The notes beneath the pieces were generated by a model. It made no database searches. It was not told the DNA's origin and saw nothing but the letters and a program-made list of their open reading frames with translations. From positions 14,096-78,095 of IMG/VR virus record IMGVR_UViG_2744054895_000002: a stretch of DNA of 64,000 nucleotides. The stretch is one strand, 5' to 3'. Shown here in pieces: positions 1 to 64,000 of the stretch. Both the position numbers and the translations under genes were made by a program. The stretch comes from a virus (Duplodnaviria; Caudoviricetes). The first letter of the stretch is position 1; the number at the start of each line of letters is the position of its first letter.

Positions 1-2
1 GG

Positions 3-854
3 TGGCACGAAGACGACCTCGCCGGGCGCATCCTCGCCACCGAACGGGACGCCTGGCGCGTCATCGACCTGCCGGCTCTGGCCGACAGCCCCGACGACCC
101 ACTCGGCCGGGCACCAGGTGAGCCGCTGTGGCCAGAACGATTCGACGCTGCCCACCACGCCCGAACCCGCAGGCGAGTCGGCGAGCGAGTATGGGGCGCC
201 CTCTACATGCAGAAGCCACGCCCGCCCGAGGGCGGAGTGTGGAAGCGCGAGTGGATCGACACCGCCAGGATCAACGCCGTCCAGTTCTCCGGCCTCGACA
301 TGGCGCGCATCGTAGTGGCTGTGGATCCCGCTGGCGGAGAGTCCACGGTTGGCGACGAGACAGGCGTCATCGGAGTCGGCCGGGACTTCGGTCGACAGCT
401 CTACGTCCTCGCCGACCGGTCTGGCTCCATGGGCGCCAACGACTGGGGCTTGGCCGCGTGCCGCCTCGCGCTGGCACTCAAGGCGGACGCGATCGTGGTC
501 GAGAAGAACTACGGCGGAGACATGGCCAGACAGGTGGTCACCCAGGCATGGGAGCAGCTACGTCGCGAAGGAGCGACCAAGGGCCTGCTCATGCCGATGA
601 TCCTGGAAGTCACCGCCAAGGTCGGCAAACGCCTGCGCGCCGCTCCCGTAGCCCAGCTCTACGAACAGCAGCTCGTCCACCACGTCGGCGAGTACCCCGA
701 GCTGGAAGACCAGATGGTCACCTGGGTCGAAGGCATGGACAGCCCGGATCGCATGGACGCCGCGGTGCATGGTCTGACAGAGCTGGCCGACCCCGACCAG
801 CTCGACACCCTGCCCAGTGACATCGACGACGACCGCTTCGACGGCCGCCGATGA
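3..854 (+). CDS. terL: Terminase large subunit, C-terminal part (5'-truncated by window)
   Basis: Frame open from nt 3 (WHEDDLAGR...); RNase H-like motifs VVAVDPA, VVEKNYGG, SPDRMDA; upstream of portal. Confidence 0.9.
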   Translation, partial: WHEDDLAGRILATERDAWRVIDLPALADSPDDPLGRAPGEPLWPERFDAAHHARTRRRVGERVWGALYMQKPRPPEGGVWKREWIDTARINAVQFSGLDMARIVVAVDPAGGESTVGDETGVIGVGRDFGRQLYVLADRSGSMGANDWGLAACRLALALKADAIVVEKNYGGDMARQVVTQAWEQLRREGATKGLLMPMILEVTAKVGKRLRAAPVAQLYEQQLVHHVGEYPELEDQMVTWVEGMDSPDRMDAAVHGLTELADPDQLDTLPSDIDDDRFDGRR

Positions 855-859
855 CTCTC

Positions 860-1804
860 TCACTCCATCTCGGAGAATATTTTCGAGACAGGTAGATAGC
901 AATGGCCCGTCCGGCTGGCGTGCTTCCTCTTGTGGGCGATCAGGTCGTCTAGCCGCATGCGTCGTTCGAGCACAGCCATGAAGTCGTTACCATCCATCGT
1001 GATGAACGGAGTGCTGTAGCTGTACACCTCCAGCGCGTCGGAGGTGAAACCGCTCATGCTGATGTATAGGCCGAGGGTGTTTTTCCCTTTGCGCTCGATG
1101 TTGGCCTTAAAGACGTCCAGCAGTGGCCGACCAATGGCTTTCTTCCACCACTTGGCCTCCAGTACATAGTGATCGGTATCGAACATGAAAGCGCCGTCGA
1201 TCTGCTCATGCTCCAGGATGTATGCCGCCTGGGGCTCCAGGTCATAGAGACCGAACAGCTTGTTGATGAAACCTTCGAAGTCGGTACCGCGTTTGTGGGC
1301 GTCGGTAGCCGCGTGCATCTCGAAGAAGCGTTGCTTCAAGGCTTCATGGTCGCTGCTGAATAGTTGAGCCTCCTTGGCCCTCTCAAGGTTCTCTGCCATG
1401 GTGGCGGCGTGTGCTTCCTGCTCTTGGACGACCTCGCGTTGCTTCTCCGTCCAGTGCTTCAATCCTTCAACTGCAGCTTCAGCTCGGGCGACCATGCCCA
1501 CCCGATCTTCTTGCTGTTCGAGGTTCGGGAACTTCTTCATGTCGGCAATGTCGAGCATCAGGCGGATAGTCAAGTCGCGGTAGCGGGCTTCATTTGCTCG
1601 CAGGAGGTCGACCAGATGGCCGGAAGTCTCGCGCTTCGTCATCCCGAAGTCGAGCCGCGCCAATAGCTCGCTGTGGTCCTGCAACATCCCTCGGAGGTAC
1701 CGCTGAAAGGGCGGTTTATTCCAGAAGATGACCGTCAACGCGTCGGCCAGGGCGATGTAGGCACTCGGGTTGATCGTCTTACTACGGGCGTTGGATTGTG
1801 GCAT
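860..1804 (-). CDS. Mrr-like PD-(D/E)XK restriction endonuclease with N-terminal extra domain
   Basis: RGTDFE...EQIDG...LEAKW and GLYISMSGFT motifs; opposite strand and more AT-rich than phage core. Confidence 0.75.
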   Translation of the reverse strand: MPQSNARSKTINPSAYIALADALTVIFWNKPPFQRYLRGMLQDHSELLARLDFGMTKRETSGHLVDLLRANEARYRDLTIRLMLDIADMKKFPNLEQQEDRVGMVARAEAAVEGLKHWTEKQREVVQEQEAHAATMAENLERAKEAQLFSSDHEALKQRFFEMHAATDAHKRGTDFEGFINKLFGLYDLEPQAAYILEHEQIDGAFMFDTDHYVLEAKWWKKAIGRPLLDVFKANIERKGKNTLGLYISMSGFTSDALEVYSYSTPFITMDGNDFMAVLERRMRLDDLIAHKRKHASRTGHCYLPVSKIFSEME

Positions 1805-2074
1805 CGTCCCCCACCTCCGCTGACCTTCATGCACACACAGTCGTGATCTCAACACGATAGCGTGATGTTGCCCGTTGGGGTGCATCTGCACACGTCTTGA
1901 TCCCCCCCCACCACCTCGTGTGGCGAGGGTTCCCGCCGACCGCGTTGCCGCCGATCAGAGCTCAGTCATGGGCAGTCGGTGGCCCAAGCCCATGTCTGTT
2001 CAGCCCGAAAACGGCCCCAAGAGAAAACGGTCTTGGCTCCTCGGTAGCCTCCGCCTGCTGCTAGCCTCGCAGCC

Positions 2075-2461
2075 ATGGGGAGCAGGGGGAGTTGGGCAGG
2101 AATCCTGTGCACCGCAGCACTCGCGGCCACATGCCTCATGGGCTGTTCCTCCGGGATCAAAGAGCCGACGACAGCCGACCAGCGGGCCGGGCATCTAGAG
2201 CGCGTGCGCGAGACATACCGGCTCGGGCGCAGCGAGGCGCTGGCCTTACAGCGGCAGAAGATCGCCAACGGCACGGCGCCGGCCTACTCCAGCCCGAACG
2301 AGCAGGAGTGCGCCGACCGGTGGGACCAACTCGGCGAGCGCCAGCAGAGTGCAGGCGACCGCGGGGGCTTCTTGTCCGCGTGCTCCTCTTTCCCCGCGCC
2401 GGGACTGCCCGGATACGACGAGGCAGTGGCCGAGGCCAGGGGAAGCGCGCCGACGCCGTAA
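2075..2461 (+). CDS. Putative lipoprotein (moron)
   Basis: Hydrophobic N-terminus ending in lipobox-like LMGC. Confidence 0.55.
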   Translation: MGSRGSWAGILCTAALAATCLMGCSSGIKEPTTADQRAGHLERVRETYRLGRSEALALQRQKIANGTAPAYSSPNEQECADRWDQLGERQQSAGDRGGFLSACSSFPAPGLPGYDEAVAEARGSAPTP

Positions 2462-2655
2462 TCTGCTCTTGGGGCGCGGGCTGACTCTCTGGGTACGGGG
2501 TCAGCAACATCGTCAACGACCCCCTCGGCGGCTGCCAGCCATCGCCTCACATGCTGCCTCTCAAGACGGTTGCGTAAGGGAAATTCCCCGGCAATGTCTG
2601 TCCAACACTGCGATCCTCGTAGCCGATGTGCCGTCATTCCAGGGAGAGAGCAGCC

Positions 2656-3558
2656 GTGTTCGATGAGGAACAGCTCAAAGGCGACGGGCTGAACCATAGC
2701 TTCTGTGCGATGCAGGCTTACCTTGGCGCGGAGACTGACCTGTTCAGTTTGCATGCAGGCATATCTGCTGAGCGGCTCGCCAAAGCATGCCTCGTGCGCC
2801 GCAGCCCTGCTCTTCTTGTGGAGCTGCAGTCCAACGCGTTCAACTCGCTCGCCACCCTTCTAGGGATAGCCGTCGTGGAGCCTCCAGGGCGGCGGGCCAA
2901 GATGAGAACGGTCGGCTTGCAAGTGGCGTTTGCCCGTCTCCAAGCTCTCGGCGTGCAAATCGATGTCTCTAAAGAGGGGTTGGAAAACTTCATTGAGGCG
3001 CGCAACTGGGCAACCCATGGTGGTCCTGGATCCTTCGACCTCGAAGAGACCGCAGCGGACTTCGTGAAAATCGTTGACTCCCTGCTCGATGATCTGCACT
3101 TTGATCGCTACTCCTTCTGGAACGTCCATCTAGCTCAAGCAGACCGACTTAAAGATGGCGCGGAACAGCGGCACCGGGAGCGCGTTCGAAAACTCCTGTC
3201 GGAGGCTGCTGCACGGTTTGAATCACTGAGTGAAACTGAGCGCGATAACTTGCAGACCAGGGCTGCGCTCCTCATGTTCGCGGAGCCCAATCACGTTAGG
3301 TTCGATTGCCCTTCTTGTGGAAATCCGGGTGTGCTCTCGGGCGAATATGGAAGTCTGCGTCCTCTGACAGACGAGAGTGAAGATGGAATCCAGTGGGCAA
3401 TGCTGGAAGTGGAGGAATTTGAATGCTATTGCTGTGGGCTACGTTTAAACGGCAGGTCGGACATATATGCGGGTAACGTCCCCCCGACAGTGACCGTGCC
3501 TCATAACGAGGCCATGGCGCAGGTGTACAGATCAGACTCGGAGATCGAGAACTCGTAG
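2656..3558 (+). CDS. HEPN-like protein with C-terminal Zn ribbon
   Basis: Rx4H motif RNWATH; CPSC...CYCC; GTG start after AGGGAG. Confidence 0.55.
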   Translation: MFDEEQLKGDGLNHSFCAMQAYLGAETDLFSLHAGISAERLAKACLVRRSPALLVELQSNAFNSLATLLGIAVVEPPGRRAKMRTVGLQVAFARLQALGVQIDVSKEGLENFIEARNWATHGGPGSFDLEETAADFVKIVDSLLDDLHFDRYSFWNVHLAQADRLKDGAEQRHRERVRKLLSEAAARFESLSETERDNLQTRAALLMFAEPNHVRFDCPSCGNPGVLSGEYGSLRPLTDESEDGIQWAMLEVEEFECYCCGLRLNGRSDIYAGNVPPTVTVPHNEAMAQVYRSDSEIENS

Positions 3559-3600
3559 ACTGACTGTGATGCGGCGCGGGGTCGTTTGCCTGGAGGGGCT

Positions 3601-5433
3601 GTGGGCCTGCGCGAGCTGATCACCGACGTCTGGAGCTGGCTGGACTACAAGCCAGTCATGGCCGACCCACGCCGACCGGGCCGCAATGCTTGGGCAGAGT
3701 TGACCTCATCCTGGGTTCCTGACGAGGACCTGCGGCGCCTCGCCGCCTACCGCTTGCTGGCAGCGTACGACTCCAACCAGGCCGGCCAGGTCGCCGCGAT
3801 CACCGGGGACGACGAAGCCGGAACCGAGCGGCGCGAACTCGGCGACGCCTCGAAGCTCGTCGACACCGCCCTCGGCTACCTCCTTGGCTCCGAGCAGACC
3901 ATCACGGTCGCGGGAGCGGAGCACGCCGACGATGAACCGACGGACGAAGCCGCCATGGCGCTGGCGGTCCAGGACAAGCTGAGGGCGTGGGCGGAGAAGG
4001 AACTGCTGCCACTGCGCATCCAGCAGGCGGAGCGGACCGCGATCCTGCTGGGCGATGCGGTCTACAGCCTCGCCTGGGACCCGGCGAAGGGCCGAGTCCT
4101 GCTGCGCACATGGGACCCGGGCCTGTACTTCCCGGAGTGGCCGGAGGACGGCGAGCAAGACGGCGCTGAGTTCCCCATGCGTGTACACCTGGCCTGGGAA
4201 CTGCCGGAGGACAAGCGCCGCGGGCTGAAGGCGAGGCTCCGGCGGGTCACTTACGAACTCGGGCCGATCGGTCCGGCCAGCCGACGCGGCACCGCCAAGA
4301 ATGGCAGCGTCGTGCGCGAGTACATCTACGCCGACGACGGCGAACCGATCCTCGTCAAGGGCGATTCCCTTAGCGGAGAGACCGGTGTGATCACCCGAAC
4401 CTACCCGTGGGCTCCGAACCGGCCGACCCCGTGGACGTGCTACCTCACTGACGCCGAATGGGAGTTGGACGACCTCAAGTACTCCGACTTCCTCTACGAA
4501 CTGCCCATGCACAAGGCCACCTATCGAGTCCGATCGGACGGTGAGGTTCTCGATCGGCTTGACCTGATGGTGGACTTCATCCCGCTCGTCCACGTCACCA
4601 ACTCCATCCCGTCCAGCGGTGAGCACTGGGGAAAGCCGACCGTTGCCACCGTCCTCCAGGCCCTGGACGAGCTGTCCGCCACCGACACCGACAGTTCCGG
4701 CGCCTCGGCCACCACCGGCTCGCCGATCATCGGCCTGGCCGGCGCTCGGCTGCCCATCGACCGGGCCACCGGCCAGCCTCTCCCGGTCAAGGTCCGGGCC
4801 GGGACGGTCTGGCAGCTCAACGACAACGGGCGCATGGATGTCCTGGACACCTCTACCCAGCTCGCCGAGTTGCGTGCCCGCGTTGACCACATCCTCGACC
4901 GCATCGCGGCGAACAGCCGTCTCACCGCCGCCGGCCTCGGCACCCTCGACCCCACCGCCCTGCCGTCGGGCTACGCTCTGCAACTTGCCTTGGGTCCGCT
5001 GGACTCGCTAGTCGCCGCTATGCGCCTGGCCCGAACCCACAAGTACGCCGTCCTGCTGCGCATGGTCCAGCGACTCCACCAAGCCGGACAGGCCGAAGGA
5101 TGGCCCGCGGGGGAGTCCCTGCCCACACGTCTCATCTGGGGCCCGCACACCCCGACTGATCGCACCGCCGTCCTCGACGAGGTGGTTAAGGGCGTCGGCG
5201 CTGGAGTGCTGTCCGTGGAGACCGGCGTCCGCATGCTGATGGACGCTGGCTACCCAATAGACGACGCCCAGGAGGAGATCGAGAGAATCCAGAAGCGGGC
5301 CTTCGACGCAGCTGCCCGTCTTGCTGACGCAACTGGGGACAACGGGGCTGTCCGTGCATACCTCGGGCTGCCAGCAGCGGACTCGGAGCTCCCGAAGACG
5401 CCATTGATCCCCGCCGAAGCCCGCGACGAATGA
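3601..5433 (+). CDS. Portal protein
   Basis: ~610 aa after TerL; FIPLVH, PSGYAL and LSVET motifs typical of actinophage portals. Confidence 0.8.
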   Translation: MGLRELITDVWSWLDYKPVMADPRRPGRNAWAELTSSWVPDEDLRRLAAYRLLAAYDSNQAGQVAAITGDDEAGTERRELGDASKLVDTALGYLLGSEQTITVAGAEHADDEPTDEAAMALAVQDKLRAWAEKELLPLRIQQAERTAILLGDAVYSLAWDPAKGRVLLRTWDPGLYFPEWPEDGEQDGAEFPMRVHLAWELPEDKRRGLKARLRRVTYELGPIGPASRRGTAKNGSVVREYIYADDGEPILVKGDSLSGETGVITRTYPWAPNRPTPWTCYLTDAEWELDDLKYSDFLYELPMHKATYRVRSDGEVLDRLDLMVDFIPLVHVTNSIPSSGEHWGKPTVATVLQALDELSATDTDSSGASATTGSPIIGLAGARLPIDRATGQPLPVKVRAGTVWQLNDNGRMDVLDTSTQLAELRARVDHILDRIAANSRLTAAGLGTLDPTALPSGYALQLALGPLDSLVAAMRLARTHKYAVLLRMVQRLHQAGQAEGWPAGESLPTRLIWGPHTPTDRTAVLDEVVKGVGAGVLSVETGVRMLMDAGYPIDDAQEEIERIQKRAFDAAARLADATGDNGAVRAYLGLPAADSELPKTPLIPAEARDE

Positions 5434-5474
5434 GCTGAAACTCCAAGTCTCATAGGGGCGCGTAGCCGATAATC

Positions 5475-6455
5475 GTGCGCATGACGTCCCACCGTCGCTA
5501 CCCCGGCATAGCTCAGTTCCCTCGACCAGTGCCTGTGGACGTGGAGGCGCTGGGCTTTTCCTCAGGAGTGACGATCGGAAGTCACCAGGCCACCATGACT
5601 CTGCCAGTCGTGGAGGGTGACGCCCGGCGCACCCCAGCCCCCGACTGGTTAGGGAGGCTGGACAGACTTGTGGCACCGCCTGGCGTGGCAGGCGAGCCGT
5701 TTCCCCAGGCGCTGCGGCGGGATTTCACAGATGTATGGGGGTTCCGCAGCACGCAGCGTATCTGCTACGTCGAGGCCGTGGCCATTGCGCCGATCCTCGG
5801 TCTTGAGGAAGACGAGCTGGCCGAGCCTGTTCGCGATCTCGGCAATCACTTCTTCAGGTGGTTCCGAATATTTCAGGAATGGGCCTGTGCCTGGAGTGGT
5901 GAGCCGATGCAGGACTTCGATCCCAACCGTCCTTCCGTGGTCCATGTTCTAGATGAGAAGGGGGTGATCACCAGCAACGGTCCGAGACAGCGTGGTGTGT
6001 ACGTCTGGCCAGAGCCCCTCAACAAAGCCCAAGTTGCTGGTGCAATGAGGCGCGCTTCAGCTGGAGAGTGGTTGCCGCCTGAGCATCGCACGCTCCTCGA
6101 TGCGGTCGAAGCCAAGGTTGGGGGAATGCCCCGCAAGGCAGTGATTGACGCGGCTACGGCAGTGGAGGTCGCGCTGGCTGGATATGTCACCCGCGAACTC
6201 ACTAGCAAGGGCATCGACGCTTCCTTCATCGATGAAGTAATCAAGGGCGTCAATGGGTTAGTGAATCTGCACAGCCTCTGCACGGAACTCGACGCGAATC
6301 CGGGAGTGTCCAAGAATAAGCTGGGCGCGCAACTCGCCAACGTTAGGAACAGGGCTGCGCATGCCGGAATAGTTCCCACGCGGGACGAAGAGGTGGCCGC
6401 CATTGGCCATGCAGCAACGATCGTGCACGCCATTACACCTCTACCTGAGGCGTGA
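5475..6455 (+). CDS. Protein with C-terminal HEPN-like domain
   Basis: AVIDAATAVE helix followed by Rx4H motif RNRAAH; inserted between portal and scaffold. Confidence 0.55.
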   Translation: MRMTSHRRYPGIAQFPRPVPVDVEALGFSSGVTIGSHQATMTLPVVEGDARRTPAPDWLGRLDRLVAPPGVAGEPFPQALRRDFTDVWGFRSTQRICYVEAVAIAPILGLEEDELAEPVRDLGNHFFRWFRIFQEWACAWSGEPMQDFDPNRPSVVHVLDEKGVITSNGPRQRGVYVWPEPLNKAQVAGAMRRASAGEWLPPEHRTLLDAVEAKVGGMPRKAVIDAATAVEVALAGYVTRELTSKGIDASFIDEVIKGVNGLVNLHSLCTELDANPGVSKNKLGAQLANVRNRAAHAGIVPTRDEEVAAIGHAATIVHAITPLPEA

Positions 6456-6609
6456 TGGAGCCGTCCGCTCTGTTGTCCAACACCTCAGGTCGCCACCCGA
6501 AGTGAGCTGCCAGCCCGAGTTACGGCCCCATGAGGAAACGGCCCAGTCCGGCTGATCGCTACACTGATCACCGGCGCGGGGGCGCTGGAGACCTGTGGAT
6601 GGTTCACAC

Positions 6610-7296
6610 ATGACGCGCCCCTCGCATCCCAATCCGCTTGCGCCGGTTGGGCACCGCCGTGACGGACGGCCGATCTACCCGATTCTCGGCGCCTCCTCGG
6701 AGGACGACTCCAACAAACCCGAAGGCGATGGCGGTACCCCCAATGGTTCCGTCACGCAGGAGGACCTGTCGCGCCTGCTGGCCCGTGAGAAGACGCAGGG
6801 CGGACGCGCGGCCGTCAAAAAGCTGCTCGGCGAACTCGGCTTCGACAACTCCGAGGCGCTGACCGAGTTCATCACCACCAAGCGCGACGCCGAGCAGGCC
6901 GCGCTGACGGAACTCCAACGGCGGGAGCAGGCCGCCGACGAGAAGCTGAGGTCAGCCGAGGCCCGCGAGGTGCAGGCCGCAGCCAAGGAACGCGTCGCCA
7001 TCCGACGGGCCGCTCTGGCGGGACTCGGCGCTGCTGGTGACGACCTGGCCGACGCGGTGCTCCTCATCGACCGCGCGCTGGACGACCAGCCTGACGCCGA
7101 CGAGGAAGCGGTCGCTGTGGCTGCCGAGCAGTTGAAGGAGCGGCGGCCGGAGCTGTTCGGTCAGAACCGCGAGGGCACACCGCCCGCCCCTGGCGGTTCT
7201 CCCGCCGGCGGCCCGCCGTCGCGCGGCGGTGTACCGCCCAAGCCCGGGGCGGCCGGACTGGAGATGGCCCGGCGTCGAGGATTCGTCACCGGCTGA
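6610..7296 (+). CDS. Capsid scaffolding protein
   Basis: Coiled-coil, Pro/Gly-rich C-terminus, position before head genes. Confidence 0.7.
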   Translation: MTRPSHPNPLAPVGHRRDGRPIYPILGASSEDDSNKPEGDGGTPNGSVTQEDLSRLLAREKTQGGRAAVKKLLGELGFDNSEALTEFITTKRDAEQAALTELQRREQAADEKLRSAEAREVQAAAKERVAIRRAALAGLGAAGDDLADAVLLIDRALDDQPDADEEAVAVAAEQLKERRPELFGQNREGTPPAPGGSPAGGPPSRGGVPPKPGAAGLEMARRRGFVTG

Positions 7297-7373
7297 CCAG
7301 GCTCAACGACGTCATGGCGCACACCATGACCCCACCGGTGGGACAGCCGGACATGGGGACCACGCCCCTCACA

Positions 7374-7439
7374 CCTCCCGTGGACGGTGCCACCGCCAGG
7401 TGAGTACGCGAATCCGATTCGCTTCACGTCCACGGGAGG
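7374..7439 (+). promoter_or_regulatory. Structured leader: 13-bp stem sequestering the RBS of the head decoration gene
   Basis: CCTCCCGTGGACG (7374-7386) is the exact reverse complement of CGTCCACGGGAGG (7427-7439), which contains the GGGAGG RBS. Confidence 0.55.
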
Positions 7440-7445
7440 ACGGCT

Positions 7446-7865
7446 GTGACACTCCAGCCCATCACCACGTCGACGTCGTACACCGCCGACCGGGCCTGGC
7501 TCGCGGCGCTGCACGGCACCGACTCCACCGAGACCATCACGCTCGACATGTCGAAGCTGACCGCTGGCACGCACACTGCGGCCTCGACCGACACCACACA
7601 GCCGTACAGCCGGGTCCTGTCCGGTGTGCCTGTCGGCAAGATCGCCGCGAGCGGCTTGTACGGGGCCTTCGACCCGACGGCTTCCGACGGCCGCCAGAAT
7701 CTCGCCGGTCACGTCTTCGCCGAGGTGCTGTTCGCACCGACCGCAACTAAGGTCCCCGCCGCTCTGCTGTGGCACGGGGTGATCGTCGCTGCGAGGGTCC
7801 CCGGCGGCATCGACGTCACGAAGATCACCCCGTCGGTGACCGGTCCCCAGATCCGGTACGTGTGA
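7446..7865 (+). CDS. Head decoration protein
   Basis: 139 aa immediately before MCP; SGVPVGKIAASGLY pattern. Confidence 0.7.
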   Translation: MTLQPITTSTSYTADRAWLAALHGTDSTETITLDMSKLTAGTHTAASTDTTQPYSRVLSGVPVGKIAASGLYGAFDPTASDGRQNLAGHVFAEVLFAPTATKVPAALLWHGVIVAARVPGGIDVTKITPSVTGPQIRYV

Positions 7866-7878
7866 GAGGCGGCTGACG

Positions 7879-8934
7879 ATGACCATTCAGGACCTGATCA
7901 AGAACGTCGCCGCCCGCGACCTCACGACGTTCGCGCGTGCCATCCCGTCGCAGAAGGACCACCTGCTCACCAGGGAAGGCGGGATCATCCCGACGCTGGA
8001 ACAGGATGAGGTGAAGTGGCGGGTCAAGGACAACGGCCGGTACGTGAACGTCGCGAAGTACCGGGCGTTCGATGCCAGCGTGCCGTTCGCCTCCCGCGAG
8101 GCGTGGCAGACCACGCGTGAGGGCATGCTGCCACCCCTCGGGCAGAAGCTGCTCGTCGGCGAGCAGGAGCAGATCCTGTTGGAGGCGTCCCGCGGTGCGG
8201 ACGAGGACCGGCTGATCGAGCTGCTGTACGACGACACCGAGCGGCACGTCGAGGCGATCCGCTCCCGAGTCGAACTCGCCTGGGGTGACGTCCTGGTCGA
8301 CGGCAAGTTCTCCCTCGTGGCGGAGAACGGGCTGACCACCGAGGTCGACTGGGGCGTGCCGGCGGGCAACCTGCCGACCGCGCCGAAGCTGTGGTCGGAT
8401 CCCACCTCCGACCCGATCAAGGACGAGCTGGCGTGGATCCAGTACCTGGATGATCGTGGCGCGCCGTTCCCCGACATGGTGGTCACCAGTCGTAAGGCGT
8501 TCAGCTTCCTCGCTGCCAACAACGCCTACCGCGCCGCCTACTACGGCTCGGTGAACCCCTCGAACACCCCGACCGCGACGCTCACCCCTCAGCAGATCAA
8601 CGTGGTCCGCGACAACTACGGCCTGCCCTCCATCACCTTCTACAAGGGGCAGGTGCGGGTCGACGGCGTCCAGACCAAGGTGCTCCCGGAGGACCGGTGG
8701 ATCATGTTGCCGCCGGACCGAACGAAGTGGGGTCAGACGATTTTCGGCGTGACGGCCGAGGGCCTGGCTCTGTCGCGCGGTACGAACCCGGAGATCACGA
8801 AGGAGGACCGACCGGGCATCATCATCACCCGCGGTGCGCAGGACGACCCGGTCCAGATCTGGACCAAGGGCGCGGCGGTCGGCATGCCCGTTCTGCATAC
8901 GCCGGACGCTCACATCGTGGCGAAGGTGATCTGA
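7879..8934 (+). CDS. Major capsid protein (lambda gpE-like family)
   Basis: 351 aa; LPPLGQK, DWGVP, WSDPTSDPI, DPVQIW...GMPVL patterns. Confidence 0.85.
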   Translation: MTIQDLIKNVAARDLTTFARAIPSQKDHLLTREGGIIPTLEQDEVKWRVKDNGRYVNVAKYRAFDASVPFASREAWQTTREGMLPPLGQKLLVGEQEQILLEASRGADEDRLIELLYDDTERHVEAIRSRVELAWGDVLVDGKFSLVAENGLTTEVDWGVPAGNLPTAPKLWSDPTSDPIKDELAWIQYLDDRGAPFPDMVVTSRKAFSFLAANNAYRAAYYGSVNPSNTPTATLTPQQINVVRDNYGLPSITFYKGQVRVDGVQTKVLPEDRWIMLPPDRTKWGQTIFGVTAEGLALSRGTNPEITKEDRPGIIITRGAQDDPVQIWTKGAAVGMPVLHTPDAHIVAKVI

Positions 8935-9218
8935 TGAGCCGCCGTCTCGCAGCCGCTGTGCACGTTCAGCACCCGAGCACGCGCGAGTGGATCGTCTTGG
9001 AGCCGGGCGACTCGCCCGACGATGAGCTGGCCGACGAGATCACCAACCCGGATGCCTGGGCGGACGACGGGCCGTCGACCGATTCCGAGGGGCCCGAGTT
9101 GGAGAAGGGCGAGCCGAAATTCTTCGGCTTCACCGCGCCGCCGGAGCCGGAGCACGAGGCCGAACCGACGCCGCCGGCCCCCAGACGGCGCAGGAAGACC
9201 GCCGACGCTGACGCGTAA
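8934..9218 (+). CDS. Small phage protein after capsid
   Basis: ATG overlaps MCP stop; ITNPDAW. Confidence 0.6.
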   Translation: MSRRLAAAVHVQHPSTREWIVLEPGDSPDDELADEITNPDAWADDGPSTDSEGPELEKGEPKFFGFTAPPEPEHEAEPTPPAPRRRRKTADADA

Positions 9219-9289
9219 GAACACGAGACAGCTCAGCCCGTCCTCGCCCGACCGGGACGAGGGCGGGCGACGGGCATCCAGGAGCACTG

Positions 9290-9616
9290 ATGGACCCAAT
9301 CCTTCTCGCCTGGCTGCGCGCGCAGCTCGGCACGGCCACAGACGAACAGGATCTCGTTGCCCGCTACGCACGACTCGGCCAAGCTCGCGCCGTCGCAGCC
9401 GAGGTCCTGGCCGAGCGCCGCGCCAAGCTCCTGGCTGAGCCGCTGCGCATGACGGTCGATGGCGTGGTCACCATCGACCAGAGCAACAACCTCGCCGGCT
9501 TGGAGCGCCAGATCGTGGGCCTCGCCGAGCTCGTCGCCCCAGACGATCCGGCGGCGGGCGAGGCGAGCGCGGACCTGGTCACCGCGCCGCTCATGCCGTC
9601 CCGTCGCACAAGGTAG
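9290..9616 (+). CDS. Putative head-tail connector
   Basis: 108 aa helical protein, AGGAG RBS, synteny. Confidence 0.5.
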   Translation: MDPILLAWLRAQLGTATDEQDLVARYARLGQARAVAAEVLAERRAKLLAEPLRMTVDGVVTIDQSNNLAGLERQIVGLAELVAPDDPAAGEASADLVTAPLMPSRRTR

Positions 9617-9623
9617 AGCCGCT

Positions 9624-10448
9624 ATGCCGTACGAGTGGCCGCCGCTGGTTCCCGGGGACCCTGACGAGATCGCGCGCCGCGTCGCAGCCGTACTCGAGGA
9701 AGCCTGGCAGCGCCTCGCCAGCAAACAGCGCGAAGTGATCGCCAAGTTCGTGGACAACCCACGGACGCCGTACACCTTGGCGACTCTGGAGGAGTTCAAG
9801 CAGTCGATCCGCGAGTTCCGCAAACGAGTGGATCAGGAAGCCCAGCAGTTCGTACAGCGGCAGCTCCCTCACCTGTACGAGGAGGGCGGGCGCGCGGCCG
9901 CCGAGGCCCTGGGCGTGACCTTCACCTGGACGACGTTCCACCGCGACGCCCTCCAGTCGCTCGCGGCAGACTCCTACGCCGACTTCCTGCGCCGTTCCGA
10001 AGAGGCCGAGCGGATGGCAAACCAGTTCTACCGGGCTGCGCGGGAGGCCGCGCGCCGAGAAGTACCGCTGCTCGCAGCGGGCAACCTGACCGCGAAGCAG
10101 GCTGCGAAGAACCTGGCAGACCGACTCGCCGCCAAGCACAAGCTGGCCCACGTCATTTATCGCAACGGGGCGAGAGTCCCGGTCCGCGCCTGGGCCGAGG
10201 CCGCCACGCTCGCAAAGTCGGCCGTCGCCTACAACGCTGGCACTCTCAACCGGTCCCGTCAGGCTGGTGTAACGGTGGTCGAGGTCTTCGACGGCCTCGA
10301 CTGCGGCTGGACGTCCCATCAAGACCCGGACAAGGCCAACCGGACCTTACGCAGCGTGGAGGACGCAGCTGAATGGCCGATCAGCCATCCTCGGTGCCGC
10401 CGCGGCTTCGGACCTCGCCCGGATGCGGCTGAGCAGAAGCTGCTGTGA
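9624..10448 (+). CDS. Minor capsid protein (MuF/gp7-like)
   Basis: C-terminal DGLDC...HPRCRR motif. Confidence 0.75.
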   Translation: MPYEWPPLVPGDPDEIARRVAAVLEEAWQRLASKQREVIAKFVDNPRTPYTLATLEEFKQSIREFRKRVDQEAQQFVQRQLPHLYEEGGRAAAEALGVTFTWTTFHRDALQSLAADSYADFLRRSEEAERMANQFYRAAREAARREVPLLAAGNLTAKQAAKNLADRLAAKHKLAHVIYRNGARVPVRAWAEAATLAKSAVAYNAGTLNRSRQAGVTVVEVFDGLDCGWTSHQDPDKANRTLRSVEDAAEWPISHPRCRRGFGPRPDAAEQKLL

Positions 10449-10646
10449 CGTTCATCGAAGCCGCCAGCGCACATCTCAACGGCGCAAGGAGCCCCAATGA
10501 GCCATCCGTGCACCGCACAGGGTGCGCCTGCTGACCGGAGGGCGGGCGCTGGGGAATGGCCGTCCCGAGGGTCGCGAAGGGTTCCCCGCGCCATGAGGGC
10601 CCTCCTCTGGGGTTACCGGGGGAGGGCTCTCGCCAAGTGGGCTTGG

Positions 10647-10832
10647 TCAGACCTTGTGACCTTTGGCGTACTCCACGAAGGATGCCCAGGGAGCTGGCAG
10701 GAAGGTCAGGCAGCCGCGGTCTCGATCCTTTGAGTCTCGGACCAAGACCACGGACGAGTCGTTGTCAGCTACCTCGACACAACTGTCGGACTTGGTATAT
10801 GAGCTGGTGCGCCACTTCGGTTCTGCTGTCAA
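10647..10832 (-). CDS. DUF397 protein
   Basis: WRTSSY...CVEVA...VRDSKD...W signature. Confidence 0.9.
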   Translation of the reverse strand: MTAEPKWRTSSYTKSDSCVEVADNDSSVVLVRDSKDRDRGCLTFLPAPWASFVEYAKGHKV

Positions 10833-10844
10833 AATTGTGGCCTC

Positions 10845-11699
10845 CTAGTTTTCGGACATGCGGTCATAATGGTGAATTGCGGCAAGGATTAGGTCTCTTG
10901 CGGGCTGGCCATAGACGGCAGACTGTCGATGAAACTCGAATGCCTTGCGGTAAAGATCGATTTCCCTCGGCTGCGTTACGGACATCTCCGCAGAGTACGT
11001 TTCGACCATGACGAGCCGGTCGTCAAACATTGAAAAGCCGTGGCCGAGCCAGAGGGCGAGGGGCGCTGACCGCGGGACGATGCCCAGGCTGAGCCGAGGA
11101 AGCGCCAACACAGCCAACAGTCGGTCGAGCTGTGCCCTCATGACCTCCGAGCCACCGTGGTTCGAGTAGAGAGCCTGCTCGCCAAGGAGCACGTTGAAGA
11201 TACGGTTCCCCTCGTAAAGGTACTTCTGCCGTTCGAGACGTTTCGCCACGGCAGCTTCCATGTCGGCTGGCGTATCGTGGAAGTTCGATACCTGATCGAA
11301 GACGTTCTCGGCGTAGTCGGCAGTCTGAATGGTGCCCCAAATCATGTTGGGCTCCCAAATCCTGAACACCTTGGTCTTACGGTAGAGCGGCAAGGACTTC
11401 TTCTGACGGCTCTCGGCTCCGTCCGCGAGCAGCCGACGCCACTCCATCCATAGCTCATCAATGTGGCGGACTGTCGCGATGAGGTCGCTAGCCTCGGCCT
11501 CGTGCCCGGTCATCTGGCACCAGGTGCGGATGTCGTCCTCGCTGGCGTTCTGCTTGCCGTTTTCGATGCGGGAGACTTTGGATTCCTGCCAACCGGTGGC
11601 AGCGGCGAACGCCCGGCCACTGGTGAACCCCGCATCCTTGCGGAATCCACGCAGCCGGGCGCCCAACGCCTCTCGCGACTCTTGTGCTTGGTTGCTCAC
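10845..11699 (-). CDS. XRE HTH regulator with DUF5753 domain (Scr1/WhiJ-like)
   Basis: LGARLR...SKVSRIENG HTH; QTADYA, MRAQLDRL; adjacent to DUF397. Confidence 0.85.
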   Translation of the reverse strand: MSNQAQESREALGARLRGFRKDAGFTSGRAFAAATGWQESKVSRIENGKQNASEDDIRTWCQMTGHEAEASDLIATVRHIDELWMEWRRLLADGAESRQKKSLPLYRKTKVFRIWEPNMIWGTIQTADYAENVFDQVSNFHDTPADMEAAVAKRLERQKYLYEGNRIFNVLLGEQALYSNHGGSEVMRAQLDRLLAVLALPRLSLGIVPRSAPLALWLGHGFSMFDDRLVMVETYSAEMSVTQPREIDLYRKAFEFHRQSAVYGQPARDLILAAIHHYDRMSEN

Positions 11700-11706
11700 T
11701 GAACGA

Positions 11707-12228
11707 TCAGGGCTTGTACTCGTTGTGTGGGATGGACATGTCCCAGAGCAGATCTCGCACACGGATGCACTCAGCGACAACGGCGGGGCTATCGATGATC
11801 TGAGAGCCCAGGACACGCCCCGAGCTGTCGAAGTGCCCGACAGCCAAGAGCTTGTCGTCGAAGAGCCACCAGTCGTTGCCCTCCACAGGGAACACCAGGC
11901 CCTCCGGCAGATGATGACGAGGGAGCCATCGGATGTCCTCGCCGGCTTCCACGTTGAGGTTGGAGGTTGCGCACTCCCACCGGATGTAAGAGCTGTGCGG
12001 CTCAGTGACGACACGCACCCGGCGCACGGTCTTCCCTGACTCGGTGACGCGCCTCATGAGCTGAGTCCACGGCGCCATGAATGAGTCGTCGGCTGTCCCG
12101 TTGAGCCAGCTCTCATATGGGCCCTCCTCGTTGGGGACTGAGTAGTCGTCCCTCAGCTCCAAGTGGAAGGCGTCGTGCGCGAAGCTCTCAAAGAGCCGGT
12201 TGCGCTCGTCGCTGGAGATCAACTCCAC
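11707..12228 (-). CDS. DUF6879-like protein
   Basis: AFHLELRDDY, RRVRVVTEP..SYIRWE, GEDIRWLPR, DWWLFD. Confidence 0.8.
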   Translation of the reverse strand: MELISSDERNRLFESFAHDAFHLELRDDYSVPNEEGPYESWLNGTADDSFMAPWTQLMRRVTESGKTVRRVRVVTEPHSSYIRWECATSNLNVEAGEDIRWLPRHHLPEGLVFPVEGNDWWLFDDKLLAVGHFDSSGRVLGSQIIDSPAVVAECIRVRDLLWDMSIPHNEYKP

Positions 12229-12607
12229 GCGGTTCCTCCAGTAGCGCGGTGATCGCGGCCTTGGGGACCTCGACCACGGTCTCGTAGTCCGGAATATCCA
12301 TCGCTGCAAGGGTCTCGGGGTCGGTCACCTCCCGGCCTTGCACAACGTACGTCCCTCCGGGAGTGAGGACCATGAGGGGGCTCTCAAGGCGCCTGAACTC
12401 ACCGGATGGCAAGCCGTCCTTCTCCAGGTGGTCGAACAGCTCGGTGGGCACCTCCACGGCCGTTTCACCTTCGGGGATGGTGAGCTGCATCAGCAGGTCA
12501 CTGGCGTAGATCCTCCATCCCTGGACGAGGTAGGTGTCGCGATCCGTGGCGTAGAGAGTTGGGCAGTCCCCCTGCTTGGAGTCCTTACCAAGGAACCGTA
12601 GCTTCAT
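12188..12607 (-). CDS. Conserved hypothetical protein leading the DUF6879 cassette
   Basis: MKLRFLGK..CPTLYAT; internal repeat YLVQG/YVVQG...VEVP; AGGAG RBS. Confidence 0.75.
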   Translation of the reverse strand: MKLRFLGKDSKQGDCPTLYATDRDTYLVQGWRIYASDLLMQLTIPEGETAVEVPTELFDHLEKDGLPSGEFRRLESPLMVLTPGGTYVVQGREVTDPETLAAMDIPDYETVVEVPKAAITALLEEPRGVDLQRRAQPAL

Positions 12608-12789
12608 GGTTGCTCTCCTGTCCGCTGCCTTGCGCTGATTTGCGCGGCATCACGATGGTTGGTGAGGCCTTCCGGTGGCGTCAACCAGCTTCCTGCAAAC
12701 TCGCGCAATCTCCTTGGAGCTTGGCATTGCCGAGGTCTACGGTCGTCTTCACGTCAAGGCCATCCACGGAGAGTGACGAGGGGCCACAC

Positions 12790-13068
12790 ATGGAAAGCGG
12801 ACAGGCGAGGCGAGCGGCAGGCGCCAGGACGAGGCGCAGTCTCGGACTCGGGCACTTGGACCACCCCCTGTTGGGCCGCCTCGTCGTGGATCACGCTCAC
12901 GGTGATCGAGTGGGGGTCATGCGAGCTCTTGCGCCTGACGTGGAGGCGCCCAACCCGAATGCAACGATCCCGGGGGCCGAGGCCCGTGCAGTCGCATGGA
13001 TTGCGCCGGAGTCGGGGGGTGTGGAGTGGACGACCGATCCCAACTCGATTGAGGGAGCCGCGCAATGA
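12790..13068 (+). CDS. Hypothetical protein divergent from XRE cassette
   Basis: WIAPESGGVEWTT motif; RBS upstream. Confidence 0.55.
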   Translation: MESGQARRAAGARTRRSLGLGHLDHPLLGRLVVDHAHGDRVGVMRALAPDVEAPNPNATIPGAEARAVAWIAPESGGVEWTTDPNSIEGAAQ

Positions 13069-13358
13069 GATCTTGGCAGTGTGCGGGGAAGGACCTTAAG
13101 CGGCGACATCAGTTCTATCCGCTGGCGAAGCCCGCTGTGGCCGATGAAGCGCCAATCGGCGCGGCTCCAAGTGTGCTGAACGCGGATGTGCGCGAAGAGC
13201 CCTTCGCCGAGTGGTGGACGGCGTACGGCGGAGAGAGTGACCCTGAGTCGGGAGTGATCTACTTCCCGCCCATCGAATTTGAGCGTTGCCCTTTCGCGTG
13301 TAGCAAATGTGACGGCGAGGAGAATGTGGAGCGCCGCGCATTTGTTGGGTCTATGTAA
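13065..13358 (+). CDS. Hypothetical protein
   Basis: ATGA overlap with previous ORF; CPFAC..C cluster. Confidence 0.45.
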   Translation: MRSWQCAGKDLKRRHQFYPLAKPAVADEAPIGAAPSVLNADVREEPFAEWWTAYGGESDPESGVIYFPPIEFERCPFACSKCDGEENVERRAFVGSM

Positions 13359-13553
13359 CGAGCCGTGATGGGCTACAACAATCGCGACGCGCCCGACGTG
13401 TAGCCGCAGGCAGCGTAGCCGCCTGGGCTCCGTATCTCGGCTCGCTTCAGCTGCCCTATAACCCTCGCCCCTGCCGGATGTACTGAACCTCGGGGCTCCC
13501 CCATCCTCGGATTCGGGGTTCCCGGCAGGGGGGGCACCACAGGAAGGCCCTAA

Positions 13554-13796
13554 GTGCGCTTACTGACCGGATTGTTCGAACCCCGGAGTGGTCCTGTCGA
13601 CCCCGATACCTGCAATCTGTGTTGTGACCTCCGTGAACTTCTTCAAAAGGTCGGCAGGGAAGGCAACACCCGCCACATTTTGAGGGTCATGACTGTCATG
13701 GAGCTGCACGCAAATTTCGGTCATCGAGATGAAATCGTTGTCCGGGGTGCAGGCGCTTACTCGGCTGGAGGCCATCGTCAACGACGACGTACGTGA
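13554..13796 (+). CDS. Small hypothetical protein
   Basis: AGGAAGG RBS; CNLC motif. Confidence 0.45.
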   Translation: MRLLTGLFEPRSGPVDPDTCNLCCDLRELLQKVGREGNTRHILRVMTVMELHANFGHRDEIVVRGAGAYSAGGHRQRRRT

Positions 13797-14114
13797 GGCG
13801 CCCGACCACTGTCCCGTCATGGCCACCTTCAGCCTCTCGCGCCTGCGCCGCGTTCTTGCGCCGGACGCTTGGACGGCCGCATGACCAAGAGACGCCCGCC
13901 CCGGCGAACCGGCTGCTTTCGGCCCGGTTCATCGAGGCGGCTCAAGCCCCGTTCCGGGACAAGGCGCTGACGTGCTCCCGCACGGTCGGCGCCGACCGCC
14001 GGTCCGGTCTGGCCGGGAACCGCTTGGATGGAGTAGCCGGTTGCCTACGCTCCGTCCGGCGCAACCGGGTCATCTGCAACACCACGCGTAACTCAACAAG
14101 AAGGGTGTTAACCG

Positions 14115-14309
14115 ATGAGTGCAAGCACGGTGCAGGACAAGGCCCAGGTGAGGGACATCCCCGAGGTGGTGAGCGGAGCCGTACAGGATCCGTTCGACCT
14201 CGATGTGGACGTCCTGGAGCTGGCCGGCGGGACCGTCCCGCTGATCACGCTGACCGACGACGGCTGCAAGCCCTCGTGCCCGGCCTCCTGCGCCACGAAC
14301 GTGGCCTGA
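14115..14309 (+). CDS. lanA: FxLD-family class I lanthipeptide precursor
   Basis: Leader FDLD motif; core TDDGCKPSCPASCATNVA with 3 Cys and Ser/Thr; directly before LanB. Confidence 0.92.
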   Translation: MSASTVQDKAQVRDIPEVVSGAVQDPFDLDVDVLELAGGTVPLITLTDDGCKPSCPASCATNVA

Positions 14310-14391
14310 CCGTCGCGGCACCTGGTGCTGGTCCGCGCGGAAATACGCGGGCCAGCACCACCCACAGGGACCTCACAGCGACGGGAATCGA

Positions 14392-17300
14392 GTGGTGGGT
14401 AGTAATCAGCGGCTGTACCGGTGCGCCGACACCGTGTTGTTGAGGGCAAGCGCCCAGGCGGACGTGGCGCTGCCGGAGTGGCCCGACATGCCTGTCGATA
14501 CACCTGCGCACGCTGCAGCTTGGACGGCCTGGCTACGGGAAGTCGGGAAGCAGGAAGTAGTCGCCGATGCGATCGAGCAGGCCAGCCCGGGCCTCGCACG
14601 ACAGGTCGATGCCGTGCTTACGGCTGGCGAGGTGAATGTGCGCCAGGTGCGGCGCACCGCGTTGTCGGTCGCCCGGTACGTACAACGACTCACCGGCAGA
14701 AGTACGCCGGCCGGTCTGTTCGCTGGTATCTCCGTAGCATCCTTCGGCTCCGAAGCGGCTGTGCGGTTCGGAACCCGACATCGGCCCGTTGCCAGGGCCG
14801 ACGCCTCGTGGCTGGTGCCTGTCGTCACCGAACTGGAGTCCTCTCGCAGGTTACTCGCCCGGCTGCCGGTGATGGTGAACACCACTGCCTTCGTGCGCGG
14901 TGACCGCCTCGTGGTGCCTCACCCGCCGCCGGACAGTGGGGCCGGCCCGGCTCTGGCAGAGGTGTCCGTCCGCAACACGCAAGCCGTCCGAACGACGGTG
15001 GCACACGCCCAGTCACCCATTCGATTCGACGCCCTCGCCGACAAGCTCGCATCCGAGTTCCCCGCGACACCGGCATCGACCATCGACCAGATGCTCGCAG
15101 GCATGGTCAAGCAACACATCCTCATCACCGCCCTGCACGCACACTCGGGGATCTGTGACGCCTTCGGACACGTCATGGAACAACTGGACATCGCAGGCGC
15201 TGAGGGCATCGCCGAGGTAGCACACCTGGTCAGCAGGCTGCACGAGATCCACAAGATGCTCGACCTCCACAACGAGGACCGTACGCCCTCGGATGCCCGG
15301 ACACTCCGCTCGGCGATGACCGCGCGTATGACGGCTCTGGCGCCAGCCGCGAAACGGCCACTGGCGGTGGATCTCCTGGCGGACTGCTCGCTCGTCCTGC
15401 CGCACCAAGTGGCGAACGAGGCAGAAGCCGCTGCTCACGCGCTTACGCGCTTGAGCTCCTATCCGTCCGGCACCCCAGCCTGGGCGGACTACTTCACGCG
15501 CTTCTTCGCGCGGTACGGGGTCGGCTCGCCGGTGCCACTGTTGGACCTCGTGGACCCCGACGTGGGGCTTGGCCTGCCCGTCGGCTACCTGGGCGGTGAC
15601 CCGGAGCCGCCCGAGTCCGTCTCCGCCCGCCACCGGCGGCTCCTCGCCATGGCACAGGCTGCGGCACTGGACGGGTGCCGCGAAATCGTGCTGGACGAAC
15701 GGCTCGTGGACGAACTCGCCATGGCCGACCCGGACGCGGTTCAGGTTCCTCCTCACCTGGAGCTGTGCTTCCAGCTTCAGGCCCCGTCGCTTGCCGCGCT
15801 GGACCGCGGGGAATTCGATCTGTGCGTAGTCAGCGCATCCCGGGCTGCTGGCACCATGTCCGGCCGCTTCCTCGACCTCCTGGAGCCGCCGGACCGGGAG
15901 CGGGCGACCACCGTGTTCGACCAGTTCGCGGCCACTGACCCCGAGGTGCTGCCGGTGCAGGTCTCCTCCCCGCCGCTTGACCCGAAGAACGCCCACGTCA
16001 CACGGGCCCCTAACCTGCTGCCCGACCTCATCAGTATTGCCGAGCACCGCCCGCCAGACGACCACGTGATCTCTCTGGACGACTTGGCGGTGCAGTGCAC
16101 CAAGGAGCGGCTGTTCCTGGTCTCGCTCTCGCGTGGGCGCCGACTGTCCCCGACGATGCTGCACGCTCTGGATCTGCGGGCCCATACTCCTCCACTGGGG
16201 CGGTTCATCGTCGAGGTGGCCAAGGCGCAGCAGGCGTTGGTCACCGGGTTCGACTGGGGTCCGGCCCGTCACCTGCCGTACCTGCCGCGCCTGCGCTACG
16301 GTCGCACCATCGTGGCCCCCGCCTGCTGGATCCTGGAGTCCAGCGAGCTACCCGGCCGCGATGCCTCATGGGTGGAATGGAGCGAGGCGGTAGCCGAGTG
16401 GCGGGAGCGGCGGGGCCTTCCATTCACTGTCTTCATCACCGAGGGCGACCACCGCCTGAAGCTCGACCTCGACCAGGCCGCCCATCTCCTGTTGCTGCGA
16501 GAGCACCTCGCCACTGCTGAGTCCGCCGTTCTCACCGAGGCCCCGGCAGCCCCCGCCCACGGCTGGTTCGGCGGACGCCCCCATGAGATCGTGACCACGT
16601 TGACAGCCAGGCGAGCGTCAACGCCACCGCTCGCAACGACCGGCCTACGCATGCCAGTCGAGCGCGGTCACGGCCATTTGCCCGGCGCGCCGCCCTGGCT
16701 GCACGCCAAGCTATATGGGCACCCCGAGCGGCTTCCTCACCTCGTGGCCCAGTACCTGCCGGAGCTGTTCGCCGCGTGGGAAGCGCCACCACGGTGGTGG
16801 TTCACGCGATTCCGTGATCCTCAGTGGCACATGCGGTTGCGGATCGCCGTCGCGGACGCGGCCGAGTTCGGCATTGCGGCTCAGCGCATCAGCACATGGG
16901 CCAGCGATCTGCGTCGCCGGGGGTTGCTGAGCGATATGCAGTTCGCGAGCAGCTTTCCGGAGACCGGACGCTGGGGGAGCGGATCGGCGATGGACGCCGC
17001 CGAGAACGTCTTCGCCGCCGACTCCGTCGCCCTGGCCGCCCAGTTCGCAACCCCAAAGCGACCGCACGCGCAAGCCCTGGCCGCCGTCAACTTCGTCTCG
17101 ATCGCGTGCGACTTCACCGGCAGCACCGAGGCTGGCATGGCATGGCTGCTCGACCAGCCCCGTGGTGACGCCTCCCGGCGCCTGGATCGCACGCTGCTCA
17201 AGACCGCCGTTCGCCTGGCCGACCCGGCTGACGGCTGGGCTGCCTTGAAGGCAGCACCGGGTGGCATGAGCATCGCCAATGCTTGGTCCGCCCGCAGTCA

Positions 17301-17493
17301 GGCCCTGGCCGACTACCGCGAGGAGTTGGCCCGTGCGGAGGAGGTGCCGGCGGACTCGGTCCTCGATTCACTCCTGCACGCCCACCACATCCGGGCTGTG
17401 GGCATTGACCGCGACGGTGAGGACACCTGTCGTCGTCTCGCCCGCGCCGCTGCCCTGTCTTGGCGGGCCCGTTGCTCAGGAGAGAGGGGATGA
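14392..17493 (+). CDS. lanB: Lanthipeptide dehydratase LanB
   Basis: 1033 aa; RSTPAGLFAG, SGRF, YLPRLRYG and C-terminal elimination domain (WWFTRF...HMRLR). Confidence 0.93.
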   Translation: MVGSNQRLYRCADTVLLRASAQADVALPEWPDMPVDTPAHAAAWTAWLREVGKQEVVADAIEQASPGLARQVDAVLTAGEVNVRQVRRTALSVARYVQRLTGRSTPAGLFAGISVASFGSEAAVRFGTRHRPVARADASWLVPVVTELESSRRLLARLPVMVNTTAFVRGDRLVVPHPPPDSGAGPALAEVSVRNTQAVRTTVAHAQSPIRFDALADKLASEFPATPASTIDQMLAGMVKQHILITALHAHSGICDAFGHVMEQLDIAGAEGIAEVAHLVSRLHEIHKMLDLHNEDRTPSDARTLRSAMTARMTALAPAAKRPLAVDLLADCSLVLPHQVANEAEAAAHALTRLSSYPSGTPAWADYFTRFFARYGVGSPVPLLDLVDPDVGLGLPVGYLGGDPEPPESVSARHRRLLAMAQAAALDGCREIVLDERLVDELAMADPDAVQVPPHLELCFQLQAPSLAALDRGEFDLCVVSASRAAGTMSGRFLDLLEPPDRERATTVFDQFAATDPEVLPVQVSSPPLDPKNAHVTRAPNLLPDLISIAEHRPPDDHVISLDDLAVQCTKERLFLVSLSRGRRLSPTMLHALDLRAHTPPLGRFIVEVAKAQQALVTGFDWGPARHLPYLPRLRYGRTIVAPACWILESSELPGRDASWVEWSEAVAEWRERRGLPFTVFITEGDHRLKLDLDQAAHLLLLREHLATAESAVLTEAPAAPAHGWFGGRPHEIVTTLTARRASTPPLATTGLRMPVERGHGHLPGAPPWLHAKLYGHPERLPHLVAQYLPELFAAWEAPPRWWFTRFRDPQWHMRLRIAVADAAEFGIAAQRISTWASDLRRRGLLSDMQFASSFPETGRWGSGSAMDAAENVFAADSVALAAQFATPKRPHAQALAAVNFVSIACDFTGSTEAGMAWLLDQPRGDASRRLDRTLLKTAVRLADPADGWAALKAAPGGMSIANAWSARSQALADYREELARAEEVPADSVLDSLLHAHHIRAVGIDRDGEDTCRRLARAAALSWRARCSGERG

Positions 17494-18749
17494 CCATGAA
17501 CCGGGAAGCGGCCGAACTGACCGCCGCCGCTGTCGCCGACCGACTGGCCAATCCGTCCGCCGCCCAGAAGCTCGGTCTTCCGCAGGGCTGGCACCGACAG
17601 TCTCTCGCCCACGGTGCGGTAGGGGTCGCGTTGTTGCACGTTGAGCGTGCCCGCGCGGGCCTGGGGCCCTGGCAGCGCGCCCACGACTGGCTCGCCTACG
17701 CCGCCGCGGGCCAGGTCGAGTCCTGGGAGGACAGCCATCTCCACTACGGCGTTCCGGCGGTCGCCTTCGCCCTGAACGCCGCAGCCGACCGGCCAGGCCA
17801 GTACGCCCGTGCCCTGGACACCTTGGATCGCAACATCGCGAAGACGACGCGGCGCCGCCTGGAACGTGCCCACGCCCGGATGAACGCTGGCGTCGCGCGT
17901 TCAGCTCTCGCCGAGTTCGACAGCATTCGGGGACTGTCCGGTATCGGCGCGTACCTGTTGAGACGCCAAGCGGACACCGACCTCTTGCGCGACGTCCTCA
18001 CCTACCTGGTGCGCCTGACCGAGCCGGTGAAAGAGGACGGCGAGTTGTTGCCCGGTTGGTGGAGCGATCTGGCCCCCTCCGGCCAGCCCTCACCGGATTA
18101 CCCGGCAGGACACGCCAACAACGGCATGGCCCACGGCATCGCCGGTCCGCTCGCTCTGCTCGCCATCGCGGCCCGCCACGGCATCTTCGTGAGCGGCCAC
18201 CTCAACGCGATCCAACGGATCTGTGCCTGGCTCGATCGCTGGCAGCAGGAGAGCGCGGCCGGTCCCTGGTGGCCCGCCCTGGTCACACGCGCCCAGTACC
18301 GCGGCGAGCAGCCGCTCGCCGCCGAGCCGTCCAGACCCTCCTGGTGCTACGGCACTGCGGGGCACGCCCGGTCTCAGCAGCTCGCTGCCCTGGCGGTCGG
18401 CGACACCTCACGCCAGCAGGCAGCGGAAGGCGCGCTGGCTAGGGCACTCACCAATCCCGAGCAGCTCGCCGCGACGACTGACAGAAGCCTGTGCCACGGG
18501 TACGCCGGCATGGCCCACATCGCCGCGCAGGCAGCCGCCGACGCGCTCACCCCTGACCTCGCTGTTTGTATCCCCCAGCTCCTCGACGTGATCGGTACCG
18601 ACCCGGACGTGGTGGCCATTTCCCTCACGCAGGCCGTTGGCGGTGACATCGGGCTTCTGGAAGGGGGAGCCGGAGTCGCGCTGGCTCTCCTCGCGGTCGC
18701 AACCGGTGCTCCGCTCTCCGGCTGGGACGCATTCCTCCTGATCAACTGA
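17490..18749 (+). CDS. lanC: Lanthionine cyclase LanC
   Basis: GMAHGIAG, WCYG, LCHG zinc-ligand motifs, GLLEG. Confidence 0.93.
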   Translation: MTMNREAAELTAAAVADRLANPSAAQKLGLPQGWHRQSLAHGAVGVALLHVERARAGLGPWQRAHDWLAYAAAGQVESWEDSHLHYGVPAVAFALNAAADRPGQYARALDTLDRNIAKTTRRRLERAHARMNAGVARSALAEFDSIRGLSGIGAYLLRRQADTDLLRDVLTYLVRLTEPVKEDGELLPGWWSDLAPSGQPSPDYPAGHANNGMAHGIAGPLALLAIAARHGIFVSGHLNAIQRICAWLDRWQQESAAGPWWPALVTRAQYRGEQPLAAEPSRPSWCYGTAGHARSQQLAALAVGDTSRQQAAEGALARALTNPEQLAATTDRSLCHGYAGMAHIAAQAAADALTPDLAVCIPQLLDVIGTDPDVVAISLTQAVGGDIGLLEGGAGVALALLAVATGAPLSGWDAFLLIN

Positions 18750-18769
18750 CGACTCCGGAAGGCAGCGCC

Positions 18770-20884
18770 ATGCAGACCACGCAGGAGTGGCCGCAGTACG
18801 GCATCGAGTGCGCCGATCGGCACGCCGCCGAGCAGGTGGCAGCCGAACGCCTCAACGCCGAGCTGGCGACCTTGGTCGCCGACGGCGCGATCACCTCTTG
18901 GTGGTTCATCCGCAAGCCGCCCGGCCTGCGGCTCCGCTACCTCCCTGCCGACGGCCGCGCCCACCGACAGCTCAAGGCCCTCTTCGATGCCCTGACTGCT
19001 GAGGGGCGGATCATCCGATGGACCCCAGGCATCTACGAACCGGAAGTCCACGCCTTCGGAGGACGCGCCGGTATGGATGTCGCACACCACCTGTTCCAGC
19101 ACGACAGCCGCAACATCCTCGACTATCTGGCCCGGTCGCAATCTGCCGCCGGAGCCGTACTCGGGCGGCGCGAGCTGGGAATCCTGCTGTTCAGCGTGCT
19201 CATGCGGGGCGCCAGGCTGGACTGGTACGAGCAGGGCGACGTATGGGCCCGGGTTGCCGACGAGCGACCAGCCACGAGTTCGGGGCCTGTCTCTGAGCGG
19301 CTGAGGAAGGCCGTACATCGGTTGATGACCGTCGACGCCGGGCCGACCAGCAGTTTGGTCAACGGAGGGCCACTAGCGGCGCTCACCGACTGGGTCACAT
19401 GGTTCGAGCACGCCGGGCAGCAACTCGTGGATCTTGACCGACGCGGAGTCCTGGAGCGCGGACTCCGCGCGGTCATCGCCCACCACGTGATCTTCCAATG
19501 GAACCGTCTGGGGCTGTCGGCCGCAGACCAAAGCACCTTGTCAACCCTGGCAAAAGAGATCGTCATGGGAACGAGGGAAGGCGCCGCGTCGGCGCCGGAG
19601 ACCAGCACCGCAAGCACTACCTTCAACGAAGTGAGCACTCAGATGACCGATGACACCCGTACCGCCGAAAGCCTGCGCGAGGAGTTGGCAGACCAGCTTC
19701 GCCAACAGGGAACGGTGACTACTGACTCGGTGGACGCGGCGGTACGGACCGTGCCCCGTGACGTTTTCGTGCGCCAGTTCAAGCCCGATGCCTCCCTGGA
19801 AGAGTCGTACGCCGACCAGCCGGTCCACACGAAGTTCAACGACTCAGGCGAGTCCATCAGCGCGGTGTCCCAGCCGACGGTGAACGCGCTGATGCTCGAA
19901 CTCATCAATGCCAGGAAGGGCCACAAGATCGAGGAGGCGGGCGCGGGCAGCGGCCTGTTCGCCTCCTACTTGGGGCATCTGGTCGGTCCCGAGGGACACG
20001 TCATCACGCTCGACGTCGACCAGGACCTTGTCGACGGGGCCCGCGCTGCCGTAGAGAAGGCCGGGGTGAGCAACGTGAGCGTCATCCTCGGCGACGGTGC
20101 GGTCGGCCACCCCGACGGAGCCCCCTACGACCGGATCGTGGCGACTGTCGGTGCCCACGGCATCCCCCAGGCGTGGCTGGACCAGCTCGCCCCCGACGGC
20201 CGCCTCGTCGTGCCGATGCGACTGCGCGGCAGCGTCTCGCGCGCCGTCGCCTTCGAGCGTGACGAAACCGGCCGCTGGCGAAGCGTCCGCAGCGAGATGT
20301 GCACGTTCATGCCCCTGCGCGCAGGAGTGGCCGACGACCCTCGCCGCGTCGTCTCGCTGACCGACGACGGTTCCGTCAAGCTTCAGTTCAACGGAGAGCA
20401 GCAGGCGGACGAGGCTGCGCTGCAGGGAGTGCTCGAACGCCCGGGCACCGAGACATGGTCGGGCGTGACGTTCCGGGGGCCGGAGTCCCCGGAGTTCATG
20501 TGGCTGTGGCTGGCCTGCCGTCTGGACAACGCCTTGAGCCGGATGGAAGTCGATCGTCAGTCTCCCGCTGCCAGCAAGCTCGACCCCATGTTCCGCCCCA
20601 TGGCCGTGGCAGAGCAGGGCGACCTCGCTTACCTGACCCTGCGCAAAGCTGACCTGGACCAGGAGGGCAACCAACTCTACGAGGCGGGAGCTATTGGCCA
20701 CGGGCCTGCGGGCAAGGAGCTTGCCGACCGGGTGGCCGAGGAGATGGCCGTCTGGCACCGCAGCTTCCGGGGGCGCGACGTGACATTTGAGATTCAGCCG
20801 CTCAGCGCCGCCCCGCTCCACTCGAAGCCTGGTCGCTTCGCCTTCGATAACCCGATCAACCGGATCGTCATCGAGTGGCAGTGA
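18770..20884 (+). CDS. fxlM: FxLD-system methyltransferase: Lant_dehydr_C-like N-terminus fused to PIMT-like domain
   Basis: N-term WWFIRK, YEPEVHAFGG, HHVIFQWNRLG; C-term SQP, EAGAGSG, YDRIVAT, GRLVVP. Confidence 0.88.
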   Translation: MQTTQEWPQYGIECADRHAAEQVAAERLNAELATLVADGAITSWWFIRKPPGLRLRYLPADGRAHRQLKALFDALTAEGRIIRWTPGIYEPEVHAFGGRAGMDVAHHLFQHDSRNILDYLARSQSAAGAVLGRRELGILLFSVLMRGARLDWYEQGDVWARVADERPATSSGPVSERLRKAVHRLMTVDAGPTSSLVNGGPLAALTDWVTWFEHAGQQLVDLDRRGVLERGLRAVIAHHVIFQWNRLGLSAADQSTLSTLAKEIVMGTREGAASAPETSTASTTFNEVSTQMTDDTRTAESLREELADQLRQQGTVTTDSVDAAVRTVPRDVFVRQFKPDASLEESYADQPVHTKFNDSGESISAVSQPTVNALMLELINARKGHKIEEAGAGSGLFASYLGHLVGPEGHVITLDVDQDLVDGARAAVEKAGVSNVSVILGDGAVGHPDGAPYDRIVATVGAHGIPQAWLDQLAPDGRLVVPMRLRGSVSRAVAFERDETGRWRSVRSEMCTFMPLRAGVADDPRRVVSLTDDGSVKLQFNGEQQADEAALQGVLERPGTETWSGVTFRGPESPEFMWLWLACRLDNALSRMEVDRQSPAASKLDPMFRPMAVAEQGDLAYLTLRKADLDQEGNQLYEAGAIGHGPAGKELADRVAEEMAVWHRSFRGRDVTFEIQPLSAAPLHSKPGRFAFDNPINRIVIEWQ

Positions 20885-20885
20885 G

Positions 20886-22019
20886 ATGGATGCCAGCCAG
20901 ATAACGCGAAGGTTCCCTCTGGTCGCTCGCCCTCGCCCCGCATGCACGCCACTCGACGAACGGGTTCGCGAGATCGGCGCCCTCGCGCGAGAGGCAGAAC
21001 ACGAAGGGCGCATGGCACTGGCCGCCACGGCGTTCAACAAAGCCGCGCTGCTGGCCAGCGACTGCGACCTGCCCGAGCTGGCTCGCGCTCTGTGCTGGCG
21101 ACATTCCGAGGTGTACCTGCGCACCCAGCCACTGGGTGCGCAGGTCGCCCGGTACGGTCTGGAGCCCTTGGTCAACCTCGCCCGGTTGCTGATCCGCTCC
21201 GGCGACGGCGAAGCCGCTTACGTCCTCCTCGACTCCATGTTCCAAGCAGTGAAATCCGGCTCGGACACCGTCATCGATGGGCGAACTGTGTCCTTCGAGC
21301 ACATCACCGGATCAGACGAAAACCGCCGTGAGCTGTACCAGTGGCTGTGGGCCGTACTGCTCGCCGACGGCGCCCGCGCTCTGGCCAGCGCGGGCCGGTG
21401 GACGGATGCACTGGCCCAGCTCAAGCGCCACAAGGGGATTGGCAAGCGGATGTTCGACGGTCGCCAAGTCGCGGTGATCGCTGACCTCACGGCAGACAAC
21501 GCATTCGGGGCCATGACCCTCCTGGCCGACACCGTCCCGGGTGAGCCCTGGGAGAACGCCGTCACGGCTTGCCTGATGGTGATGTCCCGACGGCAGGCTG
21601 GCTTACCGGTCGATCGCGAACTTGCCGAGTTGCTGGACTGCTACCAGCGACTTGACCGCCCGGCGGAGTTGGCCGTCTTCCACACCCGGTTGGGCCTCTC
21701 TGTCCTCGACATCGCCGATGGCGTTGGCGAGGTGGTTGCCCATCGCATCGCGACGAACCTCATTGGTCAGACGGTGGCGACATCAGATGGATACGCGGCC
21801 CGTGACGTGCTGGCCCACGTGGGCTGCTCCGCACTCCTGACGAGTGCCCAAGCCCAACAACTCGGCCACGCGGTGGAAGCCTGTGCCCTCGGTAGAGGCC
21901 ACATTCCCGTAGAAATGCGAACCGACTTGATGGCCGCGCTCGATCTCAGTGAAGGAGTGCTCAGGCAAACGTTGGCTGCAACACCCCCGTGCGGCCGGCC
22001 CCCGGCCTTCGACCGGTGA
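20886..22019 (+). CDS. Helical accessory protein of the FxLD cluster
   Basis: Starts 1 nt after fxlM stop; RRFPLVARPRPAC N-terminus. Confidence 0.7.
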   Translation: MDASQITRRFPLVARPRPACTPLDERVREIGALAREAEHEGRMALAATAFNKAALLASDCDLPELARALCWRHSEVYLRTQPLGAQVARYGLEPLVNLARLLIRSGDGEAAYVLLDSMFQAVKSGSDTVIDGRTVSFEHITGSDENRRELYQWLWAVLLADGARALASAGRWTDALAQLKRHKGIGKRMFDGRQVAVIADLTADNAFGAMTLLADTVPGEPWENAVTACLMVMSRRQAGLPVDRELAELLDCYQRLDRPAELAVFHTRLGLSVLDIADGVGEVVAHRIATNLIGQTVATSDGYAARDVLAHVGCSALLTSAQAQQLGHAVEACALGRGHIPVEMRTDLMAALDLSEGVLRQTLAATPPCGRPPAFDR

Positions 22020-22052
22020 ATCTACAAGCGGCGCAACGTGGTGGAACGGTGC
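21993..22052 (+). pseudogene. IS5-family transposase C-terminal remnant
   Basis: Translates GRPPAFDR*IYKRRNVVERC, like the actinobacterial IS5 DDE C-terminal motif. Confidence 0.65.
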
Positions 22053-22269
22053 TCGCAACTGACGGGCCAGGTAGTCGAGTTCGCCGTAGGGTAGAGCGAC
22101 GCAGTCCGGAGCTCGTGATCAGGCCAACTGACGCAACTCTGCCCAGTGCGTGCGGCTACGGCCTTATCGTGCGGGTACGTGGATGAAGACGAATTCGGCC
22201 GCGGGCTCGCCGAGCTGGAGATAAGGCCCGATCCGAGACCGGCACGAGCAGAATAGGAAGGGGAATTGC

Positions 22270-22919
22270 GTGTCCGCTCCGCCGTCGCTCGGGCCTGTCG
22301 CACGCTTGCGTGAACACAACGAACGGGTCCTGAGGCTGCGTCAGGACATCCGGGAGGTGACCCTTCGGCAGCGTCTGATGTACGGCTTCGGTGCTGGTGT
22401 CGTGCTCTGCGTCCTCGGCGTCGCCGTCCCTACAGCACTGACGTGGCGGCGCTTCAACATGGCACCCATCAACACGGTGCTCGTTCTCCTGGCCGTCGTA
22501 TCTGTTGTTGGGTTCATTGCGTCCTCATCGATGGAAACGATCAGACGCGCAGGCTCACGGCCTGACACTTTTGGGGAACGGCTGACTCGCCAGGAGCTGG
22601 AGCTGGATCTCGAAATCGCTATTGAGAACAGGCTCATCGACGCGACCCCGCTAGACATCCCCATCCGCAACAGGCAGTTCGCCTAGGCATCACCGGGTAC
22701 TACAAGTTCCGCGAACGCAGCTTCAACCTGCAGCAGACCGCGGACTCGATCGAAGAGCACGCCAACGCTTTCCACCTCGGCCTGCCGCCCTACGACAGCA
22801 CCGACCCTGCGGCCAACCTGGCGCTCCTGACTGCCAAGGTCGAAACCCTCCGAGTGGAACAAAGACGCCGAGAACAACAACTTGACCAACCGCCGGAAAC
22901 TCGCGACCAGTCCGGCTGA
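22270..22919 (+). pseudogene. SLATT/DUF4231-like membrane protein with internal deletion
   Basis: 2-TM N-part stops at 22686; another frame continues GITGYYKFRERSFNLQQTADSIEE...EQRRREQQLDQ to TGA at 22919. Confidence 0.6.
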
Positions 22920-23294
22920 TCCTTAGCCTCAGCAGAGCCCAGGGAAGGCCGCCACACGCTGTCGGTCAGCCCGGCAGCTTGTCGGTGTTGTCACTTGGCG
23001 GCACAGCCCCGTGAGCCTTCGGCAGCGGCTGCCCAGGTGACGGGCCCCGGAGTGAAAGCGTCCTGCCCGACCGGCCGTGTTTGAACGGTGTCGACGGTCA
23101 CGAAGCCGCTCGGCCCGCCGTACAGGCGGGCGATGGGACGGCTGAGCCTAGTGCGGGCCGACGCCAGGTGCCCGTGGCATTGAACCTCGAGCCGTAACAC
23201 GACTGATCACGGTCGCGTGGCTGGCCCGCCAGACGCTGCTCAGTTTCGGCGTTTCTGTGGCGGCGCTGATGCTTGATGACCATGCTGGTCAGCT

Positions 23295-24167
23295 ATGGGT
23301 AATGAGCCGTCGCCGGAGAGATCATCCTCGTCAGTGTCGAGGCAAGTTGGTCGTTTGTTTGGCGTCTCCGTGGGTGTCGGAGCGGCGATGACCGCGGGGA
23401 TTGCATGGGCCGCAAACCGGTTTCCCGAAGGACCTTCGCCCCAGGGCCTTGCAGCCTTACTGGGGGCAGGAGCCGCGGTTGTGGGCGCCGGGCTCGCGGT
23501 TGTGGCCATTTGGCAGGGGCGCCAGGCTGACCGAGCCATCGATGCCGGTCGTGAACGTGTTCGTGAGGCCGAGCGCGGGGTGGAAGGTGCTCTGGCTGCT
23601 CCCTCCGGATCGGCAACCACCGTGGTGGTGACCAACGGGGGCCCTGCGGTGACCGGAGAGGCGGAGGTGACAAACGATCGCCGAGATCTGGCACTGGCCC
23701 GGTTGTGGTCACTGACTCATCGACGGTTGGACCTTTATCACGAGATTGCCACGAACCAGGCACGGCGTTCGTTCGTGAGCGCACAGATCTCAATGGTGAT
23801 CGGCTTTGCGCTGCTAGTGCTGTTTGTCGTCCTGGCCTTGAACGTGAGCAGCACCACCGGCGCAATTGTGACGGGCGGTCTTGGGGCGGTCTCGGCAGCT
23901 CTGGCCGGATTCATCAGCAAGACTTTTGTGAAGTCCCAGCAGTCTGCGGCTGATCACCTCAAGGCATACTTCGATCAGCCGCTGGAATTCTCCCGCTACC
24001 TGGCAGCAGAGCGGTTGCTGGCCGACGCGGGTCTGCCCGATGAGAAGCGGGCTGATGTTGTCTCCGTGTTGGTTCAAACGATCGCGGCCGGGCCCGGGCC
24101 TGACGCTCCCTTGGGTTCGAATGGACTGGCGCAACAGTTGCAAGACCTGCTGCCCGGTCAGCCATAG
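23295..24167 (+). CDS. TRADD-N-associated membrane-domain-like protein
   Basis: YHEIATNQARRSF followed by two TM helices; extra N-terminal TMs. Confidence 0.6.
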   Translation: MGNEPSPERSSSSVSRQVGRLFGVSVGVGAAMTAGIAWAANRFPEGPSPQGLAALLGAGAAVVGAGLAVVAIWQGRQADRAIDAGRERVREAERGVEGALAAPSGSATTVVVTNGGPAVTGEAEVTNDRRDLALARLWSLTHRRLDLYHEIATNQARRSFVSAQISMVIGFALLVLFVVLALNVSSTTGAIVTGGLGAVSAALAGFISKTFVKSQQSAADHLKAYFDQPLEFSRYLAAERLLADAGLPDEKRADVVSVLVQTIAAGPGPDAPLGSNGLAQQLQDLLPGQP

Positions 24168-24297
24168 CCAGGGTCCCCCAGTACTCCGTGCCACTCAAAC
24201 TTCGATGCCACAAACCTGGTGATCATCAAGGTTCGATGGCACAGGATAGGGGCACAGAGAATCCGAACTGCCTGGTTCCGCGGCTAGGCTCGAACAC

Positions 24298-24729
24298 ATG
24301 AGCGTGCCTACTGAAGGGCTGACTCTGGGGGCCGTCAGCGCGATCGTCGAGAAGAAGATCCTTACCAACAAGATCCGGATCTATCGGCCTGGCGAGCCGG
24401 TGTTCAACCCGGATACCGGACAATACGAGCCTGGCCCACCCGTCACCATCTACGAAGGCTCGGGTGCGCTCTTCCCCGCGGGCGGCCCATCTGTTGTTCT
24501 GCACCTCGCGGGACAGGCATACGTGGATGACACCCCGTCCCGGTACCGTCTCCTGACGCCGTTGTCGGCCCCAGTCGCCTCCCGCGAGGACACCGTCGCC
24601 GTCATCGAGGCCGAGGATGAAGCGGCCATCGGCCGAACGTGGCGAGTGCTCGACGTCGGGGAGACCTCCACGCTGAGCATCGTCCGCACCACGTGGGTGG
24701 ACCAGAACACCCAGACGGCGGGGGAGTGA
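24298..24729 (+). CDS. DUF6093-like head closure protein (copy 1)
   Basis: IRIYRPG..FNPDTG..IYEG pattern; neck-region synteny. Confidence 0.65.
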   Translation: MSVPTEGLTLGAVSAIVEKKILTNKIRIYRPGEPVFNPDTGQYEPGPPVTIYEGSGALFPAGGPSVVLHLAGQAYVDDTPSRYRLLTPLSAPVASREDTVAVIEAEDEAAIGRTWRVLDVGETSTLSIVRTTWVDQNTQTAGE

Positions 24730-24730
24730 A

Positions 24731-25156
24731 GTGACCACAGCGATCGATCCGGAGGAAGTCCGCAAGGAACTGGAGGCCAAGCTCCTCCTGGACACGGTTC
24801 GGGTGACGCGCCCTATCGGGACGCCTGTGCTTGACCCGGCCACTGGGCTCCTTGGGGAGGTGCCCGCCGACGTAATCTACGAAGGGCCGGGTGCCGTGTT
24901 GTCCGGCCACGGCCAGGTCACAGCGGAGGGCATCGTGGGCAAGCAGTGGTTGGACGACACGGTGTCCTGGTACCGGCTCCTGACTCCGCTGAGTGCACCG
25001 GTACCGGCCCGGTATGACCGCGTCGAGGTGACCGTTGCGCATTCAGGGAGTGCGGCAACCGGCGGACGGGTGTGGCAGGTGCTGGACCCGGCTGAAGCCT
25101 CTACCGTCGAACTGGTCCGTGTCACTCGACTGGACGAGATCACACCGCCGTCGTGA
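24731..25156 (+). CDS. DUF6093-like head closure protein (copy 2)
   Basis: Paralog of previous gene (IYEG.GA, YRLLTPLSAPV, W.VLD). Confidence 0.65.
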   Translation: MTTAIDPEEVRKELEAKLLLDTVRVTRPIGTPVLDPATGLLGEVPADVIYEGPGAVLSGHGQVTAEGIVGKQWLDDTVSWYRLLTPLSAPVPARYDRVEVTVAHSGSAATGGRVWQVLDPAEASTVELVRVTRLDEITPPS

Positions 25157-25196
25157 GGCGAATCGGAGTTTCCGAGAATCGTCCTACGCTCGACGT

Positions 25197-25601
25197 ATGG
25201 AGATCACGGACACTCCGCCCGCCGACATGCAGAAGGTAAGGATCACGGCAGACGGCAGTAAGGCGTCGATACAGATAGGCGGAATCGACTACTCGCGCGT
25301 CGTCTCCGGCTACACGATCCACCAACAGGCTGGACAGGAACCCGACTTGGTTATCCAGCTCGCCAAGGGACGCAACAGCCCCGACTTCGACGGCTACGCC
25401 CGGGTCGCCATCGGCGTCCCATACGAGCCGGGCCCGGCGGCGGCCCATTTCCTGTCGGCCATCGACGCGAGCCTGCTGGAGAAGGCGGCACTCGCCCGCC
25501 CCGACCTCGACGGCGGCCCGCACGGATTCACAAAGGCTGTACTGGCACAGCTCCAGCAGTGGGCGCGGGGGGAGTTCGACCGAGCCCAGGAGACGAGCTG
25601 A
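25197..25601 (+). CDS. Hypothetical phage protein
   Basis: Stop overlaps next start; phage-like codon use. Confidence 0.55.
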   Translation: MEITDTPPADMQKVRITADGSKASIQIGGIDYSRVVSGYTIHQQAGQEPDLVIQLAKGRNSPDFDGYARVAIGVPYEPGPAAAHFLSAIDASLLEKAALARPDLDGGPHGFTKAVLAQLQQWARGEFDRAQETS

Positions 25602-26032
25602 TGGCATCCCCGCAGAACCCTCACCTCAATGCGCACCCGCTGGCGGGGGCGTACTCGAACGCTCCGCAAATCGCGGCGCGGCTGAACGCCCGCGCGGCAG
25701 CCGCGCTGCCTGCTGTGGCCAGCGTCGTCCAGCACTACGCCATGCTGCTGGAGACGAGGATCAAGGCCAACGCAAGCGGCAGGCCGGGACCGAACGCGCC
25801 GACCGGCGACTACCGGCGTTCGTGGACACACGAGTTCATCACCAGCGGCATGACCGTCGAGGCGGTCGTCGGCACCAACAAGCCTCAGAGCAGGCGCTTG
25901 GAGTACGGCTTCGTCGGCGCCGACAGCCTCGGGCGGATCTACAACCAGCCGCCGTTTCCGCATGTTGGACCGGCCGTCGAGGAGATCCGCCCTGCCTTCC
26001 TGGCCGCAGTCGGAGCGGCGGTGGGCGGCTGA
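25601..26032 (+). CDS. HK97 gp10-like neck/tail-completion protein
   Basis: TGDYRRS, LEYG, PFPHVGPA motifs. Confidence 0.75.
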   Translation: MASPQNPHLNAHPLAGAYSNAPQIAARLNARAAAALPAVASVVQHYAMLLETRIKANASGRPGPNAPTGDYRRSWTHEFITSGMTVEAVVGTNKPQSRRLEYGFVGADSLGRIYNQPPFPHVGPAVEEIRPAFLAAVGAAVGG

Positions 26033-26463
26033 TGGCCGTTTCCGGACGTGTGCTCAGCCTCGCCGTCCAAGCGATGCTCGCCACCTCGACGGGCCGCTCC
26101 TGCGGGTACGGAGCGGCGCCCACCGCCAGCAGCCTTCCCACGGGGGCGGCCACTCCGTACAGCGTGCTGTACCCGGTTGGCTCGACCAGCGACGGCCCGC
26201 CGTTCGGTGACGCCAGTGCGGACGCCCGAATCATCTACCAGGTCACGTCGGTCGGCACGACCGCCGAGCAGGCCGAGTGGATGGCCGACAAGGTCCGGGC
26301 GGGCATCCTGACCCGCACGCCCGCTGGCTACACCTACTCCATCACCGCCACCGGCTACGTGGTCATGGCCCGCGAGCTGGACAAGGAGGAAGGCGTGACT
26401 GCCGCAAGTGGCGTATACAGTTACGTTCAGCGGTTCGCGATCGAAGTGACAACCCTCAGCTGA
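26032..26463 (+). CDS. Tail terminator-like protein
   Basis: PYSVLY, YQVTSVG; between gp10-like and major tail genes. Confidence 0.65.
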   Translation: MAVSGRVLSLAVQAMLATSTGRSCGYGAAPTASSLPTGAATPYSVLYPVGSTSDGPPFGDASADARIIYQVTSVGTTAEQAEWMADKVRAGILTRTPAGYTYSITATGYVVMARELDKEEGVTAASGVYSYVQRFAIEVTTLS

Positions 26464-26598
26464 CAGCGCGCCCACCTCACCGCGGAGGCCCATCGCGGAC
26501 GCCCGGCCACTCGGTACGGGCTGACTCCCAGCTTGATCCATTGGGGACGGGCCTGCCGTATTCCGGAGCCATCAGCGTCCCCGGAGAGTGAGAGTCGC

Positions 26599-27096
26599 GT
26601 GGCAACCACGCAGCAGCAGCGTTTCATGCGCCGAGGCACCACCCTCTTCTACTTCTTGCAGAAGATCGCCTCCGACGACAACATCCCCACCCGCGCCGAA
26701 CTGGGCCCCACCAACGCCACCAATCTGTCGGACACCATCTCCGACGTCGAAGGCTGGTCGTTGGAAAACACCCCGATCGACACCCCGGACATGGGCAGCA
26801 CGTTCGCCACCACGATCCCCGGTGAGGACAAGGCCGACAACAGCTCGCTGACCTTCTACGAGGACAAGGTCAGCGACGAGATCGAGACCCTGCTGTCCAA
26901 GGGCGTCATCGGCTTCGTCGCCATCCTGCGCAAGGGCGACGTGCCCGGCTCCAAGTCCCTCGACGTGTTCCCCGTCCGCGTCGGCAGCCGCAGCCCCTCG
27001 TACAGCACCGCGTCCGAGCCCGCGAAGTTCAAGGTCACCTTCGGAATCACCGACGAGCCGACCCTGGATGCCGCCGTGCCGGCGAAGACCGCCTGA
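26599..27096 (+). CDS. Major tail (tube) protein
   Basis: PTRAEL, DTPDMGSTF, DVFPVRV; synteny. Confidence 0.8.
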   Translation: MATTQQQRFMRRGTTLFYFLQKIASDDNIPTRAELGPTNATNLSDTISDVEGWSLENTPIDTPDMGSTFATTIPGEDKADNSSLTFYEDKVSDEIETLLSKGVIGFVAILRKGDVPGSKSLDVFPVRVGSRSPSYSTASEPAKFKVTFGITDEPTLDAAVPAKTA

Positions 27097-27109
27097 GCGG
27101 GGGTGCTGC

Positions 27110-27721
27110 ATGACCACCACAGCGACCACGCAGCCGCCCGCCGCCGCGGTCGCCCGCGACGCCCATTGGTCGGCGAAGATGGCGCGGCTCAAGGCGCGCA
27201 AGCTCCCGGAGCGCAGCCTGCGGCTGTGCGATGACGACGAGGCGAAGAAGAACGTGACCGACGCCGCCCTGGAGCTGGCCAAGGCCCGCACCGCGGCCCG
27301 CGCGGAATCCGTCGAGCAGGGCATTGCCGAGGACGCCCGGGAGGAGTGGACAGTCGCGCAGCCGGACGTTGCAACCGCGCAACTGCGGTTGGACGCAGCC
27401 GAACGGGCCCTCGATGATGCCACAGTCGTCCTGACCTTCCGGGCCCTGCCGCGTCCGGCCTGGGAACAGCTTCTGCGCGATCACCCGCCGACGGAAGCCC
27501 AGGCTGACCAGGGCATGGAGTACAACGTCGAGACGTACCCAGCCGCCCTCATCGCCGCGTGCCATGTCGAGCGGGATGAGTCCGGGGGCGAGGTCCCCGG
27601 GATGAGCGAGCAGGAAGCGCAGGAGCTTCTCGATGCCTGGCCTGACTCCGAGGCCAAAGCCCTGTTCACCTGTGCGCTGCTGGTCAACCAGACGCTGCGG
27701 GCTGACCTGGGAAAAGGCTGA
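27110..27721 (+). CDS. Tail assembly chaperone (G)
   Basis: FRALPR..W...HPP motif; ends at slippery site. Confidence 0.75.
   Translation: MTTTATTQPPAAAVARDAHWSAKMARLKARKLPERSLRLCDDDEAKKNVTDAALELAKARTAARAESVEQGIAEDAREEWTVAQPDVATAQLRLDAAERALDDATVVLTFRALPRPAWEQLLRDHPPTEAQADQGMEYNVETYPAALIAACHVERDESGGEVPGMSEQEAQELLDAWPDSEAKALFTCALLVNQTLRADLGKG
27709..27715 (+). promoter_or_regulatory. -1 programmed ribosomal frameshift site G GGA AAA
   Basis: X XXY YYZ heptamer in chaperone frame; -1 frame is open into the ORF ending 28053. Confidence 0.8.
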
Positions 27722-28053
27722 CCTCCGACCCGGGCTTCCGCGCGGAGATGGAGATCTGCGCCTCGTATGGAATTCCGCACTCGCAGTTCACCGGGGCGGG
27801 AGACGGGCGGTGGTCGGCGCTCGACCGTGCGAAGGCCATCGCCTACCTCGCTTTCTCGCGGGCGCTGTGCGAGTCGTGCGGGACCAGGCCGGAGGAGTGG
27901 GACGAGAAAGCGGGTGGCGACCGCTTCGCGTACGTCACCGAGACACACCGGTGTGTCGGCTGCGAGCTGATCGCCATGGAGCAGGAACAGGTCCCGGATG
28001 GTCCGGAGGGGCGTGGGGTGAAGGTCGGGCTTCGGCCCAGGAAGAAGGCGTAG
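27715..28053 (+). CDS. Tail assembly chaperone frameshift extension (GT)
   Basis: -1 frame; CESCG...CVGC; precedes tape measure. Confidence 0.72.
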   Translation, partial: RLTSDPGFRAEMEICASYGIPHSQFTGAGDGRWSALDRAKAIAYLAFSRALCESCGTRPEEWDEKAGGDRFAYVTETHRCVGCELIAMEQEQVPDGPEGRGVKVGLRPRKKA

Positions 28054-28056
28054 CCA

Positions 28057-31000
28057 GTGGCTGGGGCCTACACCCTCTACGTCAATGTCCAGGCTGGCGT
28101 GTCCAGCCTGGTCGGAGGACTGCGCACTGCGGCGGGAAGCGTCACCGCGTTCGGCGGACAGGTGCGTCGCCTCGACGGCGACCTCAACCAGCTCGCGGCG
28201 CGCTCGGACCGAACGCGCCGTGCGATGGCCACCGGGTTCACAGTGATGGGCGCGGCGCTCGGCGGCGCGTTCGTCATGGGCGTGCGAAGCGCCGTCGAGC
28301 TCGAGAAGCACATGGCGAACGTCATGACGATCTCGAAGGAGATCAATAGCACCAACATCAGCCACTTCACCGACCAGATCGTCGAGCTGAGTACGCAGCT
28401 CCCGCAGTCCGCCGACCAGCTCGCCGAGGCTCTGTACCAGGTCGTCTCGACCGGGTTCGACGGCTCAGACGCGATGACGATCCTGCGCGTGGCCGCGCGC
28501 GGTGCCGCCGCCGGCCTGACAACGACAGAGACTTCCGCCCGCGCACTGCTTGGCGTGCTGAAGGCGTACGGCATGGATGCCTCACAGGCCAGTGACGTCA
28601 TGGACATCATGTTCCAGACTGTCAACTACGGCGTGGTGTCGTTCGACGAGCTGGCACAGCAGCTCGGTGACGTCGTTCCGATGGCCGCCGCGGCGGGCGT
28701 GGAATTCGAGGACATCAGCTCGGCGCTCGCGGCCGTCACCCTCTCGGGCATCCCAGCGGCGGAGGGCGTCACGGCACTGAACATGCTGCTGACGCGCATG
28801 ATGAAGCCCACCCAAGAGCTGTCCGAGATGATCAAGGGCTTCGGGTACGAGTCGGCCGCTGCCGCCCTCCAGCAGGACGGCCTGTACGTCGTCATGGAGA
28901 AGGTCCGCAACGCCACCGGTGGCAGCGCAGACCAGTTGGTTCCGCTCCTCAGGGACATCCGAGCGGTCCGCGCCGCCTTGGCGCTTTCCGCCGCAGACGG
29001 TCAGAACTACGCCGCCACGTACCAGGGCATCTCTCAGGAGGTCGAGCGGGCCGGGGCGACGCAGAAGGCGTACGCGATCCAGATGGATACGACCGCGGGT
29101 CAGTGGAGCCTGTTCCAGAACCAGGCCCAGGCCCTCGGCATCGACATGGCACGTGTGCTATTGCCCGCCTTGCAGACCGTCGGGGAGTACCTGAATGTGC
29201 TGGCCGGGGCCGTCAACGACCTGCCGGGCCCGGTGAAGTCGCTCATGGGTGTGATGGTCGCCCTGTCGGCCGCCGCGCTTCTGGCCAAGGCCGCGTTCGT
29301 GAGGTTCGGTACGCAACTGTCACTCTTCCGTACGCAACTCGCGGCAGCGCGAGCCGGCGGATCGGCTCTGCCCGCTGTTCTCAGCGGAACCGGAATCGCG
29401 GTAGCGGGCTTGAGCGCGCTGATGGCGGTCGGCGTTGGCGTGTACGCCGCGTACTCGGCAAGCAAGCAGAAGGCCAAGGCAGCGACCGAAGAGCTGGTCG
29501 CCGCTCTGCGTAAGGAGCGGGACGAGGGCGAGCAAGGCGCCGGACTGCGCACCCTCACCGAACAGCTCACCAATAGCGACGATGTTAAGAAGCTCAAGGA
29601 CGCCGGGGTGGACGTGACCACCGCCATCGACGCGATCACCTCCGGTGGCCAGAAGCTGAAGCGCCTCAAGGATGAACTGGCGACCAAGAAAGCCGAGTCC
29701 TGGGAAGTCGCTGGCAGCGTCTACACGTACGACGTCTCCTACGACCGGGCCAAGAAGGTGCTGGACAAGCAGCACAAGATCTGGTCCAACGCGGTCAAGG
29801 AGGAAAACGAGCTGGCCGCGAACCTGGCCATCGTCAACAACAAGATCAAGGCCAACCGGCGGGAGATGATCGGCGCCTGGGATCTGACACAGTCCCTGCC
29901 GACGGACAAGAACGGCTCGCCACAGTTCACAGAGCAGATGGAAGCGATGGGCAAGTCCCTCGCTTCGATCGTTGACCCCGCGAAGGCGTGGAAGGCTGCC
30001 CAGGACAAGGTGGCCGAGGCGAACCGTAAGGCAGGCCGTTCTGCTGACGCCTCCAAGGCATCGTTGTCCGACTACGTCGAGGAGCTGCGCAAGCAGCTCA
30101 AGGCACAGCGCGAGTTCCAGAAGAACCTGGGGCTGCTGGCAGCCGAAGGACGCCTGGATCTCGCCGACCACTTCTCAAGCCTCGGACCGGATTCGGCACC
30201 GATCCTCGACGAGCTGGTCAAGCAGCTCAAGAAGGGCGAGGTCAAGGTCGCCGACGAACTCGATTCGATCATTCGGGAGTCCGCTGCACGCTCCACCCCG
30301 GCCTTCCGAGCCGGCTTGGAGCAGCTGCCCGCGATCTCTGCGAAGTACGGGAGGAAGGTTGCCGAGGCGTGGGCGGACGCGGCTGCCACCAACGACCCAG
30401 GCAAGCTAGCCCGCGTCATGCAGGACATGGCCGTGGCCGACATGGAGAAGGCCGCCAGGAGGCTGCCCAAGGTCGCCTCCAAGCAGCTCGAACAGGGCAT
30501 GCGTCTCCTTGCTGACGTCTCCGCGAAGTACGGCAAGGAGGCGTCCACCTCGCTCGCTCAGTCGTTCCTCAAGGGCGACGTTGAGGAGATCCGTACCCAG
30601 CTCAGCTACCTCTACGGCGCAGACATGCCGATCAAGGCACCCGACCTGTCCGGAGTCGTCGGGGCTTTCAAAACCGCTGGCATCCAATCCAACTCTGAGT
30701 GGTCGGGCATGCTCAGTCTCATCGTCGCAGTGGCTCAGACGAAGGGAAGCGCCGCAGCGACCGCCCTGACCAGTGCCCTGCTGTCCGGCGACATGGCCGC
30801 TGTGAAGACACAACTCGACAGCATCGGCGCCTCCGTCGGCCGTATCCCGGGCACGAAGACCATCACCATCAGCGTCAACAAGCCCGCCGCGGTGACGATC
30901 CCCTTCTTCGCCAAGGTCCGGGCCACCTCGTGGGACAAGGACGCCAACGGCGTCCCGGACCTGATTCAGGCGCCGAAGGCGCAGGCGAACGGTGGCTTGC

Positions 31001-32328
31001 TCGACTTCTATGCCCACGGGGGAGTGCGGCGTGAGGAGCACACGGCCCAGATTGCACCGGGGGGCACCTGGCGAGTGTGGGCCGAACCGGAGACTCAAGG
31101 CGAAGCCTACATACCGCTGGCCGGAGCCAAACGGGCCCGCTCCAAGCGCATCCTGGACGAAGTGGCGCGCCGCTTCGGTGGCGAGGTCAGCTACCACGCC
31201 GACGGTGGCCTGTCCGGCTTCACCTACCGACCCCAGTCGCTGTATTCCCTTTCCGGGATCGCGAGCGATTCCCAGGACAAGAAGGGCAACTTCAGCCTCG
31301 CCCTGTTTGCCAAGAAGCTCCACTCCTCCGTCTCGACCGCGAAGCGGTGGCGCAGAGACCTGGACACCGTTGCCCGCCGAGCCGGGCAGGACGTTGCGGG
31401 AGCCTTGGCGGAGATGGGCGAGGAAGGAGTCTCACTCACCCACAAGATGGCGACCGGCAGCTCGCGGTACGTGCGGTCAATGGCGAAGGACCTACGTGAC
31501 CTGGCTGCGGCGTCGAAGGCGAGCCTCGGCGAGTACACCGGGCAGCTCCGCCAGGCAGTGAAGGACCAAACCGGCTTCGAGCAGAACATCGCCAAGCTGG
31601 CTGCCAGTGGGTACGGCGACTTGGCGAAGCGCCTGGCCGAGCAGGGTGACCAGGACGCGGCCGAGCTGGCCACCCAGGCGGTGAAGAATAAGAAGAAGGC
31701 CAAGGCGGCCAACGACGCTGCCCGTAGCGCAGGCAAGACCGTCCCCGACGATGACCTGCCCGACTTGGCGGCCATCGTCGCAGCGGTCAAGAACAAGACC
31801 ACGGGACTGCACACAGTGGCCGACGCCACCGGTTTCGATGAGGACCACATCATCGAGATCGCCAACCTGGGCCTGGCGCGGATGAAGAAGGCGCTGGGTT
31901 CCAAAGGCGCCAAGTTCTTCTCCGACCTGAGTCGAGCGAACAAGGGGCTGGCGTACGCCGACGGCGGCATCCTCACGCCCGGCCTCTACGCCACCTCCGG
32001 CGGCCTGATTAAGTTCGCTGAGCCTTCGACTGGAGGCGAGGCGTTCATTCCGCTCGGCGCCGCCAAGCGAAGCAGCGCGACCGCTGTCCTGAACGACGTC
32101 GCAGCGCGCTTCGGGATGCGCCTATCCAGCGGCGCCCATGTCCCCGCCATGCGGCTGGTCGATGCCCGTCCGCCTACGGCCATCAAGGTCACTGTCGTCC
32201 AACAGCAGCCCAAAGCCCTGGTGGAAAACATGCCCATCACCATTCAAGGCCGCGACACCTCGCCCCAGGAACTGTCCGGCGAAATCATGCGACGGCTGCG
32301 CAACGCCCAGCGAGGAGGACGGCTGTGA
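28057..32328 (+). CDS. Tape measure protein
   Basis: 1423 aa Ala-rich, TP901-type N-domain; two AxGG...AEP..GEA.IPL motifs. Confidence 0.92.
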   Translation: MAGAYTLYVNVQAGVSSLVGGLRTAAGSVTAFGGQVRRLDGDLNQLAARSDRTRRAMATGFTVMGAALGGAFVMGVRSAVELEKHMANVMTISKEINSTNISHFTDQIVELSTQLPQSADQLAEALYQVVSTGFDGSDAMTILRVAARGAAAGLTTTETSARALLGVLKAYGMDASQASDVMDIMFQTVNYGVVSFDELAQQLGDVVPMAAAAGVEFEDISSALAAVTLSGIPAAEGVTALNMLLTRMMKPTQELSEMIKGFGYESAAAALQQDGLYVVMEKVRNATGGSADQLVPLLRDIRAVRAALALSAADGQNYAATYQGISQEVERAGATQKAYAIQMDTTAGQWSLFQNQAQALGIDMARVLLPALQTVGEYLNVLAGAVNDLPGPVKSLMGVMVALSAAALLAKAAFVRFGTQLSLFRTQLAAARAGGSALPAVLSGTGIAVAGLSALMAVGVGVYAAYSASKQKAKAATEELVAALRKERDEGEQGAGLRTLTEQLTNSDDVKKLKDAGVDVTTAIDAITSGGQKLKRLKDELATKKAESWEVAGSVYTYDVSYDRAKKVLDKQHKIWSNAVKEENELAANLAIVNNKIKANRREMIGAWDLTQSLPTDKNGSPQFTEQMEAMGKSLASIVDPAKAWKAAQDKVAEANRKAGRSADASKASLSDYVEELRKQLKAQREFQKNLGLLAAEGRLDLADHFSSLGPDSAPILDELVKQLKKGEVKVADELDSIIRESAARSTPAFRAGLEQLPAISAKYGRKVAEAWADAAATNDPGKLARVMQDMAVADMEKAARRLPKVASKQLEQGMRLLADVSAKYGKEASTSLAQSFLKGDVEEIRTQLSYLYGADMPIKAPDLSGVVGAFKTAGIQSNSEWSGMLSLIVAVAQTKGSAAATALTSALLSGDMAAVKTQLDSIGASVGRIPGTKTITISVNKPAAVTIPFFAKVRATSWDKDANGVPDLIQAPKAQANGGLLDFYAHGGVRREEHTAQIAPGGTWRVWAEPETQGEAYIPLAGAKRARSKRILDEVARRFGGEVSYHADGGLSGFTYRPQSLYSLSGIASDSQDKKGNFSLALFAKKLHSSVSTAKRWRRDLDTVARRAGQDVAGALAEMGEEGVSLTHKMATGSSRYVRSMAKDLRDLAAASKASLGEYTGQLRQAVKDQTGFEQNIAKLAASGYGDLAKRLAEQGDQDAAELATQAVKNKKKAKAANDAARSAGKTVPDDDLPDLAAIVAAVKNKTTGLHTVADATGFDEDHIIEIANLGLARMKKALGSKGAKFFSDLSRANKGLAYADGGILTPGLYATSGGLIKFAEPSTGGEAFIPLGAAKRSSATAVLNDVAARFGMRLSSGAHVPAMRLVDARPPTAIKVTVVQQQPKALVENMPITIQGRDTSPQELSGEIMRRLRNAQRGGRL

Positions 32329-33224
32329 AGCCGGACCTCAAGGAGTGGCAGATCGACTTCTCGGGAGTGCTGCTCGGCCATGGAACGTCCGTAGCGGTCT
32401 CCGATGTCGAAGGACTCGGCGCTGCCGAGCTGCGTACCCAAGACGTGCTGAACCCTGCCGACGACGGCGCGTTTCCCGGCGTGGATCTCTACTCACCGCG
32501 CACGGTGCGGATCGAAGCCGGAATCCGGGCCGCGGGCGACCCCGCCACGGCCCTGGACAAGCTCGCCGAGATAGAGGCAGTCGCAGCGGATACGGCAATC
32601 CGCCGCACCGCCGGCGCACTCGCCCAGCTGCGGCTGCGCTGGCCCGGACGCGCCACGAAGGTCCTGTTCGGCCGCATCCGGCGCGCCGAAGCGGTTTCCA
32701 CATCTCAGGTCATTCACGGATGGATTCCACTGGACCTTGAGTTCACCGCCCTCGACCCGCGCATGCACGACGACGAGATCTCCAGCGTCATCCTGCCCTT
32801 GGACATCTCGCACAGCGGCGGTGGCTTCAAGGCGCCCGTCGTAGCCCCCATCACCACGGGCATCGCAACCCCGGAGACCAGGCCGGGATGGCTGATCAAC
32901 GAGGGCGACACCGGGGCGTGGCCCTCCATCCGGATCACCGGCCCCGTCGCGAACCCGCGCATCGTGCACGTCGAGACCGGGCGCGTCTTGAACCTGGACA
33001 TCACCCTTGGCACCGGTGAGCGCATCGACATCGAAACCCGCCCCGGTACCCGCTGGGTGCTCCGTAACGGCAGCGGAAACGCCGCCCCGGCCCTGTCCGG
33101 AGCTTCGCGCCTGGATCTCTTCCAGATCCCTCCGGGCCGCAGCGAAATCCGCTGGACGGCCTCGGACTACACCAACACCACCCGCCTGACCGTCTCGTGG
33201 CGGTCGGCGTGGATCGCTCTGTAA
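32325..33224 (+). CDS. Distal tail protein (Dit-like)
   Basis: Follows TMP; LEFTALDP, NEGD..AWP.I.ITGP..NP. Confidence 0.75.
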   Translation: MKPDLKEWQIDFSGVLLGHGTSVAVSDVEGLGAAELRTQDVLNPADDGAFPGVDLYSPRTVRIEAGIRAAGDPATALDKLAEIEAVAADTAIRRTAGALAQLRLRWPGRATKVLFGRIRRAEAVSTSQVIHGWIPLDLEFTALDPRMHDDEISSVILPLDISHSGGGFKAPVVAPITTGIATPETRPGWLINEGDTGAWPSIRITGPVANPRIVHVETGRVLNLDITLGTGERIDIETRPGTRWVLRNGSGNAAPALSGASRLDLFQIPPGRSEIRWTASDYTNTTRLTVSWRSAWIAL

Positions 33225-33240
33225 GAAGGAGGATCTTGCT

Positions 33241-34170
33241 GTGACGCTCGTCCAGCCACCCATGCTCACCCATGGCGGCACTCACCCGGCCCGAGCCTTT
33301 CGCATGATGGTCAGAGACCTCGCCCGCGGCTCTCAAGGCGTGACGGAGGCCAACGATCTCAAGGTCAGACAGCTCTCCACACCCGGTTCTGCCGTCCGGG
33401 TCGGCGACGGCTCGTCTGTCATACGCGGCGCCTCATGGGGGCAAGGCTCCTACACGCAGTACAACGTGGGCGACGCCATCGTGCCCGTCGCGCCGACTGG
33501 TGCCACCGGTCGGTCGGACCTCCTGGTTCAGCGCATCGAGGACCCCGAGTATGAAGGCAACCGGGACCCGGCCAAGGACGACATCGGCTACTTCCAGGTG
33601 ATCCCCAACGTATCGGCGACCGCAAGGGCGGTGCCCGCCGGGATGACCGCCATCCCGCTGGCCCGACTCGACATCCCGCCGAACACGGCGACCATCACGG
33701 ACGCGATGATCAAAGATCTGCGGAGCATAGCCAACCCGCGACGCGAGCGTCGGCTCTACACGGCTTTCCCGGGCAGCCTGTCGAGGCTCACCTACCAGGA
33801 CAGCAAGTGGCACACATGGCCCACCGCCGCGCGATGGACCATCCCGGTGCCCGACTGGGCCGTGAACATCAAGGCCGTCACCACCTTCGCCGGACTACGT
33901 ATGGACAGCGCGGACGTCTTCGCTTCAATGCAGCAGGTCTTCGGCACCGTCCAGGGGCAGAACACCGTCATCGACGACGACCAGGGCAAGAACGTCCGCC
34001 GGTGCACCGTCGTTCTGGCCGACAACATCACGGTCACGGCCGCCATGCGGGGTAACAACCAAGCCCTGTACGTGCAGACCTACATGTCCAAGAGCGAGAC
34101 CGGCAACCTCAGCGTGGACGGTTCCACCTCGCTCATCTGCGACGTGGAGTTCAACGAGGGCGTCATCTGA
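33241..34170 (+). CDS. Minor tail protein
   Basis: RSDLLVQRIEDP, IPLARL..P patterns; synteny. Confidence 0.65.
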   Translation: MTLVQPPMLTHGGTHPARAFRMMVRDLARGSQGVTEANDLKVRQLSTPGSAVRVGDGSSVIRGASWGQGSYTQYNVGDAIVPVAPTGATGRSDLLVQRIEDPEYEGNRDPAKDDIGYFQVIPNVSATARAVPAGMTAIPLARLDIPPNTATITDAMIKDLRSIANPRRERRLYTAFPGSLSRLTYQDSKWHTWPTAARWTIPVPDWAVNIKAVTTFAGLRMDSADVFASMQQVFGTVQGQNTVIDDDQGKNVRRCTVVLADNITVTAAMRGNNQALYVQTYMSKSETGNLSVDGSTSLICDVEFNEGVI

Positions 34171-34172
34171 CG

Positions 34173-35258
34173 ATGTCGTACCGCTACCTGACCACGCATG
34201 CCCTCACCGGTGACACCCTTGCGTGGGACCTTCCGCTCACCGAAGTCGAGTTTGGCCCGGAACTATGCGGGCCTGGCAGCTTCACGGGCGTCATCGAACC
34301 CAGGCTGGCCAACCTCACGGCCAAGCAAGTTGATCCCGGAACTACGCTGATCTACGCGGAACGGGACCGCACCCTGCTCTGGGGCGGCATCATCTGGCGT
34401 GCCGAACCCGAGGGGCAGAAGCTCCGCTTGGAGGCGAGCGGCTTCGGCTCCTACCTCACCAAGCGCACCGACCTGCACGGCAACCTCAACGGCCGCGGGC
34501 CGTGGGTCAACGCAGACCCCTGCCGCGTCATCCGCGACGTCTGGGCATACTGCCAGTCCCAGCCCGACGGAGACCTGGACGTGACGGTCGACGCGACGAC
34601 GTCCAAGGCCAAAATCGGCACACCAGCAGAGCCCTACTCAACCCCTTGGTGGGAGGCGCCGCCCCTCAGCAAGGTTATCGACGACATGGTGGCCGTGGCA
34701 GGCGGACCCGAGTGGACCGAGTCCGTTGCATGGTCCGGCGACACCCCCACGCAGCGCATCCGGATCGGGTGGCCACGCCTGGGAACCAGGCGGCAGGACA
34801 TCAGCTTCACTTCGGGCATCAACGTCACCTCCACGGTTCCGGTGGAGTATGACGCGGACAGCTACGCCCAGGTCGTCATCGGCTTGGGCGCCGGCGAAGG
34901 CCGCTCACGACGCCGTGTCGTTGACGCGGCGCGCAACGGCCGTCTGCGCCTGGAGCAGATACTCGAGATACCCACCGAGAAGGCCAACGACCGGCTTGCC
35001 GCGCGCACCCGCACCGAGCGCGTGAACCGGTCGGTCATCGGCGAGGTCACCGAGGTTGTTCTCCGCGACCATCCGGCCGCCCGCATCGGAGCCTTCCAGA
35101 TCGGCGACGACGTGCGTGTGCGCCTGAACGACGAGTGGTCGGAATACGACGGCTGGTCCCGCATCACGGGCTGGACCCTCAAGCCGCCGGCCGGTGACGA
35201 GCCGGAGCAAGTCACGGTGCAACTGGCGCGGGCAGACCGCTACACCTACGGAGCCTGA
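34173..35258 (+). CDS. Minor tail/baseplate hub protein (Gp37-like)
   Basis: LWGGIIW, GLGAGEG, IGDDV motifs. Confidence 0.65.
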   Translation: MSYRYLTTHALTGDTLAWDLPLTEVEFGPELCGPGSFTGVIEPRLANLTAKQVDPGTTLIYAERDRTLLWGGIIWRAEPEGQKLRLEASGFGSYLTKRTDLHGNLNGRGPWVNADPCRVIRDVWAYCQSQPDGDLDVTVDATTSKAKIGTPAEPYSTPWWEAPPLSKVIDDMVAVAGGPEWTESVAWSGDTPTQRIRIGWPRLGTRRQDISFTSGINVTSTVPVEYDADSYAQVVIGLGAGEGRSRRRVVDAARNGRLRLEQILEIPTEKANDRLAARTRTERVNRSVIGEVTEVVLRDHPAARIGAFQIGDDVRVRLNDEWSEYDGWSRITGWTLKPPAGDEPEQVTVQLARADRYTYGA

Positions 35259-35260
35259 GC

Positions 35261-37441
35261 ATGACCAACCAGATCGCCAGCCTGGCCGCCCGCCTGGCCG
35301 CGGTAGAGCGGCGCCTCGACAGCACGAGTCGCACCGCCCAGCTCGCCTACTCCTCCATCGAGAACGGCGCGATCGACGTGTTCGATGAGGACGGTTCCCT
35401 GCGGGCGGTGATCGGCCAGCAGCCAGACGGCACGACCGGACTGAACGTGGTCAACGGCCCTCCGCCGCCGCAGCCCACCGCCCCTACCCTCACCTCCTCA
35501 ATCGGCGGCGTCACCGTCGGCTGGGGCGGCCGCTTCACCGGCGACGGCCCCGTGCCCTTGGACTGGGCCAGACTCGAAATCCATGCGGCCGACGTGGACT
35601 TTGTCCCGGACGCATCCACCCTGCGCGCCACCATCGAATCTCCCCAGGGCGGAACCTTCACCATCACGGCCGAGACCCCCGTCTACGTTCGGCTGGTCGC
35701 ACGCAACACCTCCGGCACAGCGTCGCTCCCATCACCGTCCGCAGGGCCCCTCGGGCGGGTTCCGGTGGTTGCCGAGGCCGTGCTTGACGGCATCGTCGGC
35801 GAACTGGCGCTGGCGGATGCCGCCGTCAGCCGCAGCAAGATCGCCGTGGGAGCCGTTGACGCCGACCGTTTGGCCATCGGCACCGGCAACCTTCTGCCGG
35901 ACGCCAGCTTCGAGGGCGCTTACTCCCAGAACCTGGTAGCCGACAGCCCTGTCTGGCAGATCGCGGGCCCGGGGAACAACTCGGCCCGGTGCCTAACTGT
36001 TGACGCCAAAGCCGCGTCGCCGACAACGCGCAGCCAGCAGCTCACTACGCTTCCCGCTTCGCCCGGCGACCACTTCTTCCTCGCCATCGACTACCGCAGC
36101 AGCGCGGACTGGTCCGGACTCGCCCCGAAGTTCTACTTGTGCTGGCAGGACGCCGTCGGCCTTCCCATCGGCTACGGCGTCGTCCAGGGGACGGCAGCGC
36201 CCGTCACGGCCTGGACGCGCATGAGCAGGCAGGTGCAAGCTCCAGCCAACACGGTCAGCGCCGCCGTATGGGTCGAGTCCTTTCAGGCCAACACGGGGAA
36301 CCTGTCGTTCGACAATGCAGAGATTCGTACGGTCGTCACAGCCGGGGTTGTGCTGGCAGGTTCCATCAGCGGGGACGAGCTGGCCGCGAACTCAATCACT
36401 GGTGAGAAGGTCGTCGCTCAGAGCATCACTGGGCGTGAGGTGAAGTTCCAGTCCCTCACCGGTGACCATCTGGACGTCAACTCCGCCCGTATTGCACTTC
36501 TCACGTCCGGCGTCATCACCGCCGACATGCTCATGGCCGACGCGCTGAACGGCAAGACGATTACGGGCGGCCACATCATCGGTGTGGAGATCGACGGTGC
36601 CGCTCTCCGCACCGCCGACACAGGCAGCCGCGTGGAGATTACGTCTGTCCCGGCCACCGACACCACGCCGTCCTCGGGGCGGGTGCGCCTCTACTCCGGT
36701 TCCACCACGGAGGTGGAACCGGCGTCCATGTACTCCCTGTATGACGCGGCCACCAACACATCTACGCTCCACCTCCAGTCGGCCGTTCTGAATACGCCCG
36801 TCTTGAGCGGCGTGGTAGGTCCCATGTCGCCTACGCCCGACTGGCCGACCTCCGCGATCACCATGTGGTCCGAGCCCAATACCGCCTATCTCAACCTGAG
36901 CGCCACCGAGGCGAACGTCGACGCGGTCACCACCGTGATCGGCAGCCCTCCCTACTACCAAGTGGTGGTCAGATCCGGCGTGATCAGCGCGCAAACCAGC
37001 GCGGGCGTCGACGCGAACCTGTACCTCAACAGGATGCTCGGCGTAGACCCGAGTGGCTGGATCAGCCGGTCCAACGAGGACTGGAAGACCCCCACGCTTT
37101 CATCAGGCTGGAGCCACTACGGCGGTACCTGGGACCGAGTGGCGTACAAGATCTATCCGGACCGGACGGTCGGACTGCGAGGGCTGGTCAAGCGCACGTC
37201 GAAGGACCCTGCGTCTGGCGGCGAAATCGTCATCGTCCTGCCAGCTTCCGCGAGGCCAACGACCACCAACACGCAACAGTTCTCAGTCCTCGTCCCCCAG
37301 AACGGCTCCGCCTTGACGCTGAACATCAACCCGTCGAGCGGCATCGTCACTCTGGCCAACATCACCTCGGGCGCCGCCACCGCTCTGGCTTCCGGCTCGG
37401 CCTACTTGAACCTGAGCGGCATCCGCTTCCCCCTCGACTGA
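35261..37441 (+). CDS. Tail fibre / receptor-binding protein
   Basis: 726 aa; coiled N-term, carbohydrate-binding-like segment (NLLPDASFE), ITG repeats, C-terminal LRGLV..LPASARP head. Confidence 0.7.
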   Translation: MTNQIASLAARLAAVERRLDSTSRTAQLAYSSIENGAIDVFDEDGSLRAVIGQQPDGTTGLNVVNGPPPPQPTAPTLTSSIGGVTVGWGGRFTGDGPVPLDWARLEIHAADVDFVPDASTLRATIESPQGGTFTITAETPVYVRLVARNTSGTASLPSPSAGPLGRVPVVAEAVLDGIVGELALADAAVSRSKIAVGAVDADRLAIGTGNLLPDASFEGAYSQNLVADSPVWQIAGPGNNSARCLTVDAKAASPTTRSQQLTTLPASPGDHFFLAIDYRSSADWSGLAPKFYLCWQDAVGLPIGYGVVQGTAAPVTAWTRMSRQVQAPANTVSAAVWVESFQANTGNLSFDNAEIRTVVTAGVVLAGSISGDELAANSITGEKVVAQSITGREVKFQSLTGDHLDVNSARIALLTSGVITADMLMADALNGKTITGGHIIGVEIDGAALRTADTGSRVEITSVPATDTTPSSGRVRLYSGSTTEVEPASMYSLYDAATNTSTLHLQSAVLNTPVLSGVVGPMSPTPDWPTSAITMWSEPNTAYLNLSATEANVDAVTTVIGSPPYYQVVVRSGVISAQTSAGVDANLYLNRMLGVDPSGWISRSNEDWKTPTLSSGWSHYGGTWDRVAYKIYPDRTVGLRGLVKRTSKDPASGGEIVIVLPASARPTTTNTQQFSVLVPQNGSALTLNINPSSGIVTLANITSGAATALASGSAYLNLSGIRFPLD

Positions 37442-37529
37442 CACCGCAAGGCCATGAACCGGGGTCGCCCCGCTCCGGCCGTATGATCAAGGCGTGGCGC
37501 GGGGCCACCGATCGCCGAGGGAGTACGCG

Positions 37530-37889
37530 GTGAGCATCCCGCCGCCAGGCGCCGAACCCACCCTGTGGGAGCTGCACCGCGCCGTCGTCCAGTTGCGCGA
37601 GGACCAGCGCGACGACCTCGCACAGCTCCGCGACGATCTGCGCAGTGACATCGCAGCCCTGGCGAACCGCTTGAACCAGGTGGTCACCGTGGATGTGTAC
37701 CGCGCCGATCAGCGCAACCTCTCACTGCGCATCGACTCTCTCGAACGCGAGCTGGAGACGGTGAAGAACGAGCGTGACCAGGACCGCGAACAGGCGAGTA
37801 CCAACCGACGCCTGATCATCTCCGCTTTCGTCGCGCCGGTGCTGCTGGCCGTGCTGCAACTGCTGCTCGCTGCGCGCGGCAGCCCCTAG
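37530..37889 (+). CDS. Coiled-coil protein with C-terminal TM (lysis accessory/holin-like)
   Basis: GAGGGAG RBS; position before endolysin. Confidence 0.55.
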   Translation: MSIPPPGAEPTLWELHRAVVQLREDQRDDLAQLRDDLRSDIAALANRLNQVVTVDVYRADQRNLSLRIDSLERELETVKNERDQDREQASTNRRLIISAFVAPVLLAVLQLLLAARGSP

Positions 37890-37947
37890 AGAACACCCAC
37901 CTCACCCAAGATCGCCCATGGCGCGGGGGAGAAGCAGGACGCGCCTC

Positions 37948-38793
37948 ATGCCCGATCTCTGGCTATCCGGAGCCGAGCGACACCCGCTCCGCGACACGGC
38001 ACCGACTGACACCAAGTACGCCCCGCGCGTGATCTGGCACATCACCTGGGACAAGAACGCCACGGCGGCCAAGCCCGCCGACCTTGTCCCGTTCGACCAG
38101 CTCGTCCGGTACTTCACCGGCGGCGGCAGCGGTGCCGCACCACATCTGCTGTGGGACCCGTTCAGTGGAAGGACCGCCCAGTTCTACCCGGCCACCAGTC
38201 GGTCGAAGTCCGTTGTCGACACCGCCGGCGGCACCCGAACCAACCGCACGGGCCGGGTCTGCCTCCAGGTCGAGACGCTGTTCTTCCCTCACTGCCGGGT
38301 GAACGGGCGGTCGTACGCGACCGTCCGCGACACGCCAGCCAAGGGCCTCGACAAGATCCTGGCGTGGACCCGGAGCTGGGGCGTGCCCGACGCCTGGCCG
38401 ATGGGCGCCCCGACCTGGAGCGCACACCGCAACGAGCACTCCTGGGAGACCGAGGGCGGGCACTACGGCCACGGCCAGGTGCCCGAGAACCAGCACACCG
38501 ACCCAGGCCCCATGCCGAAGTGGCCCACCACTGGGACGACGCCCAAGCCGGGAACGCCGCCGTTCCCCGGCCGCAGTGTCTTCGGGCCCGGCAAGTCGAA
38601 CGCGTCGATCCTTCTGCTGGGCCAGCAGCTCGTCCGGAGGGGATTCGGAAAGCACTACAAGATCGGCCCGTCCCGCGACTGGGGCGAGGCGGACCGCCTG
38701 AACGTCAGGGACTTCCAACTCGCCCAGAAGTGGACCGGTTCCGACGCCGACGGCTTCCCCGGACCGCAGACCTGGGCCCGCCTCTTCGGCTGA
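37948..38793 (+). CDS. Endolysin: amidase_2-like plus peptidoglycan-binding domain
   Basis: WHIT, PHLLWDP, GHGQVPENQHTDPG; C-term ADGFPGPQTW. Confidence 0.85.
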   Translation: MPDLWLSGAERHPLRDTAPTDTKYAPRVIWHITWDKNATAAKPADLVPFDQLVRYFTGGGSGAAPHLLWDPFSGRTAQFYPATSRSKSVVDTAGGTRTNRTGRVCLQVETLFFPHCRVNGRSYATVRDTPAKGLDKILAWTRSWGVPDAWPMGAPTWSAHRNEHSWETEGGHYGHGQVPENQHTDPGPMPKWPTTGTTPKPGTPPFPGRSVFGPGKSNASILLLGQQLVRRGFGKHYKIGPSRDWGEADRLNVRDFQLAQKWTGSDADGFPGPQTWARLFG

Positions 38794-38822
38794 TCCACCC
38801 GTCCCAAGTAAGGAGTCACCTC

Positions 38823-39077
38823 ATGAATCTGTACGCCTCGCTGCTGCGCACCGGAGTTCCGGCCGCGGTCGGCTGGCTCGTCGCGGTAGCCCTGCGGCAC
38901 GGCCTCGACTTGGACGCGACCGCCGTCACCGGGGTGCTGACCCCACTCGCGACCTTCGCGTACTACGGGGTCTTCCGTTTCGCGGAGGAGCACCTCTCGT
39001 CCCGATTCGGCTGGCTGCTCGGCTACGCGCGCCCGCCGAAATACGAATCGGCGCCGCTTCCTCTGCCGAGAGCCTGA
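38823..39077 (+). CDS. Holin
   Basis: RTGVP..VG, two TMs, YY..R..E...GWLLG..PP.Y; AAGGAG RBS. Confidence 0.75.
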   Translation: MNLYASLLRTGVPAAVGWLVAVALRHGLDLDATAVTGVLTPLATFAYYGVFRFAEEHLSSRFGWLLGYARPPKYESAPLPLPRA

Positions 39078-39120
39078 CCGAGAAGGCGTGACGCCGAGCA
39101 ATCGGCGAGTCAGCAAGGGA

Positions 39121-39150
39121 GAAGGCCCCTGTCTCACGACGGGGGCCTTC
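39121..39150 (+). terminator. Hairpin terminator after lysis genes
   Basis: GAAGGCCCC...GGGGCCTTC inverted repeat. Confidence 0.65.
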
Positions 39151-39256
39151 GACCTCTTGGAAGCACTCACACTACCGGACCTCCAAGCGGTTGTGGATCT
39201 CCATCCCGCACTGGTTACTATCTATATGCAACGTTCCGCGATCTGGAGGCGATGGA

Positions 39257-39844
39257 GTGGCCGGGGATGACAGGCCCGAGGTGAGGAAGCCGTACCTGGT
39301 CGGTGGGGCTGAGTTTGCCGCGCTGTACGACGTGAAGCGGCTCCAGGTCAGCCAGTGGATCAGCCGGGATCACACGCTCGACTACCAGTACGCCAAGATC
39401 ATCAGTGGGTCGCCCTACTGGCTCCTTCGGTTCGCCACGCGGTTCGGGGAGACGACGCCGCGGCGTCGGGAGCTTAACGGAGCGGAACTCTCGCGAATCC
39501 AGCGGCAACAGTCCCCCGGGTACTGGGTCAGCGAGGTCGCCGACCTCCCCCCTCTGGTGGGGCAGGGGGAACTGGTGGCCCTCTTCCGGTTGTCATCCGG
39601 CGCACTCCTGCGGAAGGCGATCAAGACGGGCCGGTTCCGTCCCGCCGACTACACCCTGTCCGGGTCGCCGATCTGGCTCTTGGAGCCAGTGGTCGAAGAC
39701 GCGCCCGTGCTCCAGGCTGGGGCGCGCGGAGTGGAGTGGGCGATTGACGAGCGGGTCTTGGTCGCTCTGCGTGACGGTAGCTATGACGGACCCGGGTCCA
39801 GGATCGTGCCACGCGGTAAGGCGGCGCGCCAACCAATCGAGTAA
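39257..39844 (+). CDS. Tandem AlpA/excisionase-like HTH DNA-binding protein
   Basis: Two repeats: LVGGAEFAALY...SGSPYWLL and LVGQGELVALF...SGSPIWLL. Confidence 0.65.
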   Translation: MAGDDRPEVRKPYLVGGAEFAALYDVKRLQVSQWISRDHTLDYQYAKIISGSPYWLLRFATRFGETTPRRRELNGAELSRIQRQQSPGYWVSEVADLPPLVGQGELVALFRLSSGALLRKAIKTGRFRPADYTLSGSPIWLLEPVVEDAPVLQAGARGVEWAIDERVLVALRDGSYDGPGSRIVPRGKAARQPIE

Positions 39845-39868
39845 CCCCAGGTCAGCGGCGTCTTGGTC

Positions 39869-39901
39869 TTGATTCACTCCCTTAATGCATATAGAATAGA
39901 A
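39869..39901 (+). promoter_or_regulatory. Early promoter/operator box TGCATATAGAATAGAA (also 43798, 48823; variants 49418, 51940; inverted 39215-39230)
   Basis: TTGATT-17 bp-TAGAAT; the 16-mer recurs in intergenic regions. Confidence 0.75.
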
Positions 39902-40062
39902 GTGCACTCAAGGGGGTGCGCTTCTGTTTGGTTGAGGGGTGTTTATGCGGTGCTCCAGGGGTCCGTCGATGGGTGCTTGCTGGTGCTGTCGATCGACAAT
40001 TTCCCCGTCCAGAGATAGATTCCAACACTTCAAGGTGTTCGTCTTATCTCTGAGGGGGAGCC

Positions 40063-40407
40063 TTGCTGATCGAACAGCCGCCGTTGTTCGGCACCATCCA
40101 GCCCGTTCGCCACCCTGCCGACGTCGGCAACCTGACCATCCAGCAGCGGTTCGAGGCATTCCACGCGCTCAACCCTTGGGTCCTCAGGGCGCTGGCCCGG
40201 ATGACCGCCGACTGCGCGGCGAAGGGGTTCGGCCGCATCGGCATCGGGATGCTCTTCGAGCTCCTGCGCTACCAGTACGGCGCGGCGACCCGAGGCGACG
40301 AGTTCGCGCTGAACAACGACTACCGCTCCCGGTACGTCCGGCTCTTGTTGGCCGAACACCCGGAGTGGTCCCCGCTTTTCGAAGTCCGAGCCCTGCGCAC
40401 GGACTGA
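40063..40407 (+). CDS. Hypothetical phage protein
   Basis: FEAFHALNP...LNNDYRSRY conserved-looking pattern; GAGGGGGAG RBS. Confidence 0.65.
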   Translation: MLIEQPPLFGTIQPVRHPADVGNLTIQQRFEAFHALNPWVLRALARMTADCAAKGFGRIGIGMLFELLRYQYGAATRGDEFALNNDYRSRYVRLLLAEHPEWSPLFEVRALRTD

Positions 40408-40430
40408 CCACGACCTCTTGGAGCCAGATC

Positions 40431-41522
40431 GTGAACGCACCAGCGGGCGCCGCAAAGCCGCCCGTCATCAAGCTCAAGACCCGCAAGCCGACCGGCATCG
40501 TCCCGTGGCCCCTTCTCCTCATCGAGGGCGAGGAAGGTGCTGGCAAGACCTACTCGGCGGCCCAGTTCTCCAGCAGCGACCGCATCGGCCAGATGTACTG
40601 GATCGACCTCGACGAGGGTTCGGCCGACGAATACGCGGCCATCGAGGGTGCCAACTATCTGATCATCGAGCACGACGGAACCTACCGAGACATCCTCGAA
40701 CAGGTCGAAGCCGTGCACGCAGACGCGCGGCGCGCGGCGGCAGCCGGGGAACCGCCGGTCGTGCTGACCATCGACTCGGGGTCGGCCCTGTGGAGGATGC
40801 TCACCAACTGGACGTACGAGCGGGGCCGCAGGACGAGGAAGAACCGCGCGCTGCTCCATGAGGACCCGGACGCCGCCTACGACATCGGCCGGAACCTGTG
40901 GAACGACGCGCTGGAGCGGTGGAACAGGATCATCTACCTGCTGCGCACCCTGCCCGGCATTTCCATCGTCCTGGCCCGCGGTAAGCAGGTCAGCGCGACG
41001 GACGACAACGGCCAGCCGATCCAGAACAAGAGCGAGTGGAAGGTGGCGGCCCAGAAGGACCTGGGCTTCGACTCGACCTGCTGGGTGCGGATGAAGCGCA
41101 ACGATGACCCGCAGATCATCAAGGTCCGGTCGCTGCGGATGCGCGTGGAGCAGAAGAAGCCGCTGACGCTTCGGGACTTCAGCATCGAGGACCTGGTCTT
41201 CAACAAGCTCGGCTGCTCCGTCGACTCCCAGCCGCGCATTATGCCCGCGCTCTCCGGCGACCTGGTGCAGCCGTGGCTGACCCGCATCGCCGAGCTGAAG
41301 GACAAGGAAGCTCTCGGCGCGCTGTGGCGCTCCGTCCCGGACCCGGTCAACCGCCTCAGCCGGGAGGAGATCGCCACCGTCCGAGCCGCCGCCGAGCAGA
41401 GGGCGGCTGAACTGGACAACCCGCGCTCGGAGATGAGCGAGGGCCCACTGACCGACGCCGACAAGCTCCGCGCCGCCGCCAAGCGGAAGGCCGCCGAGCA
41501 GGACGCGGACGCCGAGCAGTGA
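40431..41522 (+). CDS. AAA-family ATPase (Sak4-like recombinase)
   Basis: Walker A GEEGAGKT, Walker B LTIDS; paired with exonuclease. Confidence 0.75.
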   Translation: MNAPAGAAKPPVIKLKTRKPTGIVPWPLLLIEGEEGAGKTYSAAQFSSSDRIGQMYWIDLDEGSADEYAAIEGANYLIIEHDGTYRDILEQVEAVHADARRAAAAGEPPVVLTIDSGSALWRMLTNWTYERGRRTRKNRALLHEDPDAAYDIGRNLWNDALERWNRIIYLLRTLPGISIVLARGKQVSATDDNGQPIQNKSEWKVAAQKDLGFDSTCWVRMKRNDDPQIIKVRSLRMRVEQKKPLTLRDFSIEDLVFNKLGCSVDSQPRIMPALSGDLVQPWLTRIAELKDKEALGALWRSVPDPVNRLSREEIATVRAAAEQRAAELDNPRSEMSEGPLTDADKLRAAAKRKAAEQDADAEQ

Positions 41523-41553
41523 CCGTCCTGCACTCACCTCTTGGAGAACTCCC

Positions 41554-42684
41554 ATGTCCGTAGCCACCATCGTTGACGGTGTTGCACCCTCCATCTGGGA
41601 CGCCGCCCACGACGTCGACGCCCGGCGCCCCCGCTCCCTACAGACTCAGCTCGGGGCATCCGACACCGTGTGCGGCCGACGCGCCGCCTACATCCTGCAT
41701 GGCGTCACCCCGACCGATCACGCTGACAAGCGCGCCGCGATCCTCGGCACGTTCATCCACTACGGCCTGCTGGAGTCGGCGCGCACGGAGTACAGATGGC
41801 TGGTTGAGCGCAGCGTTCAGGACGACCTGATCCGGGGCCACGTCGATGTCGTCCAGCTCGACGCGGCGACGGCCGCGCGCCTGCCTGCCCGGCACAGACC
41901 GGCGATACCCGCCGATGTGCTCACCGTGGAGGACGTCAAGACAAAGTCCACGTACATGTGGGACCGCGTCCTGCGCTACGGCGCCACGGCCGCCGAGTTG
42001 CGACAGGTGCACCTCTACGCGGGCGCGCTGTACGAGGAGGGGTTCGAGGACATACCCGGCCAGCGATATTTATCCCGCCTGGGGTCACTGGATATCGGCC
42101 GTATCCGCTTCCGTTTCATCAACCGCGACAGCGGCGCGGAGCACATCCAGGAGATCGACTTCGACCCCCAGCGGGCTGCCGAGGCCCGGTGGTGGGTGGA
42201 GCGTGTGCGCGAGACCAGCGACCCCGAAGAGATGCCGCGTGACTTCAACGGGCCGGGTCTGGACACCATCTGTGACTACTGCCCATTCCGTTCCCTGTGC
42301 TGGCCCGGGACAGCTCCGGGCGCACCGGAGCAGACGGCCCTCATTCACAACGACGCCGACCGAGAGCAGGCGCTCATCGACTACGTGAAGGGACACGAAC
42401 TCGCCAGCGAGGGCGACCGGATCAAGAAGTTCGCACGGAAGAAGCTGGACCAGTCCCCGGCCGGAGTCTACGGGCCCAACAGGCTGTCCTGGCGTGGTGG
42501 GAACGATGAGGAGAAGGACGACGTGGAGGCCATGGTCGACCTTCACGAGATGGCTGGCATCCCAGTGCCGATGAAGCCGGACACCGATCGCATGGTCAAG
42601 AACCTCAAGGCGGCTGGGCTGGCTGTCCCGCGGCGGAAGACCGGCAAGAAGACGGCTCTCGTCATCAACGTCGGCCCGGCCTGA
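41554..42684 (+). CDS. PD-(D/E)XK RecB/Cas4-like exonuclease
   Basis: CGR, GTFIH, GHVD, DVKT, QVHLY, CDYCPF..LC. Confidence 0.8.
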   Translation: MSVATIVDGVAPSIWDAAHDVDARRPRSLQTQLGASDTVCGRRAAYILHGVTPTDHADKRAAILGTFIHYGLLESARTEYRWLVERSVQDDLIRGHVDVVQLDAATAARLPARHRPAIPADVLTVEDVKTKSTYMWDRVLRYGATAAELRQVHLYAGALYEEGFEDIPGQRYLSRLGSLDIGRIRFRFINRDSGAEHIQEIDFDPQRAAEARWWVERVRETSDPEEMPRDFNGPGLDTICDYCPFRSLCWPGTAPGAPEQTALIHNDADREQALIDYVKGHELASEGDRIKKFARKKLDQSPAGVYGPNRLSWRGGNDEEKDDVEAMVDLHEMAGIPVPMKPDTDRMVKNLKAAGLAVPRRKTGKKTALVINVGPA

Positions 42685-42771
42685 CCCGGGTCCCATCACC
42701 TCTCGCCCCGCCCGTCAACGACGGGCGGGGCGTCCCGCCTGCCCCCACGCCCGTACCGCCCAAGGGGAACC

Positions 42772-43752
42772 GTGTCCATCCAACTGATGATCGCTGCGGC
42801 GTACTTGCCACCTGATGTGCTCAGCCAGAGCCAGAAACTCGCCCTCATGAAGATTGCGGACAGCGCCGACGATGAAACACGCCTCGCTCGGCCTGGTCTC
42901 ACTCGCCTTGCCGCCTGGGTCGGCGTGACCGACAAACGCGCCATCACCGTCGTCACGGAGCTGATAGCCAAGGGGCTCGTCGAACGTGTCGAGACCGGCA
43001 AGGCGGGCCGCGCTGCGGTCTACCGGGTCTTCCCGCTCGGCGTACCGCCCACGCCGACCACACCGGAACTCAAGGCGGCTGCGGAGGCCCGTAAGGCCGC
43101 CCCCAGGAACCCCCGCAAGGCCCGTTCCGGTGTGGTGCGTTCGGCTCCGGCCAAGCCCGCCATGACGTATCAGGACGTCGAAGCCCGTGAGGCTGAGCGG
43201 CAGCAGGAGGCTGGAAAGGCGCAGGCAGAGGCAGGGTTCCAGGCGGGGAACCCAGAGGAAGAGGCAGGGTTCCACGGGGGGAACCCGGAGGCGTCAGATG
43301 GCCGGGTTCCACCTGTGGAACCCGATGAGTTTCACGGGGGGAACCCACTGGGTTCCAGTGGTGAAACCCCTTCCTTTCCTGGTTCTTCCTCTGTTCTTCC
43401 TTTCCCCCCTACCCCCACGGCTGACGCCGTAGGGGAGCCTGCGCCCGCTCCGGCAGACGCCCTGACGCCGGACCGCGAGGCGCCGCAGAAGGGCTGCGCG
43501 AGGCACCGTGGGCGCCCCGCCGCATCCTGTCGTGGATGCGGCACCAACCCGCGTGCAGGACGCGAGAGAGAGCGGGAGGGAGCCAAGGCGGCGGAGCACC
43601 AGGCGCACGGGCGCTTCTGGGATGAGTGGCACGAGGATGCGGCCAGCCGCCGCCAACGGGTCGAGGAACACCGGGAGTCTGTGGATGCCGCCCGCAGAGC
43701 TGCGCGCGAGGCGGTGCGTGAGTCCAAGGCTCGCAGACAGCAAAAAACTTAG
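42772..43752 (+). CDS. Replication initiator (winged-HTH) protein
   Basis: QKLALMKIADSADD...PGLTRLA...LIAKGLV; internal iterons; C-terminal CARH...CRGC. Confidence 0.7.
   Translation: MSIQLMIAAAYLPPDVLSQSQKLALMKIADSADDETRLARPGLTRLAAWVGVTDKRAITVVTELIAKGLVERVETGKAGRAAVYRVFPLGVPPTPTTPELKAAAEARKAAPRNPRKARSGVVRSAPAKPAMTYQDVEAREAERQQEAGKAQAEAGFQAGNPEEEAGFHGGNPEASDGRVPPVEPDEFHGGNPLGSSGETPSFPGSSSVLPFPPTPTADAVGEPAPAPADALTPDREAPQKGCARHRGRPAASCRGCGTNPRAGREREREGAKAAEHQAHGRFWDEWHEDAASRRQRVEEHRESVDAARRAAREAVRESKARRQQKT
43234..43369. repeat. Five 20-bp palindromic iterons (GGGTTCCA-N5-GGAACCC), probable origin
   Basis: Copies at 43234, 43267, 43304, 43327, 43350, followed by a pyrimidine tract. Confidence 0.75.
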
Positions 43753-43856
43753 GCTTCCGAATGAATATTTCGCCAGGAATCTGGACACCCTTAGATTTGC
43801 ATATAGAATAGAACCAGAAAGAGGGGGAAAGGCTCCCTCGTAACCGGAAGGACGAC

Positions 43857-44285
43857 ATGAGCTACCTGCCCACCCTTCGCCGCGAGCACAAGGGCGCGAT
43901 CGTGCTTGACGGCAGCGCCGCCGCGCACGAGCAGATCCGTACCCTCGCCGACCTCTACCGTGAAGACCCCGAGGGTATCGGCGACATGCTCATCCAGATC
44001 GCCGACCTCGGAGGTCAGGTCGAGTGTGAGCGCGCCCTCGACGGCCTCGGCCACGCCGAGCACGTGCGTGACGAGATCGTCGGCGAGCTCCTCGGCGAGC
44101 TCGGCGGCGCGGAGATCCACCTCGACCCCCGCGACAATCACCATGCCCTCATGCAGGTGCGCAGCCTCGCCCACCAGGCGCGGCACATCGCCGACGCGGC
44201 TCAGCGTCGCGTCGACGAGCTGGTGGTCCTGACCGCCGTCGCCCGAGGGGTGCGAGAGGGGTGTCGGAGGCCCCCTGTCGGCTAG
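43857..44285 (+). CDS. Hypothetical protein
   Basis: First ORF after promoter box; GGAAGGA RBS. Confidence 0.6.
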   Translation: MSYLPTLRREHKGAIVLDGSAAAHEQIRTLADLYREDPEGIGDMLIQIADLGGQVECERALDGLGHAEHVRDEIVGELLGELGGAEIHLDPRDNHHALMQVRSLAHQARHIADAAQRRVDELVVLTAVARGVREGCRRPPVG

Positions 44286-44365
44286 TCGCAGCTGCTTCAA
44301 CCCGTTCCAAAGTAGATCCCAACTCTGTACTGTTCGACGGCATAAGACCTCTTGGAGAGAAGACC

Positions 44366-45019
44366 GTGAGCAACGACCTCGCGCAGATGGCCCCGATGCC
44401 CGTGCACGGCAACACCGATGACCCGCTGTGGCGCAAGCTGTGGAACGCCTACGAGCCGATCATCACCGCGCTGCGTCGCATCCCGCTCGTCACGGACGTC
44501 GAGATCTCCGGTGGCATGTTCGGCATCACCGCACAACTCACCGACGGTTCGCATCTGTGGATCTCGTCGGTCGGGGAACTGCCCATCGACCCCGATGACC
44601 CGGAGGGTTTCCACGTCCGGCGCGCACACGAGGACAACCCGACCATCGACGAGATGGTCTACGACTCCACCGAGGACGGCGAACACTCCCAGCACGGAAA
44701 CAACCTCGTTTCCCTCATCCAGGCCATCACCGCCTTCGTCACCGAACGGCGCCTGGCCCCTCGGCTCATCGATCTGGTCGCCGTACAGGTCCAGGGTGTC
44801 TCGGCGAAGCACCAGCCGCTGTCCCAGCTGATCCAGGGCCCGTTCGACGATCGCCACGCGGCCGTCAAAGAGTACGGCTACGCCACCCGCGACCTGATGC
44901 AGCGCGGCTGGCGGTGCATCCACGAACAGGGCGGAACCGAATGGCCGCTCACCGTCTGGGAGCGGAACGGCGAGGTCGCCACCGTCTACCTCGCCCACGT
45001 CGGCCAGATCACTGCCTGA
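44366..45019 (+). CDS. Hypothetical protein
   Basis: GTG after GACCTCTTGGAG; high GC3. Confidence 0.6.
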   Translation: MSNDLAQMAPMPVHGNTDDPLWRKLWNAYEPIITALRRIPLVTDVEISGGMFGITAQLTDGSHLWISSVGELPIDPDDPEGFHVRRAHEDNPTIDEMVYDSTEDGEHSQHGNNLVSLIQAITAFVTERRLAPRLIDLVAVQVQGVSAKHQPLSQLIQGPFDDRHAAVKEYGYATRDLMQRGWRCIHEQGGTEWPLTVWERNGEVATVYLAHVGQITA

Positions 45020-45174
45020 TGACCGTCATCCACGCGCTGCTCGTGCTCGCCATCGGCGCCTCCGTCGGCCTCGCCGCGCTCGTCGTGGGCGAACTCCGCT
45101 GGGAAGCCCGCAACCGGATTCCGCGGTGCACCACCTGCGGCAAACAGCACCGCCGCCACGCCGCCCACCGCTGA
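45019..45174 (+). CDS. Small membrane protein with CxxC
   Basis: TGATG coupling; one TM plus CTTC. Confidence 0.5.
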   Translation: MTVIHALLVLAIGASVGLAALVVGELRWEARNRIPRCTTCGKQHRRHAAHR

Positions 45175-45234
45175 ACACTGCCCGGCCCGGCTTGATGCCG
45201 GGCCGGGCAGTCGAAGACCTCTTGGAGAAACCCC

Positions 45235-45717
45235 GTGGGATACGACATCTACATCCTGACCCCTGATGGCAAGCGCGCCGAAGGGGACGAGAACCACTTC
45301 CGCTTCGCGTGGACCGCGATGCCACGCACCCTCGACGCGATGAACAACTTCGGGATGCTTGTCGAGCTACCCGTTCCCTCCTACCCGGCCCTGTCCGCCT
45401 ACGGGCTGACGCGTGAGGACTTTCAGCCGGGCACCCAGCCCGACCAGGCCACGGCGAACCGCATCGCCGAGTATCGAGCCGCATACCTGGCCGTCAAGGA
45501 CGCCTCCGAGTCCACGCCTCGGGGCATCCCCGCCTACAAGCTCAGGTACAACGACGGCTTCCTGGTCACCGTCGCCGAGATCACAGCCGCCCTGTCCACT
45601 TACGAGGCCCATCCGCACGTGGACATCGCCGAGATGCCCGTCGGCGACCCCACCTGGCGGCAGTGGATGACCTTCCTGCGCCGGGCCAAAGAGCACGGCG
45701 GCCTCCGCACTCACTGA
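45235..45717 (+). CDS. Hypothetical protein
   Basis: GTG after GACCTCTTGGAG; MGYDIY...GGLRTH. Confidence 0.6.
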   Translation: MGYDIYILTPDGKRAEGDENHFRFAWTAMPRTLDAMNNFGMLVELPVPSYPALSAYGLTREDFQPGTQPDQATANRIAEYRAAYLAVKDASESTPRGIPAYKLRYNDGFLVTVAEITAALSTYEAHPHVDIAEMPVGDPTWRQWMTFLRRAKEHGGLRTH

Positions 45718-45786
45718 TCCCGGCCATCGCCCGGCCCCGCAGACGCGGGGCCGGGCTCGCAGACCTCTTGGGAAACGACCACCACC

Positions 45787-47283
45787 ATGGCCACAGTCAT
45801 CGACCTGCTGTGTGGTGCAGGCGGCAGCAGCACCGGGCTCGTCGAAGCCGGGTACGAACTGATCCTCGGCATCAACCACTGGAAACTCGCCATCGAGACG
45901 CACGCCGCCAACCACCGCAACGCCGACCATGCCTGCATCGACATCTCCGGCTTCCCGATGCGCTACCTGCCCAACGCCGATGTCCTGTGGGCATCGGTCA
46001 TCTGCACCGAGATCAGCCCCGCGGGCGGGCGGCGGCGCGAGACCAATCAGATGGACCTGCTCGGCCTGATCGACGAGGGCGAGGACTGGGAGGCCCTGAC
46101 CAAGGACGCCTTCGAACGAACCCGGGTCACCGGCTGGTGCGTCGTACGGGCAGCCGAGGCCAAACGGTTCAAAGCCATCGTCGTCGAGAACGTTGTCGAA
46201 TTCGGCCTCGACTGGATCTTGTTCCCGAAATGGCTCGAAGCCATGGAACTACTCGGCTACCAGTACCAAATCGTGTGCGTCAGCAGCGCCCACATCGGTG
46301 ACGACGTCAACCTGCGCGCCCCGCAGTGGCGCGACCGGATGTACATCGTCTTCACGCTCAAGACCATGCGGAAGCCCGACCTGGAGCCCAGGCCGCTCGC
46401 GCCGTGCGTGGACTGTGGCGAGGACGTGCACGCCGTCCAGTCCTGGAACGTCGAAGGAATGCGGATCGGGAAATACCGGCGGGACTACATCTATCGCTGT
46501 CCCAACGCCCGCTGCCGCCACGCCATGGTCGAGCCGTACGTCCGCCCGGCCAGCGACATCATCAACTGGGACGACCTCGGGACCCGGATCGGTGACCGCA
46601 AGAAGCCACTCGCTGACACGACCATGGACCGTATTCGTGCGGGCCTCATCAAGTTTCCCTACCGTCCCAGCTCGATCACGCTCACCCACGGCAAGGACGG
46701 CGGAGACAGGGCGTACGCCGTCGAAGACCGGCCGCTGCCCACGCGCACGGCCAAGCAGGGCGACGCGCTCCTGGTGCCGACTGGCGGCTCGTGGAACACC
46801 GAAGCCGTCCCCGTCGACGTACCGCTGCGCACGCGCACCACTCGGGAAAGCGAAGCCCTGCTGACGGTGGACCCCTTCATCGTCGAGTTCCGCAATCACG
46901 CCACGGCCAGCCCCGCCAGCAACCCGCTCGCCGGGATCACAGCGAAGGGCAACCATCACGGCCTGGTCACCCATGCCGGCCGAGTGCCCGAGCAAGCCAG
47001 AAACACCCTCGTCGTGCCGTACCGCAAGGCTGCGGTGAAGACGGCCGCCGAACCCGTCCACACCCTCTCCACCCGCGACTCGGCCGCCCTGGTGCGCAGT
47101 GCCCCGGACATCAACGACTGCTATTTCCGGATGCTCAAGCCCCGCGAACAGCTCGAAGGGCAGCGGTTCCCCGCAAAGTACGTCGTCTACGGCAACCAGG
47201 CCGAGCAGACCATGCAGGCAGGCAACGCGGTCTCGGTGAACGTCGCCAGGTGGATAGGCAAGCGATTGGAGCCCATCCTGTGA
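45787..47283 (+). CDS. DNA cytosine-5 methyltransferase
   Basis: Motifs DLLCGAGG, WASVIC, ENV, QWRDR, RMLKPRE, QAGNAV. Confidence 0.88.
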   Translation: MATVIDLLCGAGGSSTGLVEAGYELILGINHWKLAIETHAANHRNADHACIDISGFPMRYLPNADVLWASVICTEISPAGGRRRETNQMDLLGLIDEGEDWEALTKDAFERTRVTGWCVVRAAEAKRFKAIVVENVVEFGLDWILFPKWLEAMELLGYQYQIVCVSSAHIGDDVNLRAPQWRDRMYIVFTLKTMRKPDLEPRPLAPCVDCGEDVHAVQSWNVEGMRIGKYRRDYIYRCPNARCRHAMVEPYVRPASDIINWDDLGTRIGDRKKPLADTTMDRIRAGLIKFPYRPSSITLTHGKDGGDRAYAVEDRPLPTRTAKQGDALLVPTGGSWNTEAVPVDVPLRTRTTRESEALLTVDPFIVEFRNHATASPASNPLAGITAKGNHHGLVTHAGRVPEQARNTLVVPYRKAAVKTAAEPVHTLSTRDSAALVRSAPDINDCYFRMLKPREQLEGQRFPAKYVVYGNQAEQTMQAGNAVSVNVARWIGKRLEPIL

Positions 47284-47732
47284 CCGGATCACGCCGTGCC
47301 CTGCCCGGCACCCACGTCACCGACCACGCCCCGTGCTGGGGCGATCCGGACTTCGCCGTAGCCGACAGCCGGTGGAAGACCGGCAAGGACCTGGTCGCCA
47401 TCTGCGAACCCGTCCTGTACGTCTGCGGCGGCTGCCCCTTCCGGGCAGAGTGCATCCGGCAGGTCGGCCCTGCCAAGAACGAGTTCGACGGCGTGTGCGG
47501 CGGCCGGATCTGGCTCAACGGCGTGATCGTCCACGCCCTGCCGGACGCCGACCCCTCCGAGCTCCCACCGCCGGTCATCCGCAAGTCCTGCGGCACCGCC
47601 GCCGGGTCTCGGGCTCACCGGCGTGCCGTCGAGCAGCAGTGCCCCCAATGCGAGCCCTTCTACCAGCCCGGCCCCAACCCCCTGGACGCCGAGGACGGCG
47701 CGCAGCAACTCGAACTCCCCAACATCGCCTGA
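47280..47732 (+). CDS. WhiB-like Fe-S transcription factor with extra C-terminal Cys motif
   Basis: C...CGGCPFRAEC...GVCGG; CGT...H...CPQC. Confidence 0.6.
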   Translation: MTGSRRALPGTHVTDHAPCWGDPDFAVADSRWKTGKDLVAICEPVLYVCGGCPFRAECIRQVGPAKNEFDGVCGGRIWLNGVIVHALPDADPSELPPPVIRKSCGTAAGSRAHRRAVEQQCPQCEPFYQPGPNPLDAEDGAQQLELPNIA

Positions 47733-47864
47733 ACCATCGAAGGAGAAACACTCCGTGCTTGAAGACCGATCGATGCGCGAACTCCTCGGCCCAGTCGCGG
47801 CCGCGGCGCTCATCGCTCAGCTCAACCCCGATCTGCCCGCCCAGCCGGATCAGGACGGCAGAGC

Positions 47865-48089
47865 GTGACCGGCCTGCTCGCCGTACTCATCCTCCTCGGC
47901 TGGCTCGCCGGAATCATCTTCCTGGCCGGTGTCTTCTCCTCACTGCTCGCCAACGAACCGTTGCTGGGCCTCGTCGCCCGACTGTGGCCCGTTGCGCTCG
48001 CCCTGTACCTCGCTGTCGTCGCCGTCTTCTGGCCCGCGGTTGTTGTCGCCAAGGTCGTCGATGCGCTGGTGAATCGGGAACGCCCATGA
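47865..48089 (+). CDS. Small membrane protein
   Basis: Two hydrophobic helices; ATGA coupling to next gene. Confidence 0.55.
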   Translation: MTGLLAVLILLGWLAGIIFLAGVFSSLLANEPLLGLVARLWPVALALYLAVVAVFWPAVVVAKVVDALVNRERP

Positions 48090-48772
48090 ACCACATACGG
48101 ACGGGCCGCATCTTCGCGGCCTGCCATCCGCAGGACACCGCTCGCATTCGCATCGTGCGTTACAAGGAAGGGGACGTGCGCGCCCTGGTCGCCGATGCTG
48201 CGACTGGCGCACGTCAACGCCTCATCCTCGCCTCCAGCCTGCACGCCGAGCCCTTCACTGCGTCGGGCAGCAAGCGCAGGAGCGGATATGCGCCTGAGGA
48301 CACACCAGCGAACGACGCGTCGGCGGCAGCCGTGCAGCTGGCACAGCCCGCTGCCGAGACGACGGATTGGTTCGAGGGGATGCCAGGGCGCCGGTTCCGC
48401 GTGGCCATGCCCTCGCGCCTGCTGCTCTTGAACTCCAACCAGCGCCTTCACCACCATCGGCGGGCCGACATCACGAGAGTCCCACGGCGTGCGGCGTGGG
48501 CTGCTTCGAGGGGTGTTCCGCATCTGGAGCGCGTCCACATCATCGGCGTGCTGCACCCCGAGGATCAGCAGCGCAGAGACCCCGCCAACTGGTACCCGAG
48601 CTTCAAAGCGTGCGTCGACGGGCTCGTGGACCAGGGCGTTCTGGACGACGACGACCACACGAGGGTGCTAGGGCCGGACATGAGGCTCGGGCACATGGTC
48701 AGCGGTTCACGCCTCGTACTCCACATCCGGGAACTCGCAGACGCCGAAGCCGCCCCTGAGCTGCGGAAATAG
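48086..48772 (+). CDS. RusA-like Holliday junction resolvase
   Basis: RRDPANW...KACVDGLVD.GVL.DDD. Confidence 0.7.
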   Translation: MNHIRTGRIFAACHPQDTARIRIVRYKEGDVRALVADAATGARQRLILASSLHAEPFTASGSKRRSGYAPEDTPANDASAAAVQLAQPAAETTDWFEGMPGRRFRVAMPSRLLLLNSNQRLHHHRRADITRVPRRAAWAASRGVPHLERVHIIGVLHPEDQQRRDPANWYPSFKACVDGLVDQGVLDDDDHTRVLGPDMRLGHMVSGSRLVLHIRELADAEAAPELRK

Positions 48773-48931
48773 CTCCTCTTTCGATCAAGAATATCCGCCC
48801 GAAATCTTGCAAACCCTCCTAGTGCATATAGAATAGAACCTACAAAGAGGGAAACCCCCTCCGTAACTCCGCCCGGCGGCCGGCACAGAGTGACCCGGCC
48901 GCCGGGCGGACCTACGCCAAGGAGTCCAAAC

Positions 48932-49339
48932 GTGACACCGTTAGACCCCTGTCCGATCGCAGATCGCCAGGTCTGCCTGGCCACGCGCGACCTCGCGCGC
49001 GCCGTGCTGCGGCGGCTGAGTGTGACCGCGGCTGGGATCGAGCCGCGCATCAAGACCATCGTCGCCACTCGGGCCGACGACTTCATGGGCTACGACCTGT
49101 GGCGCCTGCATGGGAGCGACGGGCGGCTCCTTCTTCGGTTCGACCTGCTCAAGAACCCGGGCGCCGAGTGGGTCAAGCTCGCCGCCGACGTGTCGCTCCT
49201 CGCCCGGCTGGCCGACCTGCGAAACCACCCGCCCGGCTACTACTACGTCCACCCTCTGTCCGACCCCCGCGACGTCGCCATCCCTCTGCCCTCCAATCCG
49301 CGCGGCCTCGCTCCCCGCGCGATCGGACCGCTCCCGTGA
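48932..49339 (+). CDS. Hypothetical protein
   Basis: AAGGAG RBS, after promoter box. Confidence 0.5.
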   Translation: MTPLDPCPIADRQVCLATRDLARAVLRRLSVTAAGIEPRIKTIVATRADDFMGYDLWRLHGSDGRLLLRFDLLKNPGAEWVKLAADVSLLARLADLRNHPPGYYYVHPLSDPRDVAIPLPSNPRGLAPRAIGPLP

Positions 49340-49465
49340 TCGCCACGGCCTCGGCCGCGGACTTCGCCCAGCTCTGACCCCTGCTCGTTCGCAACCAACG
49401 CCGCACCATTCCCCGAATGCACATAGAAAAGAAGCATTCGGGAACTCACGCCACCGGAGGCATCC

Positions 49466-49813
49466 ATGCCCGCCCGTCCCTCGATTCCGGTCATCGACAC
49501 ACCGGAACACCACTTCGCCGCCATGCTCCTGGTCATCCTCACTCGGTCGCCCGACAACGCTGCCCTTCGCGCCGCCGCCAGCCTCGCGGACAACGCCGCA
49601 ATCGCGTCCTGGGCGCTGCGTCCGGACCACCTCGTGGCGCTCACCGTCGAGCAGTACCGGCAGCTTCTCGACTACGCCGCCGCTCCCCAAGTCCTCGACC
49701 TGGCCCTGTACCTCGGCGGCGACAGACGGCAGCTCCGCACCCTCATGGACCAGATCGCCCGTGAGATCGCCGAACTACTCACCCACTACGCCCGGCCGAG
49801 CATGCAGGGATAA
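49466..49813 (+). CDS. Hypothetical protein
   Basis: GGAGG RBS, after box variant. Confidence 0.55.
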   Translation: MPARPSIPVIDTPEHHFAAMLLVILTRSPDNAALRAAASLADNAAIASWALRPDHLVALTVEQYRQLLDYAAAPQVLDLALYLGGDRRQLRTLMDQIAREIAELLTHYARPSMQG

Positions 49814-49848
49814 CCGGCCGTCAACCAGCAACGCCACGAAGGAGAACA

Positions 49849-50130
49849 GTGATCAGCCCATCCCGCAACTGGTGGGTCATCTATCAAGAGCCCAACCCCG
49901 TCGAGATGACGATCCTCGCAGTTGAACCGGCGCCCGAGGGTGACGCCGCCCATGACAAGAAGCGCGCTCAGCTCCAGGAAGCCGGACAGCGCGCCTACGT
50001 CATCACCGCACCCGACGCGGACACCGCCAGCGACATCGCCTTTCGCGCCTGGGCGGAAGAACTCGTCGCCAGCCCGAAACGCCTGGCCGTCGCCGACGCG
50101 CACATCGCTGCCAACAACTCGACCTACTAG
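49849..50130 (+). CDS. Hypothetical protein
   Basis: AAGGAG RBS. Confidence 0.55.
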   Translation: MISPSRNWWVIYQEPNPVEMTILAVEPAPEGDAAHDKKRAQLQEAGQRAYVITAPDADTASDIAFRAWAEELVASPKRLAVADAHIAANNSTY

Positions 50131-50147
50131 ACCACTTGGAGATCGAC

Positions 50148-50747
50148 ATGCACTCCATCGCCTTGCAGATGCTCTGCGCGAGCGTGGTCAGCCGCTACGG
50201 CGTCCACCCGGATGCCGCCGAGAGCGCGCTGCTCGCCACCCTCGAACACTTCCATGCCGAATCCCACGATCCCGCCGTCGCCCGTACCGGGCGCACCTCC
50301 ACCCAGTACCTCAACGAGGCCATGCAGTCTCCCCGCTTCGCGGCGATGCTCTCGGCCAGCGCCCTCATGGCCGACGGCCGTGAGGCTGACGCCCGCCTGA
50401 ACTGGGAGGCGTACGTCCAGCGGGAGGTGTCGGCGGCCAGACAAGCCCACGAGGTCGTTCCGCCGAGCGCCCCCCTCGGCAACCCCGACGAGATCCACCG
50501 CATCGGTCGCCGACTTGGACTCCGCGATGAACAGACCGACCAGCTCATACGCCGCATCGTGCTGACCCTGGCCACCGGTTACCCGCACCGCTCGGCCCAC
50601 CAGCGTCACCTGAGCCTCACTGACATCCTCACCCAGGTCACGTCTTCGGAGCTGACCCTCCTGCTCCGGCACACCGCCCTGTTGGCAGCCGGACGTACCG
50701 ACGAGGCCGCCGCCGCGCTCCGTCGCATCCAGCGCGCAGCTCGCTGA
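50148..50747 (+). CDS. Hypothetical protein
   Basis: ATG after GACCACTTGGAG. Confidence 0.5.
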   Translation: MHSIALQMLCASVVSRYGVHPDAAESALLATLEHFHAESHDPAVARTGRTSTQYLNEAMQSPRFAAMLSASALMADGREADARLNWEAYVQREVSAARQAHEVVPPSAPLGNPDEIHRIGRRLGLRDEQTDQLIRRIVLTLATGYPHRSAHQRHLSLTDILTQVTSSELTLLLRHTALLAAGRTDEAAAALRRIQRAAR

Positions 50748-50826
50748 GCCCACCGTGTGTCGGCCCGTACGAGCACGGGCCGACACACGGCACCCTGCCC
50801 AACTACTCCGACCCAGGAGAAGCATC

Positions 50827-51885
50827 ATGAGCCAGCTCGACCTGTTCGCCGACATAGACGGCTCCGACGCGCCGCCGACGCCGCCTGCCCCCGCAACTCC
50901 GCCCCGCAGGTTTCTCGCCGACCTCCCGCCGGCGCCCGCCCCTGTCACCATTTCCGCGCAGCCGCGGACCACGCTCGCCACGGTCAAGCCCGCGCTCGGC
51001 CACTACCGCCCTCAGCAGAGGAACCCGCACGAGACCGCGTTCGACATCGCCGAGGCTGTCAGCTATGCCTGGAACCACGCCCATGGCGGGGCCGGAATCG
51101 AAGTCCCCATGGGCGTCGTAGCCACGCTCGCTCTGTGGCCACTGCGCGGCCCCGACGCCTACCTCGCTGCCGACTGGTGGCTCAGCCTCGATGACACCCA
51201 GCTCCTCACCGCGTTCCGCGAGTGCTGGGCACGTTGGTGGATCATGCGCCCCGACCTCATCGACCGGGCAACGCCCCTGCACAAGTGGGTTGACGATGAG
51301 GAACCCGGCCCGAAGCGCGCCCGAGCCGTGAGGGCGGTGGTCGAAGCCGCGCTCACCAGGGGACTGCTGCACCTGACCAGCAGCGAGGATCCCTACTTCC
51401 GATCGACCACGGACGTGATGGGCGCGCTGCTCGCCGTCATGCGCTCACAGGGTGCCCACGACGCTCTCGCGGAGTTCCACACCCCTCCGGAGGTCGCCGA
51501 ACTGATGGCCCGGATGATGCTCGAAGACGTGCCGCTCAAGCCCGGAATGGCATTCGACGAACCCGCGGGCGGGACTGGCGGAATGTACCGCGCGGCCGTA
51601 CAGGTCATGCGAGACAAGAGCATCGACCCCCACGACTTCGGATGGTCCCTGGCGGACATCGACGAACTCGCAGCGGCAGGAGCCGCCGTCAACGCGATCC
51701 TCTGGGACCTCGGACCGCACGTCCTGATCGCCTGCGGCGACACTCTCCACGAGGGCAACCTGACCGCGAAGGCGGCCCAGGAGGCTCGTGAGTCCCTGGA
51801 ACGGCGAGACAGGCTGCACTCGCAGGCCGTCTTCCTTGCGGCGATCCAAAAGGTCGAGGCCCTGGTACGAGGCGTCGCCGCCTGA
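50827..51885 (+). CDS. N6-adenine methyltransferase-like protein (HsdM-like, no visible NPPY/F)
   Basis: EFHTPPEVA, DEPAGGTGGM, ADID, GDTL; ends without motif IV. Confidence 0.7.
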   Translation: MSQLDLFADIDGSDAPPTPPAPATPPRRFLADLPPAPAPVTISAQPRTTLATVKPALGHYRPQQRNPHETAFDIAEAVSYAWNHAHGGAGIEVPMGVVATLALWPLRGPDAYLAADWWLSLDDTQLLTAFRECWARWWIMRPDLIDRATPLHKWVDDEEPGPKRARAVRAVVEAALTRGLLHLTSSEDPYFRSTTDVMGALLAVMRSQGAHDALAEFHTPPEVAELMARMMLEDVPLKPGMAFDEPAGGTGGMYRAAVQVMRDKSIDPHDFGWSLADIDELAAAGAAVNAILWDLGPHVLIACGDTLHEGNLTAKAAQEARESLERRDRLHSQAVFLAAIQKVEALVRGVAA

Positions 51886-51974
51886 CCAGGGCGGATATCC
51901 GCGAAATCTCTCACAGGTGATCTTGAACCCTCCCCTGAATGCATATAAAATAGAACCAATGGAAAGGGGGAGAC

Positions 51975-52115
51975 ATGGGAGAGCCGCCGTTCACCTTCCC
52001 GTACTGCCGCAGCCACGACATCCGATGCCAGGAGCCCGGCTGCGGTGCTTGCGCCTGCGACCACTGCTTCGAGTGCGGAGCCTGCCCCACCGAGGCATGC
52101 GAACACGACGCGTAG
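51975..52115 (+). CDS. 46-aa Cys-rich peptide (9 Cys)
   Basis: MGEPPFTFPYCRSHDIRCQEPGCGACACDHCFECGACPTEACEHDA; strong RBS right after promoter box. Confidence 0.6.
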   Translation: MGEPPFTFPYCRSHDIRCQEPGCGACACDHCFECGACPTEACEHDA

Positions 52116-52202
52116 CAAGTAGCCAGCATCGGCCCCGTCAGGCGGCGGGGCCGATCGGCCGCCTAATCAGGACCTCCTCAACCCGCCACAGATGGAGAGC
52201 AG

Positions 52203-52391
52203 ATGACCTACAAGAAGGGCGACCGCATCGCCCTCGTTCAGACCACCGACCCACACACCGAACTCAGGCCCGGCGACGAGGGGATCGTCCACCGGTTCGA
52301 GGCCGGTCTCTCCATCCTCTACGTGGACTGGGACAGCGGCTCCGCCCTCTCGATGCTCCTTGACGACGGCGACGAGGTGCGCCCCGCGTAG
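52203..52391 (+). CDS. DUF4314-like small protein
   Basis: GDRI.L...DP..L.PG..G.V...V.WD.GS.L. Confidence 0.7.
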   Translation: MTYKKGDRIALVQTTDPHTELRPGDEGIVHRFEAGLSILYVDWDSGSALSMLLDDGDEVRPA

Positions 52392-52444
52392 CCCTACCGG
52401 GTCCGCCCCGCCGTTCCATCAGCAGACCTCTTGGAGAAACACGC

Positions 52445-52969
52445 ATGCTCATCACCGACGCCGCAGTCCGAGAGACAGCGGTCACCCTCGTCCAAAGCCT
52501 TGGGGAAGGTTGGGCGCTCGACGCCCAAGCACCCGCCGACGGCGCAGCCCATCTCATTCATGTCGACGGACGAGCCATCAGTTTCCGCCCCATCTTCGGC
52601 GGAGCCACCGTCCAGCTGTGGATCACCGGCAACACCGCACCCACACTGCCGGGCGGCGCCACCCTTACCGAACGGGCAGCCCACGAAGCCCACATGGCTG
52701 CACGCCTCCCTGGAGGGTACCGCTACAACAAGGCAGCAACCCTCGTCAGTGAAGAAGACGAAGACCCCGCCGTCATCATCCTGCGCACCCTCGAAGACCA
52801 CCTTCTCCCGGCCTTCGAGTACAAGCCCCGCTACGTCGGCCACCAGCCATGGGTCGACCTCTTCGACAATGCCCTGGCTGCCGTGGCCGCCGAGCGCGGC
52901 GCCTCGCAGCCCTTCACTGAGCTCTGCGACGAAGTCGAGCCCGAGGCCGCCCTGGCCGGCACCACTTGA
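52445..52969 (+). CDS. Hypothetical protein
   Basis: ATG after GACCTCTTGGAG. Confidence 0.55.
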   Translation: MLITDAAVRETAVTLVQSLGEGWALDAQAPADGAAHLIHVDGRAISFRPIFGGATVQLWITGNTAPTLPGGATLTERAAHEAHMAARLPGGYRYNKAATLVSEEDEDPAVIILRTLEDHLLPAFEYKPRYVGHQPWVDLFDNALAAVAAERGASQPFTELCDEVEPEAALAGTT

Positions 52970-53140
52970 CCGGTACACCTCGACCCAGGGGCGTGGCCAC
53001 GCCGCGCCCCTTCCGGGGTGCCATGGGCAACGACGCCGGGGTTATCGCACGCCCGAAAATGGCGGTATCTCAGAGAGCGGCAGCAGTTGTCCTATACTGT
53101 GAGGTTTCGTCAAACAGGGGATTCATGAGGGGGAGACGTC

Positions 53141-54130
53141 ATGGCAGTCCTGCTCTACTACCCGCGGGTGAACCCGCCCAGGGAGATCCTCCACAAGGCG
53201 CTGCTGTACTGGGACGGGATCGCGACCGTGGTACCGCATGATCCCGACGATTACGCAGCCGCAGTTCAGCCGGAGCTGACGCAACTGCGGGAGCAGGGCC
53301 TGTATACACCTTTGTTCTTCATGCGTCAGGTGATGGACGTGCTGAACTTCCCGCGCTGGGATTTCAACTCGCAAGTGTTGCTCGAGGAGATCCAGCGAAT
53401 GGCCGAGAGCCCGGCCCGGCCGCGGCTGCCGTCACCGCCCGAGGCCTACCTCTATAGGTCGAAATTCAGTGAATGGGTGGAGATGGTACTCCTCCAGCAC
53501 GGTCTGGCCGAACGTATTCCCGACGACAGTCGCTATGCGGTGCCGAAGGAGGTCCAGCACCTGGTCGTCAGTGTTCTCGCCCGTGAGTGGGGCACCCCCT
53601 TCCCGGCCTCCTACGTGCCCTACACCGACCGCTCGGACGCCTATGAGTGGGCCCTCCGCGCCCATGACGAACAGCGGCTACCCGCCTTCAGGGCAGAGCT
53701 CGGCCGTCTCCTCCCGGTCCCCGCCCCCGGCACGTCTACCGCCGATGTCCTTGTCTTTCGTGAGCGGTTCAACGACGAGCGGCAGCGCCTGATGCGGGCC
53801 CTGCACCGCCTGCTCACCGATCTCCGACGCGACTACGAACACCCGGCCGAAGTCATAGCCGAGCTGCGTCGCGAGATCGAGGCAGCGAGCAAGGACTACC
53901 AGGCAGCGGTCAGCAGTAGCAGGATGGCTTGGGTGCACCGCTCGGTGACGGCGACCGTGGCCCTCGCAGCCGCCGCCGCGAGCGCGGTGGAGCCCAACCT
54001 GACCTGGGCTCTGGGCCTTGTGGGTGGCTACACATTGAACGTGGCGACCCGCGAGATTCGGCCTCTGAAGGACGCCCGCAAAAAGCACGACTTCGCGTAT
54101 CTGCACCGGGTCGAGACCGCCTTTTCGTAA
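53141..54130 (+). CDS. DUF6236-like protein (att-proximal moron)
   Basis: LYYP...ALLYWD.I..VVP N-terminus, hydrophobic hairpin and FAYL near C-terminus; own promoter-like TATACT. Confidence 0.55.
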   Translation: MAVLLYYPRVNPPREILHKALLYWDGIATVVPHDPDDYAAAVQPELTQLREQGLYTPLFFMRQVMDVLNFPRWDFNSQVLLEEIQRMAESPARPRLPSPPEAYLYRSKFSEWVEMVLLQHGLAERIPDDSRYAVPKEVQHLVVSVLAREWGTPFPASYVPYTDRSDAYEWALRAHDEQRLPAFRAELGRLLPVPAPGTSTADVLVFRERFNDERQRLMRALHRLLTDLRRDYEHPAEVIAELRREIEAASKDYQAAVSSSRMAWVHRSVTATVALAAAAASAVEPNLTWALGLVGGYTLNVATREIRPLKDARKKHDFAYLHRVETAFS

Positions 54131-54360
54131 TCCGATGCCTCGGTGAGCCCGCGCCCACCAGCGCGTCCGGCAACTCACCGTGGAGCGAGGTGGAGCAACC
54201 GGATAGGCTGACAGGGCAACGTCTGGCCTGCGACAACGGCCACAGAGGCTCTGCCCCGGGTTCAGGGGCGGAGCCTCTGCGCGTTGGAAAGGGAATCCGC
54301 TGCGGACGGGTTCGGAGCCTTCTGCTGAGCTGGCGATTTTGGCTTTCCCGCCCGCCCTTC

Positions 54361-54398
54361 TGTCCTCAAGAGACCCGTTGAGGACGCGTTGGGGACGC
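54361..54398. repeat. Putative integrase arm-type sites
   Basis: GTTGAGGACGC/GTTGGGGACGC tandem plus inverted TGTCCTCAA, ~115 bp from att core. Confidence 0.45.
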
Positions 54399-54512
54399 AA
54401 GGATAGGAACAGACTGGCAAAGACGGGGAAGCGCCGACGCAGATCGCCCCCTCTGACCAGCAAAAACGCCAAGGATCGGCGTAGAAGTGCAAGGGCCGCC
54501 AAGATCCTCAAA

Positions 54513-54560
54513 GGACTCATAATCCGTCGGCCGTGGGTTCGAGTCCCACCCGCCCCACCA
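54513..54560 (+). other. att core: duplicated 3' part of tRNA(CAT) (Ile2/Met)
   Basis: GGACTCATAATCC anticodon arm, GGTTCGAGTCC T-arm, CCA end; 5' half absent. Confidence 0.88.
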
Positions 54561-54785
54561 AGAAAATCGATCTGACCTGCGCAAACGCGGTTGGAGAGGC
54601 GAGTTGTGTGAGGCATTTGCCTCAGATCGGTGAGGCAAACGCGCGTCTGTGTGGCGCGGTCGATTTTCCGGCTCTCTTGTGACCTGGGGTTTTGGAGCGA
54701 CACCTGGGTGAGATCCGTGGTTGATGCTCCCACGGCCCCGACGCCGGCCCACCTTGCCGGGGCGTCATTCGCGGCATGGTGTCCC

Positions 54786-54917
54786 ATCAGTGCCCGCCCC
54801 GCCGAGGTCGAGGACCGCAAGGTTCCTGGTCACTGGGAGGGTGGCCTCGTGGTGGGCACACGGCTCTCGGCGGTCGCAACGCTCGTCGAGCGCACCAGCC
54901 GCTACACGACCATCGCT
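54786..54917 (+). pseudogene. IS30-family transposase fragment
   Basis: [23 protein letters not shown]...[10 protein letters not shown]. Confidence 0.8.
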
Positions 54918-55421
54918 GCGCCGTCTGCGAGGGTGCCTGTGCCCTTGATATGGGCCGAGACACTGCCGACCGTTCCGGGGCGCCGTGCGGATTCAAGCTG
55001 GTCGGCCAGTTGCTTTGCCACTTCCGATGGGGGCGAGAACGCTTCGAGCAGGAGCCCGCTGTCGAAGAGCTGGCTTCTGGGCTCCCCGGCCTCGTGCATG
55101 GACACGGAGACGTGTGGAGTACCGACTGCAAGTTGGTGTCCGGCCAGGACGGTGTACGCGTTCAGCAGGTCGCGGAGACATGCAACGACCTTGTTCCCGG
55201 CTTGGCCGAACTGCCCCCAGGCCCAGCGTCCAACGGCAGAGGTGGCGATCACAGCGTTCCTGTTGGCCATAGGTCGGGAAGTCGATCAGATCCGCGGTCG
55301 GTGGTGTTCACGAGTCTTGGGTAATTGGGTCCTTGCCGTCGCGGAATGGAGGTGCTCCTGGCGAAGCTGGTCACGCTCCATATGTCGGAGGTCGGGCTGC
55401 TCCGAGAGGCAGCGGGACCAT

Positions 55422-56187
55422 CTACGTGCTGGTGTACGCCATGAGCAGCGGCTGGAAGAAGCCTGTCTCCTGCGGCATTCGCCATCTGGGGTCCGCGAAT
55501 CCCGCGTCGGTCACGAGGTCGGCCAGCCGTTCCCGGCCGAGGGCCCAGTAGGAGGTCCGGCGGACCTGGACGTGCCATTCTCCGCCGGTCGGCAGGAGTT
55601 GGAAGTGCTCCAGGTCGTAGTGCTCGCCGTCCTGGTGCCAGTGCCAGAGCTGGAAGGTGACGGTCCGTTCTTCACCGTCCGTGGGCCGGTGGACCTGCGG
55701 AGGCGTCGAGGCGGGTCGGTCGCGCAGCAGATCGTCGTAGGGGCGTGTGCTGATCAGCAGCAGACCGCCGGGACGCACCACGCGGCGCATCTCTGCCAGG
55801 GCGGCGTGGGTGTCCTGCTCGGTCAGAAGATGGGGAAGGGAGTTGTCGGCGCAGACGACGGCGTCGAACCGGGCGTCGGAAAATGGTAGGCGCCGCATGT
55901 CGGCGGCGGCCGCGCAGCGTCAACTTCCGACGGATGGCCTCTCGGGCGGCACGAGCGGCGGCGCGCGGGCTGAGGTCCGTCCCGGTGACGCGGTGCCCGT
56001 GCAGCGCGAGGCCGATGGCCTGCGTGCCGATACCGCAGGAGCAATCGAGCACCGAGGCACGGTCCTTACCCATGAGGGCGTCCAGGGTCTCACCCTGCCG
56101 ACGCACGCTCGCGTCCCAGTCTGCGTAGATCAGGTGGTAGTCGTCGGCCAGTTCGTCGTAGAAGTGCGCCACCGAGGTATCGGGCAT
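55422..56187 (-). pseudogene. Class I SAM-dependent methyltransferase, frameshifted near 55910
   Basis: N-half VLDCSCGIG; C-half DMRRLPF..FDAVVC..NSLPH...RPGG in another frame. Confidence 0.75.
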
Positions 56188-56463
56188 GGCCCGAGGCTAC
56201 GGTGCCGGCTCCCCCTGAGGCACTGAAGTGCTGGTCACCTCATGCCCGCCTGAAGCCTTCGCTGACGGTGCTGCCGTCACTTCTCGCGAACATCCGCGAG
56301 TGCGGTGATCGCCCCAGTGAGTCGGAGGATGTCCTGTCTCTGTCGATCTGGTCCCTGTCTTAAGTGATCTGGTCCGATTGGCTCGCCGTATCAGATGATC
56401 TGGTTCGCCGCGAGTAGTGGAAAAGACGGTGGTCGAAGATCGTTCAAGCGGCAGACTGGCCCC

Positions 56464-57057
56464 ATGACCGCATCGGATCCCAAGGCTGACCTTCACTTTT
56501 ATCTGCAGTCCGCCCGTGATGCCTTGCTCTGGAAGCTCGAAGGGCTCTCGGAGTACGACATCCGCCGCCCGCTGACGCCGACCGGCACCAACCTTCTGGG
56601 CCTGGTGAAACACGTGGCCAGTGTGGAGCTGGGCTACCTCGGCGACACCTTCGGACGGCCGTCCGGCGAGCCGCTGCCCTGGCTCGAGGACGGTGCTGAG
56701 CCCAACGCGGATATGTGGGCCACCGCCGACGAGTCACGCGATCACATCGTGGAGCTTTACCGCCGGGCGTGGGCGCACGGGGACGCGACGATCGACGCGC
56801 TGGCTCTGGACACGATCGGCAAGGTCCCGTGGTGGCCCAACGGAAGGGACGAGGTGACGTTGCACCATGCCGTGGTGCGCGTGATCGCCGATACACACCG
56901 GCACGCCGGGCACGCGGACATCCTCCGGGAACTCATAGACGGGGCCGTGGGGATGAACCAGGGCAACGACAGCATGCCGCCGGGCGACTCAGCCTGGTGG
57001 GAGAACTATCGATCCCGGCTGGAGCGTGCAGCTCAGGAAGCCGATCGAGACGCGTAA
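56464..57057 (+). CDS. DinB/DUF664-family protein (transposon cargo)
   Basis: LLWKLEGL...TNLLGLVKH...E; RHAGHADILRE. Confidence 0.85.
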   Translation: MTASDPKADLHFYLQSARDALLWKLEGLSEYDIRRPLTPTGTNLLGLVKHVASVELGYLGDTFGRPSGEPLPWLEDGAEPNADMWATADESRDHIVELYRRAWAHGDATIDALALDTIGKVPWWPNGRDEVTLHHAVVRVIADTHRHAGHADILRELIDGAVGMNQGNDSMPPGDSAWWENYRSRLERAAQEADRDA

Positions 57058-57206
57058 CTGCGGACCAGACCGAGTCGGCCGACTACCGGCATCGGTTCTC
57101 ACAGGGATGTCGCTCGTTGGGGTCACGTCTTCCGCCTCCGGGACATGGGACCCCGCTGGGTGTTCCACCCTCGCAGTGCAGGGGCGAGGGCAGCGGGGAG
57201 GTGCTC

Positions 57207-57958
57207 GTGGGCGAGCCCGCGCAGGCGACACCTGCCTGGGAGTACGCGTCGGAGGCCCAGGTGGGGTTCGTCGGTGCCGACGGCGCCGCACGGCTCGGTC
57301 CACTGGCCCGTTACTGGGGCGAGCCGTTCGAACTGGCCTCGCCGACCCGGAAGTTCATCGCGTTCAAGGGGCAGAAGAACTTCACTGGTGACTATTGGGC
57401 GGCGACCACGCGTGACCTGGTGGGGTACGAGTCGTGGGTGGAGCGGGATGTCGCGATGGCCCTGGACTTCGATCCCGCCGTCATCGCTCTGGCCTCCCAG
57501 CCGTTCCGTCTGCTCTGGACGGATGGCGACCGGGATCGTGAACACACCCCGGACTACTTCGCCAGATTGTCCGACGGCACCGGCGTGGTGGTCGATGTCC
57601 GGCCCGAGAGCCTCGTCGATGAGGAGGCTGCCGAGGTCTTCGCGTTCACCGCGCGGGTCTGCGCGACGGTGGGGTGGCAGTTCCGGCTGGTCGGGATCAG
57701 CCGTTCCGGGCGAATCTGCGCTGGCTGGCGCGCTACCGCCATCCGCGCTGCCACCGGACGTCGGTGGCGGACGCGCTGCGGGAGGTGTTCGCCGAACCGC
57801 AGATGCTGTTCGCGGGGGCCGATCGGGTCGGAGACCGGATGGGGGTGCTCCCGGTGCTCTATCACCTGCTCTGGCGGCACGAACTGACTGCGGACCTGGT
57901 CGCGGGTCCACTCGGTGGCGGGACGATCGTCCGCCTGGCGGCGAGGGGGCGGTCATGA
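57207..57958 (+). pseudogene. TnsA-like endonuclease subunit, frameshifted near 57695
   Basis: YESWVE, SQPF, HTPDYF, VDVRP; C-part ANLRWLARYRHPR in another frame. Confidence 0.8.
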
Positions 57959-60057
57959 GGTCCGCGAGCCCGGGACGGCTGCGGCTGGGTGACCGGGTGA
58001 CGTTCGAGAAACGTACGTACACGGTCGTCGGGCTGACCGGGATGCGTGTTCGCCTGTCCGATGTCCACGGCACGGGCATGCTCATCGATCAGGTCCATCT
58101 CCAGGCGGCCGAGGACTTCGCTGTCCTGGGCGCCGGCGAGCGGGCCGCTCTGGGCTCGGCCGCGCTACTGGACCACCTGCCTGAGAAGGTCGCGGAGCGT
58201 GCGCTGTGGTGGCAGCACCACTTGATCGAGATCCTGACCGGTCTGCCTCCGGATGCTCCGGCGGGGGCCGGGCCCCGGCCCGAATACGACCCGGCCTGCC
58301 GGTCGCTGGCGGAACGTGAGCGGGCGAAGGCGGCGGAGCTGACCGCGCTGGGTGAGGAGATCAGCGCGCGGACCGTGAAGCGAAAACGGCAGCGCTACGA
58401 GGCCGGCGGCATCGCCGCGGTGGTGGACCACCGCCTTGCCCCGCACGCTTCGCTGCTGGGCCGGGCTGATCCTCGCGTGGTGGCGGCGATTCGCCAGGCC
58501 ATCGCGGAGAGTGTTCCGGCGTCCACCCGCACAATCGAGTACGCACGCTGGCGGACCGGACGGATCCTGGCCGCCGAGCACGGCGAGGGCCTGGTGGAGA
58601 TGCCGTCTCGGGCCACGTTCTACCGGCTCTTCGGGAAGCTGTCCGGCGGTGTCCACGTGACCGGGTCGGCTCGCACCCGGCGGGCCCTGGCTGATCAGCC
58701 GGAGGGCCCGTTCCGTTATGAGCAGGTCGCGGCCCCGGGTGAGCTGATGCAGATCGATTCCACTCCGCTGGATGTGCTGGTGCAGCTCGATGAGGGGGTG
58801 CCCGGCCGGGTCGAGCTCTGCGGCCTGGTTGATGTCGCGACCCGCACCATCGCCGCCGCGGTCGTGCGGCCCACCACCAAGTCGGTGGACGCCTCGCTGC
58901 TGCTGGCCCGTGCTCTGACCCCGGAACCGATGCGGCCCGGCTGGTCGGACGCACTGAAGATGTCCCGTTCGGTTCTGCCGCACCGCAGGCTGCTGTCGCT
59001 GGACGAGCGCCTGGAGCACGCAGCGGCCCGGCCGGTGATCATCCCCGAGACCATCGTCTGCGACCGGGGCAAGGCGTTCATCTCGGAGAACTTCCGCTCC
59101 GCCTGCCGAACTCTGGAGATCATCTTCCAGCCTTGCCACCCCCGGTCGCCCGCGGAGAAACCCCACATCGAGCGGACGCTCGAATCGGTAGCCACACTGT
59201 TCTGCCAGTTCCTCCCCGGCTACTTGGGCCGCACGGCCGAGCATCGCGGACGGAACGTCGAGGCCGAGCCCCTGTGGTCAATGCTGGAGATCCAGGAATT
59301 TCTGGACGAATAGCTCATCTCCAAGTGGCAAAACAGGCACCACGACGGACTCAGGGACCCCGGCAGTCCCGGCCGCACCTTCACCCCGAACCACAAGTAC
59401 GCCAGTCTCGTCGAGAGTGCCGGCTACGTCCCCCTGGCACTGACCGGGGACGACTACGTCGAACTGCTGCCTGCGACCTGGCAGGCCGTCAACTCCTACG
59501 GCGTCAAGATCAACCACCGCATCTACGACTGCGCGGAGCTGGGCCCCTTTCGGCGCCAGCCTTCCGGAGTCACCCGCAAGCGGAACCTGTGGGAGGTCCA
59601 CCGCGACCCCTACGACGCCAACTGGATCTGGGTCCGCAACCACTGGGAGGGCGGCTGGATTCCGGTCCCGTGGAAGCACCTCGGCACCATCCCGCAGCCC
59701 TTCGGCGATCTGGCCTGGGATCACGCCGCAGCCGACCTGCGTCAGCAGGGCGAGAGCGACCCGACCGAGGAGCAGATCGCCCAGGCGGTCACGGAACTCC
59801 TGACCCGAGCCAGCCAGGGCCCCGGCGGCGACGGGAAGGCTCGGCCCTCCCGTCGCGACCGGCGGGTCGCCGCCCGGACCCGCGCCGCCGCCGAGAACCC
59901 CGGCCCGCGACCGCCCCAGCCCGAGACGACACCAGCCGGCACAGATGACCCGCCGCCCCACGATGACGAGGAGGGCGGCGACCAGGACGAACCGGTCGCG
60001 AAGGTCATCCCGCTCGGCGTTTTCGACCCCTTCAAGGAGGCTGACAAGCGATGGTGA
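57955..60057 (+). pseudogene. TnsB/Mu-like DDE transposase with internal TAG at 59311-59313
   Basis: QIDSTPLD, VDVATR, CDRG, KPHIER; frame continues past the stop to TGA 60057. Confidence 0.85.
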
Positions 60058-60580
60058 CCGCGACCGGCCCCGCCCCCGGCCAGCAGCCGGACCCGGGCCG
60101 GCACCACGGCTGGCGACGTGCCCTGGACCGGGAGGAACTGCACCGCTACCTCACCACCCTGGAAGGCTGGAGGGAGTTCGCCGTCCGGGATCCGGCCCCG
60201 CCCGACCTGCTGCCCGACCGTGTCCTGGACAGCCTGGATCCGGAGGAGCGGGAGGACTACGACGACGGCCGCATCGACTACCACACCCGGCTGACCGTGG
60301 CCGAGACCTCCACCTTGCGCACCGTCGTCCACACGGGCAGGCGCCTGACCCCCTCGAACAGGCCCTGCGACTGCACCACCACCGGCCCAAGACCCTGGAA
60401 GGGCTGGCCCACTACCTCCACGACCGCACCGGCGGGATGATCGGCTCCTTGTCCCACCTCATCCGCGGCGCGGCCATCGACGCCATCCTGGACGGCACCG
60501 AGAAGATCACCCGCAAGTCCCTGCAGAAGGTGAAGCTCGACCGCGCGGCACAGAACCGCAGAGCCCGACCGGCCTCATGA
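60051..60580 (+). pseudogene. TnsC/TniB ATPase remnant (large internal deletion)
   Basis: N-term LTTLEGW..F and C-term YLHDRTGGMIGSLSHL..AIDAI..G.EKIT; Walker motifs missing. Confidence 0.75.
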
Positions 60581-61713
60581 GCACAGGCGAGAACGACGAT
60601 GGCCGGCTCCTCCGACTACTGCCGGTCCGCCCCCGCCCAAAAACCGGAGAAAGCACGGACTCCTACGTCCGCCGGCTGGCCCGAGCCAACCACCTCAAGC
60701 CCAGCTACCTCCGCGGATACCTCGTCGGCCCACCGGACTACGGACGCGGCAAACGCCCGCGAGCCGACCGGCTCGCAGCAGTCACCGGACGCCGGCAAGA
60801 CGCGCTGGAACGGGCACTCTCCGATCTGGTGCGACAGAAGCGTCCGGAACCCGAGAAACCCAAGCGCAGCTTCACCAAGACCGCGGACAAGCCCGCGCTC
60901 TTCGCAGCGATCCGCAAGGACGCCCAAACCGAGCAACTGCCGGTCTCACATCTGGCGAGGCGTCACCGCGTCAGCCACGCCACGGTCCGGCAGGCCCTGA
61001 AGTCACCAACGCCGCCGCCCCGCAAGAAACGGCCCCCCATCGTGGGCCCTGCCAAGGAACGAGTCGGCCCCACCATCGACGCCATCCTCGACGAATACGC
61101 CACTACGCACGCCGGCCAGCTCCCCACCGTGAGAGAGGTCTGGGAGACGCTGCTGGACGACCACGACATCACCGTCTCCTATGGAACAGTCCACCGCTAC
61201 ATGTCCAGCCACCCGCTCAAGAACCCGGACACGTTGATCAGCCACGCTGAACCCACCACAGGAAACCACCTCGTCTCGGCCCAACAGACCTTCCACGCGA
61301 CCGCGTTCAAGCAGTACCGGGCGCTGCTGACCGCAATCCGCCGCGAACCTGCCCGGAACGGCCTCGACGGCACCTTCGCCACGGCCACCGCCTTCGTCCT
61401 CGGCCTGGACGCCGGAAGCAACTGGCACATGCTCGCCGGCTTCCAGGAATGGCTCGTCGTCCGCCACGGCACAGGACACAACCTGACCTGGCCGATCCTC
61501 GTCCGTCACCTCGCCCCTGGAGGATGGGTCCACCCCCTCACGCAGCCGACCGACATCGCAGCCGTGACCACACTCCACCAACTCCTCAGCGAGTTCTTCG
61601 ACGCGCGAGAACAGCCGGACGGCCTGGGAAGGATCTTCAAGAGCTACCAGTCGTGGCTGACGACCCAGGCGTGGTATCAGTTCGAAACAGCAGAGCCGGA
61701 CCAGATCGGCTGA
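60577..61713 (+). CDS. TniQ-like N-terminus plus HTH plus unrelated C-terminal domain
   Basis: LPVRPRP..GES..SYVRRLARANHL; LARRHRVSHATVRQAL HTH; GFQEWL C-domain. Confidence 0.65.
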   Translation: MSTGENDDGRLLRLLPVRPRPKTGESTDSYVRRLARANHLKPSYLRGYLVGPPDYGRGKRPRADRLAAVTGRRQDALERALSDLVRQKRPEPEKPKRSFTKTADKPALFAAIRKDAQTEQLPVSHLARRHRVSHATVRQALKSPTPPPRKKRPPIVGPAKERVGPTIDAILDEYATTHAGQLPTVREVWETLLDDHDITVSYGTVHRYMSSHPLKNPDTLISHAEPTTGNHLVSAQQTFHATAFKQYRALLTAIRREPARNGLDGTFATATAFVLGLDAGSNWHMLAGFQEWLVVRHGTGHNLTWPILVRHLAPGGWVHPLTQPTDIAAVTTLHQLLSEFFDAREQPDGLGRIFKSYQSWLTTQAWYQFETAEPDQIG

Positions 61714-62234
61714 GACAGCCTCCGGTATCCACCCGTCCGGGACCACATCACCCGAGAATCCCGGCATCTCCACGTCTCACCTGAACTGGTCGCCGCACGT
61801 CAGCGGCCCGCCCCTGAACCAGATCCTTTGAGACGGGACAGAGGAGTACGCGCTTCTACGCGTACACCTCAAGCTGCTCCAGCCGCATGACTTCACGTTC
61901 GCACGTGAAGCGGTCCCCGCTCCGCGTGCAGCGCAGATGCCCTTATGCCGTTCCGCTTCTTGACGCGCAGTGATCTATGGTGGAGGTGGGGCTCTGGGGG
62001 AAGCACCGCTCCGGAGAAAAGCCTGAAGTGCATGCGGTGCGGTTTCGCGACCGGGGGCGGGCACATGGAGGTCGACGCGAGCGGAATCGGCTCGGCCACG
62101 CTGCTGAGCGGAGCCCGCATACCTTGTGGTGAGCTGGCCGCCGGCTTGGCGCTGCGGATGGTGCGCGAGCAGCACAGCGTCATCCACCGCTGCGCCTCTT
62201 CACCCGAACTGCTCAGCTGCTGGGGAGCCTTGTC

Positions 62235-63526
62235 ATGACGAAGGACGTCATCGCCCTGACCAAGCAGTTGCCGGACCCGCGGACCATCGCGGCTGCTCTG
62301 TTGTCGGGAGGACCTGACCTGCGGTTGCAGACCCTGGGCGAGGGTGCTGTGGTGCAGTTGGCCGATGACGAGGCGCGTCCGCTGGTATCCATCGAGTCCC
62401 CGATGCTGCTGGCTGTGCCGTACGAAGGTTGGGCGGCGTGGTGTGGCCGCCGGAGGCTGCGGAGGAGGGGATCGGTGTCGTCGACACCTACGGCGCCCAG
62501 ACCCCTCCCGCGCCTCACCCCGAACAGCCCGCGGTGGATGTCTTGACCGACACCGCGGCCGTCCTTTTTCAGGACCGTCCGGTTCTCGCGTTGTCCTCGT
62601 GGCTGGGGAATGCGCTGCTGTCCGCTGTGGCGGAGGAGCGCCATGTGCAGATCGTCACCCCGCCTCATACGCTGCTGACGCTCCCCGCCCGCCTCGCGCT
62701 GGCGGAAGTTGAGGGGCGTTGGGTGGTGCGGGAGGAGAGCGGGGGCTACTACGACGGTCTGACCGGGGCGGTGCTGCGCTGGCAGGGCGATTCCTTCGCC
62801 CCTGTCCCGGACAGCTCGCGGGAGACCGGTGGAACCGGCACGGCGGCGGCTTTCGCTCCGGTGCCCAACCCGGATGAGCGTCAGCTGCTGCTGTCCGTCC
62901 GTACCTGCCACCGGGCCGATGAACACCTTTTGCTCGGCGGGTCGTTGGAGGCCGCCTGGCAGCACCTGACCGGGGCCGCTCCGGCCGCCTGGGGCACGGC
63001 CGAGCCGGCCGGACTGCCGTGGTCCCGACGCAATCTCACCGACTTCGCGCGGGAACGCGCTCCGCGGCCGACCAGACTGGTGGTTGTCGGCGCGCCCGGG
63101 CGCCCGGCTGTCGCCGCCCTGAACATCCTGCGCACCGCGGACGGCGTGGAAGAGGACATCAACCTCGGGGTCGGCTACGGCAAGGGCGAGGAGCCGCCGT
63201 TTGACGCGCTCGCTGACCTCGCGCATGACCTGGCTTCCCATCACCATCTGCGTTCGGCCCTGTTCCATGTGCGGACTGGGCGGCGGGATGTGAACGCTCC
63301 GGCGAGCTTCGAGACGCCGCCCATCCCGCTGGCCCTGGCGCTCGGCGCGGAGGAAGCCCGAAGGACCGGTGCCCGAGGTGAGAAGGTGCCGATTTCCCGG
63401 CCGCCGCGGGCCATCGGAGCGCGCCGCAGTCCAGGCAGGTACTTCTATTTGGGAGAGGCCGACTCCCCGTCCAACTGGGCAGCCCTGCGTTCCCTCTTGG
63501 GGCATCTGCGCGGCCAGGACGCATAG
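62235..63526 (+). pseudogene. DUF6177-like protein, frameshift/deletion near 62425
   Basis: MTKDVIALT N-term; QDRPV...WL, GYYDGL.G, WGTAEP in second frame. Confidence 0.65.
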
Positions 63527-63613
63527 CGCGAAGGACTTTCTACCGCAGAGATCAGTGGCTTGAGGCGGAGCACGTTCGACCCGGCGTGCTCCGGAGAGTA
63601 ATCGGGGGGGATC

Positions 63614-64000
63614 ATGACGAAATGGAACATCGATCCGGCGGGCGTGGGCCGCATTGTCGGTGAAGCCGGACGCACCGCCGGGCATTTCGAGGGGGAGCTC
63701 AAATCCATCAGCTCTCATCTGGAGAGCGCGATGAAAGCGGCCGGGACATTGGACTTCGGGGGCGAGAGCGAGACGCCTGAGGTCGGCCTGGTGGGCATGA
63801 CGCTGGGGCAGTACGCCACGGCCCAGCAGTCGGACCTCGCTTTCATCGTGGCCCGCGCTGACAAGTCGCTGCAAGGTGCGGTGGATGCGACGGAGGAGTA
63901 CAACAAGGGGGCTTTGGACATGGCGGCCAACGCGCAGGACGAGGCACTCAAAGCGCCCTTCATCGATCTGGATGGCCCGGGGGAGAAGGGCGCCAAGTGA
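63614..64000 (+). CDS. DUF6507-like (WXG100-like) small protein
   Basis: W.IDPAGV N-term; GAVDAT..Y..G.L.MA. Confidence 0.65.
   Translation: MTKWNIDPAGVGRIVGEAGRTAGHFEGELKSISSHLESAMKAAGTLDFGGESETPEVGLVGMTLGQYATAQQSDLAFIVARADKSLQGAVDATEEYNKGALDMAANAQDEALKAPFIDLDGPGEKGAK

Follow-up and report, generated by a model that had tools for sequence, protein, structure and literature searches.

Genes of the lanthipeptide cluster

The DNA analyzed here is a 64,000-nucleotide stretch (the window, to which all coordinates refer) covering positions 14,096 to 78,095 of IMGVR_UViG_2744054895_000002, an IMG/VR provirus record of 78,095 bp. Within the window lies a set of five plus-strand genes, comprising a lanthipeptide precursor, lanB, lanC, a fusion gene and a fifth gene, which a preliminary description had read as a lanthipeptide cluster; inspection confirms that all five are intact and tightly packed where that description placed them.

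14115..14309, plus strand: lanA, FxLD-type precursor of 64 aa with an FDLD leader (TIGR04363, 'FxLD family lanthipeptide', 39.9 bits against a cut-off of 30)
14324..14359, plus strand: 14-bp stem-loop between lanA and lanB, from RNA folding
14392..17493, plus strand: lanB, full-length class I dehydratase with glutamylation and glutamate-elimination domains
17490..18749, plus strand: lanC, lanthionine cyclase (LANC_like, PF05147, 2-350 of 350, E 3.3e-46)
18770..20884, plus strand: lanDE (CoiS_A/LvnDE type), 704 aa, with a second glutamyl-lyase domain at the N-terminus and a protein-isoaspartate O-methyltransferase domain
20886..22019, plus strand: lanH (CoiH/LvnF family), 377 aa, from homologues and a 30-sequence alignment

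The genes are separated by 82 nt (lanA-lanB), 20 nt (lanC-lanDE) and 1 nt (lanDE-lanH), and lanB and lanC overlap by 4 nt, the likely lanC start (ATG 17490) meeting the lanB stop codon as ATGA. The LanA core fits the pattern TxDxCxxxCxxxC and contains a Thr-Asp-Asp-Gly-Cys stretch. LanB matches Lant_dehydr_N (PF04738) over 2-649 of 649 positions (E 3e-215) and Lant_dehydr_C (PF14028) over 1-253 of 255 (E 1.9e-37), and LanC retains the zinc-ligand motifs WCYG and CHG. The fourth protein scores 420.6 bits against TIGR04364 ('methyltransferase, FxLD system'; cut-off 320). Its methyltransferase had initially been taken for an OlvS-type enzyme, an assignment that does not hold: the PCMT domain (PF01135, residues 303-517) is fused to a second glutamyl-lyase domain (PF14028, residues 7-262), as in CoiS_A. 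The Chen et al. preprint, in the portion available, describes OlvS_A as lacking a glutamyl-lyase domain and the olv clade as lacking a syn-lyase.

The fifth gene, first described only as accessory, can now be placed in the published CoiH/LanH family, which forms methyllanthionine sulfoxide. Alignment of 30 homologues sets its true start at ATG 20886 (M34 of the open reading frame) rather than at 20787; counted from this methionine, D59, N97 and R100 are invariant in the alignment, and the CoiH residues reported as essential carry the same numbers (59, 97 and 100). The homologues found number at least 968, each about 370 aa long, and include one from Streptomyces lydicus (65% identical); LydH from S. 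lydicus was tested in the CoiH study. The family assignment draws on these homologues and on the residue numbering; a PDB sequence search with LanH gave 0 matches.

Folding of positions 14300-14400 yields a minimum free energy of -49.8 kcal/mol (z = -2.0; 7 of 200 shuffled sequences are as stable), and the stem-loop between lanA and lanB could conceivably be an attenuator or processing site. A promoter and terminator scan of the surrounding island returned counts equal to the shuffled expectation and is uninformative for a high-GC actinomycete.

From its gene content, the locus appears to hold a coi-like class I lanthipeptide cluster of the lanthiphage (lanthivirin) family, a kind that is already known and comprises more than 2000 described clusters. 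Four of the family's hallmarks are found here: class I LanB and LanC, fused LvnD/LvnE domains, an LvnF/LanH gene after the methyltransferase, and an FxLD precursor bearing the core motif, which the accessible part of the Shomar et al. preprint reports as conserved in 57% of family cores. The family is also marked by LanC proteins that group in a 'defensive clade' of the class I LanC tree and by phage resistance on expression.

A variable island between head and neck genes

The cluster sits inside a prophage. Profile matches identify genes for a large terminase, portal, scaffold, major capsid, minor head protein, two DUF6093 proteins and Neck1, as well as a major tail protein, tape measure, minor tail proteins, endolysin, replication proteins and an integrase. 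The set expected of a temperate tailed phage, from integrase and terminase through portal, capsid and tail to lysis and replication, is present with every frame open. Measured against their profiles, the genes for the terminase (695 aa), portal, scaffold, capsid, tail, tape measure (1423 aa), endolysin and replication proteins run to full length. Among 50,697 phage records, the nearest isolated phage by major capsid is ZL12 (45.6% identity), and none is close. A tblastn search of these records with LanB found no match in isolated phages, the window's own record possibly lying outside the collection, and a megablast of positions 3586-14000 against phage records matched nothing. No tRNA genes were found in the window, and no repeats at the record ends.

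The features of the island and its flanks, other than the cluster itself, are as follows.

9459..10448, plus strand: minor head protein gene, conserved left flank of the slot (phrog_37388, E 4e-106; phrog_4611/581, 'minor head protein')
10427..24278, strand not applicable: variable cargo island of about 13.85 kb (13.9 kb), bounded by blastn junctions
10845..12014, minus strand: XRE-family helix-turn-helix regulator, start uncertain (NCBIfam Sco1979-family regulator, partial match over residues 114-317, E 8e-25)
13750..13860, plus strand: relic matching the C-terminal end of an endonuclease/exonuclease/phosphatase-family protein (tblastn, intact gene of locus L059 as query)
22270..22686, plus strand: open reading frame of 138 aa, doubtful as a gene, with no Pfam, PHROG, NCBIfam or PADLOC match
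23295..24167, plus strand: two-transmembrane SLATT/TRADD-N-associated membrane-domain protein, a separate cargo gene (PF20712, E 7.5e-7)
24298..25156, plus strand: two tandem DUF6093 genes, conserved right flank (PF19586, E 1e-26 and 7e-24; phrog_13779)

Comparison of window positions 9000-26000 with related loci by blastn reveals sharp island edges, head-side similarity stopping at 10424-10426 and neck-side similarity resuming at 24226-24307. The lanthipeptide genes thus lie between the minor-head gene and the DUF6093/neck genes, as had been reported; they do not abut these genes directly, since about 3.7 kb of island genes precede them and 2.3 kb follow. The minor head gene is 83-90% identical in 9 IMG/VR proviruses. 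The DUF6093 proteins are presumed, from position only, to form the head-tail connector; a PDB sequence search with DUF6093 returned only noise.

Other island genes recur among the relatives. A counterpart of the XRE regulator (26% identical) occupies the same place in loci L005 and L007, and the relic, which shares 70% identity over 37 aa with residues 268-304 of the 314-residue L059 protein, is 82.5% identical at the nucleotide level to sequences in L005, L007, L012, L014 and L031. The SLATT gene scores 29.6 bits against PF20712 (cut-off 24.3), its top Atlas match being the same family (0.96), and a 72% identical copy adjoins a different lan cluster in L043.

Scoring a locus as lan-positive where at least two of lanB, lanC, lanDE and lanH lie within 10 kb upstream of DUF6093 in the same orientation, we find a lan cluster in the same slot in 22 of 49 related Streptomyces and Streptantibioticus loci that have a DUF6093 gene, such that lanthivirin clusters of at least several types make up the cargo in about 45% of members; among the 38 loci that keep at least four of six downstream structural genes, the count is 17. 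The lan-bearing slots occur in prophages of many Streptomyces species. Their clusters are 34-68% identical to the present one and the flanking DUF6093 gene 63-94%, and in two IMG/VR proviruses the major capsid is 97-99% identical to that of the present prophage, lanB only 52-53%. A scan of IMG/VR for the LanDE fusion protein, by a method that detects close relatives only, gave no pattern match; lan clusters in two IMG/VR proviruses were recovered through flanking genes. In five genomes, the IMG/VR provirus is split into two records at the island, the first ending 15 to 6,520 bp past the minor-head gene and the second starting 0 to 8,240 bp before DUF6093. Provirus callers thus cut the island out, and phage-borne biosynthetic clusters are probably under-counted as a result; these split records explain why surveys based on such callers may miss them.

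More than half of the lineage carries slot cargo unrelated to lan, including lasso-peptide-like, sugar/nucleotide-type, EPSP-synthase-like/glycosyltransferase, TauD/UDP-sugar and radical-SAM sets. Empty sites, for which the preliminary description had suggested looking, do exist, in the distant relatives L022 and L070 and in phage ZL12. Examination of 133 cargo ORFs of non-lan relatives with PADLOC gave mostly generic-domain matches (ABC ATPase, methyltransferase, radical-SAM core), the exceptions being a PD-T4-6-like kinase (L063) and a caspase domain (L010), which indicates that the non-lan cargo is not made of known defence systems. A constant cargo size, considered as a sign of a packaging limit, was rejected: 5 of 9 measured islands span 13.0-14.4 kb, and the full range is 9.4-31.6 kb.

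Fate of the product and competing explanations

We consider it probable that the locus represents an intact lanthivirin cluster carried as cargo in a head-neck hotspot of a temperate Streptomyces siphophage, and that its product acts against phages inside the cell. A phage-borne, intracellular defence peptide had already been proposed for this DNA, and the gene set, the core motif, the prophage context, the recurring slot and the lack of an exporter or protease all support that proposal. By homology to the coi and olv enzymes, LanB would glutamylate Ser and Thr residues of the precursor and then eliminate glutamate, with the extra glutamyl-lyase domain of LanDE producing the alternative dehydrobutyrine isomer at selected Thr residues. 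LanC would form as many as three thioether rings, one of them an A ring spanning Thr-Asp-Asp-Gly-Cys; the methyltransferase domain would methylate the second Asp of this ring to give an aspartimide or isoaspartate, and LanH would oxidize the sulfur of the A-ring methyllanthionine to a sulfoxide. By analogy with tested family members, the cytoplasmic product may block late transcription of superinfecting phages and so protect both host and prophage. Expression in the lysogen and transfer in virions are likewise predictions of this scheme. A search of sequencing runs listed no RNA run for the cluster, and none of the runs contained half or more of the sampled words.

As the preliminary description had noted, no exporter or protease is encoded nearby: a six-frame search of all 78,095 bp for ABC_tran, Peptidase_S8 and Peptidase_C39 gave 0 matches, with positive controls. 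With neither an exporter nor a leader protease, the product most probably remains inside the lysogen's cytoplasm. No recognizable LanFEG or LanI was found in the record, and several island ORFs match no family, such that an immunity gene may still be among them; the full set typical of nisin-like secreted lantibiotics (LanT/LanFEG, LanP and LanI) is not seen in these searches for transporter and peptidase domains. A Pfam search of the record also found no Acetyltransf_1 GNAT. In the Shomar et al. preprint, phage escape from lanthiphage family members maps to a phage GNAT that its authors could liken to no described enzyme, and such a protein could go unnoticed in a Pfam search; the result is compatible with insensitivity of the prophage to its own product, to which it lends a weak argument.

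Most characterized class I lanthipeptides are secreted antibiotics, and the peptide might be an exported antibacterial, a phage-carried weapon against competing bacteria whose export and leader removal depend on host genes elsewhere. Of a host chromosome of about 11 Mb, the record shows no more than 78 kb, some RiPPs are known to rely on remote proteases (Chen et al. preprint, portion available), and five members of the lineage (L036, L041, L042, L056 and L069) carry slot clusters with an ABC transporter. Set against this are the missing transporter, LanP-type or C39 peptidase and recognizable LanFEG/LanI in the record, together with what the accessible parts of the Shomar et al. preprint report of the family: the accessory genes lanDE and lanH are seldom found in class I clusters outside the defensive ones, ABC transporters lie near just 18.3% of family clusters, and five clusters protect against phages by an intracellular activity demonstrated experimentally. 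Spent media and extracts of tested members were inactive, adsorption was unaffected, late phage transcription fell and no fitness cost was seen. We therefore regard export as quite improbable. The same late-transcription effect could instead mean that the peptide serves the phage's own cycle, by tuning late transcription, swaying the lysis-lysogeny decision or acting in lytic growth, and the operon does lie within the late structural operon in the same direction, where lytic read-through is possible, with an XRE-type regulator present in this island and in those of L005, L007, L044 and L062. Over half of the lineage, however, fills the slot with unrelated cargo and distant relatives leave it empty, so the phage cycle can do without the cluster, and chromosomal family members function without any prophage (Shomar et al. 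preprint, as far as available), leaving this explanation very hard to credit.

A further concern is that the prophage may be decaying and non-inducible, the cluster being a chromosomal island kept by the host and not moved in virions. CheckV puts completeness at 86 rather than 100, the record begins at the integrase stop codon and is thus cut at that gene, and a serine-recombinase-like ORF adjoining the integrase matches only Recombinase and zinc-ribbon domains. In addition, 11 of the 49 related loci lack most downstream structural genes, five of these 11 keeping the lan cluster, and across 401 Streptomyces genomes sampled, the cluster's closest relative is a lanC'-lanDE-lanH remnant (LanH 84% identical), truncated and with no phage genes in 35 kb, indicating that such clusters persist outside functional phages too. 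The open, full-length structural, lysis and replication genes of the present prophage nevertheless speak against decay, as do capsid proteins 95-99% identical in prophages of other genomes, which argue for recent horizontal spread of the phage backbone. On balance we judge decay unlikely, and favor an intact cluster carried by a temperate phage as anti-phage cargo.

Significance and relation to known systems

Taken alone, the cluster is one further family member, and its genomic context is worth more: what is new here is a recurrent, precisely bounded phage slot for lanthivirin clusters. Such recurrence lends support to the view that temperate phages carry chemical defence from one Streptomyces species to another. 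It is possible, and we suggest it only tentatively, that the prophage lineage is a shuttle for small biosynthetic clusters, with a single minor-head/DUF6093 slot, interchangeable cargo of 9-32 kb, and other cargo that may also act as chemical anti-phage defence. If lanthivirins sit in the slot to protect the lysogen, the other clusters found there may do likewise, making several uncharacterized cargo clusters candidates for an anti-phage role and, if true, opening a guilt-by-association route to new anti-phage natural products. The lineage also offers natural comparisons, in which one phage backbone occurs with different cargo, without cargo or with decayed structural genes.

The closest known counterpart is coi of Streptomyces coelicolor A3(2) (CoiA-CoiB-CoiC-CoiS_A-CoiH), compared here by its description rather than by Coi sequences. 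The two clusters share five gene types and their order, a fused glutamyl-lyase/O-methyltransferase, an FDLD-type leader, a Thr-Asp-Asp-Gly-Cys A-ring stretch, a LanH with D59, N97 and R100, and no exporter or protease. Whereas coi is reported with two or three precursor genes and lies beside a conservon, the present cluster has one and lies in a prophage structural module. The olv cluster of Streptomyces olivaceus (OlvA, OlvS_A), as far as its available description goes, is likewise FxLD-type class I with an isoaspartyl-type O-methyltransferase acting on a first-ring Asp; the present cluster differs in having a lanH gene and a glutamyl-lyase fused to its methyltransferase, which in OlvA/OlvS_A-type systems stands alone.

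Class I lanthipeptide clusters in predicted Streptomyces prophages had already been flagged as candidates in a survey (Sharma et al. 2023, Sci Rep, PMC10023795), which counted prophage-borne biosynthetic clusters in just 13 out of 2112 genomes. These are small class I clusters, as here, and the accessible part of the survey names neither a phage lineage nor an insertion site or subtype.

Among temperate phages more broadly, P2/P4-like phages and satellites of enterobacteria contain defence hotspots in which a fixed slot between conserved genes receives interchangeable, lysogen-protecting cargo. That cargo consists of one- to three-gene protein defences, whereas biosynthetic clusters of 8-30 kb occupy the structural module of an actinobacterial siphophage here. 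SPbeta-like prophages bearing sublancin-like bacteriocin clusters also place a modified-peptide cluster on a temperate phage, but those carry genes for export and immunity and serve to kill competitors, whereas the present one lacks export and recognized immunity genes and belongs to a family that acts inside its producer.

Prophage element and cargo island

The window covers bases 14096-78095 of its source record, an IMG/VR provirus of 78,095 bp with a CheckV completeness of 86; GC content is 62-70%. The preliminary description had placed the lan cluster inside a prophage structural module; integrase, terminase, portal, capsid, tail, endolysin and replication genes around the cluster bear this out:

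start of the 78,095-bp record: tyrosine integrase, then ParB-like and methyltransferase genes
downstream of these: large terminase, 695 aa
window 3586-5433: portal
window 6595-7296: scaffold
window 7879-8934: major capsid protein
window 9459-10448: minor head protein
window 24298-25156: two DUF6093 genes, 3' of the island
between the DUF6093 genes and the major tail protein gene: Neck1-like gene
window 26533-27096: major tail protein
tape measure, 1423 aa, then minor tail proteins
window 37918-38793: endolysin
up to ~53 kb of the window: replication and recombination genes
past ~54 kb of the window: transposon-like and host-like genes

At 57145-61713, beyond the right end of the prophage, a mycothiol S-transferase gene is followed by transposon-like genes, whose domains include an rve integrase core and TniQ. 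A serine-recombinase-like ORF adjoins the tyrosine integrase (L001:2009-3034); it may be truncated, because its matches comprise Recombinase and zinc-ribbon domains only, with no resolvase catalytic domain among them. Between the large terminase and portal genes lies an Mrr-type (type IV-like) restriction endonuclease gene (window 860-1891, minus strand); L008 has a 42%-identical copy in the corresponding position. This interval looks like a second cargo site of the phage.

DNA similarity to related prophages ends at 10424-10426, where the minor-head gene ends, and returns at 24226-24307, directly 5' of the first DUF6093 gene; these breaks therefore delimit an island of 13.85 kb. Besides the lan cluster, the island holds several ORFs without matches, together with:

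strand opposite to the lan cluster: XRE-type regulator
window 13750-13860: Exo_endo_phos-family relic, 37 codons from the C-terminus of the gene
window 23295-24167: two-transmembrane protein with a SLATT/TRADD-N-associated domain, between lanH and the DUF6093 gene

Related prophages keep an intact copy of the Exo_endo_phos-family gene in their islands (e.g. L059:423-1367), and the relic marks past turnover of cargo in this slot. The SLATT-type gene looks like an independent cargo module, because a 72%-identical copy in the related locus L043 adjoins a lan cluster that differs strongly (lanB 34% identical).

The lan cluster

The five genes announced in the preliminary description all lie in the stretch it gave; the last ORF, first read from 20787, begins at ATG 20886 instead.

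window 14115-14309, plus strand: lanA, encoding MSASTVQDKAQVRDIPEVVSGAVQDPFDLDVDVLELAGGTVPLITLTDDGCKPSCPASCATNVA; scores above the NCBIfam threshold for 'FxLD family lanthipeptide'
plus strand: lanB, full length, with both dehydratase domains
plus strand: lanC, cyclase profile matched end to end, WCYG and CHG motifs kept
plus strand: lanDE, 704 aa, a second glutamate-elimination domain fused to a protein-isoaspartate methyltransferase domain
from ATG 20886, plus strand: lanH, starting at the 34th codon of the ORF read from 20787, by alignment of 30 homologues

Successive genes are separated by 82 nt (containing a 14-bp hairpin), -4, 20 and 1 nt. The operon is co-oriented with the late genes, and the ~750 bp preceding it are non-coding or relic sequence. 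The lanA core carries a TxDxCxxxCxxxC motif and a Thr-Asp-Asp-Gly-Cys stretch, and the lanDE protein exceeds the NCBIfam cut-off for 'methyltransferase, FxLD system'. Numbered from the true start, the Asp, Asn and Arg at positions 59, 97 and 100 of LanH are invariant in the 30-homologue alignment. The nearest named homologue of LanH comes from Streptomyces asiaticus (86% identity), in line with a Streptomyces host, and LanH-family genes are present in 87 of the 401 Streptomyces species genomes sampled. The ABC transporter ATPase, subtilisin-type peptidase and C39 peptidase families had no match in any of the six frames of the entire record, and the same searches were positive in control genomes; this agrees with the earlier reading that the cluster lacks an exporter or protease.

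Occupancy of the slot

Minor-head genes 83-90% identical to that of the window occur in nine IMG/VR proviruses; the DUF6093 gene has ten IMG/VR matches at 73-94%, plus two at 43-44%. Two 68-kb proviruses, whose major capsid proteins are 97-99% identical to that of the window, also have a lan cluster in this slot, with two precursors and a LanB only 52-53% identical to the window's. Five genomes have their provirus split over two IMG/VR records (L003/L015, L004/L019, L009/L020, L010/L017 and L011/L013): the left-hand records stop 15-6,520 bp past the minor-head gene, and the right-hand ones begin 0-8,240 bp ahead of the DUF6093 gene. Much or all of the biosynthetic island thus appears to be rejected as non-viral by provirus callers, and surveys of biosynthetic gene clusters (BGCs) in prophages therefore probably under-count. 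In one IMG/VR relative the slot encodes a caspase-WD40 protein of 1063 aa.

In species-representative genomes, the DUF6093 gene as query recovered 49 Streptomyces/Streptantibioticus loci, which we scored as lan-bearing when at least two of lanB, lanC, lanDE and lanH lay no more than 10 kb upstream of that gene on the same strand. A lan cluster occupies the slot in 22 of the 49, with lan identities of 34-68% to the window cluster and DUF6093 identities of 63-94%. At least four of six downstream structural genes are kept in 38 of the 49 loci (lan cluster in 17 of these 38). Precursors recovered from lan-bearing loci all have an FDLD-type leader and fall into several core types. Streptomyces lydicamycinicus TP-A0598 is one named strain whose prophage of this lineage has lan cargo. 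Across nine members measured, the island ranges from 9.4 to 31.6 kb.

Of the 27 non-lan loci, 23 supplied 134 ORFs for a Pfam scan of the other cargo (excluding L035, L051, L064, L070 and three L068 ORFs). The contents are other, biosynthetic-looking sets, in which PADLOC recognised almost no known defence systems.

Non-lan cargo sets by locus
EPSP-synthase-like, hexapeptide transferase and GT4, with or without acyl-CoA dehydrogenase or aldolase: L024, L034, L039, L062, L065
asparagine-synthase-like and ABC transporter, the pattern of a putative lasso-peptide cluster: L036, L042 (also a transglutaminase-like gene), L069
TauD, UDP-sugar dehydrogenase and glycosyltransferase: L045, L058, L059, L060
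radical SAM: L050, L060, L063
thymidylate-synthase-like, reductase and methyltransferase: L054, also L019

Locus L069 is a prophage of this lineage in the Streptomyces venezuelae ATCC 10712 chromosome (5.50-5.52 Mb), whose lasso-peptide-like 13.1-kb island combines an asparagine-synthase-like gene with genes for an M20 peptidase and an ABC transporter. Streptomyces triticiradicis, with a prophage of the same lineage, has a precursor gene of the FxLD type, in which an FDLD leader precedes a TDDNC-type core; after it, two radical-SAM/SPASM genes and sugar-modifying genes stand in place of lanB/lanC (L095:14508-14750 and L050:2-8294). No LanB was found in the whole genome at E 1e-10. This precursor is either an orphan from cassette replacement or the substrate of an alternative maturation route. 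The minor-head gene of this species is matched in two pieces ~2.6 kb apart with a 451-aa ORF between them (L095:7860-10744), a possible interruption by insertion.

Empty sites, which the preliminary description had proposed looking for in related prophages, were found in the distant relatives L022 and L070, where the flank genes lie ~0.8-1 kb apart.

Proposed function and relation to described lanthivirins

Shomar et al. (bioRxiv 10.1101/2024.06.26.600839) report over 2000 class I clusters of this type from actinobacteria; besides LanB and LanC, these encode proteins of PF14028 and PF01135, often as one fusion, together with a hypothetical protein, and 57% of cores have TxDxCxxxCxxxC. According to that preprint, five such clusters protect Streptomyces from phages, spent media and extracts are inactive, adsorption is unchanged and late phage transcription is reduced; ABC transporters lie near just 18.3% of the clusters, and location in prophages or plasmids is commoner than for other class I clusters. 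We favour a product of the window cluster that would act inside the cell and shield the lysogen from other phages, because exporter and protease are missing and because of these family-level data. The biochemical steps would follow those of the characterised coi and olv enzymes; the predicted product is a cell-associated peptide carrying several dehydrations, a sulfoxide (+16 Da) and, at the second Asp of its first ring, a methyl ester, aspartimide or isoAsp. All 15 escaper phages carried mutations in a phage GNAT gene (Shomar et al., 10.1101/2024.06.26.600839); no Acetyltransf_1 GNAT was found in the record, which would fit self-insensitivity of the prophage, although this is a weak argument.

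Several observations, however, limit the reading of the element as a defence prophage. No LanB is encoded by isolated phages in the collection searched (50,697 phage records, tblastn), and the lineage lacks a close cultured member: the closest isolated phage, ZL12, shares 45.6% major capsid identity, and the 2.6 kb separating its capsid and DUF6093 genes are taken up by small contiguous genes. The nearest relative of the window lan cluster (L093:14016-17874, on the G162 chromosome; 91% DNA identity over 3.85 kb) is a truncated copy that keeps the last 207 lanC codons, most of lanDE, and lanH, with no phage genes within 35 kb. Some lan-bearing members are themselves decayed, the cluster lying within decayed remnants at five loci.

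The cluster type, its anti-phage role, the absence of an exporter and the enrichment in prophages are already published, and class I lanthipeptide clusters in Streptomyces prophages were reported earlier by Sharma et al. 2023 (PMC10023795). We found no account in the literature of the phage lineage, the slot or the other BGCs sharing it, which the journal version or supplements of Shomar et al. may contain. In that version (Cell Host Microbe 2026, as cited by Chen et al., 10.64898/2026.08.26.747419) the family is renamed lanthivirins. Chen, Zhu and van der Donk (bioRxiv 10.64898/2026.08.26.747419) identify its hypothetical protein as CoiH/LanH/LvnF, the enzyme that converts the first methyllanthionine into its sulfoxide; Asp59, Asn97, Arg100 and Leu332 of CoiH are essential, and a Thr-Asp-Asp-Gly-Cys stretch forms the A ring of tested substrates. 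Judged by sequence, with the Coi proteins compared by published description, the window cluster fits this family in every feature tested, and D59, N97 and R100 of its LanH coincide with essential CoiH positions. It is a further member of a described family; the new part is its context, a prophage lineage and its slot.
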